A stretch of DNA of 64,000 bases from positions 64,001-128,000 of the IMG/VR virus record IMGVR_UViG_3300015606_001334; one strand, 5' to 3'. Positions within the stretch are counted from its first letter, which is position 1; each line of letters starts with the position of its first letter. A model generated the notes under the pieces. It was not told where the DNA came from. It saw only the letters and a program-made list of their open reading frames with translations, and did not search any database. Positions 1-64,000 of this stretch are shown here, piece by piece. This DNA comes from a virus (lineage: Duplodnaviria > Caudoviricetes). A program made the position numbers and the translations under genes.

Positions 1-376
1 TCACATCCTTCTGTGATTCCAATAGGGTCTTCTCAATAAAGTCTCTTACACCTTTGATGTGTATCACTTCATCCAAAGTGTAATCTTCGATGTCATAACC
101 TAGCATGGTAGTCAAAGAGTAAAACAGGTTTTGCGCAACTGATTCGATATCTCCATAGGTTTTTCCACCTAATTGGAAGATGATCTTTTTGAATTTTCGG
201 TCGTTAACCCGCTCAACAATCTTAATTTCGTATTGAGAAACCTTCATACCATGGACAGGCTTGCAAGATTGCTGCGTGATAAAGAAATCGTAAATCCACC
301 CAGTGTTATTCACAATGGTGTCTTGATCTAGATTCTCAATCTCATCATCAATCTTCGTTCTTGGTGCAGAAATCAT
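1..376 (-). CDS. hypothetical protein, runs off window edge
   Basis: ATG at 376 overlaps the upstream TGA (ATGA coupling); frame MISAPRTKIDDEIENLDQ... is open to position 1. Confidence 0.7.
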   Translation of the reverse strand, partial: MISAPRTKIDDEIENLDQDTIVNNTGWIYDFFITQQSCKPVHGMKVSQYEIKIVERVNDRKFKKIIFQLGGKTYGDIESVAQNLFYSLTTMLGYDIEDYTLDEVIHIKGVRDFIEKTLLESQKDV

Positions 377-693
377 GTATGCTCAATAATCTTGATAGGT
401 GTAGCCTTTATGCCGTCAAAGCAAATTACGCAAGGTTCCGCTGGAAGTGGTTCACCATTTGCTCCATATCTGAAAATTACCATTTTGTAGGCCTTTGAAA
501 TATCTCGGCATTTATTGATTGCATCAATTTCTGCGTGGAGAAATATTCCCTTTTCTTTGCCTACTCGCTTAGCGTGATGAGCCTGCCTTGGATGGGTCTT
601 TACGTAGGAGTTCTTTCCTATACTGAGAATTCTTCCACGTTTATCGTAGATGATTGCGGTGAGGTCGTATTGTTTTCTTGTTTTTCTGCACAT
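373..693 (-). CDS. zinc-dependent cytidine/dCMP deaminase-fold protein
   Basis: HAE...PCxxC motif (FLHAEIDAI...AEPCVIC). Confidence 0.8.
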   Translation of the reverse strand: MCRKTRKQYDLTAIIYDKRGRILSIGKNSYVKTHPRQAHHAKRVGKEKGIFLHAEIDAINKCRDISKAYKMVIFRYGANGEPLPAEPCVICFDGIKATPIKIIEHT

Positions 694-1142
694 TCAAAGT
701 CTAGCTTTGCTTCTTCTAATAGTTTTAGACCTGCTTTGAGGTTGAAGTTTTCGTCAATCGTAAGATCATCAATTCGTTCAATTAACACCTCAATAGCTTT
801 CTCAATGAAGCTATTGGCTTGGGTGTCAGTAAAGTCATCAATGTTGACCATCATCTGACCGATGTCAAATTCTTCTCCAGGAACTTCCTTAAGGAAATAC
901 CAAACCTTTATCCCTAGGATCTGGACAACTCCATCTTTTCCTATGATTGGATGGAACTTGAATCGTACTCCGTCGGAGTTAATGACAGTTCTCTTAAATA
1001 CTAGCATAGATGAAGAAAGGATTGCTAAGTCTTTAGGCAAAGTCATTGGTTGAACGCCAACAATCTCTTGCGCAATAATACCTGGCAAGATTCTCCGAAT
1101 CTTCGGTATCAAAATCGACGGATTCACCGACGCTTCTTCCAA
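618..1142 (-). CDS. hypothetical protein with N-terminal T4 gp23-like (Gol-region) segment
   Basis: ILIPKIRRILPGIIAQEIVGVQPMTLP resembles the RR..P..IA..I.GVQPM..P motif of T4-type major capsid proteins; the rest is unrelated. Confidence 0.65.
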   Translation of the reverse strand: MEEASVNPSILIPKIRRILPGIIAQEIVGVQPMTLPKDLAILSSSMLVFKRTVINSDGVRFKFHPIIGKDGVVQILGIKVWYFLKEVPGEEFDIGQMMVNIDDFTDTQANSFIEKAIEVLIERIDDLTIDENFNLKAGLKLLEEAKLDFECAEKQENNTTSPQSSTINVEEFSV

Positions 1143-1348
1143 TCGTAGTCAGGACCGGTCACATCAAACCCCTGCTTACCGACGCAGTCAGGATGTTCCA
1201 CCGACATTACGATGAAACCCACATTTTCTCCTGTGTACTTGCGTTGGCGAAGCGCTTCGGAAAACTTCAACGCGTCGGTCATTTTGTCAGTGTCAAACAA
1301 CTCGCTCTTTGGAACAGACTCTTCTGTCCAATAAATCATGTACATCAA
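1124..1348 (-). CDS. hypothetical protein
   Basis: ORF coupled to neighbours on the dominant strand. Confidence 0.6.
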   Translation of the reverse strand: MMYMIYWTEESVPKSELFDTDKMTDALKFSEALRQRKYTGENVGFIVMSVEHPDCVGKQGFDVTGPDYDWKKRR

Positions 1349-1851
1349 ATTTCCTCAACTTCTTCAATTTCGTATTGGTGATCGGTCATACTATACAAAT
1401 CGTACGCGATCGAATAGGTGTTACCAAGTTCTTCAGGATTGATCACGTCAAAAGCGTTAATGCTGACCAAGAATTGCTTCTCAGCTTGGATTTTCTTTTC
1501 GTGGTATGCGATGTGTCTGGCTGCGTTACGAGCGTTAACTTCTGCATTGAACTTCTTGATTGTTTCTCGTTCTACCCGCATCTCTTTGGTGATTAGCCGT
1601 TGATCGATACCAGCAGGCCACTTTGGGATGTCGACAGTCTTTTCTTGCGTGGAATTATCGAATGGATTTTCAGCATTCCACTTGGCCTCAAAAGCCTCGA
1701 GCTTACCACGAATTTCGTCAATGGCTTTCTGTTTTAGCTCTTTTTCTTCCTTCAGCAATTCGATCTTATGAAGATCCCTAGACACAACAACGTTAGAACG
1801 CCACGTATCTTCATAAGAGCCACCAAAAGCAACAAGAATAAAAGCCATCAC
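1345..1851 (-). CDS. hypothetical protein
   Basis: 168-aa ORF, GGAG SD upstream. Confidence 0.65.
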   Translation of the reverse strand: MMAFILVAFGGSYEDTWRSNVVVSRDLHKIELLKEEKELKQKAIDEIRGKLEAFEAKWNAENPFDNSTQEKTVDIPKWPAGIDQRLITKEMRVERETIKKFNAEVNARNAARHIAYHEKKIQAEKQFLVSINAFDVINPEELGNTYSIAYDLYSMTDHQYEIEEVEEI

Positions 1852-1900
1852 ATCATCTCCAGAAGTTTGTGAAATTATATCATAGCTTCATGAAAAAGAA

Positions 1901-1926
1901 AATAGGGAGAAACAAATCTCCCTATT
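1901..1926 (-). terminator. intrinsic terminator after release factor gene
   Basis: AATAGGGAGA/TCTCCCTATT stem followed by TTCTTTTT on the minus strand. Confidence 0.75.
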
Positions 1927-1930
1927 AATC

Positions 1931-2617
1931 TTACCAAAGTAAATCAAAGTTTCCTGCGAGGACCTTTGACGTCAAATGCTTCTTTCCTGTCTGATGATCT
2001 TGAACCACGTCATCTTGGAAACGATACGTTCTGATCTTATCTCCTCTCATTCCTGAACCAACTTGACCTTTACGATCAGCCATTGTGATTGAGTAATGCT
2101 CACTTTGGGCTGATGAGTCCAATCTCTTGTTGAGTTGGCTCATTGCTTCAGCTAAGGAGTTTTCACGGCTTCTACATTGGGCGGTCTCTACCAATCCTGT
2201 AGGAAGATGGGTAATTCTTGCTGAGTTCTGGTGCTTATTACGGTGTTGTCCACCGGCTCCAGTACCAGAGTACCATTCAATTTTGAAGTCTGATTCAGAC
2301 CGTTTGTGGAATTTCTCAGAACTCTTGTCGTTGCAATCAATGACTGCGACAGTTACGGTTGAGGTATGAACTCGACCTTTACGTTCTGTTGGTGGAACTC
2401 TCTGGATTCGATGTCCACCTGATTCATTTTTGAGTTGGTTGAAGAACTCTTTGCTACACTCTATTTCTAGAGTTGTTACGCCGGGTACCTCAACCTTTTT
2501 AGGATTGAGTCAACCGACGCGATTAAGGAACTTAGAGTAAGCTTGAGCAAGGTCCTTAACGAACAACTTGCTATCGTCACCGCCTTCAGCGGCTCTAATT
2601 TCGATCTTAATACGCAT
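1931..2617 (-). CDS. prfA: RF1-type peptide chain release factor lacking domain 1, with in-frame TGA at codon 36 (2510-2512); readthrough gene or pseudogene
   Basis: AAGGAG SD + ATG 2617; EIRAAEGGDD..LF..DL, ESGGHRIQRVPPTE (PxT), GRVHTS, GAGGQH (GGQ), RGDKIRTY; same frame on both sides of the TGA. Confidence 0.85.
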
Positions 2618-2627
2618 GATTTTCTCC

Positions 2628-3236
2628 TTAAAACGTATTTAGTTTATCAAAGCTATCTGCAAACATTTCTAAGCAGATTAAGTTACTACCTTTTGGCTGA
2701 CCTGGTAATGAGTTATCGTACATTCCATAGAAATCATCAAGTTGTTCTATCAAAAATCCTGTAAAACTCTGGCCATCAAAAAACTTGGAAAGATCAAATT
2801 TAAATTTCTCTTTCGACCTAATGTTGAATCCTGCAATGTCATCCTTAAATCGAGGGTCGGCAACGATAGACCTTATGAAGTTTTGTCCATCTTTAAATAC
2901 CGCTCCACCAACGAAGACTGACTTCTTCATTGACATCTTAAACCAGTACAAGAAAATTTTTGCGATCTTTTGGTTTCTAAATTTTGGAGTAATTAAAATT
3001 TTCTCTAACGAAAGAATTTCGTCAACTTCTTTAAACTGCAAGAACCCCACAAATTCATCATCGATTGTAAACATTCCAACATTTGTCTTATCCGCTAGTA
3101 GAAGCTTAAATTTATTTCCTTCGATTTCTTGAATGAGCTTCCCATTAGATCGAAAATATTCTTCCACACCATCAAGTTCTTTTTGTGAATGATTTATTTC
3201 TGTATCAACTTTTAGGGCGAGCTCAGTTAGCTTCAT
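2628..3236 (-). CDS. GNAT-like fold protein, possible head-packaged protein
   Basis: LEKILITPKFRNQKIAK resembles GNAT motif A; MKLTEL N-terminus. Confidence 0.5.
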   Translation of the reverse strand: MKLTELALKVDTEINHSQKELDGVEEYFRSNGKLIQEIEGNKFKLLLADKTNVGMFTIDDEFVGFLQFKEVDEILSLEKILITPKFRNQKIAKIFLYWFKMSMKKSVFVGGAVFKDGQNFIRSIVADPRFKDDIAGFNIRSKEKFKFDLSKFFDGQSFTGFLIEQLDDFYGMYDNSLPGQPKGSNLICLEMFADSFDKLNTF

Positions 3237-3637
3237 TTCTTGCTTCCTTCGAACCTGTTCAGATCGTACAAAGACGGTGAATGACCATGCTTGTCGACGT
3301 AAGGCATTATATCATCCAGAGAGAACTCTGAAACTGATACGTAGCCGTGCTGCTTTACTGGATCGAGTGTTACATCGTAGTAGGTGTCACCCTCTTTAAT
3401 CCAGGCGTGTTCAATCGGAATGCTATGAAGGAACACATATCCTAAGACGTACTTAGAATCCGGGTGTCCTGTCAGTGCTTTGAAGGCATTGTTGAAGCAT
3501 TGCTTCTTCTGAGCACCAGCCATCTTCTTGAACTTTACTTCTACTTCTTTTGGGTCGGTCTTGACGTGACGAATACCTTGTGTCACCATCTTGACCATAC
3601 CCAATTGATCATTCTCAAGTAGCTCGCTGGTTTTCAT
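3233..3637 (-). CDS. transglutaminase/papain-like fold protein
   Basis: QCFNNA...IEHAW...YYDVT Cys-His-Asp pattern; MKTSELLE N-terminus. Confidence 0.55.
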   Translation of the reverse strand: MKTSELLENDQLGMVKMVTQGIRHVKTDPKEVEVKFKKMAGAQKKQCFNNAFKALTGHPDSKYVLGYVFLHSIPIEHAWIKEGDTYYDVTLDPVKQHGYVSVSEFSLDDIMPYVDKHGHSPSLYDLNRFEGSKK

Positions 3638-3972
3638 GCGAATTCCTGGTGGTCTAACTTAGCACGCAACGAAACTTGCTTGTTCTTGTTTGCTGGTTGT
3701 CCTGTACCGCTCTCATCATGAGAGAATACTCCGTAAAGGTAGACGATGTTCTTTTCTACCTTGTAGATGACGCTCACGTCAAACGAAAGTTTAGCATGCC
3801 AAAAGCCGGAAAAGTTGCCTGATCCGGTAAATGGATAATCGCTCGAACCGAACTTTTCAGTTGGATGATCTTTCTTCCAATTGACAAATTCTTTGAACTT
3901 CGCCTGTACTTGCTTGGTAGCTTTTCCGAATGTTTTGTCGAATAGCTTACATTTTTTAAACAGTGCTGTCAC
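3634..3972 (-). CDS. RelE/YafQ-like toxin (mRNA interferase fold)
   Basis: DYPFTGSGNFSGFWHAKL..DVSVIYK...LYGVFSHDE matches the YafQ-type DH.L.G...G..ecH...D..lIY...lgsH pattern; GTG start at 3972 preferred over 4083. Confidence 0.6.
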   Translation of the reverse strand: MTALFKKCKLFDKTFGKATKQVQAKFKEFVNWKKDHPTEKFGSSDYPFTGSGNFSGFWHAKLSFDVSVIYKVEKNIVYLYGVFSHDESGTGQPANKNKQVSLRAKLDHQEFA

Positions 3973-4126
3973 TTTCAAGAGCCTCAAAGAGCTCATCGGC
4001 AGTAAGAGCATTGGACCATTCACCGCTCTGATCTTGCTGAGCAAGTTCTTCCTTGAGGCCAGAAGCGTCAATACCAGCAACAAGCGTTTGCTCTTGCAGG
4101 AACTGATTGAGTGTAGTGTTAGCCAT
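3956..4126 (-). CDS. small acidic protein, candidate antitoxin (not in ORF track)
   Basis: AAGGAG SD; 56 aa MANTTLNQFLQEQ...SNALTADELFEALESDSTV overlapping the toxin start; promoter-like motif at ~4158-4186. Confidence 0.6.
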   Translation of the reverse strand: MANTTLNQFLQEQTLVAGIDASGLKEELAQQDQSGEWSNALTADELFEALESDSTV

Positions 4127-4189
4127 GATGGACTCCTTTAGTTTACCGATAAGACGATTGTATAACAGAAATCGAATTAAGTAAACTAT

Positions 4190-4378
4190 TTATTCAGAGT
4201 CTGGATCAAATGCCTTCTGAAGATCCCTCTTTTCTTGGTTTCTTCGATGCCTGTTGCGATCTTTCTTGATCGCTCGTTTAGCCTCTCTCACGAGAAACTT
4301 AACATTAGATGGGATCGGCCCATCAAGTTCGTCTAGCTTTTCTTGGAAGTAGACATCATCCTTATTCTTCGGTTTCAT
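4190..4378 (-). CDS. small basic hypothetical protein
   Basis: ORF on the dominant strand. Confidence 0.5.
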   Translation of the reverse strand: MKPKNKDDVYFQEKLDELDGPIPSNVKFLVREAKRAIKKDRNRHRRNQEKRDLQKAFDPDSE

Positions 4379-4503
4379 TTCCTTGACAATCGTTCTTCAT
4401 TTCTTGCCGAGCAGTCTTGCGATTGGCTCGGTCGACGGTTTTACGAGCGTTCCGCTTGGGATGAGACTTACCTGCGCAGCACCCAAAGCGGCATTCCAAT
4501 TTG

Positions 4504-4746
4504 TCACGACGACTGTGACCGTATGCTTTCATAATCTTCTCCCTTTCTTACTATTCGTGCGATAATCCGCGGATCGACCATGGTACATTTTGCTTCAATT
4601 TCGGCTACTCGACGTTTAGGAATGTCGTAGTGGTCATTGTGGAACCAACAACGCTTTATCCCGAGCTGCTGCGCCATTTCATGCAAGTTCTCTATCGAGT
4701 AGGGAACGCAAATCAGGTGGCGCATACCGTCAGTGAGAAACTCCAT
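4504..4746 (-). CDS. DUF4031-like protein
   Basis: LHEMAQQLGIKRCWFH..HYDI motif. Confidence 0.6.
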   Translation of the reverse strand: MEFLTDGMRHLICVPYSIENLHEMAQQLGIKRCWFHNDHYDIPKRRVAEIEAKCTMVDPRIIARIVRKGEDYESIRSQSS

Positions 4747-5108
4747 TAGTGGAGAACTCGACCTGCAGGAGCAGCGGTTTCTTCTTCACCAGTAAGAGCA
4801 GCAATGACTCCGCCTAAGGCGTTGGAAAGTTCTTGACGCTCCGCGACGAGGCGCTTTTCAACATCTTCCTTTGCGACGATGTCAACACGCTCCATATTAT
4901 GCGGTTCGCTAGTGAACTTCAAACCTTGAAAATCGGTTTCCTTGATGTCGAAGAACACCAAAGCAATCAGAGTATCGCCAAACTTTTCCTTCAGGAATTC
5001 GATACCCTTTTCACCGCGTGCAGGAACTTCAACAACATCAGCTTGGGTAAAGGGACCAACCAGAAGGGCGACTTCAGCGTAGGTACGGGTCTTCATCATG
5101 ATATGCAT
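4746..5108 (-). CDS. hypothetical protein
   Basis: AAGGAG SD, early promoter directly upstream. Confidence 0.65.
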   Translation of the reverse strand: MHIMMKTRTYAEVALLVGPFTQADVVEVPARGEKGIEFLKEKFGDTLIALVFFDIKETDFQGLKFTSEPHNMERVDIVAKEDVEKRLVAERQELSNALGGVIAALTGEEETAAPAGRVLH

Positions 5109-5130
5109 CTCCTTCGTTTGCTTGAAGAGA

Positions 5131-5159
5131 ATTATATCATGATGACCAAAAAAGTAAAC
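5131..5159 (-). promoter_or_regulatory. T4-type early promoter (GTTTAC-N16/17-TATAAT); representative of at least 14 copies
   Basis: same motif at 7579-7608, 9896-9924, 11224-11252, 23742-23771, 25280-25308, 27416-27445, 30708-30736, 31745-31774, 36815-36844, 49474-49502, 55672-55701, 56040-56069, 56613-56642, always just upstream of minus-strand genes. Confidence 0.8.
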
Positions 5160-5176
5160 AACTTCGAAGTTACTTT

Positions 5177-5401
5177 TTAAACACCCTGTTCAACTTTCGC
5201 AGATTGGATAGCTTGCATGTGTTTGCGAATCCAACGCATGAACAACATTGCTTTGTCAGAGGAACAGAACTCTGCTTCACCAGTATCTGAGATTGGGACC
5301 GGGAAATCAAATCCACAGTCGGTAATATACCAAAGTTCACCATTCTTGTAATAGTTGAAGTGAACCATGCGGCCAGGTTTGACCATATCCTTAATGCTCA
5401 T
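5177..5401 (-). CDS. hypothetical protein
   Basis: TAAGGAG SD, 74 aa. Confidence 0.65.
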   Translation of the reverse strand: MSIKDMVKPGRMVHFNYYKNGELWYITDCGFDFPVPISDTGEAEFCSSDKAMLFMRWIRKHMQAIQSAKVEQGV

Positions 5402-5467
5402 TTTGAGACTCCTTAAGTTGGGCTTAGCTCTATCGAAATCAATCCACAGAGTAAGCGGTTAGAAAAA

Positions 5468-5542
5468 TGGAGACCGTAGAGGGAATCGAACCCTCGTTAT
5501 CGGATTTGCAATCCGGTGCACTAACCACTCTGCCATACGGTC
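5468..5542 (-). tRNA. tRNA-Cys(GCA)
   Basis: cloverleaf, loop TTGCAAA, GGTTCGATT, T-CCA end. Confidence 0.9.
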
Positions 5543-5597
5543 TGGCGTTCTTATTTAGAATCAACCAAATAGGAACAAAATTTATTGGATAGCTTTA

Positions 5598-5709
5598 TGA
5601 AGCTAATACGGTGCTTGAATCCGCGGTAACCCTACTCTTCCTGGGCCTTCATGACATCTGCCGGCTAGCATGTCACTCTTATCGGTTATCCAGTGTAGTT
5701 ACTATTAGC
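5598..5709 (-). ncRNA. tRNA-like structured RNA (7-bp terminal stem, long irregular arm, T-arm-like hairpin)
   Basis: GCTAATA/TATTAGC, GTAAC/GTTAC, CTGG/CCAG, TGACAT/ATGTCA, CGG-ATTCAAGCA-CCG, 3' TTCA. Confidence 0.55.
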
Positions 5710-5710
5710 T

Positions 5711-5784
5711 TGGCAAGGGTGGAAGGTAATGCTCCTTCTTCCTCTGGTTCAAAGCCAGATACTTTACTTTTAAGCTACACCCCA
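5711..5784 (-). tRNA. tRNA-Gln(TTG), atypical T and D loops
   Basis: TCTGG-CTTTGAA-CCAGA; T-loop AGCATTA; G-CCA end. Confidence 0.75.
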
Positions 5785-5790
5785 ATTGTT

Positions 5791-5974
5791 CGCGGAGTTT
5801 TTGCAATCCTCATAGTTCGATAAGCTCAGAGGAAGACTGTAAATTCGTAAACCCAAACTCCCTAAGGCTTGTCGATCAATCATTCCGGCTTATCGTCCAG
5901 AACAAAGGACCTATACGAATATTCGACGGAATTATTTTTCGGTTCAATGCGCATTGACCGAGTTTGGTTCCGCC
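5791..5974 (-). ncRNA. ~185-nt pseudoknotted RNA between tRNA-Pro and tRNA-Gln (manA-motif-like candidate)
   Basis: GCGGA/TCCGC closing stem, CCAAACTC/GAGTTTGG, GTCGA/TCGAC, crossing helices ATTCGTA/TACGAAT and GATAAGC/GCTTATC. Confidence 0.6.
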
Positions 5975-6051
5975 TGGTCTCGCTGGTAGGATTCGAACCT
6001 ACGAAATCCTGTTCCCAAAACAGGTGGTATAGACCACTAACCGACAGCGAG
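5975..6051 (-). tRNA. tRNA-Pro(TGG)
   Basis: CCTGT-TTTGGGA-ACAGG, GGTTCGAAT, A-CCA. Confidence 0.9.
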
Positions 6052-6086
6052 ATATTTTGCCATCTTTCGACAGCAAATTGTAAAAC

Positions 6087-6383
6087 TTAGCCTTCGAGAC
6101 CTAGCTCGTCGACATAAACTTCATCATTTTCTTTGTGGAAGATCTGATGAGTGTTGCGCTGATCATTGAGAATTGTTTCTCCTCTTCCACTCATTTCGAT
6201 CGAAATCACTTCACCAGTAAATTCGATGATTTCAGCAAATTGAGAAGCGTTTTCAACGTACTCGTATGCTTGCTTTGGATCATTGAAAACACGGTAAGTT
6301 GGACCATCGCCATCGTTGTTGATGCCAAGATAACGCTTACCAGCTGATTCGCTGATCTTGATCATTTCTTGTAGAAATTTCAT
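6087..6383 (-). CDS. late hypothetical protein inside tRNA array, probable internal head protein
   Basis: true start MKFLQEMIKISE at 6383 (the track's start lies inside tRNA-Arg); TATAAATA at 6406-6413. Confidence 0.6.
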   Translation of the reverse strand: MKFLQEMIKISESAGKRYLGINNDGDGPTYRVFNDPKQAYEYVENASQFAEIIEFTGEVISIEMSGRGETILNDQRNTHQIFHKENDEVYVDELGLEG

Positions 6384-6405
6384 TTTGGAACCTTTCAGAA
6401 AAAGG

Positions 6406-6413
6406 TATTTATA
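6406..6413 (-). promoter_or_regulatory. T4-type late promoter TATAAATA (representative)
   Basis: exact TATAAATA also at 7044-7051, 32370-32377, 55919-55926, 57306-57313; NATAAATA variants at 13014-13021, 53129-53136 and 45054-45061 (+). Confidence 0.7.
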
Positions 6414-6415
6414 TT

Positions 6416-6493
6416 TGGCGCCCTCGGAGAGATTCGAACTCCCGACTTCTTGTTTCGAAGACAAGCACTCTAGTCCAACTGAGTTACGAAGGC
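6416..6493 (-). tRNA. tRNA-Arg(TCG)
   Basis: CTTGT-CTTCGAA-ACAAG, AGTTCGAAT, G-CCA. Confidence 0.9.
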
Positions 6494-7014
6494 ATGTTTA
6501 ATATTTCATCAGTCATATGTCGCGAGATAAATCTTTTGACTTGAGTATGACTAATTCCTAATTCTTTACTACATCGAGTAACCCAACCCCAGCCAGTAGC
6601 AGAGTGCCTTCTTACTGCATCCTTATAGGAGTTTAGTTTCTCTTTTGAATATTGTCTACCAGCAGATGGTTTGCCCTTTCTTCTAGAAGCTATCATCTCC
6701 TTTGCCTTCTCTTCACCGTATTTCATTTTCATACGGTCGTTGAATGACAAGTACGTTCCAGCTTCTTTTTGATCGAGGTGATTATCTGTTGGAGTTCCCC
6801 AATACAAATGATTGGGGTTACTGCACTTTTCATTATTGCATGCATGACACAAATAAATTTTTGATCCTCTAGGGATTGTTGTATCTAAGAAATCAGCTAG
6901 TAATCCCCTGAATTCTTTTGAGTAACCTCCTCGTTCGATACAATTTTCTTCTAGACTGAGATGGGAACGTCTTTCTTCTCTACTTAGATTGATGTACTCA
7001 TTTATGTCTTGCAT
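6484..7014 (-). mobile_element. free-standing HNH homing endonuclease in tRNA array
   Basis: LCHACNNEKCSNPNHLYWGTPTDN HNH motif, C-terminal HTH-like segment, late promoter; stop codon lies in the tRNA-Arg 5' end. Confidence 0.75.
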
Positions 7015-7061
7015 TTTGAACCTTTAACTAAGAATGTATTTCCTATTTATAGGTTCAGATT

Positions 7062-7139
7062 TGGCACCGCTAGGGGGACTTGAACCCCACCCCTCGAGAG
7101 TGACAGTCTCGCATGCTCAACCATTAACACTATAGCGGT
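7062..7139 (-). tRNA. tRNA-Asp(GTC)
   Basis: CGAGA-CTGTCAC-TCTCG, GGTTCAAGT, G-CCA. Confidence 0.9.
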
Positions 7140-7229
7140 GTAGAGGAACGTTTTAGGCCTTTCAAACGTTCAGAGAATATTTAGCCGGACCTGACTTGCA
7201 GGTAAACCTTCCCTTGACTGATTTCAGGC

Positions 7230-7550
7230 TCAGTGAACCTTAATTTTCGGCAAGGCCGCAATAAGCGCCTTTTTCAAATTCTTGTATTTCGGCTTATCAG
7301 ACATGAGTTGAATCACTTCGTCAAGATCAACACCGTGTTCTGATAGATGTTTTCTGAAATTGCTACGACGATTGTACTCACTAGCCTGTTTTACACAAGC
7401 ATAGCATTGAGTGCGGTTCTTAAGACGAACTGCGCCACAAGTAATGCATAGATCCTGTGCTTTCCGGAAAGCACGAAGTTTACGATTGCTTACTGCTTGC
7501 GGAGTATCGGAGTTTTTGCCTTCTGAACGAAGATCTTGAGTTTCAGCCAT
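7230..7550 (-). CDS. zinc-finger protein
   Basis: CITCG...CYAC; own early promoter at 7579-7608. Confidence 0.6.
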   Translation of the reverse strand: MAETQDLRSEGKNSDTPQAVSNRKLRAFRKAQDLCITCGAVRLKNRTQCYACVKQASEYNRRSNFRKHLSEHGVDLDEVIQLMSDKPKYKNLKKALIAALPKIKVH

Positions 7551-7613
7551 TTTGTTCTTCTCGCTTTGAAAAAGTTAAATTATAACTTCAAAACGAGAAG
7601 ATGTAAACTGTTT

Positions 7614-8015
7614 TTATATCTTGAAATACTGGAATTCTACATAAGACTCAATTTCAGGAGGTTCCTTCAACATGATTTGAGTCTCAGTGATTTCAACATA
7701 AGCTTGTCTTGGTAGTTTTCGTCCATTGACAAAAACGAGGACTGAGTCAGTATGCATCACGTATGGAACATCAAGAGTAAACATCTGTTTGTCTTTGACA
7801 TCAATGTAAAATTCTTGACAGATCATTTTCCAAGCTGGCAGATCACCTAATGCTTTGTTCCAAATACCGTTTGCTTGAATGTAAAGTCCCTTCTTAACAG
7901 GATCCTTGCAATAAATGATTTGACCTTCTTCGAAGATGCCGTACTCAGGAACTTCATCATAGACTGGAATCTTAACCAGGTTTCTGATGACCTCTTCATT
8001 CGCATAAACTCTCAT
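7614..8015 (-). CDS. hypothetical protein, possibly virion-associated beta-sandwich module
   Basis: FTL..PY....SVLVFVNG..L....Y.E pattern seen in phage baseplate/tail proteins; AATAAATA upstream. Confidence 0.45.
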   Translation of the reverse strand: MRVYANEEVIRNLVKIPVYDEVPEYGIFEEGQIIYCKDPVKKGLYIQANGIWNKALGDLPAWKMICQEFYIDVKDKQMFTLDVPYVMHTDSVLVFVNGRKLPRQAYVEITETQIMLKEPPEIESYVEFQYFKI

Positions 8016-8055
8016 TTGTTTCTTCCTTATAGTTATGGATGAGATATTTATTGAT

Positions 8056-8129
8056 TGGCAGAGCGTGAGGGAATCGAACCCCCATCTGCGGACTTGGAAA
8101 CCGTTATGTTACCACTACACCAACGCTCT
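8056..8129 (-). tRNA. tRNA-Trp(CCA) with weakened anticodon stem
   Basis: ACGGT-TTCCAAG-TCCGC (A27:C43 and U31:U39 unpaired), U11-A24, G73-CCA. Confidence 0.75.
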
Positions 8130-8135
8130 ATATTT

Positions 8136-8210
8136 TGGTACTCCATACGGGATTTGAACCCGTCCGCCTACCTTGAAAGGGTAGTGACCTAACCGCTAGT
8201 CTAATGGAGT
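8136..8210 (-). tRNA. tRNA-Glu(TTC)
   Basis: CTACC-CTTTCAA-GGTAG, GGTTCAAAT, A-CCA. Confidence 0.9.
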
Positions 8211-8213
8211 ATA

Positions 8214-8285
8214 TGGCCCGCGGAAGAGGAGTCGAACCTCCAAGGCCAAGATTCGTAGTCTTAGCTCCATCCATTTGGCCCGCGG
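8214..8285 (-). tRNA. tRNA-Arg(ACG), reduced D arm
   Basis: TAAGA-CTACGAA-TCTTG, GGTTCGACT, G-CCA. Confidence 0.75.
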
Positions 8286-8293
8286 ATTTTTGT

Positions 8294-8371
8294 TGGGGCG
8301 ATCGACGGGACTTGAACCCGCAAGTACCTGATTCACAGTCAGGTGTGTCTACCAATTCCACCACGATCGCC
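8294..8371 (-). tRNA. tRNA-His(GTG) with encoded G-1
   Basis: CCTGA-CTGTGAA-TCAGG, G-1:C73, CCA. Confidence 0.9.
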
Positions 8372-8388
8372 ATAGTGAAAAATAAATC

Positions 8389-8475
8389 TGGCTAGGGAGG
8401 AAGGAGTCGAACCTTCACAAAGGCTTGCGCCGACAGAGTCAAAGTCTGTTGCTCTACCAGTTAAGCTACTCCCCA
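8389..8475 (-). tRNA. tRNA-Gln(TTG) with long variable arm
   Basis: ACAGA-CTTTGAC-TCTGT; V-arm GGC-GCAA-GCC; G-CCA. Confidence 0.85.
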
Positions 8476-8481
8476 ATTATT

Positions 8482-8585
8482 TGGCGGCGGATCAATTAAC
8501 CCAAACCTAGTCTAACCAACCGGCCGATTGGACTCGTCTATTGTGAGGGAAATTAGAAGAAGCTAGCATTCTAACTTAACCCGCC
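8482..8585 (-). ncRNA. CCA-terminated non-cloverleaf RNA
   Basis: GGCGGGTTAA/TTGATCCGCC terminal stem + G-CCA; internal hairpins TTAGAA/TTCTAA and CCAATCG/CGGTTGG; no T-loop or anticodon arm. Confidence 0.55.
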
Positions 8586-8660
8586 TGGTGCCAGCGATTG
8601 GTAACGATCCAACCTCTCAAGATTTTCAGTCTCGCGCTAATCCATCTCAGCTACACTGGC
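8586..8660 (-). tRNA. tRNA-Phe(GAA), atypical T-loop
   Basis: CGAGA-CTGAAAA-TCTTG; T-loop ATCGTTA; A-CCA. Confidence 0.85.
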
Positions 8661-8669
8661 ATTAAAATT

Positions 8670-8745
8670 TGGTGCACCCAGTCGGAATCGAACCGACGCT
8701 ACCATGCTCTTCAGGCATGTGCTCTACCAACTGAGCTACAGGTGC
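8670..8745 (-). tRNA. tRNA-Phe(GAA)
   Basis: CATGC-CTGAAGA-GCATG, GGTTCGATT, A-CCA. Confidence 0.9.
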
Positions 8746-8750
8746 ATATT

Positions 8751-8826
8751 TGGCACTGCGTACGGGTTTCGATCCCGTTGCCTCTACCGTGACAGGGTAG
8801 CGCTCTCCCAATTGAGCTAACGCAGT
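8751..8826 (-). tRNA. tRNA-Asp(GTC)
   Basis: CTACC-CTGTCAC-GGTAG; T-loop ATCGAAA; G-CCA. Confidence 0.88.
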
Positions 8827-8833
8827 ATTGATT

Positions 8834-8917
8834 TGGTACAGCGTGGGGGAATCGAACCCCAGCCCGAAGGCGGTACCTTGAAAGGGTACTGACCGTTACC
8901 AGCAGTCGACACGCTGT
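8834..8917 (-). tRNA. tRNA-Glu(TTC) with long variable arm
   Basis: GTACC-CTTTCAA-GGTAC; V-arm GCC-TTCG-GGC; A-CCA. Confidence 0.82.
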
Positions 8918-8934
8918 ATTAAAGATTGCTTAGG

Positions 8935-9009
8935 TCGGAGTGAGAGGATTTGAACCTCCGTCCTCCTCCTTCCAAGGGAGGCCGTCTACCAGGCTGACAT
9001 TACACTCCG
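8935..9009 (-). tRNA. tRNA-Pro(TGG), CCA not encoded
   Basis: CCTCC-CTTGGAA-GGAGG, GGTTCAAAT; ends A-CCT; flanked by a 12-bp inverted repeat. Confidence 0.82.
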
Positions 9010-9030
9010 CCTAAGCAATCTCTTTACTTC

Positions 9031-9438
9031 TTAAACTTCTTTGATTCTTCGAGCTAAGCTTCGATAACCATATCCAGCAGGGTGGATCTTGTCCTGGCTT
9101 AATTCTTGAACCTTTATCTCAATAGTCTTATCACCGTTTTTACTGGCGAGTTCCTCAACTATCTTTCTCTGTACAGGCTTGATACTCTTGCTTGGTAAAA
9201 TCCAAACAACCTGACCTGTAATGGAGCTTCTCAGCTTTTCTAGTGCTTCAAGAGTTTTGATCTGTTTGGTATCGTTTGTCCCAAGGCTGATAATCGTCAT
9301 TGGCAACTTCATGTTGAAGTCATGACGTTTAACGAAATCCTCAGAATTTATACCAGACTTTGCGTTTGCTTTGCATTCATGCATTACATTCGAAAGACCA
9401 TAAGCAATTGAGTCACCAATAATTAAACATTCAAGCAT
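9031..9438 (-). CDS. SGNH/GDSL hydrolase-like protein
   Basis: IIGDSIA, SLGTND, DKIHP blocks. Confidence 0.75.
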   Translation of the reverse strand: MLECLIIGDSIAYGLSNVMHECKANAKSGINSEDFVKRHDFNMKLPMTIISLGTNDTKQIKTLEALEKLRSSITGQVVWILPSKSIKPVQRKIVEELASKNGDKTIEIKVQELSQDKIHPAGYGYRSLARRIKEV

Positions 9439-9461
9439 ATTTTCCTTTTCAGTTTAAGTAA

Positions 9462-9536
9462 TGGTGGTGATGGCGGGAGTCGAACCCACTTGGTACTCCT
9501 TATGAGGGAGGCGCATAACCGTTCTGCCACATCACC
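9462..9536 (-). tRNA. tRNA-Met(CAT) (Ile2 not excluded)
   Basis: CCTCC-CTCATAA-GGAGT, GGTTCGACT, A-CCA. Confidence 0.85.
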
Positions 9537-9550
9537 AAAAGCTATCCAAT

Positions 9551-9563
9551 TTGTTAAAGAGCG
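9551..9563 (-). promoter_or_regulatory. boxA antitermination site
   Basis: CGCTCTTTAACAA versus rrn boxA TGCTCTTTAACA, 15 nt before the first tRNA. Confidence 0.8.
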
Positions 9564-9586
9564 TACTACTAAAAATCTGTGTTACT

Positions 9587-9624
9587 AAAACAATTAAGGG
9601 AAACCAATTTCTTGATTTCCCTTA
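9587..9624 (-). terminator. conditional (attenuator) terminator
   Basis: TAAGGGAAATCAA-GAAA-TTGGTTTCCCTTA then ATTGTTTT. Confidence 0.75.
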
Positions 9625-9684
9625 GTATTTTTACTTCTTAGAGATTTGTTACTTAAGCGTAACCATCTCCTTCAATACTAAGGG
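9619..9684 (-). promoter_or_regulatory. antiterminator hairpin competing with the terminator
   Basis: CCCTTAGTATT (9674-9684) is perfectly complementary to AATACTAAGGG (9619-9629); inner GAGAT/ATCTC and GTTAC/GTAAC stems. Confidence 0.75.
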
Positions 9685-9796
9685 CCTTACAAGGTTCATC
9701 ATCATGCATAAACTCTGGGCGGCGATCGCACTGCTCAGTGCGCTGCCACTGGCAGAAATCCTGATCAAATTGTTGTGCGAAAGTTGCGAAGTTCAT
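9653..9796 (-). CDS. tRNA-array attenuator leader peptide, 47 aa (not in ORF track)
   Basis: MNFATFAQQFDQDFCQWQRTEQCDRRPEFMHDDEPCKALSIEGDGYA; AAGGA upstream; composition mirrors the downstream tRNAs. Confidence 0.8.
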   Translation of the reverse strand: MNFATFAQQFDQDFCQWQRTEQCDRRPEFMHDDEPCKALSIEGDGYA

Positions 9797-9895
9797 GATG
9801 TTGCTAAGTCCTTGTAAAAAGTTAATGTTGCATATTACTATATATTAGATTCGGCAGAATTTTTGTTTTTCTGCTGTTATCCAACCGTTAGATGA

Positions 9896-9924
9896 ATTAT
9901 ATCATTTCTACCGGATTTGTAAAC
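9896..9924 (-). promoter_or_regulatory. early promoter of leader/tRNA array
   Basis: GTTTACA-N16-TATAAT. Confidence 0.75.
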
Positions 9925-10523
9925 AGTTTTGTTGAAAAAAGTTGAAGCATCAGAGAGTTGAACCTGATCCAAAACACCGACTCCACTGGGTAGGCCGTAT
10001 GTTTGAAGTACCGTACTGCTTCAACATGTAGAGAATTATAAATCGTTTTTCTGAAGTTGTAAACTGTTTTCAATAATTTTTTAATGATGTTGTTGATACC
10101 ACCAAATGAAATCATCGATTTGCGCCCTGAAGATTTCCAAACATCCACCCAACCTGGAGGATATGGAAGCACAAATTCTCCTGCAGTGTATGCAGTCGTC
10201 ATCATTTCTAGAACTATGCTGGCTGCGTCAATTTTGGCAACGCTATGTTTGGTGTACAAATCCGACAGTTTATGTTCAAGTTTGAATTCTTTGCGCAACA
10301 GATTGGCAATAATTGTAGCACCAGCCCTGGCAAACATGTCATCGTCTGTCATTCCAAGATGGTAACCACGATGGGATGCCCAAGCCCTTCTAACTGAGCG
10401 AGTTCGCTCTAACAAACTCTGTGTTTCATCAGTCTTTTTATTGATGCGCTTTAAGGCTTTGTATTCTTTCGTGTTCTTGAACGCTGTCGAGATCAGAAGT
10501 TCTTGTGTGGTCAAAGTGCTCAT
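9897..10523 (-). CDS. hypothetical protein
   Basis: long ORF; probable start MSTLTT. Confidence 0.55.
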   Translation of the reverse strand: MSTLTTQELLISTAFKNTKEYKALKRINKKTDETQSLLERTRSVRRAWASHRGYHLGMTDDDMFARAGATIIANLLRKEFKLEHKLSDLYTKHSVAKIDAASIVLEMMTTAYTAGEFVLPYPPGWVDVWKSSGRKSMISFGGINNIIKKLLKTVYNFRKTIYNSLHVEAVRYFKHTAYPVESVFWIRFNSLMLQLFSTKLFTNPVEMI

Positions 10524-10638
10524 TACGCATATCCACCGTGGTTGACTTTGTGCGCAATTTCGGCTTTGCAATATTCGATTGCCGATTGAGCATCACCTTC
10601 AGCGCCCTTCTTGCAAAGGTCCCAATAGTTGCGCATTT

Positions 10639-11196
10639 TTACACCTTCTTGTAGAGACGTGTAATTGCGAGATGGAAACCTTCGCGGACGTATTCGATGT
10701 CGGTGTTCAGGTCTTCAGCCGTCTGAGGTACCCGAATAATTTCGAAACCGTACGTTTGTTGGATGAGATTACCAGGGATTTGAGCCAGAACTTCAGCAAC
10801 TGACGGCTTGAAGAAACCGTAATAGCCATAGCCATGGTAAGTACGAATGTCGCAAAGTGTTTCGAGCTGAGGAAGCTCTTCTTCCTTGAACTTCGGATCC
10901 CACGTGTAAGCAGTGCTGACCAAATCAGCGATATCGACGATCTTTCCTTTGATGATCGGCTTGATGCGAGAAGCGCGAAGCTCGATTTCTTCGAGTGGCA
11001 TGAGCGGAATCAGCTCAACAAAGTCTGCAACGGTGCAGAGCTCGTCAGAAAAAGCCCACTCTTTCCACAACACATCGTTCTTGATAGACCACGCAGTACC
11101 AAAATCGGTTTTCTTGAAGCGCTCTCCACCTTCGTAGAAGTGAGCGCCAATTTCGAGTTCAGAAAACGGTTTCTTGATTTGGGTAGGGTAGGCCAT
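10639..11196 (-). CDS. hypothetical phage protein
   Basis: 185 aa, GGAG SD, early promoter. Confidence 0.7.
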   Translation of the reverse strand: MAYPTQIKKPFSELEIGAHFYEGGERFKKTDFGTAWSIKNDVLWKEWAFSDELCTVADFVELIPLMPLEEIELRASRIKPIIKGKIVDIADLVSTAYTWDPKFKEEELPQLETLCDIRTYHGYGYYGFFKPSVAEVLAQIPGNLIQQTYGFEIIRVPQTAEDLNTDIEYVREGFHLAITRLYKKV

Positions 11197-11256
11197 CGAG
11201 AATCTCCATCAAAATGTATGACAATTATATCAACATGACTGGAGAAGTAAACGATC

Positions 11257-11925
11257 TTATCCTTCTTTTGATAGCTCTAGCAGATACTTGGAGTGATACT
11301 CATTGAAGAAGTTCATGAACTCATGGTAAGAGTCAAGAGCTTTCTTTGGTGCTTCAAACTTCTGTAGCTTCTCTAGCGAAATGTGAGGCATGTTTGGCCA
11401 GTGATTGCCACGAGATTGCATAAATGCATGAGCCTCAATCTTCTGAGCAATCTTGTCAGCGTGCTTGATGATCTTCTCTTGAGTTTCAGTCGGTTCTGGT
11501 AGGCTGAATGCTTGATAGATCGCAGACATTAGGTTATGCTCAACCTTCTTTACGATTACTCGAAGTTCTGGGATCTGCTTAACTGGAGAAGGAATGTCAC
11601 CAGTGTAGATTTCTGAAGCATCATGCAAAGCTGCCATAATAATGGTTTGATATGGCTCTGCTCCTGAAATATGGAGATCACCAATTTCCTTTTGCATGAA
11701 CTTCAGCTCAGGATAATTGATCAAGTCGACATCGTTGAAGATGTTTCGTACTTCTCTAGCTACAAACAACGAGTGTTGAGCTACGTTGTATGGGACTTCT
11801 GTGATAGTATGACCGCAGAATCTTGGCATACGAGACAAACCCCAACCGATATCGTCAATACAGATTTGATCGGGAGAGGGCTCAATAACATTTACAACCT
11901 TACCGGTTACAGTCTCAAGATACAT
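11257..11925 (-). CDS. HD-domain 5'-deoxynucleotidase (YfdR/YfbR-like)
   Basis: RMPRFCGHT..YNVAQHS..LHDASEIYTGDIPSPVK..AD. Confidence 0.85.
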   Translation of the reverse strand: MYLETVTGKVVNVIEPSPDQICIDDIGWGLSRMPRFCGHTITEVPYNVAQHSLFVAREVRNIFNDVDLINYPELKFMQKEIGDLHISGAEPYQTIIMAALHDASEIYTGDIPSPVKQIPELRVIVKKVEHNLMSAIYQAFSLPEPTETQEKIIKHADKIAQKIEAHAFMQSRGNHWPNMPHISLEKLQKFEAPKKALDSYHEFMNFFNEYHSKYLLELSKEG

Positions 11926-11937
11926 TGTCTTTCCTTT

Positions 11938-12987
11938 TTAGTCGTAGAACGCTAGTTCTCTTAGTCGTCTTCCATCATCGAAGATGGATTCAATTTTAAG
12001 CATATTCACTAAGCCAGATCTTGACATGACTTCTTGGAATGAGTCAAGAAACTTCTTCTTGTCATCATGCAATTGACCATGGCGTGGCAACTGATAGAAC
12101 CAAGCAAAAATATCTTTTGCCACATGGTTTGTGTTCTCAAGCAAAGCAATCAAATCACCAAGAGCGCTGAAAAATTCTGGGGCAGCAGTACGTTCAGTAA
12201 AGAGTCTATACTCGTCTTTGTACAAATCCGCCTCAGTAATGACCGTCATTTTCTTAATGGCATTCTGAAGAGTTCTGGAAAAACCTCGATAGGCCTTTGA
12301 ATGAACTACCACATCCTTCGCTTCACTATCACCAGAATATTCATCTAGCATGTAGGCGATAAGGGCTGCACGGTACAATCTTGGAACGAATTTCTTTTCA
12401 GAAACCTTTATAGCATTTCTGCCGTCATGAAGGAATGATCGTTTTCCGTCCAAGCTAAAGTCAAATGTGACAGTTGCTGCAGGTATTGCGTCAACAATTT
12501 GCTTCAAGTATCCCAAAATCATGTCATAATCTTCTTCGATTAGCATGCTTAGGATTGTGTCGTGATGAGGATGGTTCTTAATTTCCTCGTGGTCAAATGA
12601 CAAAATTCCGTCGGTCAAGGTAAGATGATCAAAGAAGAATTTCGCAAACTCTTTACGCTTTCTTTGGATCATGATATTGAAAATCGGCGATCCAGTAAAT
12701 TCCTTTAAGAAGGGGATGAAAGCATCTTCGCTAGCCAGAAGTTCATCAAACTTTCCAACAACGAGATTCTTGATTTCAGGATTCTCTTTGAAAATATCCG
12801 ATACTTCAGGATGATGCCAACGATCTTCCGAATCTTTAACGTTAAAGTTGCCCCAACGAATTACAGATTTAGCTTTCTCTACAGAGTCAATTGACTCAAC
12901 GGCAGATACAATTGCGTCATTGATACGCTTGTTGTATTCTTCTTTCCAATTATCGGATTCAAAAATTCTTAGGTCGGCGATTTTCAT
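11938..12987 (-). CDS. late hypothetical protein, probable internal head protein
   Basis: MKIADLRIFESD N-terminus, AATAAATA upstream. Confidence 0.55.
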   Translation of the reverse strand: MKIADLRIFESDNWKEEYNKRINDAIVSAVESIDSVEKAKSVIRWGNFNVKDSEDRWHHPEVSDIFKENPEIKNLVVGKFDELLASEDAFIPFLKEFTGSPIFNIMIQRKRKEFAKFFFDHLTLTDGILSFDHEEIKNHPHHDTILSMLIEEDYDMILGYLKQIVDAIPAATVTFDFSLDGKRSFLHDGRNAIKVSEKKFVPRLYRAALIAYMLDEYSGDSEAKDVVVHSKAYRGFSRTLQNAIKKMTVITEADLYKDEYRLFTERTAAPEFFSALGDLIALLENTNHVAKDIFAWFYQLPRHGQLHDDKKKFLDSFQEVMSRSGLVNMLKIESIFDDGRRLRELAFYD

Positions 12988-13019
12988 AAAAATAGCTCAG
13001 TGGTTGACTGAGCTATTTA

Positions 13020-13574
13020 TTAAAGTAAGCGATTGATGAGGACCTTCGCACGATCAATCAAGACCTTTTGGAAATCCGATCCTTCATACTGACCGTACAT
13101 CTTTTCCAATCCTTCGATGAACATTCTCTTTTCTCTAACCCACCGAGGTCTAAAATCGTCCGGAAGAGAGTGCCCTTCTTCAAGATTCGCAACTACATCG
13201 GCGGCCTTCACATTATGATTTTGGAAGTTGCCAGTCATGTAGTGATGAAAATCAATTTTGACACGAACAGATCGATTACCGTCTTCCTTCTTGCTGATCT
13301 TCATTGAATGTTGAATGATAGAGAGAACTGCGGATCCAAATCTAAGATCAATTTCTATTTCAAGAAGTTTTTTGGCGTCATCACCCTCTGTATCTTCGAT
13401 AGTATCATGGAGCAGCCCTGCAATTACTTCTTCGATAGGACGGCCTAGCTCGATTAGGATGTCAGCAACACGGATTGGGTGATTGATGTAAGGAGTTCCA
13501 TCGGCTCGAACCTGATGACGATGGATTTCAGTCGCAAGTGCTAGAGCATCTTGGTAGTCTTTAGTGTCTTTCAT
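13020..13574 (-). CDS. small alarmone ((p)ppGpp) hydrolase, SpoT/Mesh1-like HD domain
   Basis: H..Q.R.DG.PYI.HP..VA, AGLLHDTIEDT, VKAAD..NL. Confidence 0.85.
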   Translation of the reverse strand: MKDTKDYQDALALATEIHRHQVRADGTPYINHPIRVADILIELGRPIEEVIAGLLHDTIEDTEGDDAKKLLEIEIDLRFGSAVLSIIQHSMKISKKEDGNRSVRVKIDFHHYMTGNFQNHNVKAADVVANLEEGHSLPDDFRPRWVREKRMFIEGLEKMYGQYEGSDFQKVLIDRAKVLINRLL

Positions 13575-13879
13575 CTTCTTCTTTTCTTCTTTCGATCTTG
13601 GGTTTCATCAGTGCCCGAATAGTAGTCGATAGGTTTCTTTCGAACCCATGGGATAAACTTCTGAAATTCAGAGTGTTCTTTGATTCTATCCCAGGTATGA
13701 TAGAAGTTCAGTAGTTCCCGCTCAGTGAACGTCGCATGGATCTTGCGATGGCAGATCTTGTGGACAGTGAACGTTTCCTTCCCACCGAAGGTCTTCGGAA
13801 TTAGATGATGTTCATCTACCAGAACCTCACCCAAAGGTCTTGAACAAATTGGACACAACTTTTCTTGCATGTTTCTCAC
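13571..13879 (-). CDS. small HNH endonuclease
   Basis: CPIC...HHLIPK..GG...CHRKIH. Confidence 0.75.
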   Translation of the reverse strand: MRNMQEKLCPICSRPLGEVLVDEHHLIPKTFGGKETFTVHKICHRKIHATFTERELLNFYHTWDRIKEHSEFQKFIPWVRKKPIDYYSGTDETQDRKKKRRR

Positions 13880-13906
13880 CTGACGTTTTGCAACATTATA
13901 TCACAA

Positions 13907-14518
13907 TTACTGAGGTAAGGAAACTCTTGTTTGAAAAATTAGTGGCTTAGTTGAGTCGATCATCGTTGGAAAGATGACTTGAGTGTTGTGTCCAGTCAAA
14001 GTTGTTACTTGCTTAGCTATGTCTTGCATCATCTCTCTTCGCGTAGTTCTGAAGTGATCGAACAAAACGTAAATCGGATGAACTTCGAAAATTATTTGAC
14101 CGCCTGGTTCAACGAATGTAGACATCCATTCTACGTCTTTAGCGATCTGCTCGGGAGTTTTGTACTTCAGCCAATATCCAGTTAATGCGATTGCGTTTTG
14201 ACATTGCATCTTTTTGAGGACATCAAGAGACGGATCCAAATAATGGATTACTCTAGGATCAATTTTAGTGTCATAGTCACGGAATCCTACGACATAAAGT
14301 TGGTTGATTAGGTCCTTCATATGGAGACCGCTAACACCAAAACTTATGGTAGAACCTTTATCCAAAAGATCTGCAATGTCTTTATGTCGTTGACTTATTT
14401 TGGCTACTCCATGTCTGCTTTGAATGTATGAGCGGACATTTTGGAAATTGCTTCTCAGATAGAGCTTGAATTTTGATAGCTCAGATTTATACGGATGATC
14501 GTACGATTCGATGCTCAT
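13907..14518 (-). CDS. degenerate methyltransferase-fold protein
   Basis: VEPGGQIIF motif only. Confidence 0.4.
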   Translation of the reverse strand: MSIESYDHPYKSELSKFKLYLRSNFQNVRSYIQSRHGVAKISQRHKDIADLLDKGSTISFGVSGLHMKDLINQLYVVGFRDYDTKIDPRVIHYLDPSLDVLKKMQCQNAIALTGYWLKYKTPEQIAKDVEWMSTFVEPGGQIIFEVHPIYVLFDHFRTTRREMMQDIAKQVTTLTGHNTQVIFPTMIDSTKPLIFQTRVSLPQ

Positions 14519-15750
14519 TTCTTGAATACCATATAAGTTGTTGGGTGAACGAAGTTGAAATATCTACCATCGTCGTTTGCATTGAATCCGAATGCTAGCA
14601 TTTCTCCACCAACTAATGAAGAAACCCAGGATATGATTGACTCATCATATCCTTCAGGTAATGTCTTCACATTTACCGATCCGTCATGAATGATAAAGTA
14701 CTTGTTGATCGCAAAATAGAGGATACCGCCTGGCCGGGTATTCGTCACTGCACGTTCTATCCTATTTGCTATGGTTCGCAATGACGTATCTGAATTTATT
14801 ATAGTGATTGACATGTCGTGAAGAACGTCATTGCTATCAAAATTGAAGAATTTTCTGAAGTATTCAACGTCACCTTGAGCAAAAATAGTCGATGGCTTTG
14901 CTGAATTAACAAGGTCGATCAAGAGTTGATCTTGTGCGAACTCTAATTTATCACCATCTATGAATGCGTTCTTTTGAAGATCCCACCAAGATTTTGTTGA
15001 CCTACTACCCGCATATCCATTTCCATTCCTTGAAACCTCTACAGGTCGTGTGCCAGCTTCGTTGATTTGATACTTTTTAAGGAACTCAATAAAAGGAGGT
15101 TTTGCTCGTGGAGTTAACTCAAGAGTTTTTCTGCGCCATTCATTGATGAACTCTCTGTCGAAGTTTTCTCTTGGATAGCCTGAAACATTTGATAGCACTG
15201 AAACGAATTCTTCAATATCACCATTCAACATCAAATTAAACGGAATATTCGTATTACCTTCTGCTTCTTCGTTGAAGTGTGAATGGTATTTGATCATGAT
15301 TTTAGTCCAAAACTCCATGGACTTATCAAGATCGTGTGATTTCATAGCGGTGTCTTGAGTGTACTTGTAGATGATCACGTCACTCAATGTTTCATAATCA
15401 TCGATCGTATAAGAAATCGTCAAGACCTTCGGAAATTGACTAAGAGTTTTCTTGAGGTCGGTAATATGAGTGTGAACAAAATATGGTGGTTCGCCGAAAG
15501 CGAAAGCCATAGAGTTCAACGCATTCATTTTTATGTCGTCGTCATGAATAGGACCCAATCCATGACTTGGATGAATGTAGTGTGAGAAGTCTTGCTCTCT
15601 ACTATGGCAATTTCCATAGCGACTCAGCTTAATTGCTATCTTCTCGTTATATTTAGCCCCAGTTAGGACGGTGGTTAGAAAAACCCCGCCAGTCCCAACC
15701 ATGTATCTAACAGGAATCGTATCCGCTGCTACAAAATTGGTTCTTATCAT
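14515..15750 (-). CDS. two-domain protein (sulfotransferase-like N-terminus, methyltransferase-like C-terminus)
   Basis: YMVGTGGVFL..L loop; RPGGILYF motif. Confidence 0.4.
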   Translation of the reverse strand: MIRTNFVAADTIPVRYMVGTGGVFLTTVLTGAKYNEKIAIKLSRYGNCHSREQDFSHYIHPSHGLGPIHDDDIKMNALNSMAFAFGEPPYFVHTHITDLKKTLSQFPKVLTISYTIDDYETLSDVIIYKYTQDTAMKSHDLDKSMEFWTKIMIKYHSHFNEEAEGNTNIPFNLMLNGDIEEFVSVLSNVSGYPRENFDREFINEWRRKTLELTPRAKPPFIEFLKKYQINEAGTRPVEVSRNGNGYAGSRSTKSWWDLQKNAFIDGDKLEFAQDQLLIDLVNSAKPSTIFAQGDVEYFRKFFNFDSNDVLHDMSITIINSDTSLRTIANRIERAVTNTRPGGILYFAINKYFIIHDGSVNVKTLPEGYDESIISWVSSLVGGEMLAFGFNANDDGRYFNFVHPTTYMVFKK

Positions 15751-16799
15751 TTTGCCTTAGCTGCGATGTTGTCTTTGTAGAAAGCTTCTTGACCAAAGAC
15801 GATAGTCGACCACCAAACTAGGTTCTTAAGTGCTTGCTTAGTGGTGATGTTCTCGAGCTGCTTAGTCGCCTTATTGACGTCATCGCCAACAATCCATTCA
15901 TATTTGCCTGTTTCTTTTTCAATGGCAGCAACAGACGCAGGATCGGCAAGCATTTCATTTAGAGACTTACGTAGAACTTGTGCATTTGGATTAGTCTTGT
16001 CGACCCACAAGCTCTTTTGTAGAGTGTCACGATATTGCTTCACTAGAAGATAAGCATTGTAGAATTCACCAGAAGGTTGAACACCCCACTTCTTTTTGAA
16101 CACTTCTTGGAAGGTCAAGCCTGGGAAGTTTGGATCAAGAGCGACCTTTCCAGTCTTGATGTCCATAGTACCGTGGCTAAACCAATCGGTGTTGTCTGCC
16201 ATAGTCTTGTAGTACTTGTTGTAAGCTGCGGTCGTTTCACGAGTAGCAGTTAGCTCACCACGAATATAAGCAAGACGGCGTTCGCTACCCTTCATGCCAG
16301 GAACGTACTTCATTTTCTGTTTGTAGCAATCGGCGTATTCAGTCATAGACTTATTTGGGCCACACATAAGCATGGTCATAGCCATCGCATCAGGATTCAT
16401 ACCAGAACCTGCTGCAAATTTAACGCCTGCTGAATAAGGGTCAACTTCTTTACGGTGACCGACCATAATTGTCAAATTCTGAAGACCAATTGGAGTATAA
16501 TTGGCATAATTGTAGTCGACCTTATGGATCAAGTAGCTTTCAGCATTACCACCGTGGGCAACCATGATTACCTTTGGATCTTTACGAAGTTCATTGTGGA
16601 ACTTGTTAAAACCTGGAATGTCGTTTGCGCCTGGAATATGCTCAAGTACGATCTTCTCGCCTAGTTTCTTTTCCCATTCTCTTGCTACAACAGAAGCCCA
16701 AACGGAAGTTCCATCTCCTGGATTTTGAGGGATGATTAGTCGATAGTCAGCCATCGCTGAAGTAGTGATCAGAGATAGAACGAGTAGTAGTTTCTTCAT
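15747..16799 (-). CDS. tctC: tripartite tricarboxylate transporter substrate-binding protein (TctC/Bug-like)
   Basis: signal peptide; LIIPQNPGDGT..WA, IVLEHIPGA; adjacent to TctA. Confidence 0.7.
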   Translation of the reverse strand: MKKLLLVLSLITTSAMADYRLIIPQNPGDGTSVWASVVAREWEKKLGEKIVLEHIPGANDIPGFNKFHNELRKDPKVIMVAHGGNAESYLIHKVDYNYANYTPIGLQNLTIMVGHRKEVDPYSAGVKFAAGSGMNPDAMAMTMLMCGPNKSMTEYADCYKQKMKYVPGMKGSERRLAYIRGELTATRETTAAYNKYYKTMADNTDWFSHGTMDIKTGKVALDPNFPGLTFQEVFKKKWGVQPSGEFYNAYLLVKQYRDTLQKSLWVDKTNPNAQVLRKSLNEMLADPASVAAIEKETGKYEWIVGDDVNKATKQLENITTKQALKNLVWWSTIVFGQEAFYKDNIAAKAK

Positions 16800-16808
16800 G
16801 ATTTTCCT

Positions 16809-17525
16809 TTATAGCTGTACGATTTGGTTGGTTGATGCTTTTTCCAGAACTTCTTTAGTCCGTTCAGACGTAAGTCCTGTTAATTGTAGGATAGGTCTAT
16901 CCCAAAAACCCATATTACAGGTGGAATGGGGTAAATCAAACCATTCCCACGTAATGCAATCTCCCTTTTTCCAATTGGTAAAGGTTGCATTTCCGATTTG
17001 CCAGATTTGACCGTGTTTCCAGTCGTCAAGAAAGACGATGAAACGTCTGGCAGAATCTGGATTTATGTCCATTTCGGTCTGTTGAAATGTATTTTCGCGG
17101 GTAAAATGACCTGCAAAATTATCAATATGCCATGGGACCATTTGCCCCATTCTTTGATTGTGAAACTTTATTCCGGAACCGTCAAGGCCAAGATAGTCAT
17201 TGATTGCCTTGAAGATAGGAAAGTCATCAGCAAGGGTACGCTCAAAGATCTTCATTTTAGGATCTGCACCATGCTTGATAAGGTCAGCTTCTTCAGCCTC
17301 AGCAGAGTAAAGGTTGTCGACACCCGGAACTCTATCTGCAAAGGTATTTGGTTTAACACGGGTCAAACACTCTTTAACGGCGTCAGTAAAATCGCCGATA
17401 AATCGACAAACAAAAGTGAAGCTGTCTTTACCAGGTTCTGCTGGAATTGATGGATCAAAATGCCATCTACTTCGATTCTTGGTAAATTCCCATTTTGATC
17501 CATTCCAATTTTCTATTTTTGTCAT
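16809..17525 (-). CDS. 2OG-Fe(II) oxygenase-like protein
   Basis: PWHID...HSTCN...R.ILQLTG facial triad pattern. Confidence 0.7.
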   Translation of the reverse strand: MTKIENWNGSKWEFTKNRSRWHFDPSIPAEPGKDSFTFVCRFIGDFTDAVKECLTRVKPNTFADRVPGVDNLYSAEAEEADLIKHGADPKMKIFERTLADDFPIFKAINDYLGLDGSGIKFHNQRMGQMVPWHIDNFAGHFTRENTFQQTEMDINPDSARRFIVFLDDWKHGQIWQIGNATFTNWKKGDCITWEWFDLPHSTCNMGFWDRPILQLTGLTSERTKEVLEKASTNQIVQL

Positions 17526-18970
17526 ACGTATTTCACTTGCGATTTGTTGAAGAATAACCCATAAATGATTGCCGCTAGGGTTACGAATAGTAGTGTTGCA
17601 CTGATTGGTCTGGCAAAAATATCATTCCACTCATAGAGTATATTGTACTGGCGAAGAGTAGCTTCCAATCTATCGCTTAACACGAAACCAATGATGATTG
17701 CTGCTCGACTAAATTTGAATCTTTTAGCTAGAATGCCAGCTCCGCAACATAGAGCAAACATCGCGTAATCTTCCCAATATCCTGTATATTGAACTGAAGA
17801 CCAAAGCACTAATACGAGAAGTAGCCAGAAATAATAGTTGAATGGGACATTCATCAACTTTACCGCAAATCTGATAAACACTATGCTAATTACAAACGTC
17901 AGCAACATGCTCCACATGTAGGCGTTTGAAAGATTGTTGAAGAACGTCAAATCATTCAGCAAAGCTGGAGAACCAAGTTCCAACCCAACTAGAATGAAGA
18001 GACTCATAATGATCGCTTCAAACGGAGCGGCAGGAATACCAAACAAAACTGTTGGAACATAAGCAGTTGCCTTTTGGGCGTTATTCGCCCCTTCGCAACC
18101 AATTACCCCTTTAATGTTCCCTTCACCAAACGGAATCTTCTCATTCTTATTTAACGCTACCGTTTGGCCATATGCGAGCCAATCGCAAATATTTCCACCA
18201 ACTCCAGGGAGAATGCCAACGAATGCACCAATGAATCCGCCTCGTAGTCCATCCCAACGGTGTTGCCAACTATCCTTCATACCTTGCCAAATCTGACGCC
18301 AAATCCCTGCTGTGTCTATCCTTGTGATTTGCCCCTTTGAGTTGTAAGCTTCAATTAGCTCAGGTACCGCAAGGAAGCCAGCCATCACTGGCATAATCTG
18401 AATGCCGTTCTGAAGATAGTACCAACCGCCAGTAAACCGTGCTGCTCCAGATACTGGATCCTGACCTATAAGGCCAAGGAAAACTCCCAAAATAAGAGCA
18501 ATAATCCCTCTTACCCAGTACTCACTATTGAGGAATACTACTCCACTGAAGGCCAGTAGCAAGAACGCCAGCATTTCAGGCAATCCAAATTTAAGAACGA
18601 ATTGACCGTAGTATGGAAGGAATAGGAACACTAAGGCTCCCCAGATAAATCCATTGACTGTGGAGGTGGTAATTGCGGCACTTAACGCTCGTGCTCCCTC
18701 TCCCCGTTGAGCCATTGGGAATCCATCTACCATTGTGGCAGCCGATCCAGAAGCTCCTGGAATATTCATCATTACGCTGGCGAATGAATCTCCAACTGTC
18801 GACGAAACGACAATAGCAGTCGTGAATACGACAAGTAGATAAGGATCTGCTAGGAAATAGTTGAGGAATGGAAAAATCGTGATTAGTGCGGTTGCAGCAC
18901 CAGCGACGGGTATAATCCCAAACACAAACCCATAAATGGTTCCTGCGATAATAGCGATTGGGTATTCCAT
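17522..18970 (-). CDS. tctA: tripartite tricarboxylate transporter permease TctA
   Basis: GIIPVAG, NIPG..SAAT.VDGFPMA..G, GILPGVG, EGANNA, VPT..FGIP; probable start MEYPIA at 18970. Confidence 0.9.
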   Translation of the reverse strand: MEYPIAIIAGTIYGFVFGIIPVAGAATALITIFPFLNYFLADPYLLVVFTTAIVVSSTVGDSFASVMMNIPGASGSAATMVDGFPMAQRGEGARALSAAITTSTVNGFIWGALVFLFLPYYGQFVLKFGLPEMLAFLLLAFSGVVFLNSEYWVRGIIALILGVFLGLIGQDPVSGAARFTGGWYYLQNGIQIMPVMAGFLAVPELIEAYNSKGQITRIDTAGIWRQIWQGMKDSWQHRWDGLRGGFIGAFVGILPGVGGNICDWLAYGQTVALNKNEKIPFGEGNIKGVIGCEGANNAQKATAYVPTVLFGIPAAPFEAIIMSLFILVGLELGSPALLNDLTFFNNLSNAYMWSMLLTFVISIVFIRFAVKLMNVPFNYYFWLLLVLVLWSSVQYTGYWEDYAMFALCCGAGILAKRFKFSRAAIIIGFVLSDRLEATLRQYNILYEWNDIFARPISATLLFVTLAAIIYGLFFNKSQVKYV

Positions 18971-19200
18971 TATTTGACGAAGTACATGTAGATTAGACCT
19001 GGAATAATGATGGCAAATTGCGGTAGAAAGTTCATCATCAACGCCTTCTCTTTCCAACGATAGCCCACATAAACCCAACCGCTTGCACCAATCATTTGGA
19101 CAAGGCTATTCCAAGGTGTCATGCCTAGAACATGTAAAACCATTGCGCAAAGAATAGTGAAAGCTGATGCCCACTTGATGTACCAAACGTGGTCTCTCAT
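18970..19200 (-). CDS. small membrane protein
   Basis: three hydrophobic helices, KW....P.N...G..GW..VG..W pattern; ATGA coupling at 19200. Confidence 0.65.
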   Translation of the reverse strand: MRDHVWYIKWASAFTILCAMVLHVLGMTPWNSLVQMIGASGWVYVGYRWKEKALMMNFLPQFAIIIPGLIYMYFVK

Positions 19201-19793
19201 TTGATCACCGTCACTAGAACATCTTTCCATACGTTATCAACTTCTACCTCTTGACCGAAGTTTCTCTTTATCCATCCTTTAGTCAAGTAACTCCACTGAG
19301 CGTCATGACTGCAGGCAAAATCGAGAATGTGGTTATTCTGTTCACAGATCGCTGCGTGCATTTTCGCAGAGTTTTCATATGCTTGATAGTTTGGGTACGA
19401 GATCTGGAAGCCACCAGCTTCATGCCACCACGTGTATGAAGCCATGTCAGGTCTGTAGACAAGCATGATCCAATCTTCGTGGAAAACATCCTTAATGTCA
19501 TGAAGAACATAAGCCCATTCATGGCTCTTTACGATTTTCATTCCTTCTTGAGTTTTCCAAGCAGAATCGACGTAAGCTGCAGGATCTGGTCGATCAAAGA
19601 TGAAAGAATCAAATTCCATCCCTGTACCGAAATAAGCGCCTTTATGACCTGAATAAGAGGTGTGACGATACTCGCGATCTGGGGTACAATCAGAATTGTT
19701 TACTCCTTGCATTTTGGAAAGGAGTTGTGAAATTCCTGACCATCTAGATCCTGGTACACCAGTGAAAAACAATCGGTTTGGAAGTTTTGCCAT
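19197..19793 (-). CDS. sulfotransferase-fold-like protein
   Basis: FFTGVPGSRWSG loop, IVKSH, LVYR. Confidence 0.5.
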   Translation of the reverse strand: MAKLPNRLFFTGVPGSRWSGISQLLSKMQGVNNSDCTPDREYRHTSYSGHKGAYFGTGMEFDSFIFDRPDPAAYVDSAWKTQEGMKIVKSHEWAYVLHDIKDVFHEDWIMLVYRPDMASYTWWHEAGGFQISYPNYQAYENSAKMHAAICEQNNHILDFACSHDAQWSYLTKGWIKRNFGQEVEVDNVWKDVLVTVIK

Positions 19794-19829
19794 AAATACT
19801 ATCTCTGAATTTTACTTCCGTTATTTATC

Positions 19830-20363
19830 ATGTCACAGAACACCATTAACGACTACTTCTTGAACCATTGGCTACCTAAGAGCAGTCTGTCAAGATTTGA
19901 AACGTATGAGTTCAGCGGCCTTAAAATCCTTGAAAAGATTGGTGCTGATGATAAAGTGTTGGATGTTGGTTGTGGAAAGAACTTCTTTAAAGGGAAAATA
20001 AAGAATCTTTACGGGATTGACCCTGTCAGTCATTATGCTGATGAAGTTGTCTCAATAGAAGACTTCGTTACAAGAAAGAAGTTTGACGTTGCTTTATGTT
20101 TAGGCAGCATCAATTTCGGATCAAGGAACAACATCATTTCCCAAATTGCAAAAGTAACAGGACTACTCAACCAAAAAGCAAAGATATTTTGGCGTTGTAA
20201 TCCTGGCGCTCATGATCATGGTTCAGATGAATTTAAGAGTATTGAGGTCTATAATTGGACTTTTGATGATCACTATGAATTCGCTGAAATGTTTGGATTC
20301 ATGGTGACTGATATGAAGCCTGACTCAAATAACCGAATTTACGCTGAGTGGTTCAGAACTTAA
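19830..20363 (+). CDS. class I SAM-dependent methyltransferase
   Basis: VLDVGCG, GID, FDVALCLGSINF. Confidence 0.85.
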   Translation: MSQNTINDYFLNHWLPKSSLSRFETYEFSGLKILEKIGADDKVLDVGCGKNFFKGKIKNLYGIDPVSHYADEVVSIEDFVTRKKFDVALCLGSINFGSRNNIISQIAKVTGLLNQKAKIFWRCNPGAHDHGSDEFKSIEVYNWTFDDHYEFAEMFGFMVTDMKPDSNNRIYAEWFRT

Positions 20364-20987
20364 CAGAAGTTCTTTCAATGTTCTGAAATACACATTTGCT
20401 TCAGCTAATGCAAGATCTACTTCTAAGATTCGATCTTCAGGCAAAGAGCTGATCATACGATGGACATGGAAGCAGGGTCTAGCAAAGTTTGCATCCATCC
20501 AGCGTCTAGCCAAAAAGGTATTTAGCTCACGATGAGTTACCTCTTGAGTATCGGCTTTTGCTCTTACCCCATCATCAACGTGGCTAAATTTACCAGGCGG
20601 AAGTAGGATAGCGACGTCATAATGCTTCATCGCAGCAAAACATTCGCTATGATACTCAATCAACCATTCATCGTACTCTCGACTGTTGAATAGTGGTTGC
20701 CAAGTTTTAGCGAAAGCATAAAAATCAGCAGGACACCGCTCAACGAAAGTCCATTCAACTTCATGGTCATCTTTCAATGATTCGTCATTTGTGATTTTCC
20801 AGTCTAGAATCAGATCTTGGAATTCCATTGTCTTGACGGGATCTTTAAGAATGTCATAAAGATCCATTTTCATTTTTCTGAGAATGGCTCGAGCAACTCT
20901 AAATTTATCTACCCTATATCTCAATCCCTCAAGAAGCGTAGATTTTCCGGTACCAGCAGCACCGGAAACCGAGACTAACTTGCTCAT
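20325..20987 (-). CDS. P-loop nucleotide kinase/ATPase (AAA_28/NadR-like)
   Basis: SGAAGTGKSTL, ERCPAD, DDGVR. Confidence 0.75.
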   Translation of the reverse strand: MSKLVSVSGAAGTGKSTLLEGLRYRVDKFRVARAILRKMKMDLYDILKDPVKTMEFQDLILDWKITNDESLKDDHEVEWTFVERCPADFYAFAKTWQPLFNSREYDEWLIEYHSECFAAMKHYDVAILLPPGKFSHVDDGVRAKADTQEVTHRELNTFLARRWMDANFARPCFHVHRMISSLPEDRILEVDLALAEANVYFRTLKELLLSSEPLSVNSVI

Positions 20988-20988
20988 C

Positions 20989-21504
20989 TTACCAATCCTT
21001 GAAAGGATGATCAGCTAGACGAACATTGGTGTACTTTGGATCATGAGTAACTTCTTCACCAATGAAGGAAGGAAGCTCGAATTCTTCATCCTCAGAAGAT
21101 AGTTCGATTTCAGCAACCCATAGACCTTCATTGACTCCATGGAACTGATCAATTTCCCAAGTATGATTACCAACCTTTATCTTGTAACGAGTCTTGTCGA
21201 CAAGATTACCGCAAAAGTTTTCAAGAAGCTGGGTAGCAATATCTTTTCGAATCGCAGCTTCTATTTCAACGCGTGAAATGCCTTCAACTCCTTCAGCCTT
21301 TCCTTTGACGGTCAAATAACCGCCTGGACCAAAATCCAGCGGATTGTCGGTAATTCTGATACGAATTACTTTTTCTGCATCACGGGAAAGATACCCTTGC
21401 GTGATTCGTTCACGATTGCCCCAACCTTGTAGTAGTTCAGGGGTAAGACGCTCTTTTAGTAGGAACTTTCGTTCAATTTCCTTCGGAAGCTCTTGCTCGC
21501 TCAT
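20989..21504 (-). CDS. CYTH-domain triphosphatase/adenylate cyclase-like
   Basis: EIERKFL, QGYL, RIR, KTRY, WEID, AEIEL. Confidence 0.9.
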   Translation of the reverse strand: MSEQELPKEIERKFLLKERLTPELLQGWGNRERITQGYLSRDAEKVIRIRITDNPLDFGPGGYLTVKGKAEGVEGISRVEIEAAIRKDIATQLLENFCGNLVDKTRYKIKVGNHTWEIDQFHGVNEGLWVAEIELSSEDEEFELPSFIGEEVTHDPKYTNVRLADHPFKDW

Positions 21505-21922
21505 TTATGCTCTCCTGTATTTTTGTTTTTGCTGTTTGAATTGCTTGGACGTAATCATCAATTGCTGCATCGTTTCTAAAGATGAATTGGTTTTCAACTT
21601 GAATGTACCCTTTGAACCAGATGTCACGGGTGAAACGAATTCTTGCAGCAATATGTTCAATCAATAGCTTAGCCTTGTAGTAAGCCATCTTAAAGTAATC
21701 ACCATTCTGCATTGCTTCTGAGTACTCGTAGCGAGAATCCCAGGTAGTAAACTGACTGGTGATTACCTTGGAATAGATTTGCAAGTTGACTTGACCACCA
21801 ACATCTTCATCTGCTTCTACGATCAAGCTTTGGTTGTGGTTATCCGCCATGCAAGAGCAGATGGCCTCGTAGAAAACTGCATCCTTAAACTCGGCCACTT
21901 TACAAATATTGTTTGTCGTCAT
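21473..21922 (-). CDS. hypothetical protein
   Basis: ORF coupled to neighbours; probable start MTTNN. Confidence 0.55.
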   Translation of the reverse strand: MTTNNICKVAEFKDAVFYEAICSCMADNHNQSLIVEADEDVGGQVNLQIYSKVITSQFTTWDSRYEYSEAMQNGDYFKMAYYKAKLLIEHIAARIRFTRDIWFKGYIQVENQFIFRNDAAIDDYVQAIQTAKTKIQESINERARASEGN

Positions 21923-22359
21923 TAATTTCTCATTAGTTTGGAGACATCGCAAATGATTGTTCCAGGCGGAAAATCATTTGGACTAAATTCGAAACGGTTT
22001 GGTTGATATGGTGGACAATAAGGGAAGTGATCATGAGGTTGTTTTACCTCGTCTTCCTTACGAATTCTGATGAGTTCTTCAAGTAGGTCTTTAGGAGTTG
22101 GCTTTGGTGCAGGTTTTTGTTGTTCTGCTTGCGGACAAACAAATACCGAATCCACCGATCTAATTGGAAAAATTTCGTAGAAAGCTCCATCTACCGCTAA
22201 GGCGATGTCATATAGAACCTTGTCAAGAGTGAATTGTACCTGAACAACCTTCGCCCGAACTGCAGATGCAGGATCGGTGGTTGTCATGGTTTTGAAATCG
22301 ATTTTATCAACGTTGGGTTGAAAGAGGACGATGTCCCCAATTTTGAATCTGCTATCCAT
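21922..22359 (-). CDS. hypothetical protein
   Basis: 145-aa ORF. Confidence 0.6.
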   Translation of the reverse strand: MDSRFKIGDIVLFQPNVDKIDFKTMTTTDPASAVRAKVVQVQFTLDKVLYDIALAVDGAFYEIFPIRSVDSVFVCPQAEQQKPAPKPTPKDLLEELIRIRKEDEVKQPHDHFPYCPPYQPNRFEFSPNDFPPGTIICDVSKLMRN

Positions 22360-22390
22360 ATTGTTCTTCTTTTTGAATAGATAATGGTTA

Positions 22391-22484
22391 GATTAAGTGT
22401 TGATTAAGTGTTTGATTTGAAACTACTATTCATCAATCTAACCTTAAAATGAATAGATTCGTGAATAGATTCGTGAATAGATTC
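22391..22484. repeat. short intergenic tandem repeats
   Basis: GATTAAGTGTT x2 (22391-22412) and TGAATAGATTCG x~3 (22450-22484). Confidence 0.8.
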
Positions 22485-22507
22485 AGGAGGAATGAAATCC
22501 CTCCTGA
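22483..22507 (-). terminator. hairpin after RNA ligase gene
   Basis: TCAGGAGG/CCTCCTGA stem. Confidence 0.55.
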
Positions 22508-22519
22508 TCTATTTAACGA

Positions 22520-23716
22520 TTAGTTGAACTCAGTTGCATTGCCCTTACGGAGCAGGTAATCTTCATTGATGCTCTTGAGGATGACGCGACCACCCATAGT
22601 CGGGATAGACGGATCCTTACGTTCCTTAGTCGGTTTCACGACACCGCCTTCGGAAATCTGAGTCGGGCAAACCACAGACTTGGTGTGATGAGTCAGCTCG
22701 AGAATCTTTTCCTTGCTGTATGGGCCCTTGTAGAGGACTGGACAACGATCGATTTCCATGATGTCGATGGCCCATGCGAAGGCATCTTCATCAAGGTAAC
22801 GACGAGCAGAACGTTCGCCAATGCAAATGTCGAAAGCACGGAAGAAGATTTCGCCTTGCTTAGCGCCGTAAGTCAAATCTTGTACCGCACCAAACACTTC
22901 ACCTTGAAGGATGAGCGGCTCAATGCTCTTGATTTCGCTAGTACCGAGCAAATGAACACGTAGCTTCAGTAGCTTTTCAAACAGATTGAACTGACGAGCA
23001 GCACGAACATAGACGTTGTTCTTGTTGGCTTCATTGTCCTTGAAGCACAGACCCTGCGCACCAAGACCCTTGGAAGCGATGAAGAAGTAAGCATCACCGT
23101 TACGGCTTTCTTCAGGACCAACGTAGAAATGATCGTCATTGTCGTACTTGTCCATACATGGGAGCAAGCCGATCTGGAAAGAAGTGCCATGCAGCTTTTC
23201 AGTGAAGATGACTTCTTCGCCTTCAACCAAAACGTCAGGATACTTCTTCAGATTTTCGATGTCGTAATCAACAGTCACACTCTGACCTGCGTTGTACACC
23301 TCGCCAGCCATGCCAACCGGAATCGGAGGTTCCCACTTGGTAATGCCAAGAAGCTCAGCAACGTCATCGCCGACGTTGAATTCACGGTCCAGTTGGCCGA
23401 GATACATGGCGATCTTGTTGACAGGGAAAACCAAACCTTGAGAAACTTCACCACGAAGCTTCACCGCCTTTACACGATCTCCCTTAGAACCAGCAAGAAG
23501 ACCCTTTCCTTCTGCTTCGCTCCAGTAACCAAAGAACTGAAGTTGATCTTCAGGGATAACTGCGGCTTCAGGGATGTAGGCGACCAGGTCACCAGTCTTG
23601 TAGAGGTCCTTGCCAACTACGCAACGGTAATCAGCGACTTGGGCAAGCTCCAACTTTTCAGCATTTGGGTGCGGAAGAATGGTAATAGGAACAACTTTAC
23701 ATTCAAAAGTACTCAT
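22520..23716 (-). CDS. RNA ligase, DRB0094/Rnl5 family
   Basis: N-terminal OB fold (HPNAEKLE, KLRG..SQG), EKLHGTS, QGEVFG, AFDI, EGGVV, LKSI...YL. Confidence 0.88.
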   Translation of the reverse strand: MSTFECKVVPITILPHPNAEKLELAQVADYRCVVGKDLYKTGDLVAYIPEAAVIPEDQLQFFGYWSEAEGKGLLAGSKGDRVKAVKLRGEVSQGLVFPVNKIAMYLGQLDREFNVGDDVAELLGITKWEPPIPVGMAGEVYNAGQSVTVDYDIENLKKYPDVLVEGEEVIFTEKLHGTSFQIGLLPCMDKYDNDDHFYVGPEESRNGDAYFFIASKGLGAQGLCFKDNEANKNNVYVRAARQFNLFEKLLKLRVHLLGTSEIKSIEPLILQGEVFGAVQDLTYGAKQGEIFFRAFDICIGERSARRYLDEDAFAWAIDIMEIDRCPVLYKGPYSKEKILELTHHTKSVVCPTQISEGGVVKPTKERKDPSIPTMGGRVILKSINEDYLLRKGNATEFN

Positions 23717-23773
23717 CGGAATTTCTCCACATAAAAGACAAATTATACACTTTGTCTACAATTTTGTAAACTG

Positions 23774-24790
23774 TCAGAGGATTTCTTTTAGGACAGAGAT
23801 GAATCGGTCCGCAGTCAAGAATTTGCTGCAATTTGCATGACCGTGATAGCAATTCTCAAAGTTCCAATAATTGGAGCGCCAGCGAGATTCGCAACCAATG
23901 CATTCAATTTCAGCAGTCAATGCGTATGTTTTACCCTCTTTTCGAATTGGGATTCGATGTTCAGGGGCAACTGAAGTGTAGCCACAGACGATAGGAACAT
24001 TTGTCGTTCCAGCCAAATGAATCGGCCCACTATCAACACCGCAAACCGCCTTACATTCCTTAAAGATTGCAGCAAGAGCTAGAAGAGTTGTCTTATTACG
24101 AAGGTCAACTCCAAACTCTGAAAGATCATTTGGGAGAGAAGTTTTCGGCTTTTGAGCATCAGATAGATTTTGATCCATGTCCGTTTTACCAACAAACACT
24201 GGAATTAGACCTTGAGATTTGATCCACTTAGCGGTCTCAAGAATCGATTCGTTTCTCCATGAGCGAGTTTCATCTCGATACGACGAAACCAAAACTACAG
24301 CCTTAGAGAAATCAACATTGAACTTCGAAAGATCAATTCTGCTAGTGTCAAGTGGAACGTAGCTCAGACGATCATGAGGAATTAGTCGATCAGCGAAGAT
24401 CAAGCTCGCATAATCGGTAAGGTGCATGCTCTTTGGCGTAATTCGAACGAGTCGTGGCTCGACTTTTCGATTGAGAGTACCTACAGCATATTGCGGCGGA
24501 ATTCCCCAAAAGTTGTCCTTCTTGTCAAAGTCAAGATAGTTCTCATCAGGAACGAATTGGAACAAGTCTCGGAACGACATTTTACCGACCACAAGATAGC
24601 TCTTAGGATCGGTATAGTGGTTGTCAATCATATACTTAACAACTGCAGTGGCGGCGATCACGTCACCCATTGCGAAGGTGTTAAGCATAAAGCAGAAAGA
24701 ATCGAGAGTCCTCATCTCTCTAATTCTTCCTGCTTCGGTTATCTCTGATGGAGTTTTAAGGTGTATGAATGGAGTTAGTTGCTGTGTCAT
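23774..24790 (-). CDS. glycosyltransferase family 9 (heptosyltransferase-like)
   Basis: MGDVI, RSW, DLRNKTTL, GVDSGPIHLA. Confidence 0.8.
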   Translation of the reverse strand: MTQQLTPFIHLKTPSEITEAGRIREMRTLDSFCFMLNTFAMGDVIAATAVVKYMIDNHYTDPKSYLVVGKMSFRDLFQFVPDENYLDFDKKDNFWGIPPQYAVGTLNRKVEPRLVRITPKSMHLTDYASLIFADRLIPHDRLSYVPLDTSRIDLSKFNVDFSKAVVLVSSYRDETRSWRNESILETAKWIKSQGLIPVFVGKTDMDQNLSDAQKPKTSLPNDLSEFGVDLRNKTTLLALAAIFKECKAVCGVDSGPIHLAGTTNVPIVCGYTSVAPEHRIPIRKEGKTYALTAEIECIGCESRWRSNYWNFENCYHGHANCSKFLTADRFISVLKEIL

Positions 24791-25248
24791 TATTCTGCGA
24801 TGGTAGGCGTCATCTTGATCGGGATAGTCCTACCTTGAGGGAAAGTTTGGGAGCGAACTGCATACTGCTCACCATCAAGTTCATAAACTACTTCGAAACC
24901 GCCATAAGTGGGTTCGTAAGTCTCAATTGCACGACAGTTAGGTTGGATGCTTTGATCGTTGTCATAAGCATTACCAACAGCCACACCAATTGCGGTTCCA
25001 CCAATTTGTGCTGCCGTACGGCCCTTACCCTTACCTACGTTGCTACCAATGAAGAGGCCAGTGAGGCCGCCGACGATCTTTCCAACAAAGGAATTTTCTT
25101 CGTGATACCCAGCGGAACCACCACATTGTTGCTTGATCACCTTGACATTGTCGGTCAACGGAGTAACCGAAACAACATTGGCATAACGAACTTCTTGGGC
25201 AGAAGCGTTGAAAGAAATCAATGCAACGAGGATAAGCAGCTTTTTCAT
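24790..25248 (-). CDS. glycine-zipper 2TM secreted protein (YcfJ-like)
   Basis: signal peptide, G..VGG..G..IG..VGKGKG..AA..GG. Confidence 0.75.
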   Translation of the reverse strand: MKKLLILVALISFNASAQEVRYANVVSVTPLTDNVKVIKQQCGGSAGYHEENSFVGKIVGGLTGLFIGSNVGKGKGRTAAQIGGTAIGVAVGNAYDNDQSIQPNCRAIETYEPTYGGFEVVYELDGEQYAVRSQTFPQGRTIPIKMTPTIAE

Positions 25249-25312
25249 GATTACTCTCCAATAAATTAGGTTAATTTGGATTATAACCTAATTTCTGGGA
25301 AAGTAAACAAGT

Positions 25313-25990
25313 TTATTTTGGCGTAAAGAACGAATTTGCGAAGGTGTTCTTGGCCATGGTCTCGAAGGCGCGATACTGCTCTAGAAGAGTAGTCACATAA
25401 CGCTCGGACATTCGATCGAAAATCATCAGGTTTTCGGTGGTAGCGAACTCTACCAAGTTGTTGACGATTTCAACACTGCTTCGAGGTTCAAGGGCAAGCT
25501 CACCAGTCACGTCACCATACTCGAGCATGACTTTCAATTCATTCTTTCGAGCAAGGTGCTGCATTGCCTTGTTTTCGCTTAGACAGTAAGTGTAGATTCG
25601 CTTTGCACCCAATGCCTTAGCATGGGCAATCGCCTTTTTGAACAGCTTGTCAGCATATCCATTTTTGCGATGATCTTCGCGGACACTCAGACCGAATTCG
25701 TATGCGCTCTTGTCCTTACCATGAGTTGCCATATGAAGCACTGCAACGATGTCGCCATGATCGTCAAAGACCGCAAATACACAGTCACCATCCTTGATTT
25801 GGTCTTTGACGTAATGGAAGATTCGCTCATCTGGAAGATTTGCACCGAATCGTAGACGACGATCATCATCGTTCAAGCTAAGGAAGTGGTCCATGAGTTT
25901 GAACTCATAAACTCTCTTGTCAATAAGATGCACTTTGCCTGCCTTTAGCGAATTAACAGCTGTAGCAAGTGCTTCACCTGGATTATACAT
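25313..25990 (-). CDS. GNAT acetyltransferase
   Basis: DRRLRF, EFGLSV...RKNGYA, ENKAM..LARK. Confidence 0.85.
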   Translation of the reverse strand: MYNPGEALATAVNSLKAGKVHLIDKRVYEFKLMDHFLSLNDDDRRLRFGANLPDERIFHYVKDQIKDGDCVFAVFDDHGDIVAVLHMATHGKDKSAYEFGLSVREDHRKNGYADKLFKKAIAHAKALGAKRIYTYCLSENKAMQHLARKNELKVMLEYGDVTGELALEPRSSVEIVNNLVEFATTENLMIFDRMSERYVTTLLEQYRAFETMAKNTFANSFFTPK

Positions 25991-26226
25991 TACTTCACTA
26001 CCTCTTTCATTGCGTTTTGAACAGCAAATTGAACTATCTTTGCCCCTTCAAGTTTGCCACCTTGATAAACTGATTGGATGAACTTGTCTAGCAGAAAAGC
26101 TGTCGTAAAATCTGGAAGTTCAAATGAGATTTCTTGTCCATCATTAGGATAGAAAAACGTCACCTTACCGGATTTTTGGTCAGGGTCCGAAGACCCCAAC
26201 CATTGCATACTCGGCGCAATAGACAT
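25990..26226 (-). CDS. hypothetical protein
   Basis: coupled ORF. Confidence 0.55.
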   Translation of the reverse strand: MSIAPSMQWLGSSDPDQKSGKVTFFYPNDGQEISFELPDFTTAFLLDKFIQSVYQGGKLEGAKIVQFAVQNAMKEVVK

Positions 26227-27389
26227 TATTCCAAGTTTCCTGCGTGGATGCGAAGAGTGTCAACTTCAACACCAACCCAAGGGATCGCGATACCCATGTA
26301 CTGACGGATAACGGCATCATCAGGAACATTCTTGTCAGTACGTGAATGCTGACGAGAAAGGATCTGATCCTTGGAAGCAGGGAACATGACAGCTTCAACA
26401 CGATAGCCGCGCTTCTTCGCTTCTACGACGAACTTAGTACGAGCCTTACGAGACGTGTTGGTGTTATCCACAACGATAGAATCGTAGTTCTTGATGTGCT
26501 TAATGAACTCAACATCAGCGTAATGACCAAACTCGCTACGATGACCGTCGCAGTAGGTCCAAGCCTTGTGGTACTCATCAGCAGGAGACTTCGCCTTCGC
26601 CATGATTTCAGGGGCCTTCTTCTTCGTGAGTTCGATACGAATATCATCGAAGGAGTAATGCTTGAAACCAGCCAGGGTCAAAGCGCCAACTGAAGAAGAC
26701 TTGCCAGAACCAGAAGCACCAACCAAGATCGACAAAGTCGGAGCGTTGTCTTCAACTTGACGAGGCGGGTTGACATTGGCAGAGTTCATCATTTCGACGA
26801 AAGACTCGGTCTTGGCACGCTTAGTTTCGGAATCATCCGAAATACGACCATAAGTATCGCCGAGCAAATGATAACCAAAGCCAATTGCCGACTTACCAAG
26901 GTTGAACTCCATCGCAGTACGAAGGTAGTCCATCTTCTTGTCGTTGCCCATGTAGTCGTAAGGCAGATGGTTTTCAATCATCCACATGACCTTGTAAGCT
27001 TCTTCGACAGACAGCCAGTCCTTGAACAACTTGTAGTTGGTCACATAGTAGTCTTCCCACAGACGGGCAGAATACTGCTCATGGCCGTGGAAGGCGTCGT
27101 AATGGCCACGTTCAGGCTTGAACTTCACAACCTTGCAAGGCGGCTTGCCGGTGTCGTGGAAAAGCAGGGACAGGTAGGTGATAACGTAAGTGTCATCATC
27201 AATCAAAAACTGACCATGGAATTCGCCAACACGCTTGTTGAATTCGTAGCAAACCATTTCAGTATGGATCGCAACGGATTCTTCACGGTGCCAAGGAGAA
27301 TCTTCCTTGGTCTTAGCCATGGCGGCCCACAGAGGAGAGGTCTTCTTGAAGTGTTCAACGAATGAGGTGAGTGCAAGAATTTTTTGCAT
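26226..27389 (-). CDS. HD-phosphoesterase/polynucleotide kinase fusion (RNA end-healing)
   Basis: WHRE..V..HT, LFHDTGK, FHGHE..SA; GASGSGKS, VDNTN, R...R. Confidence 0.85.
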   Translation of the reverse strand: MQKILALTSFVEHFKKTSPLWAAMAKTKEDSPWHREESVAIHTEMVCYEFNKRVGEFHGQFLIDDDTYVITYLSLLFHDTGKPPCKVVKFKPERGHYDAFHGHEQYSARLWEDYYVTNYKLFKDWLSVEEAYKVMWMIENHLPYDYMGNDKKMDYLRTAMEFNLGKSAIGFGYHLLGDTYGRISDDSETKRAKTESFVEMMNSANVNPPRQVEDNAPTLSILVGASGSGKSSSVGALTLAGFKHYSFDDIRIELTKKKAPEIMAKAKSPADEYHKAWTYCDGHRSEFGHYADVEFIKHIKNYDSIVVDNTNTSRKARTKFVVEAKKRGYRVEAVMFPASKDQILSRQHSRTDKNVPDDAVIRQYMGIAIPWVGVEVDTLRIHAGNLE

Positions 27390-27537
27390 CTTGTTATTCC
27401 TTAAAAGTTAGCGCAATTATATCATGTCTTCTTTTGCGCGTAAACGTTTTTGTTTTCGGTTGGAATAAACTCTGAATCCTGCAAAACATGAAATCAAGTT
27501 GACGATTGGCAAAATGACAAAGACAAAAATTGCTACA

Positions 27538-28101
27538 TCAGTATCCATGAGAGTTTATCCATTGCAAGGCCTTGAAATATCCTTGTCTGTTTGCTTTCAC
27601 ATCAGCTAAAGCGTGGTGTTGTTTTGGTGAAGGATTCCTCAAGAAATATTCAAGGAATCCTTCATTGTACTGCTTCTTTGCGGTCTCAAAGAACCATTTA
27701 TAATCGGGTGTTTGCAACTCTGCGGCTTTATCTACAATTTGCTTATTGAGATAGGTGTGAAGCATTACTGGAGAAGTTGCAATATTCCCAGGAAGATCTT
27801 CAAGAAGATCCACTATGAGTTTCCAATCACCAGAAAAATCTGGGCAAAGAGCATACTCATCACCCAACTCCTCAAGCCAGCAGAAAAATCTTGCAGAAGC
27901 TTCTGACCTTGCCATACCGAATTTATCCAAATCGATCAATGGCTCTACGACATTTCGCACGAATTCACTTGAAGCTTTTCGATTGTAATCATTTAGCTCG
28001 CAGTAGAATTCATGCTTACCATCTTCAGTGATAGCACCAACTGAAATTAGGTCGGAGCCAATAAAGTCGGTAAACTCAGTGTCGACAAAACAGAGTTTCA
28101 T
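27538..28101 (-). CDS. DEDDh 3'-5' exoribonuclease
   Basis: FVDTEFT, LISVG, HHALAD. Confidence 0.85.
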   Translation of the reverse strand: MKLCFVDTEFTDFIGSDLISVGAITEDGKHEFYCELNDYNRKASSEFVRNVVEPLIDLDKFGMARSEASARFFCWLEELGDEYALCPDFSGDWKLIVDLLEDLPGNIATSPVMLHTYLNKQIVDKAAELQTPDYKWFFETAKKQYNEGFLEYFLRNPSPKQHHALADVKANRQGYFKALQWINSHGY

Positions 28102-28553
28102 TATGCTCTTAGAATATTTAACCCACTAGCGTTGATCACATTGCCAACCATTGTCGAGTACATCTTGTCGATCAAATTGGTATTACCATTCCCGTCGATT
28201 TCTTGGCATCCGTCATTGTCACCATTGACAATCAAACAACTCCCGTTTGGTGTACATTGAATGATATACACAGATTGGGTTTTGATTGTGACCTTCTCAA
28301 GGTTCGGACAGAAATGACCAAGGCGTTGGAAGAGGATGCGTTGTTCGATGATGTTCGTCCAGTTTTCTGGGAACGAAAGGAAAACTTCCTTCACATCAGG
28401 ACGCATCTCCATTTTGTCGAAGATCGAACGGAGAATGTGAGTTCCCATGTGAAGCTCATACTCGAGACTTTCATCGCGCATATGAGGACGACGATAGACA
28501 TAGACCTTCAAGTCTACTTTACGACCAAGGCCGAATACTTCATTGCACGACAT
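28101..28553 (-). CDS. hypothetical protein
   Basis: 150-aa ORF. Confidence 0.6.
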   Translation of the reverse strand: MSCNEVFGLGRKVDLKVYVYRRPHMRDESLEYELHMGTHILRSIFDKMEMRPDVKEVFLSFPENWTNIIEQRILFQRLGHFCPNLEKVTIKTQSVYIIQCTPNGSCLIVNGDNDGCQEIDGNGNTNLIDKMYSTMVGNVINASGLNILRA

Positions 28554-28818
28554 TTTTCTTTCCTTTCAACGGAATTCCAGCATCACAAAGAGGGCAATCA
28601 TGAATAGGCTCAGCCATTCGCTTGGCTTCTTCCAACGAGGTAATCATTGGCCAACCATAGTTCTCAGTCGGAAGAAAGCGAATCTTTGCGTTAGGAGGAA
28701 CGTCCCAGAATTTCATTTTTGTCCCTTTGGTTTGTCCCAATTGAACAGGTCCTTCGTCCTCTTTGTGATGTTCCATGCGAATCTTCCGTTTAAATGTGAA
28801 TGATCGTGAGTAGCCCAT
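28540..28818 (-). CDS. hypothetical protein
   Basis: overlapping ORF chain; start uncertain. Confidence 0.45.
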   Translation of the reverse strand: MGYSRSFTFKRKIRMEHHKEDEGPVQLGQTKGTKMKFWDVPPNAKIRFLPTENYGWPMITSLEEAKRMAEPIHDCPLCDAGIPLKGKKNVVQ

Positions 28819-29008
28819 TGGCTTACTCGGAATTCGACGCCTTCGTATTTCTTACAGAGAACGCCTCGAATCGGACACAAAAATACCTCTCCATCAAGGT
28901 CATCGAGAAATTCTAGACAAACACCAACCCAAGCAATATCCTCTTCAGGGATAAACCCTCGAGCTATAAGACTATTAAACAAATCATTTGCTACTTTATT
29001 CGCATCCA

Positions 29009-29248
29009 TTATCGGATCATCAACCAAAAGATAGAAGAAATGGTGCAACCAGCGATGAAAAAGATGGTAGCAACAACAGCGTTAGTAACAAGCAGCTGCT
29101 TCTTCACAAATCCGTAGGCAAACTGATGGGCTTCATCTCGAGCCGCGGAAATGACTTTGTCCTTATGCTCATGAATCAGCGCGACTGGACTAAATCGCTT
29201 GGTCAACGTTCCTTTAAAAGCATCTGCAATCTTACCCATTTGTAACAC
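29009..29248 (-). CDS. small membrane protein
   Basis: C-terminal hydrophobic helix. Confidence 0.5.
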   Translation of the reverse strand: MLQMGKIADAFKGTLTKRFSPVALIHEHKDKVISAARDEAHQFAYGFVKKQLLVTNAVVATIFFIAGCTISSIFWLMIR

Positions 29249-29438
29249 CTTTGCTGTAAATTTCTTCTCCCAGTTTCGTCACTGAGAACATTTTGTTGCC
29301 GATAGATTGGATGAGCCCGCGTTGTTCCAATTTCTTGGCTCGAGTGAGCTCTTCTTGAAGAAAACGATACTTCGGTTCTTGACGAATGGTACAAATAATT
29401 GCCCACTCATCATTAGTCAAAGATTGGTCTTTAGGCAT
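29232..29438 (-). CDS. small winged-helix-like protein
   Basis: KLEQRGLI...VTKLG. Confidence 0.45.
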
Positions 29439-30567
29439 TTGCGACCTTCAGAAAGTTTTCGATTGCAGCCACACGCGCTGCGCGGATTTTTGCGGCGATT
29501 TCCTTACCATTCTTCATACCCGCCGAGAGCGTAGTGCAGTCAACGGACAAAGCAGCTTCTCCGGCCTGGCGAATATGCGACATGCAGCGGAAAGCCATGG
29601 CAGCGTCGAAGTGAGAAGTCAAAGACCAGATTAGAGCACCCATAACCAGGCCGAAAGCCTTAGAATTCCGGATGAGACCCGCATCTTCCAAGAACTCCAT
29701 GACCTTTTCAGCTGGAGCAGTATCGATCGTGAAGATGCGACCACTCAACGCCCTGTAAGTTTTATGTGCGACTTGGAAATCCTTCGGGAACTTCATGTTC
29801 TGCATCGTATCGTCAGACCATTGACCGAAGAACGAGAACACTGCGAACTTGGAGGTAACGTCGAGCGCTTCGAAGCCAGAGATAAACTTGTCACTGCACT
29901 TCGAGATCGTTTCGATGTGCTTGCCAATTTCCCAACCAAACAGTCGGTCCAAAGCACCAGTCACATGAAGCGCGAGGATACCGCCGATGGAGTTCTTCTT
30001 TTCCATCAACAGTTTTTCGATTTCTACCCAGATACGTTCGCGAGTCAGGTGGTCCAGTTCACCAGAATCCACCAGCTGTTTCATCAGATCGAAGGTGGTG
30101 TGGTGAATCTCAAAGCCGTAGCGGGCTTTGAACCGAGCAACGCGCAGTACGCGCAGTGGGTCTTCTGCAAAAGCTTCGCTTACATGACGAAGTACTCCGT
30201 TCTTCAGGTCTTCTTGACCACCAAAGGGATCGATGATTTCGCCAGTTTCAGGGTCCATTGCCATCGCATTGATGGTCAAATCTCGACGACGAAGATCGTC
30301 TTCGATCGTCAAATCTGGAGAGGTGTAAGCCTCGAAGCCGTTGTAACCTGCGCCAACTTTGCGTTCGATACGAGCCAGGGCGTATTCGTCGCCAGTTTCA
30401 GGATGAAGGAACACAGGAAAGTCGGCACCAACACGTTGGTAGCCTTGAGCAATCAGACTTTCAACATCCTCAGCAGTAGCACCGACGATGACGTAGTCCT
30501 TGTCCTTTGGAACAAGACCAAGCAGGGTATCGCGAACGGCGCCGCCAACCAGGTAAGTTTTCATCAT
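29431..30567 (-). CDS. cca: CCA-adding tRNA nucleotidyltransferase
   Basis: [12 protein letters not shown]...[47 protein letters not shown]. Confidence 0.95.
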
Positions 30568-30713
30568 TTGAAAAATACCTCATTTATGATCAAACCGACG
30601 ATGATGATCATAGACATTGCGATAGATCCAAACGCAACCATAATCCGGCGGCCATATTGTTGTGGGGTAAGAAGTTTCATCGTCAGTTCTCCATCGAGTA
30701 TGTGATAATTATA

Positions 30714-31013
30714 TCACGTTTCTTCGGTTTGTAAACTGTTCTTGATCTTCTCAAGATGGTAGATTTGACGTTCGTAAATAGCCGTCAACAATCCGGAAAC
30801 CATTTTGTGTAGGGTTTCAAGACCTTCAAGATCAGTCGTGATGGTGATCGGAGTTACCGACTTGTCAACACTATCGACATCAGGATCGTAATGAGGGTTG
30901 TCCAATTGCGAGAAACGGATCTGTGCCGTCGGTTCTGTCGTAATTCCTTTGACATGACCGGAAAGCAGCACATCTCCGAATCCCATTACTACGTTGGTAC
31001 CGATAATTGCCAT
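30714..31013 (-). CDS. hypothetical protein
   Basis: probable start MAIIG. Confidence 0.5.
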   Translation of the reverse strand: MAIIGTNVVMGFGDVLLSGHVKGITTEPTAQIRFSQLDNPHYDPDVDSVDKSVTPITITTDLEGLETLHKMVSGLLTAIYERQIYHLEKIKNSLQTEET

Positions 31014-31015
31014 GC

Positions 31016-31714
31016 TTATCCTTCCAATTTGTTTTCTTTTGGAGCTTGGAACATCCAATGCTCGGTTGTCGTTACATGATTTGCTCGAACATACTTTGCG
31101 ACCGAGGTGCCATAGTCGTCGTAATGAAACTCTCCAGCTAGCCGCATTACCATGCCTTCTTGTACGCCACCGAGTTTACCAACTCCAGTGTAGAGGTCAA
31201 GTAGTTTTACCGAAGTCCCGTCTGCTTGCAGGATCGTTCCATCCTTTTGATAAATGCCTCGTGCAAGCAGTGGCACTAGGCTTAATCCAAGCTCAGCACA
31301 TAGTATTTCCATATCATCCCAGCTGTAGCAAACATTCCTGCGATCCCAGATAGCAAAACACAGGAAATATGCGGGAAGCTTATGATAGGCAATCGAGTGT
31401 TGAGCCACCATGTTCTCACCACAGATACGATGGATGTCTGCAAACTGAGGTTGATCAAGCTTCCACTTCAGCTCTTGTTGAAGTGCCCGCATCCGATCAC
31501 GAGACCAATGTGCTTTGGAATCGACTGAACGAGCATGGGTCTTCGTACGAGTATGAGTGGTGTTTTCACCATCAGCCTTCTCGGTTATCACGACTTCCTT
31601 GCCAATGAAATGATCCAAAGACTTCAGGACCTTATCATCCGAGGTTACACCGGGTGATTCTGGCATATGGAAGGTTCTGGAGAACTTTACCAAATCGTCA
31701 TCGTTAAGATACAT
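31016..31714 (-). CDS. ATP-dependent RNA ligase (nucleotidyltransferase domain only)
   Basis: RTFH.P.S.G...DD, EKADGEN, CGEN, EGMV.R, KYVR. Confidence 0.85.
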   Translation of the reverse strand: MYLNDDDLVKFSRTFHMPESPGVTSDDKVLKSLDHFIGKEVVITEKADGENTTHTRTKTHARSVDSKAHWSRDRMRALQQELKWKLDQPQFADIHRICGENMVAQHSIAYHKLPAYFLCFAIWDRRNVCYSWDDMEILCAELGLSLVPLLARGIYQKDGTILQADGTSVKLLDLYTGVGKLGGVQEGMVMRLAGEFHYDDYGTSVAKYVRANHVTTTEHWMFQAPKENKLEG

Positions 31715-31830
31715 GATTCCACCTGCTCATCTAAAATTTTGAGCATTATAAATCACTTTTCTGATTACGTAAACGAGTTTCGTGCCCGTATTATATAGCG
31801 GCGCCCCTGTAACGGAACGGGGAGAAAATT

Positions 31831-32169
31831 TTAGGTAAGGACTTTGTCTTTGACGTCGTCGAATTGATGGAGGGGAATTATAAAGATATGCTTCACGATC
31901 GACTGAAGATCTTCTTGAGTTAGTCTTTGCTGAAGCATGATGACACGCATCGCTGCATTCAGAAGATTGGTGATCGCGTTTTTAGTATCTACGCGGTAGA
32001 AAATCCGATCACAGAAGTTGAACCCAAAATTGACAGTGAGTTCAAAATATAGAGCGGAAAAGAAGGACTTAGCCTTGTCTCCCGTATCCTGATCGTAGTT
32101 TAGTTGGAGAAAGACTGCAAAATAATCTTCTTTCTTACCACTTTTGTTTCGGACACTCAGACCTAGCAT
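31831..32169 (-). CDS. hypothetical protein
   Basis: 112-aa ORF. Confidence 0.5.
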   Translation of the reverse strand: MLGLSVRNKSGKKEDYFAVFLQLNYDQDTGDKAKSFFSALYFELTVNFGFNFCDRIFYRVDTKNAITNLLNAAMRVIMLQQRLTQEDLQSIVKHIFIIPLHQFDDVKDKVLT

Positions 32170-32337
32170 ACATTACCTTTAAATCCATTTGACAGCCACA
32201 CTCTCCACAAGTTCTCATCAACTTTTTAAATTGAGGACAACCTTGGCAAATTTGAATGCGAACCTTTTTAAGTTCCGCAGGAACGAACTCTGCAGTCATT
32301 AGAAGAGTTTCTTTGAGCGCTTCTTTTGCTGTGTACA
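32135..32337 (-). CDS. small Cys-rich late protein
   Basis: R..IC..C....C..CGC....K.....CP..KW; TATAAATA upstream; probable start MYTAK. Confidence 0.6.
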
Positions 32338-32430
32338 TTTTCGAAATGAAAAATGTTGTTTGATGACAGTATTTATAGGTGAATGGTAAAAGTGACCCCC
32401 CCCCCACAACTAAAGATATTCCGTATATCT

Positions 32431-32631
32431 TTAAAGAATTGAATCTAAATCAATAATTCCTCGATGGTTGAGGTATTCTAGTGCGATCATGTACTCTTCG
32501 TACTCTTTCTCTGTCATTTCACAAATGTACTTCTTTGAGTACCCAGAAAGAGTGAGTGCCTGATTCAGGTTTAGGAAATGAAATAACTTCTTGTAGAACT
32601 TCTTTGATTCTTGCTCGTATTCGGCGCTCAT
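32431..32631 (-). CDS. hypothetical protein
   Basis: 66-aa ORF. Confidence 0.5.
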   Translation of the reverse strand: MSAEYEQESKKFYKKLFHFLNLNQALTLSGYSKKYICEMTEKEYEEYMIALEYLNHRGIIDLDSIL

Positions 32632-32664
32632 GAAAATACCCCAGAAAATCTGAGGTATTTATCC

Positions 32665-33060
32665 TTAGTAACCGCCTTCACTGTAAACTACAATGTCGTC
32701 AGATTCGAAGTCAATTTCAGTGTTGCAAAGCATGGCTTCTATACCGCCATCCTCGTCAGAGGCATAACCACTGTATACCGTGAATCCTTCTTTCAGCAAC
32801 TTTGCTTGCTTGCAACCATTTTCAATAGCTTCTTCGATTGTGTCGTATCCCCAGTTGTAGAGAATTTCTTTTTCATCGTACTTGTTCGCGCGATTATACA
32901 TGACCTGAGCCATATCGACTGCGATACGATACATTGGGCTATCTTCAGGAACCCTAAACAAACTTACGAGGGTATCAACATCCAGTTTCTTGTCACCGCG
33001 AAGTGCAACGATGAACGAAGAGCTGGAACTGTTTGAAACAAAACCAGCTCTTACTTTCAT
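32665..33060 (-). CDS. MKxRxGFVSNSSSSSF-leader family protein
   Basis: N-terminus MKVRAGFVSNSSSSSF. Confidence 0.75.
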   Translation of the reverse strand: MKVRAGFVSNSSSSSFIVALRGDKKLDVDTLVSLFRVPEDSPMYRIAVDMAQVMYNRANKYDEKEILYNWGYDTIEEAIENGCKQAKLLKEGFTVYSGYASDEDGGIEAMLCNTEIDFESDDIVVYSEGGY

Positions 33061-33545
33061 GATATTGCCTTGCTGAAACTTTCGTAGTTGCCGAATTCTT
33101 TGCGAGCTTTCTCGATGACGAATTCACGAGTTGAACCATGTTCCTTGAGGATGTAGGTCAAGATGTCGGAATCGCTGAGAGCTTCAAGAGCACAAATTGG
33201 GCAGAGTTCTTCAGGCAACTCGTCGTAGCCCATATCAGACATGGTGCTGCTAGAGAAGTAGCGAAGATCTAGCTCCATCAATTCTTGAATTTGGTCTGCT
33301 TCTTCAGCTTCAAGGAAGTCTTGATCGTCGCACTTTGGATCGTCCTTGATCTTAGCGAGGATTGACTTAGCTTTTGCTTCAGTCATTGGGGTGATGTGTT
33401 CACGACAGAATTCGTGACCGTTTTCGCATTGCGCGAAATCCATGTCGTCATAGGATGCGTCGTACCCTGATTCGACATTACCGCAAACCTCACAGATAAA
33501 TGAGGATGAGGATGAGTTACTTACAAAACCTTTTCTAATTTTCAT
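33057..33545 (-). CDS. MKxRxGFVSNSSSSSF-leader family protein, Cys-rich
   Basis: MKIRKGFVSNSSSSSF, CEVC, C..GH.FC..H, CPIC. Confidence 0.75.
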   Translation of the reverse strand: MKIRKGFVSNSSSSSFICEVCGNVESGYDASYDDMDFAQCENGHEFCREHITPMTEAKAKSILAKIKDDPKCDDQDFLEAEEADQIQELMELDLRYFSSSTMSDMGYDELPEELCPICALEALSDSDILTYILKEHGSTREFVIEKARKEFGNYESFSKAIS

Positions 33546-33546
33546 T

Positions 33547-33801
33547 TTACTTCTCCAAACTTGATTGCCAAACTATTCCATAAACTTTTTGTTGTAAATC
33601 CAAAACGTCGGTGTAACTAACACTTTCACCCTCGATGCATGACGCCGCAAAGGATTGGACTGCATCATTTACTCCTTGTGCAGCCCTATCTTTTGCGCCG
33701 ATGATCTGTGCGAGATGGTTGATCAACTCAACATTTTGCTCTACGTTGTATTTAACGAATAGGGCTCGTAATTCACTACGGTAGAAACTGTTTTTGTCCA
33801 T
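33547..33801 (-). CDS. hypothetical protein
   Basis: coupled ORF. Confidence 0.55.
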   Translation of the reverse strand: MDKNSFYRSELRALFVKYNVEQNVELINHLAQIIGAKDRAAQGVNDAVQSFAASCIEGESVSYTDVLDLQQKVYGIVWQSSLEK

Positions 33802-34142
33802 CAGGCTTTCTTCTTTGGAACCAGCTTCAGAAGATCCGAACGACGAACAACAATTGTCTTTTCTGGAAGAGCGTCCAACTGGACCAACGCGGTTTCTTCA
33901 CGAACACCGCAGACCGTAGCCTTACAGAAGAAGCAGCCTTCAGCGTCGAGAAAGTCGATGTAATCACCCTTTTCAAGGTTTTTATCTTCAACATACTGTG
34001 GCTCAAGAGGGTTGCCGATCTGTTTAAAGAACCAAGAAAAATCTTGGGCCTCAGTCATCTTCTTAAGCATTTCCTGACCGGTCTTAGTTACCTGCTCAGC
34101 AACCTTAGGATCAAACATTTGGAAGGATGGAAATTTAAACAT
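33801..34142 (-). CDS. hypothetical protein
   Basis: probable start MFKFPS. Confidence 0.55.
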   Translation of the reverse strand: MFKFPSFQMFDPKVAEQVTKTGQEMLKKMTEAQDFSWFFKQIGNPLEPQYVEDKNLEKGDYIDFLDAEGCFFCKATVCGVREETALVQLDALPEKTIVVRRSDLLKLVPKKKA

Positions 34143-34143
34143 G

Positions 34144-34926
34144 TTAATCACCAAATTCGAATTTTTGACGGCATTCCACAAATCCCTTGAACCCATCGGC
34201 AACGGGATCTTGTGTCTTACCCTTATTGAAATGATACAACCACATCTTAGACTTGATTTCTGGAGGAAGAGTATTCAAGTCGGAATAGTGTGCGTGAACC
34301 CCAGACTTAAATGAAGTTTCGCAGTCTTGGAAGATGACATCAGCAGACTTGTAAAAGTCCATGATCTGGTTTGGCGCATGTTGAGTATCAGAAGTCCAGA
34401 AGATCCTGTTTACTGAGTCACCATTAGCAATAGTGAACATTAGACCGAAAGATGGAACAAACACGTAACCATTCATTATGTGAATGACTTGAACTAGCTC
34501 AAATGTAATATTTTCCCAAACGAAAGATCCATTTGGACGAATCTTCTTTACGTTGAAGAAAGTATTCAGGTCAGCTACTTCACCTTGAATTGATTCCATC
34601 CCTCCTGCAAGAGATTTATCCCAAAGATCTTTTGCAATCATAGACGAGATGAACAGATTTGGGCGTTCCTGGCCTGGAGTAAATTTCTTGATGAAGCCGA
34701 GTCCTTCCATACCACCAATATGATCAGCATGAGCATGACTGATGTACAAGTCGGTAATGTCGGTCATCTTGAATCCTGCATCACGAAGAGAGAAACGGAT
34801 ATCCGTTCCACAATCGAGAAGCAATTTTCGATCATTCCTTTCAATCAGGATGTTTGACTGATAGTTGTCAACTTCATCATAAAATGCTGATGCTGACCCT
34901 AAGAAGGTGATAGTAGTCTTACTCAT
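34144..34926 (-). CDS. metallo-beta-lactamase-fold cyclic nucleotide phosphodiesterase, Apyc1-like
   Basis: LG..SAF, LLDCG, SHAHADHIGG.E, LW.KSL.GG, SDT, FQDC, GVHA, YH. Confidence 0.75.
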   Translation of the reverse strand: MSKTTITFLGSASAFYDEVDNYQSNILIERNDRKLLLDCGTDIRFSLRDAGFKMTDITDLYISHAHADHIGGMEGLGFIKKFTPGQERPNLFISSMIAKDLWDKSLAGGMESIQGEVADLNTFFNVKKIRPNGSFVWENITFELVQVIHIMNGYVFVPSFGLMFTIANGDSVNRIFWTSDTQHAPNQIMDFYKSADVIFQDCETSFKSGVHAHYSDLNTLPPEIKSKMWLYHFNKGKTQDPVADGFKGFVECRQKFEFGD

Positions 34927-34928
34927 AG

Positions 34929-35072
34929 TTAATTCCAAGAATGGCGGCCGCGAGAGTCGTTATCGTAACGGTAATAATCGTGCCGATGGTGGTGATGATG
35001 CCCATCGTCAATGATGATAGGCATACATCCAGAAAGGATCGCTAAAGCGAGAATAATAGGAATGATTCTCAT
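34929..35072 (-). CDS. small His-rich lipoprotein (not in ORF track)
   Basis: MRIIPIILALAILSGC lipobox, GHHHHHRH. Confidence 0.6.
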   Translation of the reverse strand: MRIIPIILALAILSGCMPIIIDDGHHHHHRHDYYRYDNDSRGRHSWN

Positions 35073-35713
35073 AGTCCGATCATTTCTCGGCAAATAATGA
35101 CTCGCCAAATTCCTTTTAGGATTTCAGTGGACATTTCATCAGGATGCATTCCGTCGAGATGCGGATTTGCAGGATCCCAAAGCTTGAAGGTATTACGGAT
35201 CCAACGACCAACAGAGTGGTGGAATTGAATCATGTCGGATTCTTTTTGACACTTGAGAATCTGGACAATGTCTTCACCTCGAATGTTCTTTACCATGTAC
35301 TCAAGGATCTGCTCAGCTGTCCAATAGACGCCTTCTTCCGCGGGAATGTAGTTGATACCAACTTCCTTGGCTTCTTGTTCGGTTTCAACTTCAGTTTCGA
35401 TATGATTACGCGAAGAATTATGCGGGGCAATAGGGACAGTGGCACAAAGAATTTTCACTTCGCGGCCATCACCCACTGCAACAATTTCCTCAGTAATTTG
35501 AGGCTTCTGATATTTCTGAGCGAGTTGCGCAATTTCCCAGGCCGCTTGCCAAACTTCCCAAGCTGATTGTTTACCCGACATGACCGTGTATCGGCCATTT
35601 GGGTATTTGTGACGATCGTATTCGAGAGTTTCGGCAGGATGCCAATTCGCATGTTGATCGCGTTTTTGTTGAGAATACCAATCCTCAAATTCTAATCTTA
35701 TTTTGTCCATCAT
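35069..35713 (-). CDS. hypothetical protein
   Basis: C-terminal H..VGRWIRN...LW...HPDEMS conserved-looking domain. Confidence 0.6.
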   Translation of the reverse strand: MMDKIRLEFEDWYSQQKRDQHANWHPAETLEYDRHKYPNGRYTVMSGKQSAWEVWQAAWEIAQLAQKYQKPQITEEIVAVGDGREVKILCATVPIAPHNSSRNHIETEVETEQEAKEVGINYIPAEEGVYWTAEQILEYMVKNIRGEDIVQILKCQKESDMIQFHHSVGRWIRNTFKLWDPANPHLDGMHPDEMSTEILKGIWRVIICREMIGL

Positions 35714-35857
35714 CTAAAGCTCTTATAGTTTTGATTAACGAAATCTCTTGCTTCTTTCCAAAGAGGGTAGTAAACAACTCTGCCTGAGCAGAAATCCATT
35801 TTTGTCCCCCATTGCTTTGGAAATTTGCAACCGTCCTTCTTTGTTTCTTTTATGAAC

Positions 35858-36202
35858 TCACAGTTCAGGCACGTCGGCCGCTTTATCCCCATAAGGTTTC
35901 CTTGAATACATTTCACACATCCCATGAGGATTTTCAAAGAACGTGATATGAGGAGAAAAGTCAGGAGATGCACAGCCCCAACCAACGACATTCGAAACTG
36001 CGGTCTTCACGAGAACTGCACGATTCCATGGATGACCGGTAATGGGTTTCTGATGGACACAATTGCAACAGCAACACCCATCACGATTGTGTTCCTTGTC
36101 AGCCCACCCCTTAAGGCAGTAATCCTGAGACTCTGCCTTAACGAGGGCCAGGGAAATCCGTTCTCTATCCTCAAAAGGATAATGATTCAGATTTCTGTCC
36201 AT
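35858..36202 (-). CDS. Cys-rich hypothetical protein
   Basis: CCCNC, GC, HGMCEM. Confidence 0.5.
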   Translation of the reverse strand: MDRNLNHYPFEDRERISLALVKAESQDYCLKGWADKEHNRDGCCCCNCVHQKPITGHPWNRAVLVKTAVSNVVGWGCASPDFSPHITFFENPHGMCEMYSRKPYGDKAADVPEL

Positions 36203-36786
36203 CAGTCTGCTCCGTGATGGTCGATTGGTTGCCACGTTTTCTTTGCCATGGTTTTCTTAACCTGCTCGTATGAGACAGGATAGAAATCCCAGCAGTCAAC
36301 ACCAATGTCAAAGCTTCGAGAAGTAGGGTCGTCAGGAAGTGAGCCATGGCTATGACCATACAGATGAAACGCTCCATGATGAGACTTATTCCAAACACGC
36401 ATAGCGTAATGGCATAGAGTGATAGACTGCCGACCACCACGAGCATCAGTATCTGCAACATAGATTTCCTTAAACGGTGCTTTACTGAATGATTGGAAAC
36501 ACTTCATGACTCGCTCATTGTACATAGCTTTGTCATGATTTCCAGATACGAAATGCTTCTCACCATTCATGCTTTGAAGGATTTCGATAATGTTCTCAGG
36601 ATCGCTATAGAAAGCAAAATCCCCGATAAAATAGACTATGTCCTTCTTCGTGACAACCTCGTTATGACGTGTGATCAATTCTCTATCCATCTCGTACACG
36701 GTACCAAACGGTCGATTCGCGTATTTGAGGATGTTCTTATGACCAAAATGATGGTCTGAAGCAAAAAATGTTCTTCGATTGTCCAT
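36202..36786 (-). CDS. calcineurin-like metallophosphoesterase
   Basis: SDHHFGH, GDF, GNHD, CHY, GHSHG. Confidence 0.9.
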   Translation of the reverse strand: MDNRRTFFASDHHFGHKNILKYANRPFGTVYEMDRELITRHNEVVTKKDIVYFIGDFAFYSDPENIIEILQSMNGEKHFVSGNHDKAMYNERVMKCFQSFSKAPFKEIYVADTDARGGRQSITLCHYAMRVWNKSHHGAFHLYGHSHGSLPDDPTSRSFDIGVDCWDFYPVSYEQVKKTMAKKTWQPIDHHGAD

Positions 36787-36815
36787 TTGTTTTTCTTTCT
36801 TCTGTTATTTGGTGA

Positions 36816-37313
36816 TTATATCATAGAATCGGAGTTGTGTAAACTCCAATTCAAATCCAGCGGCTCGAATTTAATTTTGGACGGCTTCAGACAAAAATCA
36901 GGAATTTCGATCAGCGAATGATCGAAATCCTTCGGAACGGAGTACGATAAAGTAATGTGGGGAATGTAGTCGTCAAAATCGTGTTGAGCACCCTCTTGTA
37001 TCAATAGCTCATGAACGTCAATTAGCGGATCTGCATCTAGCAACATTACTAAACACGCGCTATCGTCTTCATGTTGTCCAAGCAGTGTAAAACCTGAAGG
37101 ACAAAAGCTTTGCGCATTTGGCAGATGAATATCTTCACCAACTGGGCAAGGAAAATCTTTACGACTATAGACAACTGTAGTATGGATTTGCTCTTTTGGA
37201 ACCGGCATAGGGATCAAATCGTTTTGACCTTCTAGCCAAATCTGCAGTTTATGCAAACTTTCCTCATCATAAGAACAAGAGGCATAGATACCAGTTTGAC
37301 GACGTTCTTCCAT
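36816..37313 (-). CDS. 2H phosphoesterase, Acb1 (T4 gp57B)-like anti-CBASS nuclease
   Basis: GIYA, HTTVVYSR, H..L...GA.HDF.DY.PHITLSY, EPLD..W. Confidence 0.85.
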   Translation of the reverse strand: MEERRQTGIYASCSYDEESLHKLQIWLEGQNDLIPMPVPKEQIHTTVVYSRKDFPCPVGEDIHLPNAQSFCPSGFTLLGQHEDDSACLVMLLDADPLIDVHELLIQEGAQHDFDDYIPHITLSYSVPKDFDHSLIEIPDFCLKPSKIKFEPLDLNWSLHNSDSMI

Positions 37314-37780
37314 TACTTTTGAAACTCCGCTAATTCAAAACGACCATCTTCGAACTCTTGAATCGGCCTGACCCAAATTCGGCCTTCCCAGACCTGTTCA
37401 TAGATTGCGACAGGCGTCTGGTCCTTTTCGATCTTGCCATATCCAATGACTTCGTAAATGCCACGAGTCTTAACATGACGAACGGTTTGGCCACGAGGAA
37501 ACTTCCGCTCAGAGTCCATCGCGGATTGTCTCTTCTTAATGGCAATGCGTTTTTCAGCGCCTGCGTCGCGACCAATCGCATAAGCTTCATGCTCATCCGT
37601 GCCTTCCTTAAACGGGTTGCAATAATCATCTTTGCCATCTAGCCCATGCCCGTAACCGGATTCATAGGCGTTGCAAATCGTGTACACCTTTGAGACCATT
37701 TCAGTACTCGCAGGCCTTAAACGCCTTCGAGATTGCTTCGTGCGCGGCATCAAGAGAAATGGCGGGATAATGGGTATCAT
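37313..37780 (-). CDS. protein with C-terminal DUF1653-like SH3 domain
   Basis: VRH.K.G.Y.V......Y......WVRP..EF..GRF. Confidence 0.6.
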   Translation of the reverse strand: MIPIIPPFLLMPRTKQSRRRLRPASTEMVSKVYTICNAYESGYGHGLDGKDDYCNPFKEGTDEHEAYAIGRDAGAEKRIAIKKRQSAMDSERKFPRGQTVRHVKTRGIYEVIGYGKIEKDQTPVAIYEQVWEGRIWVRPIQEFEDGRFELAEFQK

Positions 37781-38272
37781 CGGTGTAGGTTCCGATTTCT
37801 ACCATCGGCGTATCATTTTGTTGAGGCTTTGCCTTAACGTAACGAATGTTCCCGAGAGGAATAACAACGTTACCAATTTTTACTGGGAAGAACTTGAACT
37901 TGTCGCTACCAACTACTTGCATTTAAAACTCCTTATTGATTTTCAGGCCAAATTACCGCATCTGCTTTACCGGTCAAAACTAACCAAGCTGCGCGGATTC
38001 TCCAAGATATGGGCCCAGACAAAGGTCTCGCGGGAACCCATTTACCGTTGATTTGAGCTTGTGTGCTCACGGCTTGCTCGAGCAAGCTTCTTAGTGTATA
38101 AATCATTTCATATTCTTCACTTTAACATTTCCGCATTTTTCGCATTGGAGATGATACCGAGTAAATCGGTCGCAAACCTCATCCCAATCATCAGTGACTG
38201 TCACTGTAACGTCATTGATGATTTTCCATTTGTGCTCACACCCACCGAACAGCATCCGCCAGAATTTAAGAA

Positions 38273-38857
38273 TCATGAACAGAATGCTCTTTCTAGATTG
38301 TGGAACTTGATGTACCGAGTTTCGGGATCATCTGACATGTGATAAATCGTAACTTCAATGTTGTACACATCACCAAGCCGATTCTTACCATTACAGTAAG
38401 CACTCACGTATTCTCGATAAGTATTGCCAGATTTCGTATCTTCGATAGAAACGTAGACATGTTTCGGGTTTGAGATACCAATGAGCTTGTAACTTCTAAT
38501 CTCAGTGCTGTCAGTTACCGAGTGATTTCTGTTAGCGTTGATTTGCTTTCCCAGCTCGGACATCACGGTGTCCGTTGACATCACAAACATTGGAAAAGTA
38601 ATGATCGCCATTGAAATCAGTCCAACCTTATACCAACCATCGACATTAGACAGGAAGCGATTCAACGCTGTCAGTCGTTCATATTTTGGGTCAACCTTGT
38701 CAAGGCCACAGCGGATCGGCATAATAACAAGACAGTACAAACCTAAACCGATAATGACTAGCACAACCCAAGAAAGGCCCCAAGCCAACCCGTGCATGAC
38801 GAAGGCGAAGGCGAATGTCAAAATCGAATAAAGGACGGAGAAGAATGTTTCAATCAT
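38273..38857 (-). CDS. membrane protein
   Basis: three hydrophobic helices. Confidence 0.6.
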   Translation of the reverse strand: MIETFFSVLYSILTFAFAFVMHGLAWGLSWVVLVIIGLGLYCLVIMPIRCGLDKVDPKYERLTALNRFLSNVDGWYKVGLISMAIITFPMFVMSTDTVMSELGKQINANRNHSVTDSTEIRSYKLIGISNPKHVYVSIEDTKSGNTYREYVSAYCNGKNRLGDVYNIEVTIYHMSDDPETRYIKFHNLERAFCS

Positions 38858-39696
38858 ATTTCAGTATTCCAGCGAAGTTTCTTATGGAGAACCTCAAAGA
38901 AGTTCCAATTTTCGCCGTGCATAAGTACAGCAGATTGGTTCGCCTTCGAGAAGCTAAATAGCCGATCAATTCGACGGCAAGGCGGAGTGTAATCATCTCC
39001 ACCGCCATCGTCGATAGAATCAAATTCGCTGATCACTTGACCATCAGCTATGAGGTTGTACTTTACGCCGTCTCGCAAAGAAAGCTTGACGGAAACTTTT
39101 GAATTCTCGCTAACGACAACACTTCGAGAATTCAGCGACATTGCCGCAATAGGAGTGATTTGGAAAACGCCGGCATCAGGCTGGAGAATTGCGCCGCCAA
39201 CTGAAAGGGAATATGCAGTCGATCCAGTCGGTGATGAGATGATCAACCCGTTAGCATGGTGTGCACCACTGCTGATACCATCGACATAGAATTCGTATTT
39301 GATGGTATCCTTTGCCAGAACCGGAGAAATCACGAACTCATTGATCGCATTTCGACGGGTGGTCGACTCATGGATAATCGAGCGAGGTTCAAGCTTGAAC
39401 TTGCCATTCGCAATGGCAATGACTGTTTCTTCGACCTGCTCGGGTTGAAATTCAGCGAGGAAGCCGATCTTACCGATGTTGAAGCCAATTGCTGGCTCAG
39501 CGTACTCTTTAGAGAGTCGCATGGCATGCAGCATAGTCCCATCACCACCAACAGCAACAAACAATGCTGCATCTTCGGGGCTTGAAACTTCTTCCCATTG
39601 AACTGCACTTGCGACATTTCGGATTCGAGCGACGATACTTGAGACTCGTTGGGAATCAGCATCGTCGAGTTTCTTGATGATGTAGAACTTCATCAT
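38854..39696 (-). CDS. nadK: NAD kinase
   Basis: GGDGT, G.IGFL, NE, SPTGSTAYSLSVGG, DGQ. Confidence 0.9.
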   Translation of the reverse strand: MMKFYIIKKLDDADSQRVSSIVARIRNVASAVQWEEVSSPEDAALFVAVGGDGTMLHAMRLSKEYAEPAIGFNIGKIGFLAEFQPEQVEETVIAIANGKFKLEPRSIIHESTTRRNAINEFVISPVLAKDTIKYEFYVDGISSGAHHANGLIISSPTGSTAYSLSVGGAILQPDAGVFQITPIAAMSLNSRSVVVSENSKVSVKLSLRDGVKYNLIADGQVISEFDSIDDGGGDDYTPPCRRIDRLFSFSKANQSAVLMHGENWNFFEVLHKKLRWNTEI

Positions 39697-40436
39697 TACA
39701 CCTCGTACCGAGCAACTTCGACGTGTTCGATTTGACGGGCTTTGAGCAACTTCGGCTCAAGAATGCGGATTCGAGAAATCTTGAGGGCCTTCTTTTCGCC
39801 CTTCCATTCCCGCCAATCAGGACGTTCAGAAGCAAAGCGTAGGGCACGCTCCATCATGACATCAATGACTTCCTTCGGCGGAACTTCATCAAAGAAGATT
39901 GCTACACTCATGTAGGCTGGCCATTTGTTTGGTTTAGTCTTACTTTTTGCTTCAACGAGTTCGCTTTCCAACCGAACTTTAGTTCGCTCGCAAGCTTCCT
40001 TAGTCCAACCACCTGGCTTATCATCAGGCTCAAAATTGCCGGTTGAAAGCCGTTCATTTACCATATTTAATTGACCCGCGCTATAGGCCTTTACGCTTTC
40101 GTAATGGTCTTTTATTGCTTGTTCTTCAGTTGATGGATTGTCAAGATAATGCTTACCCATACCATTATTGTACCAGCCTGGAGTTGGCCAAATACTTGCA
40201 GGACGATGACAACCGTGGTCGTCTGATTCCGAGACGATGTGCTCTTCGATCCATTCGAGAGTATTGTTGAAGGTATCTTGAGCAAGTTCTTCGAGGGCGT
40301 TTTCAATCAGCTCATCGCCGACACCACAATCACCAACTTGTCCAGTAATGAACGCGCACATTGGGCGCTCAAAATTACCGGAATACTCGTTGGTATCGAT
40401 TGCAACGACAACACTCGTAACGTTTTCTGCGGCCAT
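39696..40436 (-). CDS. hypothetical phage protein
   Basis: 246 aa, GAGGA SD, promoter-like motif upstream. Confidence 0.7.
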   Translation of the reverse strand: MAAENVTSVVVAIDTNEYSGNFERPMCAFITGQVGDCGVGDELIENALEELAQDTFNNTLEWIEEHIVSESDDHGCHRPASIWPTPGWYNNGMGKHYLDNPSTEEQAIKDHYESVKAYSAGQLNMVNERLSTGNFEPDDKPGGWTKEACERTKVRLESELVEAKSKTKPNKWPAYMSVAIFFDEVPPKEVIDVMMERALRFASERPDWREWKGEKKALKISRIRILEPKLLKARQIEHVEVARYEV

Positions 40437-40489
40437 CTTTAATTCCTCATCGGGTTAATATGTGAATTATATCACACTTTAGCAAAAAT

Positions 40490-40762
40490 TTAAACGTTTG
40501 GGTCGTTATGCCAAGACGTAAAAAGCTTGAGCTTCTTTTCCATTCGCTCAGCCATAAAATCGCCGTCTAGCTCGAAATTCTTCGAGACAAGCATACATGA
40601 AGCAATGACATCAGCCATTTCTTCTTCAAGCCGTCTTTTCATGGATCCTTTTCCGTCAGGATGTTGGTCAGTATCCATGAATGCTTGCTTCTTCGCCGCG
40701 ATCTGTATAAGTTCGCCGCATTCCTCAATGAGCTTTGTCAACCCATTAGCATGCATCGTCAT
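40490..40762 (-). CDS. MazG-like nucleotide pyrophosphohydrolase
   Basis: EECGELIQ...K...EEMADV. Confidence 0.8.
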   Translation of the reverse strand: MTMHANGLTKLIEECGELIQIAAKKQAFMDTDQHPDGKGSMKRRLEEEMADVIASCMLVSKNFELDGDFMAERMEKKLKLFTSWHNDPNV

Positions 40763-41351
40763 TTCTTACAGTCCTTTATGTCGCCTTTGCCAGAAGCTAC
40801 AGCTTGGTAACAAGCTTTTTCGACTTCTTTCTTCTGCCAACTATCGAAAGCGCTACCACCTGCGATAGTCAAAAATAGAACGGAAAGACAAATTGATTCC
40901 CACTTGCTCATTACAGCTCACCTTTCTTAGCACGTTCTGCACCTTTATATTCTGCAGCCGTAACAGCCCCCGCCAACAGAGCTATTACAATGTAGAACTT
41001 GAGGCTGAGCAGTGTCGAAACCGACACCGGAAAAATCAAAGCCAATGCGATTCCGTTTAGTACACCGGCAAGAGTGAATCGAAAATTCATGCGGATAATC
41101 CTTTACTTTCTAAAAATGCATCCCAAAGATAACCATCTTCCATCGCCACAGTTAGGGTGTGTCCATTACAAATAACTCTTTCACCATGACAATTGTCCAT
41201 AATGAATTCGGCGTATTCTTCGGAATATTGAAGATCATCCAATTCTTGTTCAGCGACACACATGACAGCGAATCTCCAAAGAGAATAGTAAAATGAGGTT
41301 TAGGTTTGGCTGCTAATGGATGAACTCAATCATCCATTAGCAGATGAAGTA

Positions 41352-41486
41352 TTACTTGGATTCTTTCTTTACAGTTACTTCAGCTTCGATTTTTTCTTTC
41401 AAAGATTCTGGAGTAGACTGTTCACCGGAACGGATAGAGAAAGAGTCGCTGCTGGTGTAGCTCTTAAAACCGAATTTGAACTTCAT
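41352..41486 (-). CDS. 44-aa peptide downstream of radical SAM gene (not in ORF track)
   Basis: TAAGGAG SD; MKFKFGFKSYTSSDSF... Confidence 0.6.
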   Translation of the reverse strand: MKFKFGFKSYTSSDSFSIRSGEQSTPESLKEKIEAEVTVKKESK

Positions 41487-41536
41487 GTTGGTCTCCTTAA
41501 GGACGTTGATAACAATACTGCTTGCGCAAGTATTTA

Positions 41537-42703
41537 TTATTTTACGTGCTTAATGGGGATTTCTCGGTTTGCTCGAGTTGTACCAGGAACGTTGCCAATT
41601 ACCTCATCGTCATACAATGAGTACACAGGGCAAAGGTAGCATTCCTTCGCAATGTGACTATTGTCCTGACAAATCAGTTTATGACGGAAACGTTCTACTT
41701 CAGGGTGATGCCACACATCCTTGTCGAAGTCTTGGGCTTCCTTCAGGTCGATACCCTTCCAGTCAGGATGGTCTTCGGTGAAGGAACAGTGCCAATAGAT
41801 ACCTTCAACGTTGGCGTAACCAGAGAAGCGATTGCTTTCACAAGATTCGCTCATCATGGAATAGTGCTCGAAATCCGGATGACCCTTCATCGCGGCAAGG
41901 AAGATTGGTGCCGTACAGGAGTCGAAACCGATGTTGACGCCCTTTTCCATGGCGAGGTCGATCAGTTCACGATACTTCGTAACGTCCTTGAGGATGTTCA
42001 TCTTATTGCGCTTGCCCTTCGGCTTCAGGGTAAGGAACAGAACCGCCTTCAGACCTTTCAGACGAGGATCGGAAGCTGCGTCATTGATGACTTCCTTACA
42101 CTTCTCGAAGGTTTCTTCAGCGATCAATTGGTGGATCGTGACTTGAGTCATACCGCCCTTGATCAGCTTTTCGACTGCGTCATAGCAAACGTCCTTTGGT
42201 TGGTAGACGCTGACCGCAACGCCACCACAATGCTCGACGAGAGTCTTGACCCATTCGTCCGTTATGCCATGGCCATTAGTCGTCAGGTTAGGGATAACAC
42301 CCGGATTGTGATCGTTTTCACGACAATATTTGAACATGTCCACCAGATCCGGATTTGACCAGATGTCACCGATACCAAATGCGATCTGGGTAAGGGTCTT
42401 CGGCAGCTTGTTGAAGATGTCCTTGAACGTGTCGAGGGTCATGTTGCGGCCGACTTGAGTGTTGCTCTTATAGCACCACGAGCACGGAGTAGCAGGTTGA
42501 TCAGGACTTTTGGGAATACCTTGACAGACCTCGGAAACCTCCAGGTCGAACAGCTCGAGAAGACCGTACTTCGGATCATCATCAGTAGTCTTGCCCCAAC
42601 GAGCAAATTCACCGTTATTGGTATTGAACCAATAGTTGTAGTCTTCACTCATCACTCGCTTTTCGCCAGTATCTTTGTTGTAAATTACGAGAACTTTACT
42701 CAT
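41537..42703 (-). CDS. radical SAM protein with C-terminal SPASM/twitch-like cysteines
   Basis: C-x11-CxxCY variant triad, NLTTNG, AVS, GFDSC, CES, G..HCSF, CP. Confidence 0.8.
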   Translation of the reverse strand: MSKVLVIYNKDTGEKRVMSEDYNYWFNTNNGEFARWGKTTDDDPKYGLLELFDLEVSEVCQGIPKSPDQPATPCSWCYKSNTQVGRNMTLDTFKDIFNKLPKTLTQIAFGIGDIWSNPDLVDMFKYCRENDHNPGVIPNLTTNGHGITDEWVKTLVEHCGGVAVSVYQPKDVCYDAVEKLIKGGMTQVTIHQLIAEETFEKCKEVINDAASDPRLKGLKAVLFLTLKPKGKRNKMNILKDVTKYRELIDLAMEKGVNIGFDSCTAPIFLAAMKGHPDFEHYSMMSESCESNRFSGYANVEGIYWHCSFTEDHPDWKGIDLKEAQDFDKDVWHHPEVERFRHKLICQDNSHIAKECYLCPVYSLYDDEVIGNVPGTTRANREIPIKHVK

Positions 42704-42757
42704 TTTTCAGCCTTGGTTAGAAGATGATGAATTATAAAATGCTTTCACGAAAAAGTA

Positions 42758-42784
42758 AATGAGGACCTATAAAAGATCCTCATT
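42758..42784 (-). terminator. intrinsic terminator
   Basis: AATGAGGA/TCCTCATT stem + TACTTTTT. Confidence 0.65.
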
Positions 42785-42800
42785 CTTTCAAGAAGGTTTA

Positions 42801-43535
42801 TTACTTCTTTTCTGTGACAGTAGCGGTAGTCTTGGCTTCTTCGATTACGGAAGAAATGACGTTAGCAAACATCAGTTCAGAAATCTTGTTGTAGATGCCT
42901 TGAGAGAACTTGAAGATGTTCTCGACCAGACCTACGACCAGCTCTTGTAGTACGACGGAACACATCGAGATCGGCCAGTAGACGATCCACGAAGTGATCA
43001 GGGACTTCTTCTTGCCAGCCTGGAAGTTAACCTTTTCGAGGATCTTTTCAGTCGTCAGAGAGTTTTGATCTTCAGCAAGCAGATGGCTGGTGTAAAGGTT
43101 GTTCTCAGCAAGATAGCGGCAAGAAGTATTGACAGCTTCACACAGTTCGCTGACATACTTTTCATGCGAAGCACGATTGCTAGCATCGCGATCTTCCCAT
43201 TTCGTCTTGATCTTACCAATCACTTGAACCAGATCGGTTGCGCACTTGCGAATGTAAGATGCCCATTTGAAGAAGGACCAAACCAAACCGGCTACCAGAT
43301 AGAAGCCAATGTACGGAATGTCATTGCTCAACGAGCTCAGGAAAGCGGTGTATTCAGCCCAGGAATGGTTATAGATGTAGATGCCAGACAAAGCAGCGAG
43401 AACGATCACTGCAACGGTCGTAGCTGCCGCTGGTTCTTCTTCATTCAGAAAGGCGGCAATACCAACGCAACCACCAAGAGTGATTGCAACCATCAGCCAA
43501 GAGATTTCGGCCAGCATCAGAAAAATTTCAGTCAT
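42801..43535 (-). CDS. membrane protein
   Basis: hydrophobic helices; Y...G..WS..KW and I..WI.YWP.S motifs. Confidence 0.65.
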   Translation of the reverse strand: MTEIFLMLAEISWLMVAITLGGCVGIAAFLNEEEPAAATTVAVIVLAALSGIYIYNHSWAEYTAFLSSLSNDIPYIGFYLVAGLVWSFFKWASYIRKCATDLVQVIGKIKTKWEDRDASNRASHEKYVSELCEAVNTSCRYLAENNLYTSHLLAEDQNSLTTEKILEKVNFQAGKKKSLITSWIVYWPISMCSVVLQELVVGLVENIFKFSQGIYNKISELMFANVISSVIEEAKTTATVTEKK

Positions 43536-43549
43536 TTACAGCTCCTTGG

Positions 43550-44425
43550 TTAAAGTTCGAGAATAGTTTCGCCGTTCTTTGCTTTTGCAGTAACAGCTTC
43601 AAAGGGGATCGGATCAGCGGCGTTGAAGATCACGTCAAGGTAGTTTGACGTCCGCTTGGCGGGAGGCATGTCCAGCTCAACAACACGACTGCGAGGGAAC
43701 TTAGTTCCTGCTGCAGGTCGATGCTTTTCAGGAATCGTCATGCGCTCGTCTTCGGTCATTTCGATCTGGAAGGTCTTACGCTGCACGTAAGTTCCACGCT
43801 TAAAGAAAGCGGGATAGTCATTCCAGTTGATACCCTTCTGAGACCAGAGAAGTTCCTGCTTTTCAGAACCCTTCAGACCCTGGAGGCTCTTATGAGAGAA
43901 GTACGCATGAGCTGCCATAGAGATGGAGTTCTTCGTTGCGTCAAGCTCTCGCCACAGGAAGGCTTCAGCAGCCAGCTCTTTGGTTGGGACTTGCCAGACC
44001 CGGCAGTCGAATACCGGAACTTGCATAGCCTTTTCAGGGACATTTTCAAGGATGAGCTTCATGAACTTAACAGAAGCCAGACCAGAAAGGACAGACGTAA
44101 GTTTCTGGATACGGCCGTCGAACATGTATTCTGCCGCACCATCTGCGGGAATAAACCACACGAGAGAAATCTCGTCGGATTGGGTATAACCGATCTTGGC
44201 ATGAGTTTCTTCAACCAGATATTTGGTCGTTTCGATCATGCAGGTAGAAAGTCGTTCATCGTATGGGCGCTTCAGACCACGGGTAAAGGTATGAAATGAG
44301 CGACCATCCAGACGGGCAAGAAGAGGGATACCCTTCATAGCACGAACCCCTGCGAATTGCATTTCGTAATCTTTCATACGATCCCCAAGGGCATCTTTTT
44401 CTTTTGACATCTTAATCTCCTTCAA
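43550..44425 (-). CDS. thg1: tRNA-His guanylyltransferase Thg1-like 3'-5' polymerase
   Basis: RMK.YE, RLDGRSFH, YTQSDEISL, FDGRIQK, FDCR, WR..DA..NS, INW..P..K.G. Confidence 0.92.
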   Translation of the reverse strand: MKEIKMSKEKDALGDRMKDYEMQFAGVRAMKGIPLLARLDGRSFHTFTRGLKRPYDERLSTCMIETTKYLVEETHAKIGYTQSDEISLVWFIPADGAAEYMFDGRIQKLTSVLSGLASVKFMKLILENVPEKAMQVPVFDCRVWQVPTKELAAEAFLWRELDATKNSISMAAHAYFSHKSLQGLKGSEKQELLWSQKGINWNDYPAFFKRGTYVQRKTFQIEMTEDERMTIPEKHRPAAGTKFPRSRVVELDMPPAKRTSNYLDVIFNAADPIPFEAVTAKAKNGETILEL

Positions 44426-44512
44426 AAAGTAAGGAGATTATAATACGAGTTTCAAGAAAATGAAACTGATTTTCACAAATTGATTACTTCTGCCTGATCT
44501 TGAAACAAAAAG

Positions 44513-44532
44513 AGGGTGCCCTAGGGCACCCT
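44513..44532 (-). terminator. intrinsic terminator
   Basis: AGGGTGCC-CTAG-GGCACCCT + CTTTTT. Confidence 0.8.
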
Positions 44533-44549
44533 TCTTAGGAGCATGATGG

Positions 44550-44889
44550 TTACTTCGTCGGGGAGAAGTGAATAACTTCCTTACCACGCTCGTCTTGGAA
44601 CTTGCCGTTGATGAATTCGATGAACTTGAGGGACAGGTGTTGGCCCTTGAGGTTGAACATCTGACGAAGCCTTTTAAGGGTGAGATCCTTAGCCTGCTTG
44701 TCGACGTCCGTCCGAGCGTTCTTGCGCGGACCGTAATGGTCAACCACGTCCTTCTTCACCTTCTTTGCTTGGCCTTCTACCGTGACGTAGACGACCCCCG
44801 CTGTTGATAACAACCTCGCGAAACATATTTTCCAAGCCAGAAAGATCACGTTCCTGGCGACCAACGTCGGATTCAGATTTCGTGTTCAT
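44550..44889 (-). pseudogene. hypothetical gene split by +1 frameshift at G5 run (44795-44799)
   Basis: GGAG SD + ATG 44889; removing one G joins ...VVINSG to VVYVTVEGQ...FSPTK. Confidence 0.55.
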
Positions 44890-45101
44890 GACTATCTCCA
44901 TCGGGTTGAGGGTTGTTGCAACTTGTAGCATCCAACTAGTACAGCTACGATTACATAATAACACTTCCTAAGCCGTTGTAAACTGTCTCTGTGAAAATAT
45001 TTTTCATGGTAGGAATAAACCACTCCGGAATTGTGTGCTTAATCGGTGAACCTAATAAATAGCATAAGATTCATACCATCAGAAAGACCAAACCGACAAG
45101 G

Positions 45102-45638
45102 TTGTATATGAGCATCTTTTATAACGTCAAATTTTTTACGTCAGAGAACCTAAAGCACATAGCCTGCTTATTCGTTATCTTTGCTCTTACGTTTCTAGCC
45201 ATAGGTGGCTACATCCTTTTCTTTACTCATGGTGTAGATCTATCAACATTTTGGTTTACCGTAAAGAACGTTCCTATCATTTTTGGAACCTTAACTTATG
45301 TGGTACTAGGGATAAGCCTAAGTTACTTAACACATAAGAGTCTCGCAAAAATTATTTGCTTTACTGCAGTGGTCACAGACCAACAGAACTCAAGATTGAT
45401 AACCCACCTGTTGACGAACCTATTCCTACTAAATGTGATGGCGTCTACCATGATTGGTGGATATATCGTTCTCTACTTTGCTGGTTTTTCGGTAGTGACC
45501 GACCATGTTCTGAACCTTCTTCTTTCCTCACTGATTGCCCCCATAACTTTTACAATGCGAATCTTTGAGGGTTGCATTGACAAGTTAGTCCACTTAGAAA
45601 TCAGCGTGGAGAATAATTGCTTCCGCTTTGTGAAATAG
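45102..45638 (+). CDS. late multi-pass membrane protein (holin-like candidate)
   Basis: 4-5 hydrophobic helices; AATAAATA at 45054-45061. Confidence 0.5.
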   Translation: MYMSIFYNVKFFTSENLKHIACLFVIFALTFLAIGGYILFFTHGVDLSTFWFTVKNVPIIFGTLTYVVLGISLSYLTHKSLAKIICFTAVVTDQQNSRLITHLLTNLFLLNVMASTMIGGYIVLYFAGFSVVTDHVLNLLLSSLIAPITFTMRIFEGCIDKLVHLEISVENNCFRFVK

Positions 45639-45640
45639 CC

Positions 45641-46216
45641 ATGAAATCATTTATCTCATCTGACAGAAACATTTACTATGAAGCACCAGATCGCCTTGGA
45701 CCAACAGACATCGAGGTACCAAAAAGGCCAGGTCCTGATTTCACCTTCATTAACGGTACATGGATTGACACACACGCTCATCTAAACCATAACTTCGGCG
45801 TTATGCCTAACACTGCGTCAAATCAAACTAATTTGAGCGATTTGGTAAACGTGATCAAACAGCTCCAGACAATCAATAATTCGGCAGCAAACTCTACAGA
45901 TCAGTCCGTAATCCCAAAGAAGGAAAGTCCAATCAGTAACTTCATGGGCGATAAGTTCACATGGAAAGATTTGATCACCATTCTCTATTTTGCTGGTGGT
46001 ATCGTTGGATTGTGGATGCACATGAATGAGCGCATCATCGTTCTTGAGCAGAAGGTCGTGTCAATCGAGAAGGGCAGTGTAGAGCTTCAAAACACTTTCA
46101 AAGAGTTCACCGTTAAGAATGAAAACCAGCTAAAGATTATCGATTCGAAGATTAGTGATCTTCAACAGATGGTCATTACTCGCATTTCTTCTTCACCAAG
46201 TAACGGAAAGCACTAA
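45641..46216 (+). CDS. membrane-anchored coiled-coil protein
   Basis: single TM followed by heptad repeats; start MKSFIS. Confidence 0.55.
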   Translation: MKSFISSDRNIYYEAPDRLGPTDIEVPKRPGPDFTFINGTWIDTHAHLNHNFGVMPNTASNQTNLSDLVNVIKQLQTINNSAANSTDQSVIPKKESPISNFMGDKFTWKDLITILYFAGGIVGLWMHMNERIIVLEQKVVSIEKGSVELQNTFKEFTVKNENQLKIIDSKISDLQQMVITRISSSPSNGKH

Positions 46217-46231
46217 CAATACGGCTTCGTG

Positions 46232-46657
46232 TTATTGGATTAGGATAGTTCTAATTCCGAAGCCGGTATTGATCTTAAAATACCCGTGGTAGTACCCAAT
46301 TGAGAACGGAATATTTGATACCTTAATCAAAACTTCGTTTTCGGATTCAGCAAACACTGGAGAAGCAGATCCGTCAAGAATTGCAGTCTTTACTTTCTCG
46401 TAGTAAGATGTCGCACCGAGATGTAGTTCCTCGTTGGCAAGCTTCTTAAAGAGCATTGAGTTTGCGGGAGGTAAGACGACAACTATCTTATTACCGCTCT
46501 TTTCCCAGAACTTTCGGTAAAACAAGAAAATTTTAATTACTTCGTCTCTTGCAAGTTGTGTTTCTACGACTGTATCGTTTACAACCATTTCCGGCTGTGC
46601 AGTTCCGGAAAAGCCTAGCAAGAATAGGCTTAATAGAAAGATGAAGATTTGTTTCAT
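46232..46657 (-). CDS. secreted periplasmic-binding-like protein fragment
   Basis: signal peptide; IFL..K.W..G..I.VV; IGY. Confidence 0.45.
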   Translation of the reverse strand: MKQIFIFLLSLFLLGFSGTAQPEMVVNDTVVETQLARDEVIKIFLFYRKFWEKSGNKIVVVLPPANSMLFKKLANEELHLGATSYYEKVKTAILDGSASPVFAESENEVLIKVSNIPFSIGYYHGYFKINTGFGIRTILIQ

Positions 46658-46704
46658 ATCAGGTTTCCTCATGGTAATATTTATCCCAATGAGTGACCTG
46701 TGAG

Positions 46705-47007
46705 TCAAAAAGTGAAGAACTTCTTCTCTATTTTTAACTCATTTATCAGCTTGACTAGTATGTCACCATGACATTTCTTAGGTTTGCACCAACAACCTAG
46801 CACCTTTCCTTCTAGGCTAGGTAAGAGCTCAAGCAGATCTGGACGAGAACGAATATAGTCCTCGTACTTTTTGATAACCTCATCACGTGTACCGTCTACT
46901 CCAATCTTGAATGGATTAGCAAAGGGAGAACCAACCTTTCCGGGCATGGTTCTCCCTATGTAGACGTCGTAATTTGCTTTTGAGCAGTTAACAACTCGTG
47001 TTTGCAA
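46705..47007 (-). CDS. DUF4326 family protein
   Basis: VYIGR..S.FANPF..G.DG.R.EVI..Y, L.GK.LGCWC.P..CHGD. Confidence 0.85.
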   Translation of the reverse strand: MQTRVVNCSKANYDVYIGRTMPGKVGSPFANPFKIGVDGTRDEVIKKYEDYIRSRPDLLELLPSLEGKVLGCWCKPKKCHGDILVKLINELKIEKKFFTF

Positions 47008-47165
47008 GGTCTTCCCAATAGCCAGATTCTTCTAGATACTTGCCCATCTCCTCAGCGCTACAAATACGATCCCATTGACCTTCTGAGTAGGCAAAGACAT
47101 CTGCGCCGTATCGATGGAGAGTTCCTTCTGCAGGGGTTATTGGGAATAGCCCAGGATCGAAGGTG

Positions 47166-47363
47166 TTAGAAAATGTTGAAAATATCGTCGACAAGGTCTG
47201 ATACTCCTGTTTCTTCGAAAATTGAGCCAGCAACATTAGCAACTACGGCTCCAGCACCAATAGCCAATACTGCAGCTAGAATAGAAGGACCAAACTTTGC
47301 GCGAATGATTTCTTCGGTGATCGAACCAGCAGCTAGCTCCGCTGCCAACTTACCAATGTTCAT
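47166..47363 (-). CDS. small hydrophobic protein
   Basis: AAGGA SD, coupled ORF. Confidence 0.55.
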   Translation of the reverse strand: MNIGKLAAELAAGSITEEIIRAKFGPSILAAVLAIGAGAVVANVAGSIFEETGVSDLVDDIFNIF

Positions 47364-47365
47364 TG

Positions 47366-47791
47366 TTATTCCTTCGCCAGCTGAGAAGCCAATTTGCCGT
47401 CGAGACCAGCACCAAACTTGTCTTTCAGCCCCTTCATGATGGCACCGATATTGGCTGCTCCAGCTGCCTTAAGAGCAGCAACTTCAGCACGAATTTCTTC
47501 AGTAGAAGCCATCTTCGGTAGGTAGCCTTCAAGGATAGACTTTTCGGTATTCGCGGTAGTCAGGGCTTCAGCGTTATTCGCCTTTTCCAGGAACGAAATG
47601 GTTTCATTCACACCCTTCAGGAATTTCTGAACTACTTGGATCGTTTCTTCTTCAGTTGTTTCACGACCCGCGTTCTTGCCCTTCATCGAAGCTTCAGAGA
47701 ACAAGGTAGTTAGCAGAGAAGCTTTCAACGCTTCCTTGTTCTTACGAGCTTCGAATTGATCTTTTTTGATTTGCTCTAGCGTAGACATCAT
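47366..47791 (-). CDS. YqeY/GatB C-terminal-like protein
   Basis: L.QIK.D...ARK, E..IL..YLP, IG.IMK.LK...DGK. Confidence 0.8.
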   Translation of the reverse strand: MMSTLEQIKKDQFEARKNKEALKASLLTTLFSEASMKGKNAGRETTEEETIQVVQKFLKGVNETISFLEKANNAEALTTANTEKSILEGYLPKMASTEEIRAEVAALKAAGAANIGAIMKGLKDKFGAGLDGKLASQLAKE

Positions 47792-47797
47792 TGTTCC

Positions 47798-48259
47798 TTA
47801 TGAGGTAAATTTGATTTTTTCTGAGGTGCCTTTTAGGAAGACATCAACTTCGAATTCGACACCATTTGAATCAAAGTATGTCACGGTGACTTCTTCAGGA
47901 CGGGCCTGATATTGATGATCAGTCGTGATATCGCCTTCCCAGAGGAAGTCTTCTTCGCACCGTTGAATTGCATCGTCGTCGAGACCAGCTGCGTGAAGAA
48001 CATCCTTCTTGCCACGACGGTCCATACAGAAATCGCAGCCTGCATTCCATTCCAGATCGAAGAATGCCTTCAAGTAGGTGAGAACTTCTTCAATAGACGG
48101 CTCATACTCCTCGCGTACACCGCCAACAGGAAAGTCAGCCTTCTTGACGGTTTCGCCATCTGCGTCACCATGCATGAACTTCACTTTTACGCGATACGTA
48201 TCTTTCGGATTCGTATTTTTCTTCGCGGCTTTTACAACAACTAGGTCAAATTCTGACAT
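47798..48259 (-). CDS. hypothetical protein
   Basis: 153 aa, MHGDAD motif. Confidence 0.65.
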   Translation of the reverse strand: MSEFDLVVVKAAKKNTNPKDTYRVKVKFMHGDADGETVKKADFPVGGVREEYEPSIEEVLTYLKAFFDLEWNAGCDFCMDRRGKKDVLHAAGLDDDAIQRCEEDFLWEGDITTDHQYQARPEEVTVTYFDSNGVEFEVDVFLKGTSEKIKFTS

Positions 48260-48528
48260 TCTTTTCTCCGATAATACATGATTAAGCTAAGGTAAAAGGT
48301 GTTGGCGATAAGGACACAGATTCCTGCGTACCAACTGAAATTTTGACCGAGATGGCTATAGTAGAACATATTGAACACGCCCCAAAGAGAGAAGAAGGCG
48401 ATGGACAACATGCTAACTCCTCTCACCAGCTTGTGCTGATAGAGAACTCTTGCGTGGTTCAAAACAAAGACTGACCCGCCTGCCTCAAAGAAGGCGTTGG
48501 CCATATCCATCAGTTGGACGTTATCCAT
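48241..48528 (-). CDS. PQ-loop/SemiSWEET-like three-helix membrane protein
   Basis: K.V.GVS...F...WG..N..YY. Confidence 0.6.
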   Translation of the reverse strand: MDNVQLMDMANAFFEAGGSVFVLNHARVLYQHKLVRGVSMLSIAFFSLWGVFNMFYYSHLGQNFSWYAGICVLIANTFYLSLIMYYRRKECQNLT

Positions 48529-48531
48529 GAA

Positions 48532-48984
48532 TTACCACTTTTGGACTGGAACGGTAGAGATCGAATTCTTCGGGCTACCATCGAGCAACTTGTCGCTGTA
48601 GACGAGATAGATCAGCACATTGCGCTTCTTGTCGAAGAACCGGACGACATGCATTGTCTTAAACAAGAGGGACATTTTGACTTCGAAAACCGATTCGCCA
48701 TCAGTCAAAGACTGAGGGAAAGAGATTGGACCGATCTGACGGCACGCGATCGAAGCTTCGGTCTTGTCGGAAGCTAGACCAATATCGGCCTTGACACCAC
48801 CTTTTACTGCGCGAGAAAGGTGGCAAGTAACTCCAGGAACTTTTGGATCGTCAAATGCTTCAATGACGATACGGTCATTTGAGCCAAGTAGATTGGTGCT
48901 GGTATTTGCTGCACCAATTTGTTCAGCGAACGCCGAAGCGGAGACAGTCAGAGCCAAAGCTGCGGCAAGAATCGATTTTTTCAT
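48532..48984 (-). CDS. creA: CreA family protein
   Basis: EAFDDPKV.GVTC..SRA..GG, SIACRQ.GPI, SLLFK...VR..D. Confidence 0.92.
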   Translation of the reverse strand: MKKSILAAALALTVSASAFAEQIGAANTSTNLLGSNDRIVIEAFDDPKVPGVTCHLSRAVKGGVKADIGLASDKTEASIACRQIGPISFPQSLTDGESVFEVKMSLLFKTMHVVRFFDKKRNVLIYLVYSDKLLDGSPKNSISTVPVQKW

Positions 48985-49006
48985 GTGATTATCCTTAAAA
49001 CAAATT

Positions 49007-49030
49007 AAGGAGGAGGTTTCCCTCCTCCTT
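49007..49030 (-). terminator. intrinsic terminator
   Basis: AAGGAGGAGG/CCTCCTCCTT. Confidence 0.7.
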
Positions 49031-49051
49031 TGCTACCTTGATCTTGGCTGT

Positions 49052-49396
49052 TTAGACCTTGGCGGCCAGTTCCGGCTTGGCCATCAGCTTTTCCATCGTA
49101 ACGAAGGCGCCCTTCTCATTGCGGAACAGGGTGTCCTTGTCGGTGGCGCTGAGCAGATGAACGTTCATGTGCTTACCAGCCATGTTTTGGGTCTGACGGA
49201 CGAAGGTATGAAGCAGCCAGTGGAAGCGCTTTTCGTCGGTGCGACGCTTGTTCGGACGGACGGTCAGCTGTTCGACAGCTTCGACCTTGAACTTCTTGAT
49301 GTTCGGTACCACGACGAAAACTTCCTTGCCGTTGACCAGAACCTTGTTAACCATGTTTTGCATCAGAGCGACGGTGTTTTGAGTTTGAGCAGTCAT
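49052..49396 (-). CDS. early hypothetical protein
   Basis: TAAGGAG SD, early promoter, strongly biased codons. Confidence 0.7.
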   Translation of the reverse strand: MTAQTQNTVALMQNMVNKVLVNGKEVFVVVPNIKKFKVEAVEQLTVRPNKRRTDEKRFHWLLHTFVRQTQNMAGKHMNVHLLSATDKDTLFRNEKGAFVTMEKLMAKPELAAKV

Positions 49397-49533
49397 TTTG
49401 AATCTCCTTAGTCATCGAATTGGTTGGTTAATTTCTAGTTGCCGCTGTTATTAACTGCTGCAACTTGAATTGAATTATATACTCGTAACCGAAGAAGTAA
49501 ACTGTTTGGGTGAAAAAATTTTGATTATTTTTC

Positions 49534-49818
49534 TCACCACCTCCGAAGTACGGCCCCGCACTCTTGGCAGACTTCTTCTTTCCATTCTTCTCGTTTGTGG
49601 TAGTCGAAGTCATCCTTGATCTTAGTGACAGGGTGAGTGCAACACTTCTGGAATTCAGTGCTGAGCGTTCGTACCTTCTCTCGCATGGTCTGCATCAGAA
49701 CATTATGAAGCTCTTCAGCATGGTTCATCATCATTCTAGCTCTTTCAAGAGCTGCTTTAATTTCAATCGCTTTTTCGGATTGGTCCACTGGCAGTGTTAG
49801 TTCTAGTTGTTCAGCCAT
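49534..49818 (-). CDS. hypothetical protein
   Basis: probable start MAEQLE; C.H...CQECG. Confidence 0.55.
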   Translation of the reverse strand: MAEQLELTLPVDQSEKAIEIKAALERARMMMNHAEELHNVLMQTMREKVRTLSTEFQKCCTHPVTKIKDDFDYHKREEWKEEVCQECGAVLRRW

Positions 49819-49819
49819 T

Positions 49820-50299
49820 TCAGGTAAATCTTTCCCACTTATGTAAATGATCAATATGGATAAGCTCGATAAAGTTGCCAGTGTCACGCCGTAGAATGAC
49901 TTCGTTTTGAACTGAATCGTCTATAAGAAAACAGTTCTTATCTGGATACATTACACGACAAAAATCCTGGAAAGCACGAGCCTTTCCCCAAACTGCAATA
50001 AAATCAGTCAGTTCCCAGTATGTTCCGGTCTTCCAAAAGATTTCATCCATTACTTCTTTCATCGTAGGGAAAGTTTCGATTTCTATCTCAAACATCCGTT
50101 CAAGCCAAGGCTTAAAGTTCGGTTGAGCGAAGATCTTCTTCTCTCTGTCATCCCACATGGCAGCCGAGAAGATATGAACCTTCTTGACACCAATATTCTG
50201 AAAATGGCTCTTGACAACCTCGAGATTCATTATGATCGGATTGGTAAAATCCGTAATGATGGTCTCTTCTAAGTCAAGGAACCAAATGTCCTCAGCCAT
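49820..50299 (-). CDS. HAD-like protein
   Basis: FLDLEETII, FS, K, LIDD. Confidence 0.55.
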   Translation of the reverse strand: MAEDIWFLDLEETIITDFTNPIIMNLEVVKSHFQNIGVKKVHIFSAAMWDDREKKIFAQPNFKPWLERMFEIEIETFPTMKEVMDEIFWKTGTYWELTDFIAVWGKARAFQDFCRVMYPDKNCFLIDDSVQNEVILRRDTGNFIELIHIDHLHKWERFT

Positions 50300-50443
50300 A
50301 CTATCTCCAAAACTTGTGATTTTGGATAGCCTTCTTAGCTACCTCTTCCATTATGGAAGTCTTTTTGGGCCCGCACTGGTGGTAGATGAAGGCACCTTCA
50401 CCAAATCGTTTGCCACAATCAGGGCAAAGCTTACCAAATCCAT

Positions 50444-50821
50444 TTACTGGGTCGTAGCAGTCGGACAGTTCAAATTGATGGTCGGAACCGTCACTCCCAT
50501 CGGCCCGAATATTTTGTTCATACATTCTTTGTTTTCTCTTTTAAATGCTTCGAAGTCGAATGATACTTCGAGATTGACTGTAGGATCAGTCAACAGTTCC
50601 ATTTTGCTGATACGTTTCTTGGTCCAATCCATCTTTTCGACAGTATCATAATGGACCCATGCGCCCTTGTTGAGCTTCAGCCGATACTTGATGAACCACT
50701 TCTGCTTACGACTTCCATAACGAAGTTTCTTCAGAAGCTTGACGATCTCTGATTGCTTGATGACCAAAGGCGACCAAGCATACAAGGAACAAACGTCCAT
50801 ATCCTCAAAATACACGCTCAT
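50444..50821 (-). CDS. hypothetical protein
   Basis: probable start MSVYF. Confidence 0.5.
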   Translation of the reverse strand: MSVYFEDMDVCSLYAWSPLVIKQSEIVKLLKKLRYGSRKQKWFIKYRLKLNKGAWVHYDTVEKMDWTKKRISKMELLTDPTVNLEVSFDFEAFKRENKECMNKIFGPMGVTVPTINLNCPTATTQ

Positions 50822-51060
50822 TTTAACACCATCTTCCGCCGGTTGCCTCAACATAATCAACTACCTGATAAAACCCGGTAATGAGATTTCTCAATAGTGG
50901 ATTATTTGGGTAAATCCAAAATCCCAAAGCTTGGTTCGGATTCATTTTGCCCTTCGACATCTTCATAAGAAGAGCCACATCAGATTCTATCTGGAACGGT
51001 ATGTGTTGCCATTCCAGATATTCCTTAATCAAATTTTGTTCTTTGGTCATTCGATACAAA

Positions 51061-51273
51061 TTACCACTTAATGGTATATTGATTGTAGCTGCGATTCTTA
51101 TCGTGAGAATTGTCAGATACTTGGAAACCATTTTCACGGAGAGTTTCTACCGTTAGGTTATTAAGATTGCTACCAAAAATGTGACGACGCCCTTGATTGG
51201 CTGAGTTCACAATATCTTGGTTGATTTTCTTGAGTTCGGCAGTTGCAGCAGCTTGAGCAGCGGTAATCATCAT
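51061..51273 (-). CDS. hypothetical protein
   Basis: TAAGGAG SD. Confidence 0.6.
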   Translation of the reverse strand: MMITAAQAAATAELKKINQDIVNSANQGRRHIFGSNLNNLTVETLRENGFQVSDNSHDKNRSYNQYTIKW

Positions 51274-51288
51274 AATCTCCTTATTAAG

Positions 51289-52407
51289 TTAGGATACTGC
51301 GAAAACTTCTTCCATCTTTTGTTCAGAAGGGGTGGACAACTTCTTACCATCTGGCAGGATCACGTTGTGGAAGGTGGTAGGATAACGGTAGAACCACTTA
51401 CCATGCTTCGAAACTGAGCTAACCACAGAAGAGGTAGCGGTGAAGCGAGAGCCATCCTTGAACTCGAAGTGAAGGTCACATTCAACCTTACCTTGACCAA
51501 GACGTACGTTGTCGAGCTTGACGCCCTTCATGTTGTTCTTCTTGTATATCACATAAGCGATCTTGCCAGTATTCTTGTAGATGAAGCCGTCAATCAGCTG
51601 GTCAGCAGCATCCTGAGCCATCTTCTTGATGAAGTCCTTCCAATCCTTGGTCAGCTTCATGTCAGCATCGACCATACGGGAGAACAGGAAGGAAAGCATT
51701 GGGTGATCGGCAAAATGATCGTAAGCTTTCATGCGCTTGATACCAGGATTTGCTTCAAGGTACGAAACGATTTGGTCGGCCATCTTGGTAAGGAACTTGT
51801 GTTCGTTACCGAAGATTTCTTCACGCTTGTCCTTAGTCAGATCGGTCAGGATCTCGATAACCTTCTTGACGTCCTTATGGCCAACGTACTTCTTCATCCA
51901 AGCATCAGATTCTTCCTTCTTGGCATCAGCAGCTTCTTTCTTGCGAGCTGCTGCAGAAACCTTGTTGTCCTTCAGCCATTGCATGAGGCCAACGATAGGA
52001 GAGAAGTCTTCGTTGAACTTGACCATTTCAGAATAACCAGCAAACTCCTTTGCTGTAGGAGAAGCCTTGGAAAGTTTCTTTCCGTAGAACTTGAGTTCTT
52101 GAACACCATGGACGTAACCAATATCCCAGTAGACTTCATCAGGAGTCTTACCAGCTTGACCATGGAAATACTTCTTTGCGACGAGTTCTTCGAACGCCTT
52201 GTCAACGAAGACGTTCATTTCATACTTGATGTCTTCGAAAGCTGTGGAGATAACTTCACCGTTACGCAGAGCATTCTCGATCTTCGGGACAATTTCCTGA
52301 AGTTGCTTCATGCGACGGTAACCAAAGGATTCAGCAAGTTTGATCAACTTTTCAGTATCAAACTTAGGAGCTTCAGCACTTTCTTTCAGCAGGTCTTGAA
52401 CTTTCAT
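51289..52407 (-). CDS. hypothetical protein, probable internal head protein
   Basis: AGGAG SD, MKVQDLLKESAE N-terminus, highly biased codons. Confidence 0.65.
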   Translation of the reverse strand: MKVQDLLKESAEAPKFDTEKLIKLAESFGYRRMKQLQEIVPKIENALRNGEVISTAFEDIKYEMNVFVDKAFEELVAKKYFHGQAGKTPDEVYWDIGYVHGVQELKFYGKKLSKASPTAKEFAGYSEMVKFNEDFSPIVGLMQWLKDNKVSAAARKKEAADAKKEESDAWMKKYVGHKDVKKVIEILTDLTKDKREEIFGNEHKFLTKMADQIVSYLEANPGIKRMKAYDHFADHPMLSFLFSRMVDADMKLTKDWKDFIKKMAQDAADQLIDGFIYKNTGKIAYVIYKKNNMKGVKLDNVRLGQGKVECDLHFEFKDGSRFTATSSVVSSVSKHGKWFYRYPTTFHNVILPDGKKLSTPSEQKMEEVFAVS

Positions 52408-52433
52408 CGAGTATCTCCTATCCGTTATGAGTA

Positions 52434-53099
52434 TTATAACTCAATTTTCTTTCCATTGACATAGATTTCTTTAACAAATTTCACCTTCTCAGCGGACTTA
52501 GGAGGTTTACGACGTTCGTCTTCTGGAATGATACCATCTTCTTTTAGTGACTTGAGCATCTCATCGGAGATATGACGAGCTCTCAAACCGTCACGTAGGA
52601 AGAAATGCACTGGGAATTTGGAAGATGCATGAAGACCCATTTCGCCTTCATTCATGAAGCTCAATAGCGCAAGCATTCGTGCTCGGCCTTCATGACCCAT
52701 AACGGTTGCATAACCACCTTCACCAATATCTGAAAGAGTGATGTCGATGAATGGAGCACCAATTGGATAACCTTCTGCGATAACCTTCTTAAAATCGGAT
52801 GCGGATTCTTCTCGCTGACCATTATGATTTGCAGCCAAGGTTAGGAACTCTTTTGGTGATAGGAAGCTGACGAAGCCTTTGTAATCGACGTTCTGGTTGT
52901 CTGGAACTGCTCCCATACCATGAGCATTGTCGAAATAAATGTTGCCAACTCGATATTTAGATTCGAAATTTGATGGCGAAGGTTCTTCTAGCTTGTGAAT
53001 ATCCTCGATACTTAAGTTCTTGCCTTCATAGTAAGAAATCAAGTTGCGAAAAGAATCAGAATCTTCTTTAAGGAATGCTTTGAATGTGAGCTTTTTCAT
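52434..53099 (-). CDS. late protein with ParB/Srx-like motif, probable internal head protein
   Basis: MKKLTFKAFLKE; P.I.I....V.GHEGR.R..A; GATAAATA upstream. Confidence 0.55.
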   Translation of the reverse strand: MKKLTFKAFLKEDSDSFRNLISYYEGKNLSIEDIHKLEEPSPSNFESKYRVGNIYFDNAHGMGAVPDNQNVDYKGFVSFLSPKEFLTLAANHNGQREESASDFKKVIAEGYPIGAPFIDITLSDIGEGGYATVMGHEGRARMLALLSFMNEGEMGLHASSKFPVHFFLRDGLRARHISDEMLKSLKEDGIIPEDERRKPPKSAEKVKFVKEIYVNGKKIEL

Positions 53100-53146
53100 G
53101 ATAAGTAGGTAACAAAATTTCCATTACCTATTTATCACAAAATAAA

Positions 53147-53166
53147 GGGATAGCAAAAACTATCCC
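53147..53166 (-). terminator. intrinsic terminator
   Basis: GGGATAG/CTATCCC + TTTATTTT. Confidence 0.7.
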
Positions 53167-53172
53167 CTCTTT

Positions 53173-53664
53173 TTAATTACCGTGTACTGGGCAATCTAAT
53201 GAAATGATCCGACGATCTGTGCCTCTCCAATCGGCATTGTCCATATTTGGGCAAGTACACTTTGGCACTCGATACCATTCATGAAAATTGCGATCTTGGG
53301 GGAAGTGCCAAGCTTTTTGCATCTCAAACTCGATACATTCGACTTCACGCGCATATTCTCGCAGCTTTTCACGATCATCTGTGGCACGCATCAAATCAAA
53401 GTACTTTAACTTTTCAGCATGAAGGAATTTAAGATGCCGAAGCTCAGAAACATCCAATCCCTGCTTAAGAATAAGGGAGGAGTTGAGATGATAAACATCC
53501 TTGCCATTATAGGTGACAAGAGTATCTTCACCTAGAAGCTCAAGGACTTTTTCACTGTCAGTTTTTTGGCGAGCAACTGCAGCATTTCGCTGCGCCGCCA
53601 TGATTGCCATGAAATGGTCCTCTGCAGTTGGCGGAGAATAAGAAGATCCTCTTTTATTTGACAT
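53173..53664 (-). CDS. hypothetical phage protein
   Basis: Q..W.F..D..FH.W...P.C.CP.MDN...CP.HG. Confidence 0.65.
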   Translation of the reverse strand: MSNKRGSSYSPPTAEDHFMAIMAAQRNAAVARQKTDSEKVLELLGEDTLVTYNGKDVYHLNSSLILKQGLDVSELRHLKFLHAEKLKYFDLMRATDDREKLREYAREVECIEFEMQKAWHFPQDRNFHEWYRVPKCTCPNMDNADWRGTDRRIISLDCPVHGN

Positions 53665-54127
53665 CGATTTTTCCTTGTTTAAGTAGTTGACGGACTTTCA
53701 TTAGACGCGAGCAAAACTCTCGCTCAGTTAGAACTGTTTCAGCCTCTTTGCTTCGTCCAATTGAATGAGAAAGCACTGCGTTCTGGGTAGCTAATAGAGC
53801 TTTACGAAATGAATCACTTTGTTCAGCCATAGTGAGGTAAGCGCGATCTAAAAAGTTTTGGTATTCTTCGCCTTTTCGATCCATGGCGATGCCTTGCCAC
53901 CAAAGTTTTTGCACTCGTTGCCAAGCGCCGTTCCGATTTATTCCTCGGAACTTTGCTTCCTTACCCACAAGCTTGCATACTTCAACTTGAATATGGATTT
54001 TGTCAAACTTCAATGATTGAAGTAAACCTTCCATAGAAGCCACGCGCACCCCATCAAGAGTGAAAGGGTGAGGGGCGAAATTCGAAAGCGCTGCTGCTGG
54101 GTATCCACATCCCGATTTGATGTCCAT
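53654..54127 (-). CDS. NADAR-family protein, T4 gp30.3-like
   Basis: MDI.SG...P..ALSNF..H.F.LDG...S.EG.LQ..K, L.WQG, F..AL.AT, T.LTE.EF. Confidence 0.8.
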   Translation of the reverse strand: MDIKSGCGYPAAALSNFAPHPFTLDGVRVASMEGLLQSLKFDKIHIQVEVCKLVGKEAKFRGINRNGAWQRVQKLWWQGIAMDRKGEEYQNFLDRAYLTMAEQSDSFRKALLATQNAVLSHSIGRSKEAETVLTEREFCSRLMKVRQLLKQGKIDVK

Positions 54128-54405
54128 TTTACGGTCTCTTTATTTCGGTGATGCTTGAACTCATTTAAACCCCAAACATCAGTAATAGGAGGCGAACATT
54201 GCGGATGATTGTTTGCCAATTTGATAATGGCCGCGAAAACCTCTGGAGGAAATCCTAATCGATTTCCACGCTCATCAACAATTAGGGTCCTAAGATACTC
54301 TTCACCTTCAGCAGTTCCCCATGATAAGCGTAGACGGATCGCAATACGATCAAACCCGCCAGTTGAAATTATATCAAAAAGATTTTCGAGTTCAGATTTT
54401 TCCAT
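54010..54405 (-). CDS. hypothetical protein
   Basis: I...WG....YL..L..D.RG.R.GFPPEV motif. Confidence 0.55.
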   Translation of the reverse strand: MEKSELENLFDIISTGGFDRIAIRLRLSWGTAEGEEYLRTLIVDERGNRLGFPPEVFAAIIKLANNHPQCSPPITDVWGLNEFKHHRNKETVKWTSNRDVDTQQQRFRISPLTLSLLMGCAWLLWKVYFNH

Positions 54406-54468
54406 TATTTCTAAAGAGGGAGCCGTTTATTGACAGCTCCCTCACCTTTGAGTTGAGTTCAACTCTAT

Positions 54469-55578
54469 TTATTTCTTTGGAGCAGAAGGCCCTTCAGTAA
54501 ATGCAACGCCGACCTTCGGCCAGTAAAGCACTGAAGATCCTGCAGGAAGCTTGCGGTTCACAGAAGTCGACTGAATGAAGATGTCGAAGTTTCCATGGTT
54601 TCCAGGAGCAAGCTTCACGTCACCATAATGCGGCAGACCCAACATGTCACGAGCTGCAGAGCCACCGTAAATCATCTTGGTGCCCTTGTCACGAATGACA
54701 ATTTGCTTGTAGTCTTGAACTTTCTTTTCGAGCTTGGTTAGCTCATAGAATGCCGCACCCTTAAGCATGCCGTCAGCCCCAAGACGCTTTTCGCAGAAGT
54801 CTCGAACCTGGATACCGTCTTCTTGAGGAAGGACTGGCCACATGCTAATTTCAGAAGAGATGTCAGTCAAGACACTCTTGACTTCATTTGCAGATACCTT
54901 GGAAAGGTCGGCATAGAAGGTAGAAGTAGAACGAAGACCCTTGGAACGTGCGCCATAGAAGCTGTCCATTGCCGCATTGGTTGCTTGAGTTGCAACTTGA
55001 ACGCCGCGTTCAGTTTGATCCCATTCAAGGATGTTGCCTTCAGGAAGACCAAGGGAAACCAATTGGCGCTTGTAGCCACGCGGAACTCGGAATACGAAGG
55101 TCCAACGATCAGTTGCTTGCAATGCGCGGATTTCCTTGCCAAGAGCAGGACCCGACCATTTACGAGAAGCGTTGTCTTCGCCATCAGTGATCACCATGAT
55201 CAGGAAGGAAACGTCAGGATTGTCGACGTCTGGCACCTTCTTGAAGGCGTCAATCAGCTCGCCGACGGAGTCGAAAAGCGGAGTGCTGTTGCCATTGGCA
55301 TTGTATTGGTCTTCAGGGATCGGTTGGATCGCAAGAATATTGGAGTGGATTGACTCAAACACGTTCTGCGTGTCAGATGAGTAGGTGTTAACCCGATCAT
55401 TCGACAGTCCACGGAAACCACACTTCATCACGCTAACAATCGTATCTTGATTGTGCGCAATTGCTGCTTCACGGATGGATTGGATGTTTGAATTGAAGTC
55501 GCGAGCTGCTGCTCTTGCAATGCTTCTCATGGAAGCGGAATGGTCGCGACTGAAGCCGATGTAATTCTTGATAGTCAT
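54469..55578 (-). CDS. vWA (MIDAS) domain protein
   Basis: RDHSASM, TPLFDS, ITDGEDNAS. Confidence 0.85.
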   Translation of the reverse strand: MTIKNYIGFSRDHSASMRSIARAAARDFNSNIQSIREAAIAHNQDTIVSVMKCGFRGLSNDRVNTYSSDTQNVFESIHSNILAIQPIPEDQYNANGNSTPLFDSVGELIDAFKKVPDVDNPDVSFLIMVITDGEDNASRKWSGPALGKEIRALQATDRWTFVFRVPRGYKRQLVSLGLPEGNILEWDQTERGVQVATQATNAAMDSFYGARSKGLRSTSTFYADLSKVSANEVKSVLTDISSEISMWPVLPQEDGIQVRDFCEKRLGADGMLKGAAFYELTKLEKKVQDYKQIVIRDKGTKMIYGGSAARDMLGLPHYGDVKLAPGNHGNFDIFIQSTSVNRKLPAGSSVLYWPKVGVAFTEGPSAPKK

Positions 55579-55707
55579 AAAAACTCTCCTAAACGGTAAA
55601 CAAAACGAAAAATAAAAACAAACTTACAGATGTATTTATCTTTTCCTGATGAGAATTTTCCTCATATTAAAATTATATCATCGAATTACGACTTCGTAAA
55701 CAAGAAT

Positions 55708-55891
55708 TTACTTCTTGTTTTTAAAGTCCGTTGCATACCATCCAGTACCTTTCAGCGCAAATCCAGCTGAAGACACCTGCTTTTCAAGATCCTTTGAAGC
55801 GCAGTCTGGACAAACTTTGTCCTCTTCTTTTCGTACTAGCTTCTCAAATACTTTGATAAATGAAGTGGTACTTCTTTTGTTTCCTTGGCAT
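55708..55891 (-). pseudogene. chimeric remnant: GIY-YIG-like N-terminus joined out of frame to FmdB-type zinc-ribbon C-terminus
   Basis: MPRKQKKYHFIY then stop; +1 frame FEKL...CPDC...LEK.VS..GF.LKGTGWYATDF has no start. Confidence 0.55.
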
Positions 55892-55951
55892 TCATTTTAC
55901 TCCAAACTCCTTTAGATTTATTTATAGAATGAGGAACAAAATGTTACCGGG

Positions 55952-56023
55952 TGGGTAATGTGGGGATCGAACCCACGACCCGCGGATTTAGAATCCGCTG
56001 CTCTACCATTGAGCTAATTACCC
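55952..56023 (-). tRNA. amber suppressor tRNA (anticodon CTA), CCA not encoded
   Basis: GGGTAAT/ATTACCC, GCTC/GAGC, GCGGA-TTCTAAA-TCCGC, GTGGG-TTCGATC-CCCAC, A73; own early promoter at 56040-56069. Confidence 0.9.
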
Positions 56024-56081
56024 GTAACAAGTTAAGAGAATTATATTCCAATCCTCTCAACTTGTAAACTACTTTTTGAAA

Positions 56082-56282
56082 CTAATCTCCACCACCGCCA
56101 TCAGAGCAAGATGGCGAATCACAAGAAGGAGATGAATCCACCGGTGTAAAACTTGAAACACTTTCGAAAATGTCGGAAGGAGTAGAACTACCGAAACGAG
56201 AGCGATCGCGAGCTTCTGCTACTGCACGATCACGTTTTTGTTTTTCTTCTTCCCTTCGTTTTTGCCACATCCATAGAGACAT
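56082..56282 (-). CDS. small protein with Ser/Gly-rich tail, TAG stop
   Basis: probable start MSLWMW; SSPSCDSPSCSDGGGGD. Confidence 0.6.
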   Translation of the reverse strand: MSLWMWQKRREEEKQKRDRAVAEARDRSRFGSSTPSDIFESVSSFTPVDSSPSCDSPSCSDGGGGD

Positions 56283-56581
56283 TATTTTACTCCATAAAAA
56301 CGGTCCACGAAATCCATAGGCAATGGATATTCCCAATACCCATAGTAGTCACATTTGACAAACCCTGCAGTAAGGCCTTCACAGATCCCAGACGAGAATG
56401 TCAGCTCATCGCCCCGCAAGTAACGCTCGAAAGCCACACGCACATTGGCATCATCATGAGTGTTGTACACATGATCAATTGCTTCTTGTGTTAGTTCGAG
56501 GTATTGAGTTGCTTCTTCGTTGAAGAAGTATTCGGCGACATTGTATAGCCGAGCAGCGGGCGAATCAATTTTCATTTTCAA
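56282..56581 (-). CDS. hypothetical protein
   Basis: early promoter upstream. Confidence 0.6.
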   Translation of the reverse strand: MKMKIDSPAARLYNVAEYFFNEEATQYLELTQEAIDHVYNTHDDANVRVAFERYLRGDELTFSSGICEGLTAGFVKCDYYGYWEYPLPMDFVDRFYGVK

Positions 56582-56641
56582 CTTTTGTGATACTCGAATA
56601 GAGATAGTTGAAATTATAAACTGATTTTGCCTGCGTGTAAA

Positions 56642-56860
56642 CTACTTTTTGTTTTTCTCTTGGCTGTCTTTGAAAGACATCTTCTTATGCGCAAGACCGA
56701 GCTTAAACTGAACGGTCTTGTTTACATACGCCCAGAACTTACCGTCCTCTTTCTCGAACTTCTTTGACGCTTCAGATTTAACCTTGTCCCAGATTTTTTC
56801 GACATCTTCGACTGATTTATCTGCACGTTCGGCGAATGACTTAATTACGGCGTTTGGCAT
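56642..56860 (-). CDS. small basic protein (ChaB-like helical pattern), TAG stop
   Basis: MP...IKS.A....KS...VE..W.K.K...F.AYV. Confidence 0.55.
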   Translation of the reverse strand: MPNAVIKSFAERADKSVEDVEKIWDKVKSEASKKFEKEDGKFWAYVNKTVQFKLGLAHKKMSFKDSQEKNKK

Positions 56861-56879
56861 GGCTTTATTCCAAAAATTC

Positions 56880-57269
56880 TTAGTTGATGCTCTTCAAGAT
56901 TTCAGAGTATGGCTGGGTAACGTCAATCTTAGTTAGCGACTGAAGATCGGCTTCTGGGAAGTCTGCTAGTTGTTCAATCTTTAGAGCTATATTGTTTGCT
57001 TCTTGAACTGCTTGGTGAGCATGAGAGAAATCATAGAACAAGCGAGTTGCAGAGCAATCGTAGAACCAGCTCCAGTAACCTGCTTCATCGTCAAATAGAG
57101 TGTAACGGGTATAGGTTAGGCGGTCTTCAGAAAGGTCGTAATAAGCGCCCCTAAAAGAAGCGTGCTCGGCGCGCTGCTTGAAGAACTGTTCGCTGATGTC
57201 AAGAAATTCTGCTGGTGTGAATTCAACATCGACGCTTGGTCTTACTTGGGTAATTTTTTGAACGAACAT
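56880..57269 (-). CDS. late hypothetical protein
   Basis: TAAGGAG SD, TATAAATA at 57306-57313. Confidence 0.65.
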   Translation of the reverse strand: MFVQKITQVRPSVDVEFTPAEFLDISEQFFKQRAEHASFRGAYYDLSEDRLTYTRYTLFDDEAGYWSWFYDCSATRLFYDFSHAHQAVQEANNIALKIEQLADFPEADLQSLTKIDVTQPYSEILKSIN

Positions 57270-57331
57270 TTTTGATACTCCTTAATGGGAATGCTTTAGT
57301 TTTCTTATTTATACAAGATCTACCAAATCGT

Positions 57332-57994
57332 TCACTGCTGATCGATACTTTGGAGGACCTCATCGTATGAGGTTTCAGAGGTCGCCTTATCGAGAACAAC
57401 CTTGCCACCTCTACCAAAACAAACAATGCGTGTGCTCAACTCCAAAGCTTCATGTATATCATGTGTGATATAAACGACGGTACGATCAGCACAGAACGTC
57501 TTAAGATCTTTACGGATTTGGTGACCGGTGATAGCATCAACTGAGCAAAGAGGCTCATCCATTAAGATCAGTTTTGCGTCTGACGAAAGAGCTCTCGCAA
57601 TTGAAGCTCTTTGCTTCGTGCCGATTGATACTTCTTTTGGGAGCATGTCAAGATACTGGGAGATCTTCATCATCTCTGCGTATTTCTCGACATTAGACTT
57701 ATTCGTAGAACCAAGCTCAATGTTCTTACGAAGGGTCATCCAAGGCAGAATGAAAAAGTCTTGGTATGCAACACCTATCTTCTTTGATGGTCTCGTGACA
57801 ATCTCTCCGTTGATCTTGACAGATCCTTTCGTTGGCTTTACATTCCCAAGTATCGTGTTGAGAAGGACGGTCTTACCGCAACCTGACTTGCCTAAGAAAC
57901 AGACAAATTCTCCCTCATTTATGTTAAGAGAAAAATTCCTATAGATCGTCTTTGTATCAAAGGCGATATTGATGTTTTCAATTTCGATTTGCAT
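57332..57994 (-). CDS. ABC transporter ATP-binding subunit (SsuB/TauB/NrtD-like)
   Basis: GKSGCGKT, Q-loop, VSIGTKQR signature variant, LMDEP, THD. Confidence 0.9.
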   Translation of the reverse strand: MQIEIENINIAFDTKTIYRNFSLNINEGEFVCFLGKSGCGKTVLLNTILGNVKPTKGSVKINGEIVTRPSKKIGVAYQDFFILPWMTLRKNIELGSTNKSNVEKYAEMMKISQYLDMLPKEVSIGTKQRASIARALSSDAKLILMDEPLCSVDAITGHQIRKDLKTFCADRTVVYITHDIHEALELSTRIVCFGRGGKVVLDKATSETSYDEVLQSIDQQ

Positions 57995-57995
57995 G

Positions 57996-58721
57996 TTACG
58001 TCCAGCTCAGAATCTTTTTGCGGGTAAATGAAGTTAGGGTTGCAATCGATAGACCTAAAAATCCAATTACCAAAAGCAGGTAGTAGGTTTTGTCGAAATC
58101 AAGATAGTGCGAACTATCAATTAGTCGATAGCCTAATCCACTAGCAGAACCCAGAAGCTCAGCAAGAATGAGCGTCTTAAAGGCTGAGTTAATGCTGATA
58201 TCGATTCCAGAAATGATAGAAGGCATAGATCCTGGCAGGATAACCTTAGCAAATGCAGAAGGCCAAGTCAATTCAAAATTTCGAATTAGAGGCCGGTACT
58301 TATCAATTGTTTGTTCTACACTGTCAATTGTTACGACTAAAGTTGGAACAGCAGAAACAAGGAACACAATGAAAATTGCCGCTGCTTCTGTAATGCCGAA
58401 GATCATTGTAATCAAAGGAGTTAGCGCCGTGATAGGCATCGCTCTTAAACAATTGATAGATCCGATAAGAAGGCCCTTAATCTTTTTGTTTAGCCCGATT
58501 AGAGTACCAAGAGCTATTGAAAATGGTATTGAGATAGAAAGACCGATTGCAAGCCTCGAAAGGCTTGCAATCACGTCCATCTCAATCTCGTTTGACGTAG
58601 TCCATGTTTTAACAAATGATGCAGCAATTTGCTCAATTGTTGGGAAGTAATGAACATTCAGTATAGTGGCAGTTACCTGCCAGCATACTATCAAAAAGAT
58701 TGGGAAGACGATCTTAATCAT
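57996..58721 (-). CDS. ABC transporter permease (SsuC/TauC-like)
   Basis: SL.R...G, LR..P..AL.P, V.LP...P.I..G, AELLG...GLG. Confidence 0.9.
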   Translation of the reverse strand: MIKIVFPIFLIVCWQVTATILNVHYFPTIEQIAASFVKTWTTSNEIEMDVIASLSRLAIGLSISIPFSIALGTLIGLNKKIKGLLIGSINCLRAMPITALTPLITMIFGITEAAAIFIVFLVSAVPTLVVTIDSVEQTIDKYRPLIRNFELTWPSAFAKVILPGSMPSIISGIDISINSAFKTLILAELLGSASGLGYRLIDSSHYLDFDKTYYLLLVIGFLGLSIATLTSFTRKKILSWT

Positions 58722-59680
58722 TTAGGTGCAGTGAATTTATAGCTTTGGTTGAATTCAGCTGGGACGGTAAAGGTAAGAGGAACCTTATCGATGCTGCGCA
58801 AGAATCGTAGAAGCCCAACGATATGCTCATTTGCCAAAAGCGGAGTTGCTGTATAAGCAATCGAAGTCTTTGGCGGAGTCAATGCCCTGTATCCTGCTGC
58901 TGTTGCGTCGGCTTGGGCCTGCTCAACTTCTTTGATACGCTTTGGATTGTTAACTGCATTCATCATGTCCTGATAGCATGCACGTAGCTTGGTTTCCTTG
59001 TGTTGAGGGAACTTGCTAGTGGTGTACACTGGACGAGTTACCTGCTTGTAGTCTTCAATCAAAACGGCTTTGCCTGAGTCAGTATATTGTTGAGAGAATG
59101 GGTAGGTTGCGTTAAACGCATCAATCAAACCCTGCTCAAAAGCGATTGGTTGGGCATCAGTTTGAAAGTTCACTACCTTAACATCTGCATTGGCACCAGT
59201 GGTAGAAAGACCACGCTTTTCAAATGCATCAGAAATGATCTGTTCGCTATGCTGTCCCTTAAGGATCGCAACTTTCTTACCCTTCAGCGACTGGTAGGTG
59301 TTTAGTCCTGGACGAGAGATAAGAGCAGAACCGCCTGAAGTAACGTTGGCAAACACCCGAATGTCAACACCCTTGCCAGCTGCAACAAGAGCAGAACCCA
59401 AAGTACCAGTTGCGAGGTCAAATCCTTGGCGATCTAATGCTTGAATCATTCCAGAAGACGGATCGAAACCGGCCGAATTTTTTTGGGTATACTGAACGTC
59501 TAGACCTTGCTTTTTGCAGAAGGTTGGAAGAAGACCGAGCAAAGTGTATGGATCAGTATTGCTGCCGATAATCTTTACGACATTGTCATCTTTATTCTGA
59601 GTTGCAGCATTTGCTGAAACAGAATAGCTTGACGCGGCCAAAATTGAGGATAGGACGATGCTTACGATTTTTTTATTCAT
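58718..59680 (-). CDS. ABC transporter substrate-binding protein (SsuA/TauA-like)
   Basis: signal peptide, LKGKKVA, G.IDA. Confidence 0.85.
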   Translation of the reverse strand: MNKKIVSIVLSSILAASSYSVSANAATQNKDDNVVKIIGSNTDPYTLLGLLPTFCKKQGLDVQYTQKNSAGFDPSSGMIQALDRQGFDLATGTLGSALVAAGKGVDIRVFANVTSGGSALISRPGLNTYQSLKGKKVAILKGQHSEQIISDAFEKRGLSTTGANADVKVVNFQTDAQPIAFEQGLIDAFNATYPFSQQYTDSGKAVLIEDYKQVTRPVYTTSKFPQHKETKLRACYQDMMNAVNNPKRIKEVEQAQADATAAGYRALTPPKTSIAYTATPLLANEHIVGLLRFLRSIDKVPLTFTVPAEFNQSYKFTAPK

Positions 59681-60277
59681 TATGATTTACCTTTTCTATG
59701 AAAATTTCATATTCACTTCTAAAACCCTGATGTCTTATCGCTTTTGACACAGATGCGATTTTCGACATCAGGCATAAAGTCTCGCTTTGTTGCTTTCACA
59801 CCATTTATTTCTACGTAGCTTCGAATTTGATCATTGTTTCCAATGTCTCTTTTGAAGTCATCAACGGTTTGTTCCATTAGCAGAAACGGAATAACTTTGT
59901 AAGTCATGATGCTTGCGAGATTATTGTGCTCGACTTCCAAAGAAACCGGGCCAGTTCGTAAATTGCAATCAATAGGAATAAACCTATTTTTGAATGCTAA
60001 AAACTGAAGACCGAAAAATCCTCGATATTCCTTGAAACCAAGGAATGAAAAGAACACATCAATCAGAACTAACAGCTTTTGGAGACCATTCTTGATCGTA
60101 GATTTCAATTAACATTAGATCTTTAGAGTTATTTATCATGATCAGGTATGGCACTTGATCGGTGGCTAAATACTCTTGAATGATGTAATTGCTATTATAA
60201 TACAAATGCTTGACATCTTTAAACTTTTGTTGTGAATACCGGTCCTTTTAATTGAGAAGGAGTAATGCGATTTTCAA
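59673..60277 (-). pseudogene. degraded paralog of the adjacent ATP-grasp gene
   Basis: fragments in different frames: MKIALL, YSQQKFKDVKHL..IIQEY, QF...ID.N.RTGP.S, KTSG / FRSEYEIFIEK. Confidence 0.75.
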
Positions 60278-61311
60278 GTTTCCGGACCATCCAAGAATTT
60301 TTCGACATACACTTCATAGTCGTCGCGAATGGCTCCTGAAGTTTTCTTTTCAACAACCCTAACGCGGTTTGGGTTTTTATAGAAGACTTTTTTGGTCAAG
60401 GTCTCACCATTCAGTTCTGCGTAACTTCGATATCGTTCAAGTGGCTTATTGCTGATGCACTCTTGAAGTGTCTTGTCTCCAACCATGAATGGAACTAGTT
60501 TATAGACTCTTGTATCCATAAGTCCATGAAGCTCAAGTTGACATGAAATTGGACCAGTTCTGGTGTTAAAGTCCATGATGTAGAACTTATCACCTTCAAC
60601 TAGGAACTGGACATTGAATATCGACTTGAGCTTATCGTAACCAATAAACTTTATAAAAGCACGAAGCTTGTCGATTTGTTCCTTGTAATGAGGAATCAGA
60701 TGGGCTTGTGACTCTATATACGCAGAGAAGAATTTTCCATGATGATCTGGAAGATATTCATATTCTACAATATCGCAATTGAATAGCTCTTCACCATTGC
60801 TCACTGTTGAGAACATGATGACTTTTGAGGTTTCATGGTACTCTTGAATTACGAAGCCGGGATGACCAAAGAGGTGTTTCACATCCTTAAACTTTTGCTT
60901 GCTGTAACAATCACTACGCGCAGAATATGATCCGCTTGAAATGCGTGGCTTGACAATCACGTTATCTTCGTCTGAGAAATTGTCAACCCTGAAAGTATCA
61001 AGTCCAAACTCTCTTGCCTTTTGTGCTAGAACATCTTTATCAGCCATATTTGGCAGATCTTTACCTGACTTTTCTAAGATCATGCCAAACAGCTTATCAT
61101 TCATGTGCAGAACAAGATCATAATCCTCGTATTTGAATTGAGGAGCCTGAATGATTTTAGTGTTTGGGTAATTGAGCCATTCAACAGGAGCTTCAGGATT
61201 CTCGCTGAAAATCACGTAAGTGTGCTCATAGCCTAGGCCGTTTTTAATGAAGGCTTCTGCTCGTTTAAAGCTTCCAGTTTGATTAGCTCCGATATATGCG
61301 ACTTTTTTCAT
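60274..61311 (-). CDS. ATP-grasp ligase-like protein
   Basis: ADK, IVKPR..SG, VIQEY, FNVQF, MDFNTR.G. Confidence 0.75.
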   Translation of the reverse strand: MKKVAYIGANQTGSFKRAEAFIKNGLGYEHTYVIFSENPEAPVEWLNYPNTKIIQAPQFKYEDYDLVLHMNDKLFGMILEKSGKDLPNMADKDVLAQKAREFGLDTFRVDNFSDEDNVIVKPRISSGSYSARSDCYSKQKFKDVKHLFGHPGFVIQEYHETSKVIMFSTVSNGEELFNCDIVEYEYLPDHHGKFFSAYIESQAHLIPHYKEQIDKLRAFIKFIGYDKLKSIFNVQFLVEGDKFYIMDFNTRTGPISCQLELHGLMDTRVYKLVPFMVGDKTLQECISNKPLERYRSYAELNGETLTKKVFYKNPNRVRVVEKKTSGAIRDDYEVYVEKFLDGPET

Positions 61312-62290
61312 TTAGTAGTACCGAAAAATTAGGACGTTGTTGTAATTCTGACCAAATTGATTTTGCAAAATTCCAATTTGTGTTAGGACCAAGATGTATT
61401 CCGTCTCTTGAGATGTTGTACGGATATTTATACTCAAAGTTTTGTGCGTCAAAGCTAAAACAAATCTCAGGTGTCAGTCTAGCTTTAGTATGCGGCTTGC
61501 TTTCATCTTGAACAAACGGAGCAACGATATAATGCTCAAGCAATTCTGGGGGAAAGTAATTCTTGAACAGCGAATATTGCGGAATCGTAATTCCTGGAAC
61601 TATCTCATTGATTCGAGACGAACACCATGTAGAGAGAACAAATGGAATACCTTTGGTATCAAGAAATGATTTGAAGAACAGTAAATTGCGAATAGCCTCC
61701 TCGAACCGTTGCAGCTGTGTTATCACGTTCTGATAGTTATGAAACAGGGATTGCTCTGTAAAATTCTTAAACTGCGCATTAGCTGGAGCAAAGTCTAGCC
61801 AACCAAGATCTGTCTTATTGACATACACCAACTCGTTTCTATTTATTGGTGGGATCAAGAAAAATACGAAATCAGGTCTGAATTTCTTATGCTCAATTGT
61901 GATGTAAGTAAACCGTATGCAAGCATCAATACTCGACCCAGCTTTACCGATGTTGAACATCTTTACACCATCGCCAATTTCATTCGAGATAAATGAGTTC
62001 AAATGATGTGACCAAGTATGCTCAACAGGAAGACCAATTCCTTCGGTGACTGAACATCCAGTGTAAAGAATCTTGAAATTTTCTGAGTTGTCAAATTCAG
62101 CAGATCTAAAACCAAATGAATTGAATTGGTATCCAAATTCTATGTCGGAATATGTTCGTATTCCTCTATCTTTTGACACCTCTTTGTATCGATCCGGGTT
62201 ATCAAGCTTATTCCAAATTGAGAATTTCCCAGCTCGCTCTGCAAGATCTGGGCGACAGTAATCTGTCCAAAGAGAATCAAGAGGAATCAT
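61283..62290 (-). CDS. SGNH-hydrolase-like phage protein
   Basis: Y.FNS.GFRS.EF, GCSVT.G.G, NIG..G.S, RDGIH.G. Confidence 0.65.
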   Translation of the reverse strand: MIPLDSLWTDYCRPDLAERAGKFSIWNKLDNPDRYKEVSKDRGIRTYSDIEFGYQFNSFGFRSAEFDNSENFKILYTGCSVTEGIGLPVEHTWSHHLNSFISNEIGDGVKMFNIGKAGSSIDACIRFTYITIEHKKFRPDFVFFLIPPINRNELVYVNKTDLGWLDFAPANAQFKNFTEQSLFHNYQNVITQLQRFEEAIRNLLFFKSFLDTKGIPFVLSTWCSSRINEIVPGITIPQYSLFKNYFPPELLEHYIVAPFVQDESKPHTKARLTPEICFSFDAQNFEYKYPYNISRDGIHLGPNTNWNFAKSIWSELQQRPNFSVLLNEKSRIYRS

Positions 62291-62552
62291 TATTCGGTTA
62301 TCCTTTCGATGTACGTGTCATAGTCACGTCTAAATGTTCCAGAGGTTTTTGCAATGCTAATGCACATCCTATTGCCAAAGTTTGGGGTAAACTCTTTGTT
62401 TGTCGCAATCTTGCCATCCGCTTCCACATAACCGTGATATCGCTCGTACTTCGCCGGAATTTCAAGGTGTTCTTGACATTCCTTGTTACCAAGGAAAAAT
62501 GGAATAGCCTTATACATTCTGGTAAAAAGGCAATTTTGATCTGCGATTCCAT
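62290..62552 (-). pseudogene. internally deleted paralog of the ATP-grasp gene
   Basis: MESQIKIAF start out of frame with TRMYKAIPF..G...ERY..Y.E...KTSG.FR.DY..YIE. Confidence 0.65.
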
Positions 62553-64000
62553 TATAAACTAACGATAGGTATGATTTTCTTTTCAACCATGATGGGGAAA
62601 TTGTCCCAGAATTCTTGGTGATGCACCTGAATTTGTTCAGGTGAAATAGCCAAGAGTTTCTGTTTGTACTCATTTACGAGAGTCAAACATTTAGCCTGAA
62701 TGTCATGGTTCATTGGGGTGTGGGTAAATGAACGATCACGATATGTGCGAACGTAATCTTCTAGCCTTATCCCAAAGTTGTGGTACATTGGGAAATAGAA
62801 AGGGTGTGCTTGATGGAATAGTGGATTGACGCCATGGTAAAGGCCTCTCACTAGTACTTCAAACTCGGCGCGTGTACCCCAAGGACTTGTCCAATTTGGC
62901 GCTGCAGAGAAGTTTGCTGCTTGCTCTTGATCAAGAACGTATTCAGCGAATGGGTAATTTCTACTAGCAGTCAAAGAACCTTTGTCTTCGCGATAAACTG
63001 CCAAAGGAGAAATCGAAACTCGGTCAATGAGATACTGACCTTCAGGAGTTCGCATCATCCAGTCAATTGACTCGGTAAATTCTTCCTTTGTTTCGGTTGG
63101 TAGACCTGCGATCATCGATACTTTGATAATTGCTTGATCTTTGAATACTGAACGAACCAATTTCAGCGATTTGACAATCTTTTCTCTGTCAGTCACTTTA
63201 CCTATAAGTGGGCCAACTGAAGTTTTCATTGACTCAATACCGAAATAAATCCCTCGACATCCAGAATCAATAAGCTTTTGCGCATTCTCTTCAGTTTTGA
63301 TGACGTCCAAACGAGCATAACTTACCCATTCAATAGGGATGCCAGTCTCTCTTTTGATTTGGATTAGCCAATCGACTTTGTTTGGGTCGTCATTGACCAT
63401 GTCATCAAGAAACATGTACATTGACGTGCCAAACTTTTCATAGTTGTACACGAGTTCCTTGCGAAGGCTGTCAAAGCTTCTTGAGAACTCTCTTACCTTT
63501 TTACCAAGAACTCGACCGTGTCCACAAAATTCGCAATTGAAGATGCATCCATGTGCTAATTCGACTGAAAGAGATTCGCCTTGATTGATACAGTCAATTA
63601 CTGGGGCAGGAGCACTTGCGTTCTCTGAGAAGTCTGCTACAGGAAGAAGTCCACCATCAATCAGTTTGAACCCATTCAGCTCTTTGTATGGCGGGACTTG
63701 ACCATTGAGCAGCATATTGATTGCTACTTCTCCTTGCTCTTGCACAAGGTAGTCAATAAATGGGCGAAACTTGTCAAATCTCCATCTTGCGATATCCATA
63801 GGTCGCTCAAAACGGAGTTCAGTTATATGAGCACCACCAAACACCACCATGATGTCAGGTGAAATTGATTTAGCAGTCTCAATAATGAATTGAATGCGAT
63901 CAGCTTCAGATTCAGAGAATGGTGCCAGTGAATCCTCAGGCTTGCTCTTAATCTTAACTGGAGAAATGAAAGTTGTAGACACACCAATCATCTTGGTGGT
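62552..64000 (-). CDS. B12-binding radical SAM enzyme, 5' end beyond window
   Basis: IGVSTTF, VFGGAH, QGE, GCIFNCEFC, DD..N, FGIES, IAGLPTET. Confidence 0.88.
   Translation of the reverse strand, partial: TTKMIGVSTTFISPVKIKSKPEDSLAPFSESEADRIQFIIETAKSISPDIMVVFGGAHITELRFERPMDIARWRFDKFRPFIDYLVQEQGEVAINMLLNGQVPPYKELNGFKLIDGGLLPVADFSENASAPAPVIDCINQGESLSVELAHGCIFNCEFCGHGRVLGKKVREFSRSFDSLRKELVYNYEKFGTSMYMFLDDMVNDDPNKVDWLIQIKRETGIPIEWVSYARLDVIKTEENAQKLIDSGCRGIYFGIESMKTSVGPLIGKVTDREKIVKSLKLVRSVFKDQAIIKVSMIAGLPTETKEEFTESIDWMMRTPEGQYLIDRVSISPLAVYREDKGSLTASRNYPFAEYVLDQEQAANFSAAPNWTSPWGTRAEFEVLVRGLYHGVNPLFHQAHPFYFPMYHNFGIRLEDYVRTYRDRSFTHTPMNHDIQAKCLTLVNEYKQKLLAISPEQIQVHHQEFWDNFPIMVEKKIIPIVSL

Follow-up and report, generated by a model that had tools for sequence, protein, structure and literature searches.

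A short class I release-factor gene of the RF1 type, carried by a huge phage of the Caudoviricetes, is interrupted after 35 sense codons by an in-frame UGA, and this gate is present in each of the 134 distinct phage genes of the family that were pooled (134/134 gated, 0 ungated). Since every phage relative keeps the stop and relatives in bacterial genomes have a prfB-style frameshift at the same spot, the comparison indicates that the UGA is maintained by selection and is a built-in control point rather than damage. We hold, with somewhat more belief than doubt, that the factor is gated by programmed UGA readthrough, probably inserting tryptophan, and that its supply would depend on how RF2 and tRNA-Trp are balanced. 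The gene lies in the window, that is, the whole stretch of 64,000 nucleotides analysed here, which corresponds to bases 64001-128000 of a 359,550-bp IMG/VR phage record (43% G+C, 45 tRNA genes, one tmRNA).

The release-factor gene occupies positions 1931-2617 of the window (minus strand, like all its parts given below) and has 228 codons if the TGA at codon 36 is decoded. Its ATG at 2617 stands 3' of a Shine-Dalgarno sequence AAGGAG (2624-2629) which, on direct reading of the sequence, overlaps the TAA of the upstream ORF (2628-3236). The 35 pre-gate codons (2513-2617) encode the start of release-factor domain 2, with the motif AEGGDDSKLF, and alone would yield a 35-residue peptide. They are followed by the TGA (2512-2510), which has GGT (Gly) before it and C after it and aligns to a conserved Trp of RF1. 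The same frame continues through a PPT tripeptide (2387-2395), read from the sequence as the PxT-type RF1 stop-codon recognition motif within QRVPPTERKGRVHTS, and through the GGQ peptidyl-tRNA hydrolysis motif (2246-2254; invariant in alignment A3) to the TAA terminator (1933-1931), with a terminator-like hairpin and T-run (1901-1926) immediately 3' of the gene. All elements of the layout proposed by the sequence-only reading, namely the Shine-Dalgarno sequence, the TGA and a single frame leading via PPT and GGQ to the TAA at 1931, are confirmed on the sequence. No other gene of the 359.5-kb genome has a release-factor domain. The upstream ORF was considered as a possible split-off domain 1 and rejected, as it does not correspond to that domain.

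The read-through product matches the Pfam families PCRF (84.8 bits, cut-off 24) and RF-1 (68.6 bits, cut-off 35), the former only in its C-terminal half (profile positions 102-194), and its best NCBIfam match is prfA (199 bits, under the 400-bit equivalog cut-off). When the product is aligned by HMMER with solved RF1 chains, the TGA falls on the conserved Trp (E. coli 'ARRW', T. maritima 'RKGW'), in agreement with the position originally assigned to it; QRVPPTERKGRVHTS then faces the PxT region, and the two GGQ motifs coincide. The RF1-type determinants are present, both QRVPPTE..GR.HTS, flanking Q..HT residues included, and GGQ. The similarity to RF1 begins only at about residue 106-114 in the profile alignments and at about residue 112 in those with solved chains; domain 1 is therefore absent. 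The AlphaFold2 model (pLDDT 91) has ribosome-bound RF1 as its best Foldseek match (TMq 0.82-0.84, E = 5e-20, domains 2-4). Taken together, these comparisons identify the product as a domain-1-less RF1-type class I release factor which, judging by its motifs only, should read UAA and UAG but not UGA. PPT is kept in 83/83 aligned phage relatives. The recognition tripeptides PET, PPN and SPT replace PPT in some phage relatives (L282/L378, L298, L330, L301, L379), and L411 and L413 have PVT; such variants may correspond to an altered stop-codon specificity.

The previously suggested likeness to rescue factors of the PrfH (RF-H) and ArfB types holds in part. These proteins are also GGQ-bearing release-factor homologues without domain 1. 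Nevertheless, the product scores 39.9 bits with the PrfH equivalog model (TIGR03072), against a cut-off of 166.65, and no RtcB, the partner of PrfH, was found in the 359.5-kb genome; ArfB for its part is devoid of the codon-recognition domain, which is intact here. Nucleotide and protein searches of GenBank phages returned no close relative, and NCBIfam has no model for this release-factor family.

The conservation of the gate in phages was studied by protein-guided scans of IMG/VR, which gave 94 loci and 83 distinct genes with pairwise identities down to 42% (median 68%). The codon aligned with the gate is TGA in 83/83 of them. In the pooled set of 134 genes the stop is always UGA, never UAA or UAG, and it is located at the Trp codon in 131 cases, four codons downstream in 2 (with TGG at the Trp position) and in a shorter variant in the last one. 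A census of IMG/VR with one degenerate DNA pattern (short, with a fixed gap, ending in GGN-TGG or GGN-TGA) retrieved 4 matches for the TGG form and at least 119 for the TGA form. Of the 4 TGG matches, three are unrelated DNA. The remaining one, L255, does belong to the family: it has TGG (after GGA) at the Trp codon and, four codons on, GGT TGA CTC. A relative that is only 50% identical, L376, is organized in the same way. The position of the gate can thus shift; the Trp codon is then TGG again, and the stop remains a UGA.

Both sides of the stop evolve as coding sequence. Before the TGA, pS is about 0.74 and pN 0.21 (pN/pS 0.29), and in the 60 codons after it the values are 0.70 and 0.21 (pN/pS 0.30); since they are alike on the two flanks, both parts are coding and belong to one frame. 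The check that had been proposed, i.e. conservation of the TGA together with purifying selection on its two sides in homologous phage release factors, thus has a positive outcome. Reinitiation after the UGA was also considered. The first in-frame ATG, GTG or TTG past the TGA is found 4 to 148 codons downstream, often beyond both PPT and GGQ, and no restart codon is conserved; given this variable position, reinitiation cannot account for the conservation of the TGA and was rejected. One frame coding on both flanks and no conserved restart support the earlier claim that synthesis of the full-length protein needs UGA readthrough. The phage copies keep a single frame across the stop and have neither a CUU nor an SD-like element (the window has GGT TGA C), so that the phage gate is one of readthrough and not of frameshifting.

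Public protein sets contain versions of 222-232 residues with a W at the gate, all on contigs of about 1-2 kb; within the same protein clusters, long contigs give pieces of 35 aa and about 166 aa, as table-11 gene calling yields. Because the full-length 'W' proteins are gene calls from short contigs, they are no evidence for TGG and were rejected as such. This affects annotation: automatic gene calling either breaks the gene into products of 35 aa and about 166 aa or, on short contigs, saves it by a wrong choice of table 4. A search of viral contigs with the query P0119 gave no match.

The codon that precedes the gate in phage genes is nearly always Gly (GGC 92, GGT 36), and the +4 base of the 134 genes is A in 96, G in 25, C in 13 and U in none, whereas U occupies this position in 30% of the genuine TGA terminators of these genomes. 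A +4 U is reported to strengthen termination and lower readthrough, and tRNA-Trp of E. coli to misread UGA most readily before an A (PMC5289835); by these context effects, the gate would have a leaky stop context. The UGA-C context emphasized at the outset is indeed that of the window gate, but it is in the minority in the family (C in 13/134) and specific to a lineage.

To collect relatives in bacterial genomes, prokaryotes were scanned with a profile, each species being represented by one genome; this gave 80 loci (L406-L485), which were sorted by the reading frames of their N-terminal EGGxD[AS] part and their PPTE..GR.H part. Fifteen have an in-frame TGA, located at the Trp codon in 10 (e.g. 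Thalassospira xianhensis, Jiella sp.), two codons past it in 1 (L433) and about 11 codons downstream in 4 (e.g. Variovorax sp. and a Cupriavidus plasmid). Another 49 require a +1 shift, at CTT TGA C (32), CTT TGA G (7) or CTT TAG C (10), and in 42/49 of these an SD-like run (GGAGG-, GGGGG- or GGGAG-like) lies within 15 nt upstream. The shift would take place at the codon equivalent to the Trp or else some 11 codons further on (Thiobacillus denitrificans; Achromobacter anxifer, 'RGYL-stop'). Homologues with a frameshift also occur in Myxococcota, in five Nannocystis species and Minicystis rosea (e.g. L470:3001-3661, L434:3001-3661 and L435:3001-3685). Four bacterial-genome relatives are ungated. 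The neighbours of the Nannocystis and Thiobacillus copies had no Pfam or PHROG matches.

In the tree of 110 members, a phage-type half with readthrough is separated from a bacterial-genome half with mostly frameshifting (SH-aLRT = 99 for each). The tree needs at least 18 changes of gate state and 8 changes of mechanism, and 106/110 members are gated. Some of the 'bacterial' loci are phage DNA: L410 and L427 adjoin phage-type genes, and L417, from a 'Gammaproteobacteria' MAG, has a release-factor gene identical to that of L088, an IMG/VR phage contig of the same length (144,978 bp). The L088/L417 pair appears to be a phage contig binned into a MAG.

From its sequence, the element at the frameshift loci (SD-like run, short spacer, CTT TGA C) is recognizable as the prfB cassette, and prfB is among the closest known systems. 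In both systems, a class I release-factor gene is cut early by an RF2-specific UGA and the yield tracks termination efficiency, or would do so here. The phage genes differ from prfB in the continuous frame and in the lack of CUU and SD-like element already described, in the position of the gate, which is in domain 2 and not in domain 1 as in prfB, and in their product, which is of the RF1 type and should not read UGA, so that the loop would not be self-closing. A survey of >12,000 genomes (2025) found prfA without recoding and TAG never in the prfB motif (PMC12421855). For some members of the family, classical autoregulation is suggested by the relatives with a UAG-gated frameshift.

Under the favored readthrough hypothesis, most ribosomes would terminate at the UGA via the host RF2 and release the 35-residue peptide, while others, in a proportion that depends on how Trp-tRNA(Trp) (from the host or the phage, or a suppressor) competes with RF2, would read through and complete the factor. 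UGA readthrough is known to reflect this competition and to rise with tRNA-Trp overexpression or dose (PMC10570021). The inserted residue would probably be Trp, the ancestral residue at this position. More of the factor would be made whenever RF2 capacity drops or tRNA-Trp increases, and the product could take over termination at UAA and leave RF2 available for UGA; sharing of the load in this way would be the simplest benefit. A shortage of RF2 might arise, for instance, after host shut-off during the long infection of a huge phage, and 59% of the long ORFs of the window genome end in TAA. An RF1-type factor is unable to read UGA, so that the gate would not be closed by its own product; nor can such a product itself relieve termination at UGA, which leaves the benefit of an RF2-dependent gate a matter of argument. 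The bacterial relatives that carry a prfB-type CUU-UGA-C cassette at the same place lend added plausibility to the sensing of RF2 activity. Yet, it cannot be the whole story for the family, because ten frameshift relatives use UAG.

Several other scenarios may explain a conserved UGA, and two of them, a constitutive attenuator and a switch timed by phage tRNA, would fit the sequences almost as well as load-sharing readthrough. In the first one, the UGA would do no more than limit a potentially harmful release factor to a few percent of what the mRNA could yield, with no response to RF2 or tRNA-Trp. Overexpressed release factors do reduce fitness (PMC12421855), no stimulatory structure is conserved around the gate (see below), and a conserved leaky UGA would leave the same sequence signature as a sensor. 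Nevertheless, a weak Shine-Dalgarno sequence or promoter would do the same without a strictly kept stop, the relatives use the prfB cassette, a known responsive device, and the stop is always UGA in phages, which points to a specific reader. We consider an attenuator of this kind rather unlikely.

In the second scenario, the gate would open only when a phage tRNA-Trp with a Hirsh-like D-arm, or a UCA suppressor, accumulates, and the release factor would be a delayed gene. The window does encode a tRNA-Trp (CCA) (8056-8129, minus strand) 5.5 kb from the gene, with a U11-A24 pair, G73 and a weak anticodon stem, which can be proposed as a candidate reader of the gate. Its U11-A24 is presumably the pairing made by the Hirsh UGA-suppressor mutation. 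It belongs to an array of 14 tRNA genes (5468-9536, minus strand) about 3 kb from the release-factor gene, and a release-factor gene is found 0.1-4 kb from the tRNA array in 5/6 complete genomes of the group. The 524-kb relative G002 has no tRNA-Trp(CCA); it has a 77-nt tRNA(UCA) with G73 and a Trp-like anticodon arm (genome position 190515-190591, L225-L251), and TGA makes up 36% of its long-ORF stops. The effect of tRNA-Trp dose on UGA readthrough (PMC10570021) and the precedent of Mimivirus, whose tRNA-Trp is Hirsh-like (PMC3521657), also favor this scenario. Contrary to it, the complete relative G001 keeps the gate with neither tRNA-Trp nor tRNA(UCA), the D-arm pair of the phage tRNA-Trp genes is variable (U-A in the window, U-G or C-G elsewhere in the group), and the frameshift gates of the bacterial-genome relatives do not require a tRNA of this kind. 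Because G001 has no tRNA-Trp, the dependence on the phage's own tRNA-Trp that was initially imagined is not general, and we regard a gate timed by phage tRNA as distinctly unlikely.

A third possibility is that the short factor itself reads UGA (and UAG) despite its RF1-like motif, i.e. that it is a bacterial-type, domain-1-less factor of broad specificity, which we find quite improbable. If this were the case, the UGA readthrough, CUU-UGA and CUU-UAG gates would all be true negative feedback, as in prfB and the Mimivirus factor, and the huge phages would carry this factor, near-complete tRNA sets, tmRNA and suppressor tRNAs to control their own termination. In the window genome, the tmRNA gene (tag ANDESYRVAA) is found beyond the window, at 156013-156450 of the genome. 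As to suppressors, positions 55950-56023 of the window (minus strand) encode a tRNA with a CUA anticodon, an amber suppressor labelled 'Pyl' by ARAGORN, and one or two tRNA(CUA) occur in 5/6 complete genomes (all but G002), which have the standard code and TAG as their rarest stop (5-12% of long ORFs). The RF1-type factor of these phages should compete at UAG with such an amber-suppressor tRNA.

An alternative genetic code, in which the phage or its host would read UGA as Trp (table 4) or Gly (table 25), is very improbable. The position of the TGA on a Trp and the full-length 'W' proteins of public sets could be taken to favor it, but the latter are on contigs <2 kb and, as described above, give way to two pieces on long contigs. 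In the window genome, TAA ends 220 long ORFs, TGA 131 and TAG 21; TGA is thus the stop of 131/372 long ORFs, and table-11 ORFs span 95% of the genome. The comparison was extended to six complete genomes, i.e. the window genome and five complete relatives of 350-524 kb, across which TGA terminates 31-52% of long ORFs. When all the 10,328 in-frame stop junctions of these genomes were compared with each other, the TGA of the release factor was the only one aligned stop-to-stop in at least three genomes, and it is aligned in 6/6. The absence of a second conserved in-frame TGA and the use of TGA as an ordinary stop led us to reject a genome-wide recoding (table 4/25). Moreover, the other Trp codons of the window protein (W115, W228) are TGG, which is not used at the gate codon save in the relocated-gate genes L255 and L376. 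By these sequence comparisons, the recoding is gene-specific and not the product of an altered genetic code. Another 29 in-frame stop junctions are aligned stop-to-stop in exactly two genomes, 15 of them with TGA only; they are probably for the most part adjacent genes or antisense frames.

The RNA around the gate was also studied. The hairpin CUCAA-U-CCU-AAAA-AGG-UUGAG that had been noticed after the UGA exists and is part of a longer stem-loop enclosing the stop (2520-2478, minus strand), but it is not family-wide, since this stem-loop is restricted to the window and its closest relative, L002. The window fold (71 nt, -20.8 kcal/mol, z = -2.8) is matched in stability by 2/200 shuffles. RNAalifold recovered no consensus structure from 50 representatives, a 14-pair hairpin of the major clade is formable in 88% of cells but has 0 compensatory pairs and is not above shuffles, and dips comparable to the one near the UGA in sliding-window folding (z about -1.1) recur in other parts of the gene. 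In the absence of consensus and covariation, a conserved stimulatory hairpin was rejected. Conservation at synonymous sites peaks at codons -4 to +11 round the UGA (0.64-0.77 vs 0.46 overall) and again near codon +140 (the peaks reaching 0.71-0.77 vs 0.46 overall), and neither peak is explained by covarying structure. The insertion of selenocysteine, directed by a hairpin that directly follows the window UGA as a bacterial SECIS would, has a practically negligible probability: this hairpin is not conserved in the family, ARAGORN detects no tRNA-Sec in the window genome, the position is that of a conserved Trp, and the gate is found at other codons too. Finally, the alternative of a pseudogene or a sequencing error, a single base away from TGG and already envisaged by the sequence-only reading as a TGG>TGA change, is ruled out by the comparative data, with 134/134 phage genes gated and purifying selection on both flanks.

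Further parallels to this family come from other viruses. The release factor of Mimivirus and Megavirus (R726/mg280), together with prfB the closest of the known systems, is also a viral class I factor whose translation needs the recoding of internal stops, in that case UGA-C readthrough and a CUU UAG/UAA C frameshift, both in one gene; the UGA is thought to insert Trp, and the tRNA-Trp of the virus has a Hirsh-like D-arm adenine (PMC3521657). Contrary to the phage factor, this protein is of the eRF1 type (eukaryotic/archaeal) and omnipotent, so that its gates can be autoregulatory, and it is described in two amoebal giant viruses rather than a large phage family. The A1 protein of Q-beta is likewise a phage product obtained by reading of UGA by tRNA-Trp, in this instance the normal one and at low frequency (Weiner and Weber 1973, as reported in PMC5289835). 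The Q-beta stop ends a functional coat protein that readthrough extends, whereas the part before the stop is here a 35-residue fragment, and a functional product would be possible only from readthrough. The 'Jade' phages resemble the phages studied here in having an RF1 beside tRNA genes and genomes that manipulate stop-codon reading; they read TGA as Trp genome-wide, and their RF1-bearing code-change module is described as being in standard code (10.1101/2021.08.26.457843). In our case the genome uses the standard code and the TGA is confined to the release-factor gene.

Textbooks describe recoding as a means of release-factor control for RF2 only. According to recent surveys, RF1 lacks such control (PMC12421855, PMC1586002), and a literature search for this release-factor family or its gates found no description of either. 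An RF1-type family that is present in hundreds of huge-phage contigs and in many genomes of Myxococcota and Proteobacteria thus turns out to be almost always gated, by a gate that has switched many times between readthrough and +1 frameshift, between positions (Trp codon, +4, +11) and between UGA and UAG, and has nonetheless persisted. This makes it possible to test the sensing of termination capacity by cells and phages, as well as the role of a release factor deprived of domain 1. Two further observations concern other parts of the window. A 174-aa ORF (618-1142, minus strand) resembles in its first 38 residues the N-terminus of a T4 Gp23-type major capsid protein, a weak match of 25 bits, and a small ORF (373-693, minus strand) has a sub-threshold match to cytidine/dCMP deaminases (23.8 bits, cut-off 25).

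Follow-up and report, generated by a model that had tools for sequence, protein, structure and literature searches.

Two complementary tRNA units of a large uncultured phage are probably gated by leader-peptide attenuators

Known attenuators and the phage tRNA units

Attenuation of transcription through translation of a short leader peptide is known from enterobacterial operons (trpL, hisL, pheL, leuL, thrL, and the multivalent leader of ilvGMEDA). The two main blocks of tRNA genes in a ~360-kb uncultured phage genome (359,550 bp), which jointly cover all twenty amino acids, show a comparable organization. As in attenuators of the trpL/hisL type, a short ORF rich in regulatory codons is combined with an intrinsic terminator and with an antiterminator that takes its 5' arm from the end of the ORF. 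In that type a ribosome at the stop codon leads to termination and a stalled ribosome to read-through, and the same logic would presumably hold here. Unlike the amino-acid operon attenuators, these elements are phage-encoded, and the regulated genes are tRNAs instead of biosynthetic enzymes. The operon leaders carry runs of codons for one to three amino acids, whereas the phage leaders sample 6-14 families and up to ~20 anticodon species with roughly one to four codons each, and two units tile the whole code.

Three other regulatory systems are related in part. The attenuator of E. coli pheST (pheM leader) likewise controls a component of the translation apparatus and uses the level of charged tRNA as its signal; it serves one amino acid and a protein-coding target of a cellular gene, whereas the product of the phage units is the tRNA itself, i.e. 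the feedback would be direct. The T-box riboswitches of Firmicutes also report specific tRNAs by conditional termination with codon-like specificity, but they bind uncharged tRNA directly via a specifier codon without translation, while the phage elements contain a translatable ORF; at Rfam gathering thresholds, the analyzed window and the loci of the second array gave tRNA matches and no T-box. The boxA/Nus antitermination of rrn operons is resembled in that a long transcript, for the most part untranslated, has a 12/13 boxA match after the terminator and before its first tRNA. This likeness is one of sequence, and in the second unit the nearest boxA-like site (genome 148114, 12/13) lies inside the array, 1.4 kb downstream of the terminator. 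Among phages, the T4 cluster comprises tRNAs, small stable RNAs and ORFs under early and middle promoters, and here, too, phage tRNAs are interspersed with ORFs. We know of no leader-peptide control of the T4 cluster, and no published description of leader-gated phage tRNA arrays was found in the literature searched.

Unit 1

The window, i.e. the whole stretch of 64,000 nucleotides that was analyzed, contains the first array at 5468-9536 on the minus strand, with 14 confident and 2 weak tRNAs according to ARAGORN and Rfam. ARAGORN predicts Cys, Pro, Arg(tcg), Asp, Trp, Glu, His, Gln, Phe, Phe, Asp, Glu, Pro and Met(cat), which amounts to ten families (Cys, Pro, Arg, Asp, Trp, Glu, His, Gln, Phe, Met); neither program predicts a tRNA for Ala, Gly, Ile, Leu, Val, Ser, Thr, Asn, Lys or Tyr in this region. 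The features of the array in window coordinates are as follows.

9462..9536, minus: tRNA(CAT), first gene of the array (ARAGORN, Rfam), read as elongator Met
8056..9009, minus: core tRNA block with Pro, Glu (84 nt), Asp, Phe, Phe, Gln (87 nt), His, weak Arg(acg), Glu and Trp
8215-8287, minus: the weak tRNA-like Arg(acg), 21.4 bits, below the 29-bit cut-off
7579..7607, minus: predicted early sigma-70-type promoter within the array (sequence match)
7062..7139, minus: tRNA-Asp(gtc) (ARAGORN, Rfam)
6484..7014, minus: HNH-endonuclease-like ORF inside the array (phrog_16521, 7e-13; HNH families, 1e-9 to 1e-7)
6416..6493, minus: tRNA-Arg(tcg) (ARAGORN, Rfam)
5975..6051, minus: tRNA-Pro(tgg) (ARAGORN, Rfam)
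5711..5784 (Rfam 5714-5784), minus: tRNA-Gln(ttg), from Rfam and low-stringency ARAGORN only
5468..5542, minus: tRNA-Cys(gca), last gene of the array (ARAGORN, Rfam)

Upstream of the first tRNA gene, we find the following elements.

9896..9923, minus: predicted early sigma-70-type promoter (TTTACA, 16 nt, TATAAT with TG; 11/12 matches)
9815..9871, minus: head motif, an A-rich 17-mer followed by TATATAG/TATAGT, which precedes both leaders
9653..9796, minus: leader ORF 1, 47 codons, ATG start at 9796, AAGGA 12 nt upstream
9689..9775, minus: sensor window (codons 8-36 of leader 1)
9674..9693, minus: predicted antiterminator 5' arm in codons 35-41 of leader 1 (folding with the terminator 3' arm withheld)
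9611..9629, minus: predicted antiterminator 3' arm, overlapping the terminator 5' arm (folding)
9585..9624, minus: intrinsic terminator with a 13-bp hairpin (9624-9595; -16.1 kcal/mol) and a T-rich tail
9551..9563, minus: boxA-like 13-mer, 12/13 against the rrn boxA consensus, with the terminator upstream and the first tRNA downstream

The composition of leader 1 is striking. In the sensor window, all residues but one (28/29) come from families that the array serves, and each of the ten families is represented. That residues of the missing families are nearly absent from it had been noted in the initial annotation; the sole exception in codons 8-36 is a Thr. When all six frames of the 359,550 bp were scanned, the best 28-residue window for this residue set was leader 1 itself (27/28); the runner-up windows score 24/28 and fall in off-frames or run across stops. 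The set has a background frequency of 0.36, which gives a binomial expectation of ~1e-11 per window. Outside the sensor window, off-set residues occur at codons 2-7 (Asn/Ala/Thr/Ala) and in the tail (Lys37, and Gly43, Gly45, Tyr46 and Ala47, these beyond the antiterminator arm). The Shine-Dalgarno spacing of this leader, 12 nt, is long. DNA and protein searches of a phage collection and of IMG/VR (own record excluded) returned no relatives of the leader 1 region or of the 185-aa ORF upstream of it.

The leader region is predicted to adopt two alternative folds of similar energy (-64.0 and -56.8 kcal/mol). Because the antiterminator arm is located 18-37 nt ahead of the stop codon, masking by a ribosome would be indirect. 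The boxA-like element was matched against the rrn boxA consensus; five 12/13 matches occur in the genome against ~0.4 expected by chance.

For the CAT tRNA, Met had been favoured over Ile2 on the grounds that the leader contains an internal ATG and no ATA, and our results fit this view. Pairing of G1-C72 indicates that the gene is not an initiator; the identity relies on this pair, on the acceptor-stem pairs and on the ATG/ATA logic, a BLAST comparison of the gene with E. coli genomes having given zero matches. The logic is extended by the second unit, in which the leader has ATA and the array has weak CAT-anticodon tRNAs, and by a TilS-like protein encoded by the phage.

Unit 2 and the leaders of related phages

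The initial annotation had predicted a second array behind a complementary leader. Such a unit exists, ~21.6 kb beyond the end of the window (genome coordinates).

149680..149570, minus: leader ORF 2, 36 codons, ATG at 149680, GAGGA 3 nt upstream
149536-149509, minus: terminator with a 10-bp hairpin and a T-rich tail
149199..140759, minus: array 2 with Ser, Lys, Ile, Asn, Tyr, Ala, Leu, Thr, Gly and Val tRNAs

Residues 2-29 of leader 2 all belong to the set Ala/Gly/Ile/Leu/Val/Ser/Thr/Asn/Lys/Tyr (28/28), and all ten are represented. The antiterminator arm predicted by folding overlaps or abuts the stop codon, and the two alternative folds are close in energy (-50.8 and -50.2 kcal/mol). A 63-aa ORF adjoining the leader has zero relatives in IMG/VR. 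Besides the ten families, the array holds an Arg(tct), an atypical long-arm GCA tRNA and the weak CAT tRNAs. The expected division of the tRNAs into separate modules is borne out by two complementary units, but the split follows the anticodon and not strictly the amino acid. Leader and terminator recur at the second array, while a boxA-like element adjoining the terminator does not. As for leaders in front of further tRNA clusters, unit 2 possesses one and several small clusters do not: none was found at the third unit (Ala, Ile, Gly, Arg(tct); genome 129218) or at the Gly/Thr pair at genome 58427-58972, and the tRNA genes scattered singly or in pairs are without leaders.

The exact 17-mer of the head motif occurs at two sites of the genome only (73871 and 149749). 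Its TATATAG context is shared by the third, leaderless tRNA unit (genome 129191), giving three occurrences in the genome in total, and the motif is probably a second, special promoter. A standard sigma-70 promoter is not supported, the -35 being poor, nor is a promoter of the T4 late type, TATAAATA sites not being associated with leaders in this phage. An exact search of IMG/VR for the 17-mer yielded 19 loci lacking the head-motif context and any leader or TATATAG downstream, which we take to be chance matches.

Relatives with different tRNA splits possess leaders that follow these splits, namely RsoM2USA, XacN1, SCTP-2 and the closest relative, a 363-kb IMG/VR contig. In RsoM2USA, leader A scores 21/21 for the nine families that its array covers, and leader B keeps to the set of its own array throughout its first 31 residues; array B also shows a similar boxA-like element with the same 5' flank adjoining its first tRNA. 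The XacN1 leader has 34/35 residues in eight families, all eight present; a canonical terminator is missing. SCTP-2 contains four cassettes of 3-6 tRNAs each, and the closest relative combines a 14-family leader with a complementary 6-family leader. The only two off-set residues of the larger one are both ATA codons, and its array has four CAT tRNAs. The statement that array 1 covers exactly half of the amino acids is thus arithmetically correct for its ten families, but it carries no special meaning: the closest relative divides the code 14+6 and others differ again. The exact halving is incidental; the complementarity recurs in the closest relative.

Altogether, five phages provide eleven leaders, and each of these matches its own array although the arrays differ in composition. 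In a 9x9 matrix of leaders against arrays, the own array scores best in 9/9 cases (permutation p = 5e-6), a test that is partly circular since the relatives' leaders came from a scan rewarding a match to downstream tRNAs. The peptide sequence is unconserved between relatives, whereas flanking motifs, Shine-Dalgarno context and terminator tails are conserved. In 10 of the 11 leaders an intrinsic terminator begins 22-37 nt past the stop codon. When the terminator 3' arm was withheld from folding, its 5' arm paired with a segment at or adjoining the stop codon in both leaders of this phage, both of RsoM2USA and three of the SCTP-2 cassettes, but not in the first SCTP-2 cassette or XacN1; duplex folding extends the pairing to all four cassettes. 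For the leaders of the closest relative, the pairing was assessed via duplex energy only. The antiterminator arm overlaps or abuts the stop codon in RsoM2USA A and B and in all four SCTP-2 cassettes, where the leader arms end -3 to +1 nt from it and compensatory differences link the leader 3' end with the terminator 5' arm. It is the antiterminator arm that the off-set residues of the leader tails encode. RsoM2USA cluster C yielded no upstream leader, and none that convinces was found in Vibrio phage 2.275.O, RAS14 or 121Q; Xoo-sp13 has a degenerate one only.

Proposed mechanism and meaning

We propose, with a probability of roughly 0.8, that each of the two main tRNA units is gated by a ribosome-mediated transcription attenuator. 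Sequence and folding reveal an ORF with start codon and ribosome-binding site, matching codons, an intrinsic terminator and a mutually exclusive antiterminator; anatomy, composition and codon match, alternative pairings and the co-variation of leaders with arrays in relatives are all observed. We infer that the leaders are translated and that termination and read-through really take place, as well as what the physiological signal is. According to this model, RNA polymerase would first transcribe a short leader ORF whose codons are those decoded by the downstream tRNAs. When every one of these codons is read fast, the ribosome would reach the stop codon and occlude the end-of-ORF segment, so that the terminator hairpin forms and transcription halts before the tRNA genes. 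If charged tRNA is scarce for any sensor codon, slow reading would stall the ribosome upstream, the end-of-ORF segment would pair with the terminator 5' arm as antiterminator, and polymerase would continue into the array. Each tRNA set is probably made when its codons are read slowly; as the output of the array replenishes what the leader senses, this would constitute negative feedback on decoding capacity. The share of unit 1 would be Cys, Pro, Arg(CGN), Asp, Trp, Glu, His, Gln, Phe and Met, that of unit 2 Ala, Gly, Ile, Leu, Val, Ser, Thr, Asn, Lys, Tyr and Arg(AGA).

A more specific reading, to which we incline, is a codon-by-codon decoding test: the complementary leaders would sample nearly every anticodon species of the phage, each gating its own set, so that tRNA synthesis tracks the decoding capacity of the host in real time. 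Its role may be to detect and compensate the loss of host tRNAs caused by host shut-off or anticodon-nuclease defences. Part of this reading, and held with similar reserve, is that the partition of the code is evolutionarily fluid and that leaders co-evolve with arrays.

A real leader-peptide attenuator might report amino-acid supply or general translation status instead of tRNA abundance, which we consider unlikely. Stalling responds to charged tRNA, and starvation and tRNA shortage look the same in a sequence; yet the regulated genes are tRNAs, which would be unable to relieve amino-acid starvation. The codons of leader 2 likewise point to sensing at the resolution of tRNA species: 31 of its first 32 codons are decodable by array-2 anticodons, and 19 of 20 anticodon species have a cognate codon, as against 14.2 +/- 1.5 under random synonymous choice (P = 0.0008). 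The four other leaders tested lack a significant synonymous-codon signal (P = 0.36-0.81), as amino-acid sensing would lead one to expect. Against it, the two leaders share out Arg by codon box as the Arg anticodons of their arrays do, leader 2 using AGA in front of an array with Arg(tct) and leader 1 using CGC. The three CGC of leader 1 are covered only by the sub-threshold Arg(acg) gene, and Arg(tcg) has no cognate codon there. Furthermore, ATA codons occur only in leaders whose arrays have CAT tRNAs beyond a single Met.

Still less probable is that the leader-terminator modules serve mainly as temporal insulators against read-through from early promoters, the translation of the ORF being incidental and the block being lifted by a phage antitermination factor (e.g. 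at the boxA-like site) or by a later promoter class. An early promoter does lie just upstream of unit 1, one of 51 such sites in the genome (50/51 on the minus strand), a boxA-like element follows the terminator, and the head motif, found only at tRNA units, resembles an activator-dependent promoter. However, the boxA-like element lies downstream of the terminator and therefore cannot act on it, and insulation leaves unexplained why in every phage the leader resembles its array in composition and codons, and why stop codon and antiterminator arm overlap. Early promoters also lie downstream of the attenuators, within array 1 and, beyond the leader-2 terminator, at genome 149242 and 148275, so that attenuation cannot be the sole control. 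Finally, functional small peptides or chance ORFs, with hairpins that belong to upstream genes as terminators or processing sites and a coincidental resemblance to the arrays, would fit the modest single-window statistics of the unit-2 residue sets (background frequency 0.58-0.69), but this is very improbable given eleven leaders in five phages, unconserved peptides whose composition follows the array, a stop codon on the antiterminator arm in every SCTP-2 cassette, and the genome-wide maximum at leader 1.

If attenuation is indeed what gates these units, leader-peptide control would extend from amino-acid and synthetase genes to tRNA genes, in a new multiplexed format that covers 6-14 amino acids and up to ~20 anticodons in ~30 codons. 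The elements are short and modular, and cultured carriers exist (RsoM2USA, XacN1, SCTP-2). The complementary units could serve as internal controls for each other, as swapped sensors should swap the responses, and the leaders could be natural reporters of specific tRNA supply. Why large phages carry tRNAs is debated, with codon-usage matching, decay of host tRNAs and escape from tRNA-cleaving defences as proposals. A built-in sensor would mean that the phage measures decoding capacity directly, which would favour the explanations based on supply and replacement.

The phage genome and its tRNA arrays

The window covers positions 64001-128000 of a single contig of 359,550 bp and 42.9% G+C, which the IMG/VR virus record gives as complete by CheckV. 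The phage encodes a tail sheath, an NAD-dependent ligase and a ribonucleotide reductase, and is jumbo myovirus-like. Its family-B DNA polymerase matches that of Ralstonia phage RsoM2USA best (48.9% identity) and that of Xanthomonas phage XacN1 second best (37.7%), followed by Xoo-sp13, Stenotrophomonas RAS14/CM1, Vibrio phage 2.275.O, Salicola phage SCTP-2 and Rak2-like coliphages (about 30%). The closest relative among those found is G001, an IMG/VR contig of 363,531 bp. Genome-wide, 45 tRNAs and a tmRNA are predicted, every one on the minus strand. The features below are given in window coordinates or in genome coordinates, the latter referring to the whole record.

tRNA arrays, leaders and accompanying features
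Window 9653-9796, minus strand: leader 1, a 47-codon ORF upstream of array 1 on the same strand
Window 5468-9536, minus strand: array 1, with Cys, Pro, Arg(tcg), Asp, Trp, Glu, His, Gln, Phe, Phe, Asp, Glu, Pro and Met(cat) tRNAs (ARAGORN)
Genome 149680..149570, minus strand: leader 2, a 36-codon ORF upstream of array 2
Genome 149199 down to 140759, minus strand: array 2, the second large array, with Ser(gga, gct, tga), Lys(ttt), Ile(gat), Asn, Tyr, Ala, Leu(tag, gag, caa), Thr(ggt, tgt), Gly(tcc, gcc) and Val tRNAs
L020:10656-10770, L020:15014-15152, L021:7173-7298, L021:7357-7483: insertion-bearing tRNAs
Window 8389-8475, 8834-8917; genome 143877-143962, 146193-146283, 148008-148092: long-arm tRNAs
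Genome 156013-156450 and 158584-159114: region of the tmRNA and the TilS-like gene

In array 1, 13 of the 14 minus-strand tRNAs called by ARAGORN are supported by Rfam, which adds one at window 5714-5784, identified as Gln(ttg) by ARAGORN at lower stringency. Uncertain as a gene of this array is a tRNA-like Arg(acg) at window 8215-8287, which scores 21.4 bits against a cut-off of 29 bits and is missing the bases between the acceptor and D stems. With or without it, the array covers ten amino-acid families; neither ARAGORN nor Rfam places a tRNA for Ala, Gly, Ile, Leu, Val, Ser, Thr, Asn, Lys or Tyr within it. The initial annotation had described this array as serving half of the amino acids, with the residues of the other half nearly absent from the sensor, i.e. 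the leader codons that match the array tRNAs. Both observations hold: 28 of the 29 residues at codons 8-36 of leader 1 belong to array-1 families, and all ten families are represented. A six-frame genome scan ranks leader 1 as the best 28-residue window for its residue set (27/28); the next-best windows reach 24/28 and are off-frame or cross stops. An HNH-endonuclease-like ORF (window 6484-7014, minus strand) lies within array 1, amid several small inter-tRNA ORFs of unassigned function.

It had also been predicted that a second locus would carry the ten missing families behind a leader rich in these residues, and array 2 with leader 2 is such a locus. Residues 2-29 of leader 2 all come from the ten families absent in array 1 (28/28), and each of the ten is present. 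This residue set is commoner in the genome, where five windows score 28/28; leader 2 alone combines that score with all ten residue types, one other listed match having nine and the rest seven or eight. Leader 2 is followed by a 10-bp hairpin and a T-rich tail. Far from lacking a leader and terminator, or having a leader of unrelated composition, this second unit (leader 2, terminator and array 2) has both elements and the matching composition. Array 2 additionally holds Arg(tct) and an atypical long-arm tRNA of 86 nt with a GCA anticodon.

Some tRNA bodies at genome 136656-147483 carry insertions of 40-60 nt (Rfam matches of 115-139 nt, intron-containing in ARAGORN too); they could be extra members of array 2, although their anticodon calls are uncertain. 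Several tRNAs of 84-91 nt combine a long variable arm with anticodons (Gln, Glu, Cys, Asn, Lys) whose families normally have a short one, and a normal-length copy with the same anticodon is usually present as well.

The match between leader and array extends to the codons. Under strict wobble, 31 of the first 32 codons of leader 2 can be read by array-2 anticodons, and the leader contains a cognate codon for 19 of the 20 anticodon species of the array (two of the 20 being weak calls); only the atypical GCA tRNA has none. With the peptide held constant and synonymous codons sampled from the phage's own usage, only 14.2 +/- 1.5 species are expected to be covered (P = 0.0008). Hence the codons for four Leu, two Thr, two Lys, two Gly and five Ser residues appear to be chosen so as to sample different isoacceptors. 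For four leaders of related phages the test was not significant, because the expected coverage was already high.

Arginine is split by codon box: AGA occurs in leader 2 and Arg(tct) in array 2, CGC three times in leader 1 and CGN readers in array 1. For the CAT tRNA of array 1, Met had been favoured over Ile2 on the grounds of an internal ATG and no ATA in leader 1. This identity fits the further data: ATA is found in leader 2, array 2 holds weak CAT-anticodon tRNAs, and one of these has C4-G69 and C5-G68, which are TilS determinants in E. coli, where the array-1 tRNA has G4-C69 and A5-U68. The latter tRNA has a paired G1-C72 and is therefore not an initiator; the CAT tRNAs of array 2 are likely ATA readers. 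The phage encodes a TilS-like protein (PF01171, 128 bits). Unit 2 is preceded, at a distance of a few kb, by this TilS-like lysidine synthase gene and by the phage tmRNA, which ARAGORN calls in permuted form with a tag that ends in AA. Between the two arrays, every tRNA that reads ANN codons falls into array 2 save for the Met tRNA of array 1 (Ile, Thr, Asn, Lys, Ser-AGY, Arg-AGA and the presumed ATA-reading CAT tRNAs in array 2); the small unit of G001 comprises Ile, Lys, Asn and Thr together with Ala and Val. We would speculate that the split between units tracks a shared property, e.g. modification at position 37.

Predicted terminators and promoters, and tRNAs outside the leader units

Minimum-free-energy folding predicts a terminator hairpin at the end of the leaders, in this phage as in RsoM2USA. 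Constrained folding that withholds the 3' arm, mimicking transcription, pairs the 5' arm of the terminator with a terminal stretch of the leader ORF.

Predicted antiterminator arms
Window 9693-9674 and 9629-9611: leader 1
Genome 149587-149566 (across the stop codon) and 149545-149526: leader 2

The predicted energies of the terminator and antiterminator forms differ little (-50.8 vs -50.2 kcal/mol for leader 2; -64.0 vs -56.8 kcal/mol for leader 1). Some tail residues outside the families of the own array are encoded by the antiterminator arm, namely Ala-Leu-Ser-Ile in leader 1 and Glu-Phe-Pro-Val in leader 2; Lys37, Gly43, Gly45, Tyr46 and Ala47 of leader 1 lie beyond the arm, which leaves them without this explanation. 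According to the proposed model, a ribosome at the stop codon would block the antiterminator and thereby cause termination, and a ribosome stalled in the sensor would leave the antiterminator free, so that transcription reads through. This arrangement is that of the trp and his attenuators. Leader 1 is a weaker fit; its arm lies 18-37 nt upstream of the stop codon, and occlusion by the ribosome would therefore be indirect.

An identical 17-mer upstream of leaders 1 and 2 has no other copy in the genome. It is part of a head motif of ~45 nt ending in TATATAG, of which the genome contains one further copy. Of 51 genome matches to the pattern TTTAC[A/G/T]-N16/17-TATAAT, 50 fall on the minus strand, and 28 of the 51 lie between genome 55 and 157 kb; judged by sequence, these sites evidently represent the putative early promoter class of the phage.

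Head motif and early-type promoters
Genome 129191-129218, just past the window end: leaderless unit, with the third head motif 21 nt before tRNA-Ala, then Ile, Gly and Arg(tct)
Window 9923-9896: early-type promoter just upstream of unit 1 (leader 1, terminator and array 1)
Window 7607-7579: early-type promoter inside array 1
Window 5158-5131: early-type promoter, pattern match
Genome 149242: early-type promoter past the leader-2 terminator, immediately preceding the first tRNA
Genome 148275: early-type promoter downstream of the leader-2 terminator

Because early-type promoters occur past the leader-2 terminator and within array 1, the attenuators would gate only part of the transcription, perhaps that from the head motif. 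Neither a leader ORF nor a terminator was found at the four-tRNA unit at genome 129218, which is outside the leader-gated units, as are Pro at 133183, Lys(ctt) at 136981, Gly/Thr at 58427-58972 and a CTA suppressor tRNA at window 55950-56023 (minus strand). RsoM2USA too possesses a leaderless unit (MG752970, about 75988), which shares the promoter-like motif found at the two leaders of that phage. The amber-suppressor-type CTA tRNA scores 74.8 bits in Rfam and has an early-type promoter just upstream (genome 120068); such a tRNA is also present in RsoM2USA, XacN1 (two copies), Xoo-sp13, RAS14 and G001 (two copies).

Between the leader-1 terminator and the first tRNA, window 9563-9551 matches the boxA consensus at 12 of 13 positions. 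In RsoM2USA, a similar element with the same 5' flank adjoins the first tRNA of array B; the closest such match in unit 2 follows the terminator by 1.4 kb. Such an element could plausibly keep the polymerase processive on a largely untranslated transcript.

Leaders in related phages

Related phages divide their tRNAs differently, and their leader sequences follow suit.

tRNA arrays of two relatives
RsoM2USA array A, 111831-104529: Pro, Cys, Glu, Tyr, Leu, Trp, Ser, His, Val
RsoM2USA array B, 87179-83386: Met, Ile, Asn, Gln, Lys, Arg(acg), Phe, Ala, Val, Pro, Asp, Thr
SCTP-2, four small cassettes: Asp/His/Met/Ile; Lys/Phe/Trp/Val/Ser/Gly; Ser/Glu/Thr; Leu/Pro/Tyr/Gln

In RsoM2USA, all 21 central residues of the 25-codon leader A belong to the nine families of its array, each of which is present, and the first 31 residues of leader B all fall within its own array's set, with Arg as CGA and CGC. 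XacN1 has a 41-codon ORF 33 nt upstream of Phe, Asp, Ile, Ala, Val, His, Ser and Arg tRNAs, with 34 of 35 central residues in these eight families and all eight present; a canonical terminator was not found at this leader. In the large leader of G001, 33 of 35 residues match the 14 array families (14/14 present), both exceptions being ATA codons, and the array itself has four CAT tRNAs. Its second leader consists of Ala, Ile, Lys, Asn, Thr and Val (18/18 residues), upstream of exactly those tRNAs; 14 and 6 families again form a complete, disjoint partition of the twenty amino acids.

In all four cassettes of SCTP-2, the leader is 82-98 nt from the first tRNA, a canonical terminator is present, and the end of the leader arm falls at -3 to +1 nt relative to the stop codon. 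The last leader codons and the bases 5' of the shared CCCUUCC terminator arm differ compensatorily between cassettes. Two of the leaders have near-identical upstream regions of 60 nt (MF360958 308681-308740 and 316137-316196) and sensors that differ in step with their tRNAs; from their sequences, these two cassettes look duplicated and then retuned.

In a 9x9 leader-by-array matrix, every leader scores highest with its own array (mean z 4.0 on the diagonal vs -0.5 off it; permutation p = 5e-6). This test is partly circular, because most of the relatives' leaders came from a scan that rewards a match to downstream tRNAs; the specificity of each leader for its own array over the others is not. 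Vibrio phage 2.275.O, RAS14 and 121Q yielded no convincing leaders, and Xoo-sp13 has only a degenerate homologue of the XacN1 leader.

Relation to known attenuators

A T-box reading of the leaders is ruled out, as the Rfam matches in these regions are tRNAs only. In mechanism, the units would resemble the pheST attenuator and the leader-peptide attenuators that control trp, his, phe, leu, thr and ilv. Of the five features that define this class, four were examined and are present; the fifth would be dependence on translation and charged tRNA. Unlike in the known cases, the targets here are tRNA genes, the sensor is multiplexed, and the units are paired as complements. In full-text literature searches, no description emerged of phage tRNA genes under the control of leader peptides or attenuators; the RsoM2USA genome paper, whose annotation is limited to ORFs above 50 codons, makes no mention of leaders, attenuators or terminators. 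Paired attenuators that gate tRNA genes would be a variation on a known mechanism, apparently undescribed in the literature searched. With a probability of roughly 80%, we presume that the two units are complementary attenuators of the leader-peptide type, each matched in its codons to its own array and providing feedback on decoding capacity.

Follow-up and report, generated by a model that had tools for sequence, protein, structure and literature searches.

Short leader ORFs matched to downstream tRNA arrays as candidate transcription attenuators in giant phages

Why phages carry tRNA genes, and how they use them, is an open question. The proposed roles include compensation for differences in codon usage, taking over from host tRNAs that decay, and evasion of anticodon nucleases. 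The locus described here raises the question in a specific form: does a short open reading frame (ORF) that lies directly upstream of a large tRNA array, and that is written largely in the amino acids which the array serves, control whether the array is transcribed? The locus falls within a 64-kb stretch of viral DNA, referred to as the window, that comprises bases 64001–128000 of an IMG/VR record. The full record is 359,550 bp in length, with 43% G+C and 45 tRNA genes, and it encodes a DNA polymerase, a topoisomerase II, and a tail sheath of the T4 type. By DNA polymerase the closest cultured relative is the Ralstonia phage RsoM2USA (49% identity), followed by XacN1, Xoo-sp13, and Stenotrophomonas phages (37% identity). 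DNA near-identical to that of this phage is found in wastewater metagenomes.

We read the locus, with a probability of roughly 80%, as a ribosome-coupled leader-peptide transcription attenuator that has a tRNA operon as its output. This is the interpretation of the original prediction, and it gains support from leaders that co-vary with their arrays and from alternative RNA pairings that show covariation. From these sequence features we infer that the ORF is translated, that transcription terminates at the hairpin, which way the switch works, and what kind of physiological event sets it off.

The leader ORF and its tRNA array

The minus strand carries a promoter, an AAGGA motif, a 47-codon ORF, a hairpin, and a boxA-like site at the positions that had been predicted (Table 1). 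The sigma-70-type promoter agrees with the phage's own early-promoter words TGATATAA and TATAATTC, which are enriched upstream 8-mers. The ORF lies 100 nt past this promoter and 117 nt ahead of the first tRNA. The intervening 5'-UTR block carries CTAATATATAG, and the aligned position in a homologue reads CGTATAAATAG, a T4-type late-promoter word; from these words we infer a late-promoter function. The Shine–Dalgarno-like motif has the long spacing to the start codon that had been raised as a caveat, and a spacing of 12–13 nt is seen in three leaders. The word TTTACAAGGACTT also precedes the second leader of RsoM2USA. A pairing of the Shine–Dalgarno region (UUACAAGG) with codons 35–37 (CCUUGUAA) was considered and dropped, since it is not kept in the homologue L293.

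Table 1. Elements of the array-1 locus, the second leader of the same phage, and the leaders of two distant relatives (window coordinates except where another frame is named)
Feature	Coordinates	Strand	Details
Sigma-70-type promoter	9896..9923	-	TTTACA-16-TATAAT with TG extension, 11/12 matches
5'-UTR block	9814..9871	-	58 nt, 87% identical to the 5' UTR of the genome's second leader
Shine–Dalgarno-like AAGGA	9809..9813	-	12 nt 5' of the ATG, suboptimal spacing
Leader ORF (leader 1)	9653..9796	-	47 codons + TAA; five homologues, 78–98% identity
Sensor window, codons 8–36	9689..9775	-	28/29 residues from the array's ten amino acids, all ten present
Antiterminator 5' strand	9674..9684	-	CCCUUAGUAUU, codons 38–41
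Antiterminator 3' strand	9619..9629	-	AAUACUAAGGG, overlaps the first 6 nt of the terminator 5' arm
Intrinsic-terminator-like hairpin	9585..9624	-	Range includes tail, hairpin 9624–9595; 13 bp, GAAA loop, -16.1 kcal/mol
boxA-like site	9551..9563	-	CGCTCTTTAACAA, between attenuator and first tRNA; 12/13 against the E. coli rrn consensus
Long-range complement, 5' strand	9538..9550	-	13 nt perfect, directly after boxA; partner 5596–5584
Long-range complement, 3' strand	5584..5596	-	Just past the second tRNA-Gln
tRNA array 1	5468..9536	-	15 tRNAs: 14 by ARAGORN, second tRNA-Gln by Rfam and relaxed ARAGORN
Promoter-like site inside array 1	7579..7607	-	TTTACA-17-TATAAT
Leader 2 ORF	149680-149570 (genome)	-	Outside the 64-kb window; 36 aa, reads MSSISSILNISTTLANNAKSLLVSKSYGYRGGEFPV
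G002 leader A			MRTMFRNITMKNWQDKCQRTVVRFEREHDNTHV, tail TLSEGSKEG; 32/32 residues and 22/25 anticodons matched
tRNAs downstream of G002 leader A			His, Thr, Glu, Lys, Asn, Ala, Val, Ile, Met, Gln, Asp, Arg, Cys, Trp, Phe
G002 leader B			MLSLSTLSSLSYSPAVTLPGGIASAVGSTT, tail RV; 29/29 residues matched, all nine amino acids present
tRNAs downstream of G002 leader B			Val, Tyr, Gly, Leu, Pro, Thr, Ile, Ser, Ala
RsoM2USA leader i			MT, SHWHSYSLPVSSLELYCLEVE, MT; 21/21 residues matched, all nine amino acids present
tRNAs downstream of RsoM2USA leader i			Pro, Cys, Glu, Tyr, Leu, Trp, Ser, His, Val
RsoM2USA leader ii			MFNAFNNNQRQNQAAMFDVRAIAFNAKNDIK, tail GVALVE; 30/30 residues matched
tRNAs downstream of RsoM2USA leader ii			Met, Ile, Asn, Gln, Lys, Arg, Phe, Ala, Val, Pro, Asp, Thr

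The array itself holds 15 tRNA genes and not the 16 that had been claimed, with a second tRNA-Gln at about 5714–5784 added to the ARAGORN calls. Their order is Met, Pro, Glu, Asp, Phe, Phe, Gln, His, Glu, Trp, Asp, Arg, Pro, Gln, and Cys, so that they serve exactly the ten amino acids originally listed (M, P, E, D, F, Q, H, R, W, and C). Small ORFs are found within the array, including an HNH endonuclease (6484–7014) and a 135-aa ORF (9031–9438) that gave two weak and uninformative matches to a phage collection.

A recount of the leader agrees with the prediction that its codons 8–36 are drawn, with one exception, from this set of ten amino acids, which makes up 36.5% of the phage's long ORFs (binomial P ~1e-11, before correction for the choice of window). 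The sole outlier is Thr20. The three Arg codons of the leader are all CGC, a codon that strict wobble rules do not assign to the tRNA-Arg(UCG) of the array. The tRNAs that correspond to its Arg and Cys codons occur solely in the distal part of array 1.

Close homologues of the leader are known from metagenome assemblies. Five further peptides with 78–98% identity to leader 1 form with it a set of six sequences, in which the variable sites number 8, 9, and 14 at codon positions 1, 2, and 3. Thr20 is replaced by Pro in four of the homologues and by His in one, both of them array amino acids, and an RNA-library contig from a close variant has CCT at codon 20. Across codons 16–36 all changes are synonymous apart from T20P/H and R25H, each of which moves toward an array amino acid. 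The peptide is not conserved after the residues ALSI, where the tails read EGDGYA, GDKLPKA, PGGN, and SEGTGSF. Searches with the leader gave no match to the phage collection at the DNA or protein level and no match in PHROG or Pfam.

Leaders in the same genome and in distant relatives

When the whole record was searched with DNA of the leader-1 locus, a single further copy of the 5' UTR came up (87% identity across 58 nt), and it sits directly upstream of the genome's other large array. This array encodes tRNAs for Ser, Lys, Ile, Asn, Tyr, Ala, Arg, Cys, Leu, Thr, Gly, Val, and Pro, and all 31 residues at codons 2–32 of the ORF that precedes it (leader 2) come from these amino acids. The match extends to the level of isoacceptors: leader 2 holds cognate codons for 19 of the 20 distinct array-2 anticodons, as compared with a mean of 11.9 and a maximum of 18 for random gene segments (20,000 trials). 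The two leaders are complementary to each other. When only amino acids exclusive to one array are counted, over whole ORFs and with no window chosen, the table is [[24,14],[2,31]] (Fisher P = 3.5e-7).

Co-variation of leader composition with array content, a test set beforehand, was then assessed with six leaders from three genomes, two each from this phage, RsoM2USA, and a 358-kb IMG/VR genome (G002). RsoM2USA and G002 were located by DNA polymerase search and are distant relatives, with 49% identity in that protein. Each leader fits its own array (Table 1), and the within-genome Fisher tests give 2.9e-8 for G002 and 3.3e-9 for RsoM2USA. The division of tRNAs between arrays differs among the three genomes and the leaders track their own division. 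For example, Asn, Lys, Ile, Thr, and Val are grouped with the acidic and aromatic set in G002 and with the Ser and Leu set in the phage studied here, and the leaders differ likewise.

Detection based on hairpins missed leaders with weak T-tracts, and scans based on composition were therefore adopted. An unbiased scan took in 615 ATG-initiated ORFs of 14–75 codons that lie no more than 1.5 kb upstream of a tRNA run, from 14 regions in nine phages. All six leaders are among the top nine of the 615, with leader 1 second. Eight ORFs fall below P = 1e-5 in the real data and none does so in the controls, which used complement sets and random peptides. The P values for individual leaders range from 1e-5 to 1e-11.

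Array-matched short ORFs also occur in XacN1, Xoo-sp13, and CM1. These ORFs have no T-tract terminator and begin a few bases past a CTAAATA late-promoter-like word, and they may work differently. In a 41-aa ORF of the XacN1 and Xoo-sp13 group, the amino acids of the eight tRNAs that follow account for 34 of 36 residues, and the mini-leaders MNKPYYKRYYAKA and MNKLYYKRYYKKLP of the same phages precede tRNAs for Lys, Lys, and Tyr. In XacN1 and Xoo-sp13 the hairpin downstream of the matched ORFs includes the 5' acceptor strand of the first tRNA. No convincing leader was found in PBECO4 or in Vibrio phage 2.275.O. Pattern scans of IMG/VR with AAAAACAAAAATTCTG and with TTTACAAGGACTT followed by ATG returned chance matches only, with a short ORF followed by tRNAs at none of the 119 loci from the second of these scans, and probes made from leader-neighboring proteins found no close relatives in IMG/VR.

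Alternative pairings and the extent of the transcription unit

All six leaders from the three genomes precede a hairpin with a T-rich tail; in RsoM2USA the two tails fall near record positions 112.0 kb and 87.2 kb. In leader 1 the tail is ATTGTTTTAG / AUUGUUUUAG, which is U-rich with the interruption (AUUGUUUU) that had been noted as a caveat, and the U-tracts of G002 are weaker still (UCGUUUAG). The 10-bp hairpin that follows leader 2 ends in ATTGTTTTA, the same tail word as after leader 1; it occurs only four times in the genome, two of them after leaders.

The sequence at the end of the leader ORF offers the terminator's 5' arm a different partner. As predicted, CCCTTAGTATT (9684–9674), within codons 38–41, is the exact complement of AATACTAAGGG (9629–9619), and the resulting 11-bp helix is the minimum-energy pairing in the nascent transcript. 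When each leader was folded as far as its terminator loop, the 3' end of the ORF took up the terminator 5' arm in six of six cases. In leader 2, for example, the pairing strand is UUCCCAGUCUAAGUUAC. The best duplex that the 5'-arm region can form with the segment from -36 to +12 relative to the stop codon also beats dinucleotide shuffles for all six leaders (P 0.001–0.035, combined ~9e-10; leader 1, P = 0.001). The pairing sequences differ among the leaders, which argues that complementarity has been maintained independently in each. The residues that depart from array composition in the ORF tails (ALSI in leader 1, EFPV in leader 2, and TLSE, RV, and GVALVE in the relatives) are those encoded by the pairing strands, and this is why the list of array amino acids stops short of the end of the ORF.

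The six close sequences of leader 1 bear out the expectation that hairpin changes in relatives would be compensatory. The antiterminator is paired in 66 of 66 cells. Three of the sequences have U-A as its outermost pair and the other three C-G, and one A-U pair has become G-U. The terminator is invariant apart from its top A-U pair, which is deleted on both sides in three of the six. Since the divergence is small, the covariation evidence is modest. The sequences also share an extended stem-loop in which an outer helix encloses a two-tier hairpin of differing sequence, and in five of six this inner hairpin bears the leader stop codon at or beside its apex. The ORF RNA as a whole folds strongly (z = -3.6 for leader 1 and -5.5 for leader 2), and no conserved element equivalent to a 1:2 hairpin was identified in it.

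The position of the antiterminator bears on how a ribosome could control it. In four of the five other leaders, its 5' strand falls inside the footprint of a ribosome at the stop codon. In leader 1 this strand lies 19–29 nt upstream of the stop codon, beyond a simple footprint of -15 to +12, so that blocking depends on a steric argument: the stop codon is at the apex of the antiterminator stem-loop (9684–9619), and the most plausible account is that a ribosome positioned there prevents the stem from closing. At equilibrium the full transcript is predicted to fold into the terminator even without a ribosome, and the switch must therefore be kinetic. The nascent fold without a ribosome predicts read-through. 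No pause hairpin or anti-antiterminator hairpin was identified.

Downstream of the hairpin, the boxA-like site agrees at 12 of 13 positions with TGCTCTTTAACAA, the E. coli rrn boxA consensus. A second 12/13 match sits inside array 2, and the word is partly conserved in the leader-1 homologues. The 13-nt complement that brackets array 1 has a chance expectation of 0.002 and suggests a single precursor of about 4 kb that would run from the attenuator to at least the second tRNA-Gln. No promoter-like site was found between the leader-1 terminator and tRNA-Met. The internal promoter that had been raised as a caveat is present as TTTACA-17-TATAAT at 7607–7579 and could drive the distal tRNAs independently of the attenuator, and array 2 has two promoter-like sites after the leader-2 terminator. 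These sites indicate that the attenuators are not the sole input to either array. RNA-library contigs from wastewater metatranscriptomes cover 9498–10028 at 95–100% identity, which speaks to presence only and may include DNA carry-over. One of them spans the terminator into tRNA-Met; the contigs give neither RNA ends nor RNA levels, such that uncovered parts (the 135-aa ORF and upstream genes) do not equate with silence and contig ends near 9869 are not RNA ends.

A demand-driven model, its alternatives, and known attenuators

In the model that we favor, the tRNA set is probably made only when ribosomes decode the matching codons slowly. Transcription would begin at the promoter (9923–9896), and a ribosome would translate the leader while the polymerase makes the downstream hairpins, with codons 8–36 serving as a checklist for the downstream tRNAs, one that covers all ten of their amino acids. 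Under fast decoding, the ribosome would unwind the 5' half of the antiterminator stem-loop and arrive at the stop codon at its apex. This would free the terminator 5' arm, the 13-bp terminator would form, and transcription would stop ahead of tRNA-Met. Slow reading of any checklist codon would cause the ribosome to lag, and the antiterminator would form first and sequester part of the 5' arm, letting the polymerase pass the boxA-like site into the array. It is the position of the antiterminator 5' strand that sets this sign for the switch. The net effect would be negative feedback, in which phage tRNA is made solely on demand, and a second module of like design would serve the phage's other array. 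Possible causes of slow decoding include a mismatch with host codon usage, decay of host tRNAs, anticodon nucleases, and starvation. A more specific proposal, which we regard as tentative and on balance doubtful, is that the leaders act as isoacceptor-resolved decoding sensors in a counter-defense circuit, where loss of particular tRNAs, to host anticodon nucleases or to the host tRNA decay that goes with infection, turns on only the array that replaces them, as a modular and demand-driven supply present in several giant-phage lineages. If true, these would be the first attenuation-controlled tRNA genes in any organism.

Three other explanations need to be weighed against the attenuator. The leaders could be translated, array-matched sensors that act without intrinsic termination, through folding of the precursor, RNase processing of the first tRNAs, transcript stability, or access for Rho. 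The ORFs of XacN1 and Xoo-sp13 fit such a scheme, being matched to their arrays in the absence of a T-tract terminator and followed by a hairpin that borrows from the first tRNA, and the weak U-tracts of G002 also point this way. However, the six leaders conserve a stable T-tailed hairpin together with a mutually exclusive helix at the end of the ORF, with covariation, which is the anatomy of termination control, and we consider action by other routes unlikely for them.

A sensor of general translation capacity or infection stage, which would respond to host shut-off, ribosome availability, or amino-acid starvation and would have a matching composition only as a by-product, appears more improbable again. 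It would accommodate the read-through predicted for nascent RNA that lacks a ribosome, the late-promoter-like words in the 5' UTRs, and the mismatch between Arg codons and the array Arg isoacceptor that is seen both here and in XacN1. Yet a general sensor has no need for complementary amino-acid sets within one genome, nor for coverage of 19/20 and 22/25 anticodons, and it gives no reason for leaders to shift along with the tRNA partition from genome to genome. Least probable of all is the idea that the product of the ORF is a small functional protein, or that the ORF is untranslated, with the resemblance to its array due to coincidence or compositional bias. The lack of any Pfam or PHROG match and the poor Shine–Dalgarno spacing are compatible with that idea, but the P values of individual leaders, the empty controls, and the complementarity of leaders within one genome all count against it, as does conservation of the RNA structure where the peptide tail is not conserved.

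Attenuators that respond to more than one amino acid are well established in enterobacteria, where the ilvGMEDA leader encodes Ile, Leu, and Val and thrL encodes Thr and Ile, alongside trpL, hisL, pheL, and leuL. Judged by sequence, the phage leaders appear to share with them a short leader ORF rich in regulatory codons and an intrinsic terminator whose formation excludes that of an antiterminator, and the position of the ribosome would likewise serve as the read-out. They differ in output, which is a block of tRNA genes instead of biosynthetic enzymes, and in content: the phage leaders list 9–15 amino acids, most of which appear from one to a few times, while the enterobacterial leaders have runs of one to three. 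Unlike the enterobacterial attenuators, the phage leaders have their stop codon inside or at the apex of the antiterminator, and a 1:2 hairpin was not found.

Attenuation at pheST, with its pheM leader, and T-box riboswitches control genes for aminoacyl-tRNA synthetases. The likeness is that genes of the translation apparatus are regulated by the state of the cognate tRNA pool. The pheM leader responds to a single amino acid, and what it controls is a synthetase and not tRNA genes. T-box RNAs recognize uncharged tRNA by direct binding and work without a ribosome, and the phage leader has no T-box match; the Rfam leader families (Trp_leader, His_leader, Leu_leader, and Thr_leader) and the T-box gave no match at E <= 1 over 4500–11000. 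There is also a resemblance to boxA antitermination of rrn operons in the boxA-like site downstream of the attenuator and in the long-range stem that brackets the array, as in rRNA precursors. In contrast to rrn antitermination, the phage boxA-like sequence would be an accessory element and not the sensor, and it is a partly conserved candidate site.

Full-text searches of openly available papers found no description of attenuator-controlled phage tRNA genes, and the genome papers of RsoM2USA and XacN1 make no mention of them (PMC8504454, PMC5852040). A practical gain is a sequence rule that can be used to define the tRNA operons of uncultured giant phages, and the presence of the system in RsoM2USA, a cultured phage, makes the question directly testable. 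A leader that lists the amino acids of its own array implies that the phage gauges the speed of decoding and makes tRNA on demand. This kind of mechanism has long been known; what is new is the output of tRNA genes, the breadth of 9–15 amino acids, often at the resolution of isoacceptors, and the viral setting. If the reading is right, classical attenuation extends to tRNA genes, to leaders that each monitor 9–15 amino acids, and to viruses.

Leader-proximal sequences and boxA-like sites

The 5'-UTR block common to the window leader and to leader 2, which precedes the phage's other tRNA array, includes a word that aligns both with CGTATAAATAG in L290 (about 4930-5000), a metagenomic homologue of the window leader, and with CGTATAAATA, present 5' of 4/4 leaders in the G002 genome and Ralstonia phage RsoM2USA. 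The word probably serves as a late promoter of T4 type, arranged in tandem with the early promoter. The second of two boxA-like sites lies inside the other array, immediately 5' of tRNA-Lys(UUU).

Features in and around the tRNA arrays
Feature	Location	Strand	Remark
5'-UTR block	window 9814-9871	(-)	includes CTA(A/T)ATATAG
boxA-like CGCTCTTTAACAA	window 9551-9563	(-)	12/13 match; downstream of attenuator
boxA-like TGTTCTTTAACAA	genome 148114, outside window	(-)	12/13 match
HNH endonuclease gene	window 6484-7014	(-)	within tRNA array; PHROG matches
135-aa ORF	window 9031-9438	(-)	between tRNA-Met and tRNA-Pro; weak DUF459 (SGNH-like) match
13-nt perfect long-range complement	window 9538-9550 with 5584-5596	(-)	sequence complementarity
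tRNA-Glu, 84 nt	window 8834-8917	(-)	best Rfam match tRNA-Sec, below threshold
tRNA-Gln, 87 nt	window 8389-8475	(-)	
tRNA, anticodon CUA	window 55950-56023	(-)	amber-suppressor type
Array-matched ORFs, XacN1	L160 (XacN1 record 27001-47000) 19104-19229 and 3428-3469		
Array-matched ORF, Xoo-sp13	L162 (Xoo-sp13 record 30001-50000) 4178-4222		

Array-matched ORFs and leaderless tRNA groups

XacN1-type phages carry array-matched ORFs without T-tract terminators; the hairpin 3' of these ORFs draws on the first tRNA's 5' acceptor strand. The tRNAs next 3' of a 41-aa ORF are Phe, Asp, Ile, Ala, Val, His, Ser and Arg, and conserved Lys/Tyr-rich mini-ORFs precede their Lys, Lys and Tyr tRNAs. No leader was detected at the phage's Thr/Gly tRNA group (genome 58427-58972, minus strand, outside the window) or at the Thr, Arg, Val, Thr, Met and Gly tRNAs of RsoM2USA (record about 75.1-77.1 kb).

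Contents and bracketing of the window array

The 135-aa ORF within the array is conserved in L289, another metagenomic homologue. The tRNA-Glu and tRNA-Gln listed are unusually long for such identities. Genes similar to the CUA-anticodon tRNA occur in G002 (n=2), RsoM2USA, XacN1, Xoo-sp13 and CM1.

The long-range complement, with a chance expectation of 0.002, encloses the span from tRNA-Met to the second tRNA-Gln. In bracketing phage tRNAs, it resembles the processing stems of rRNA precursors.
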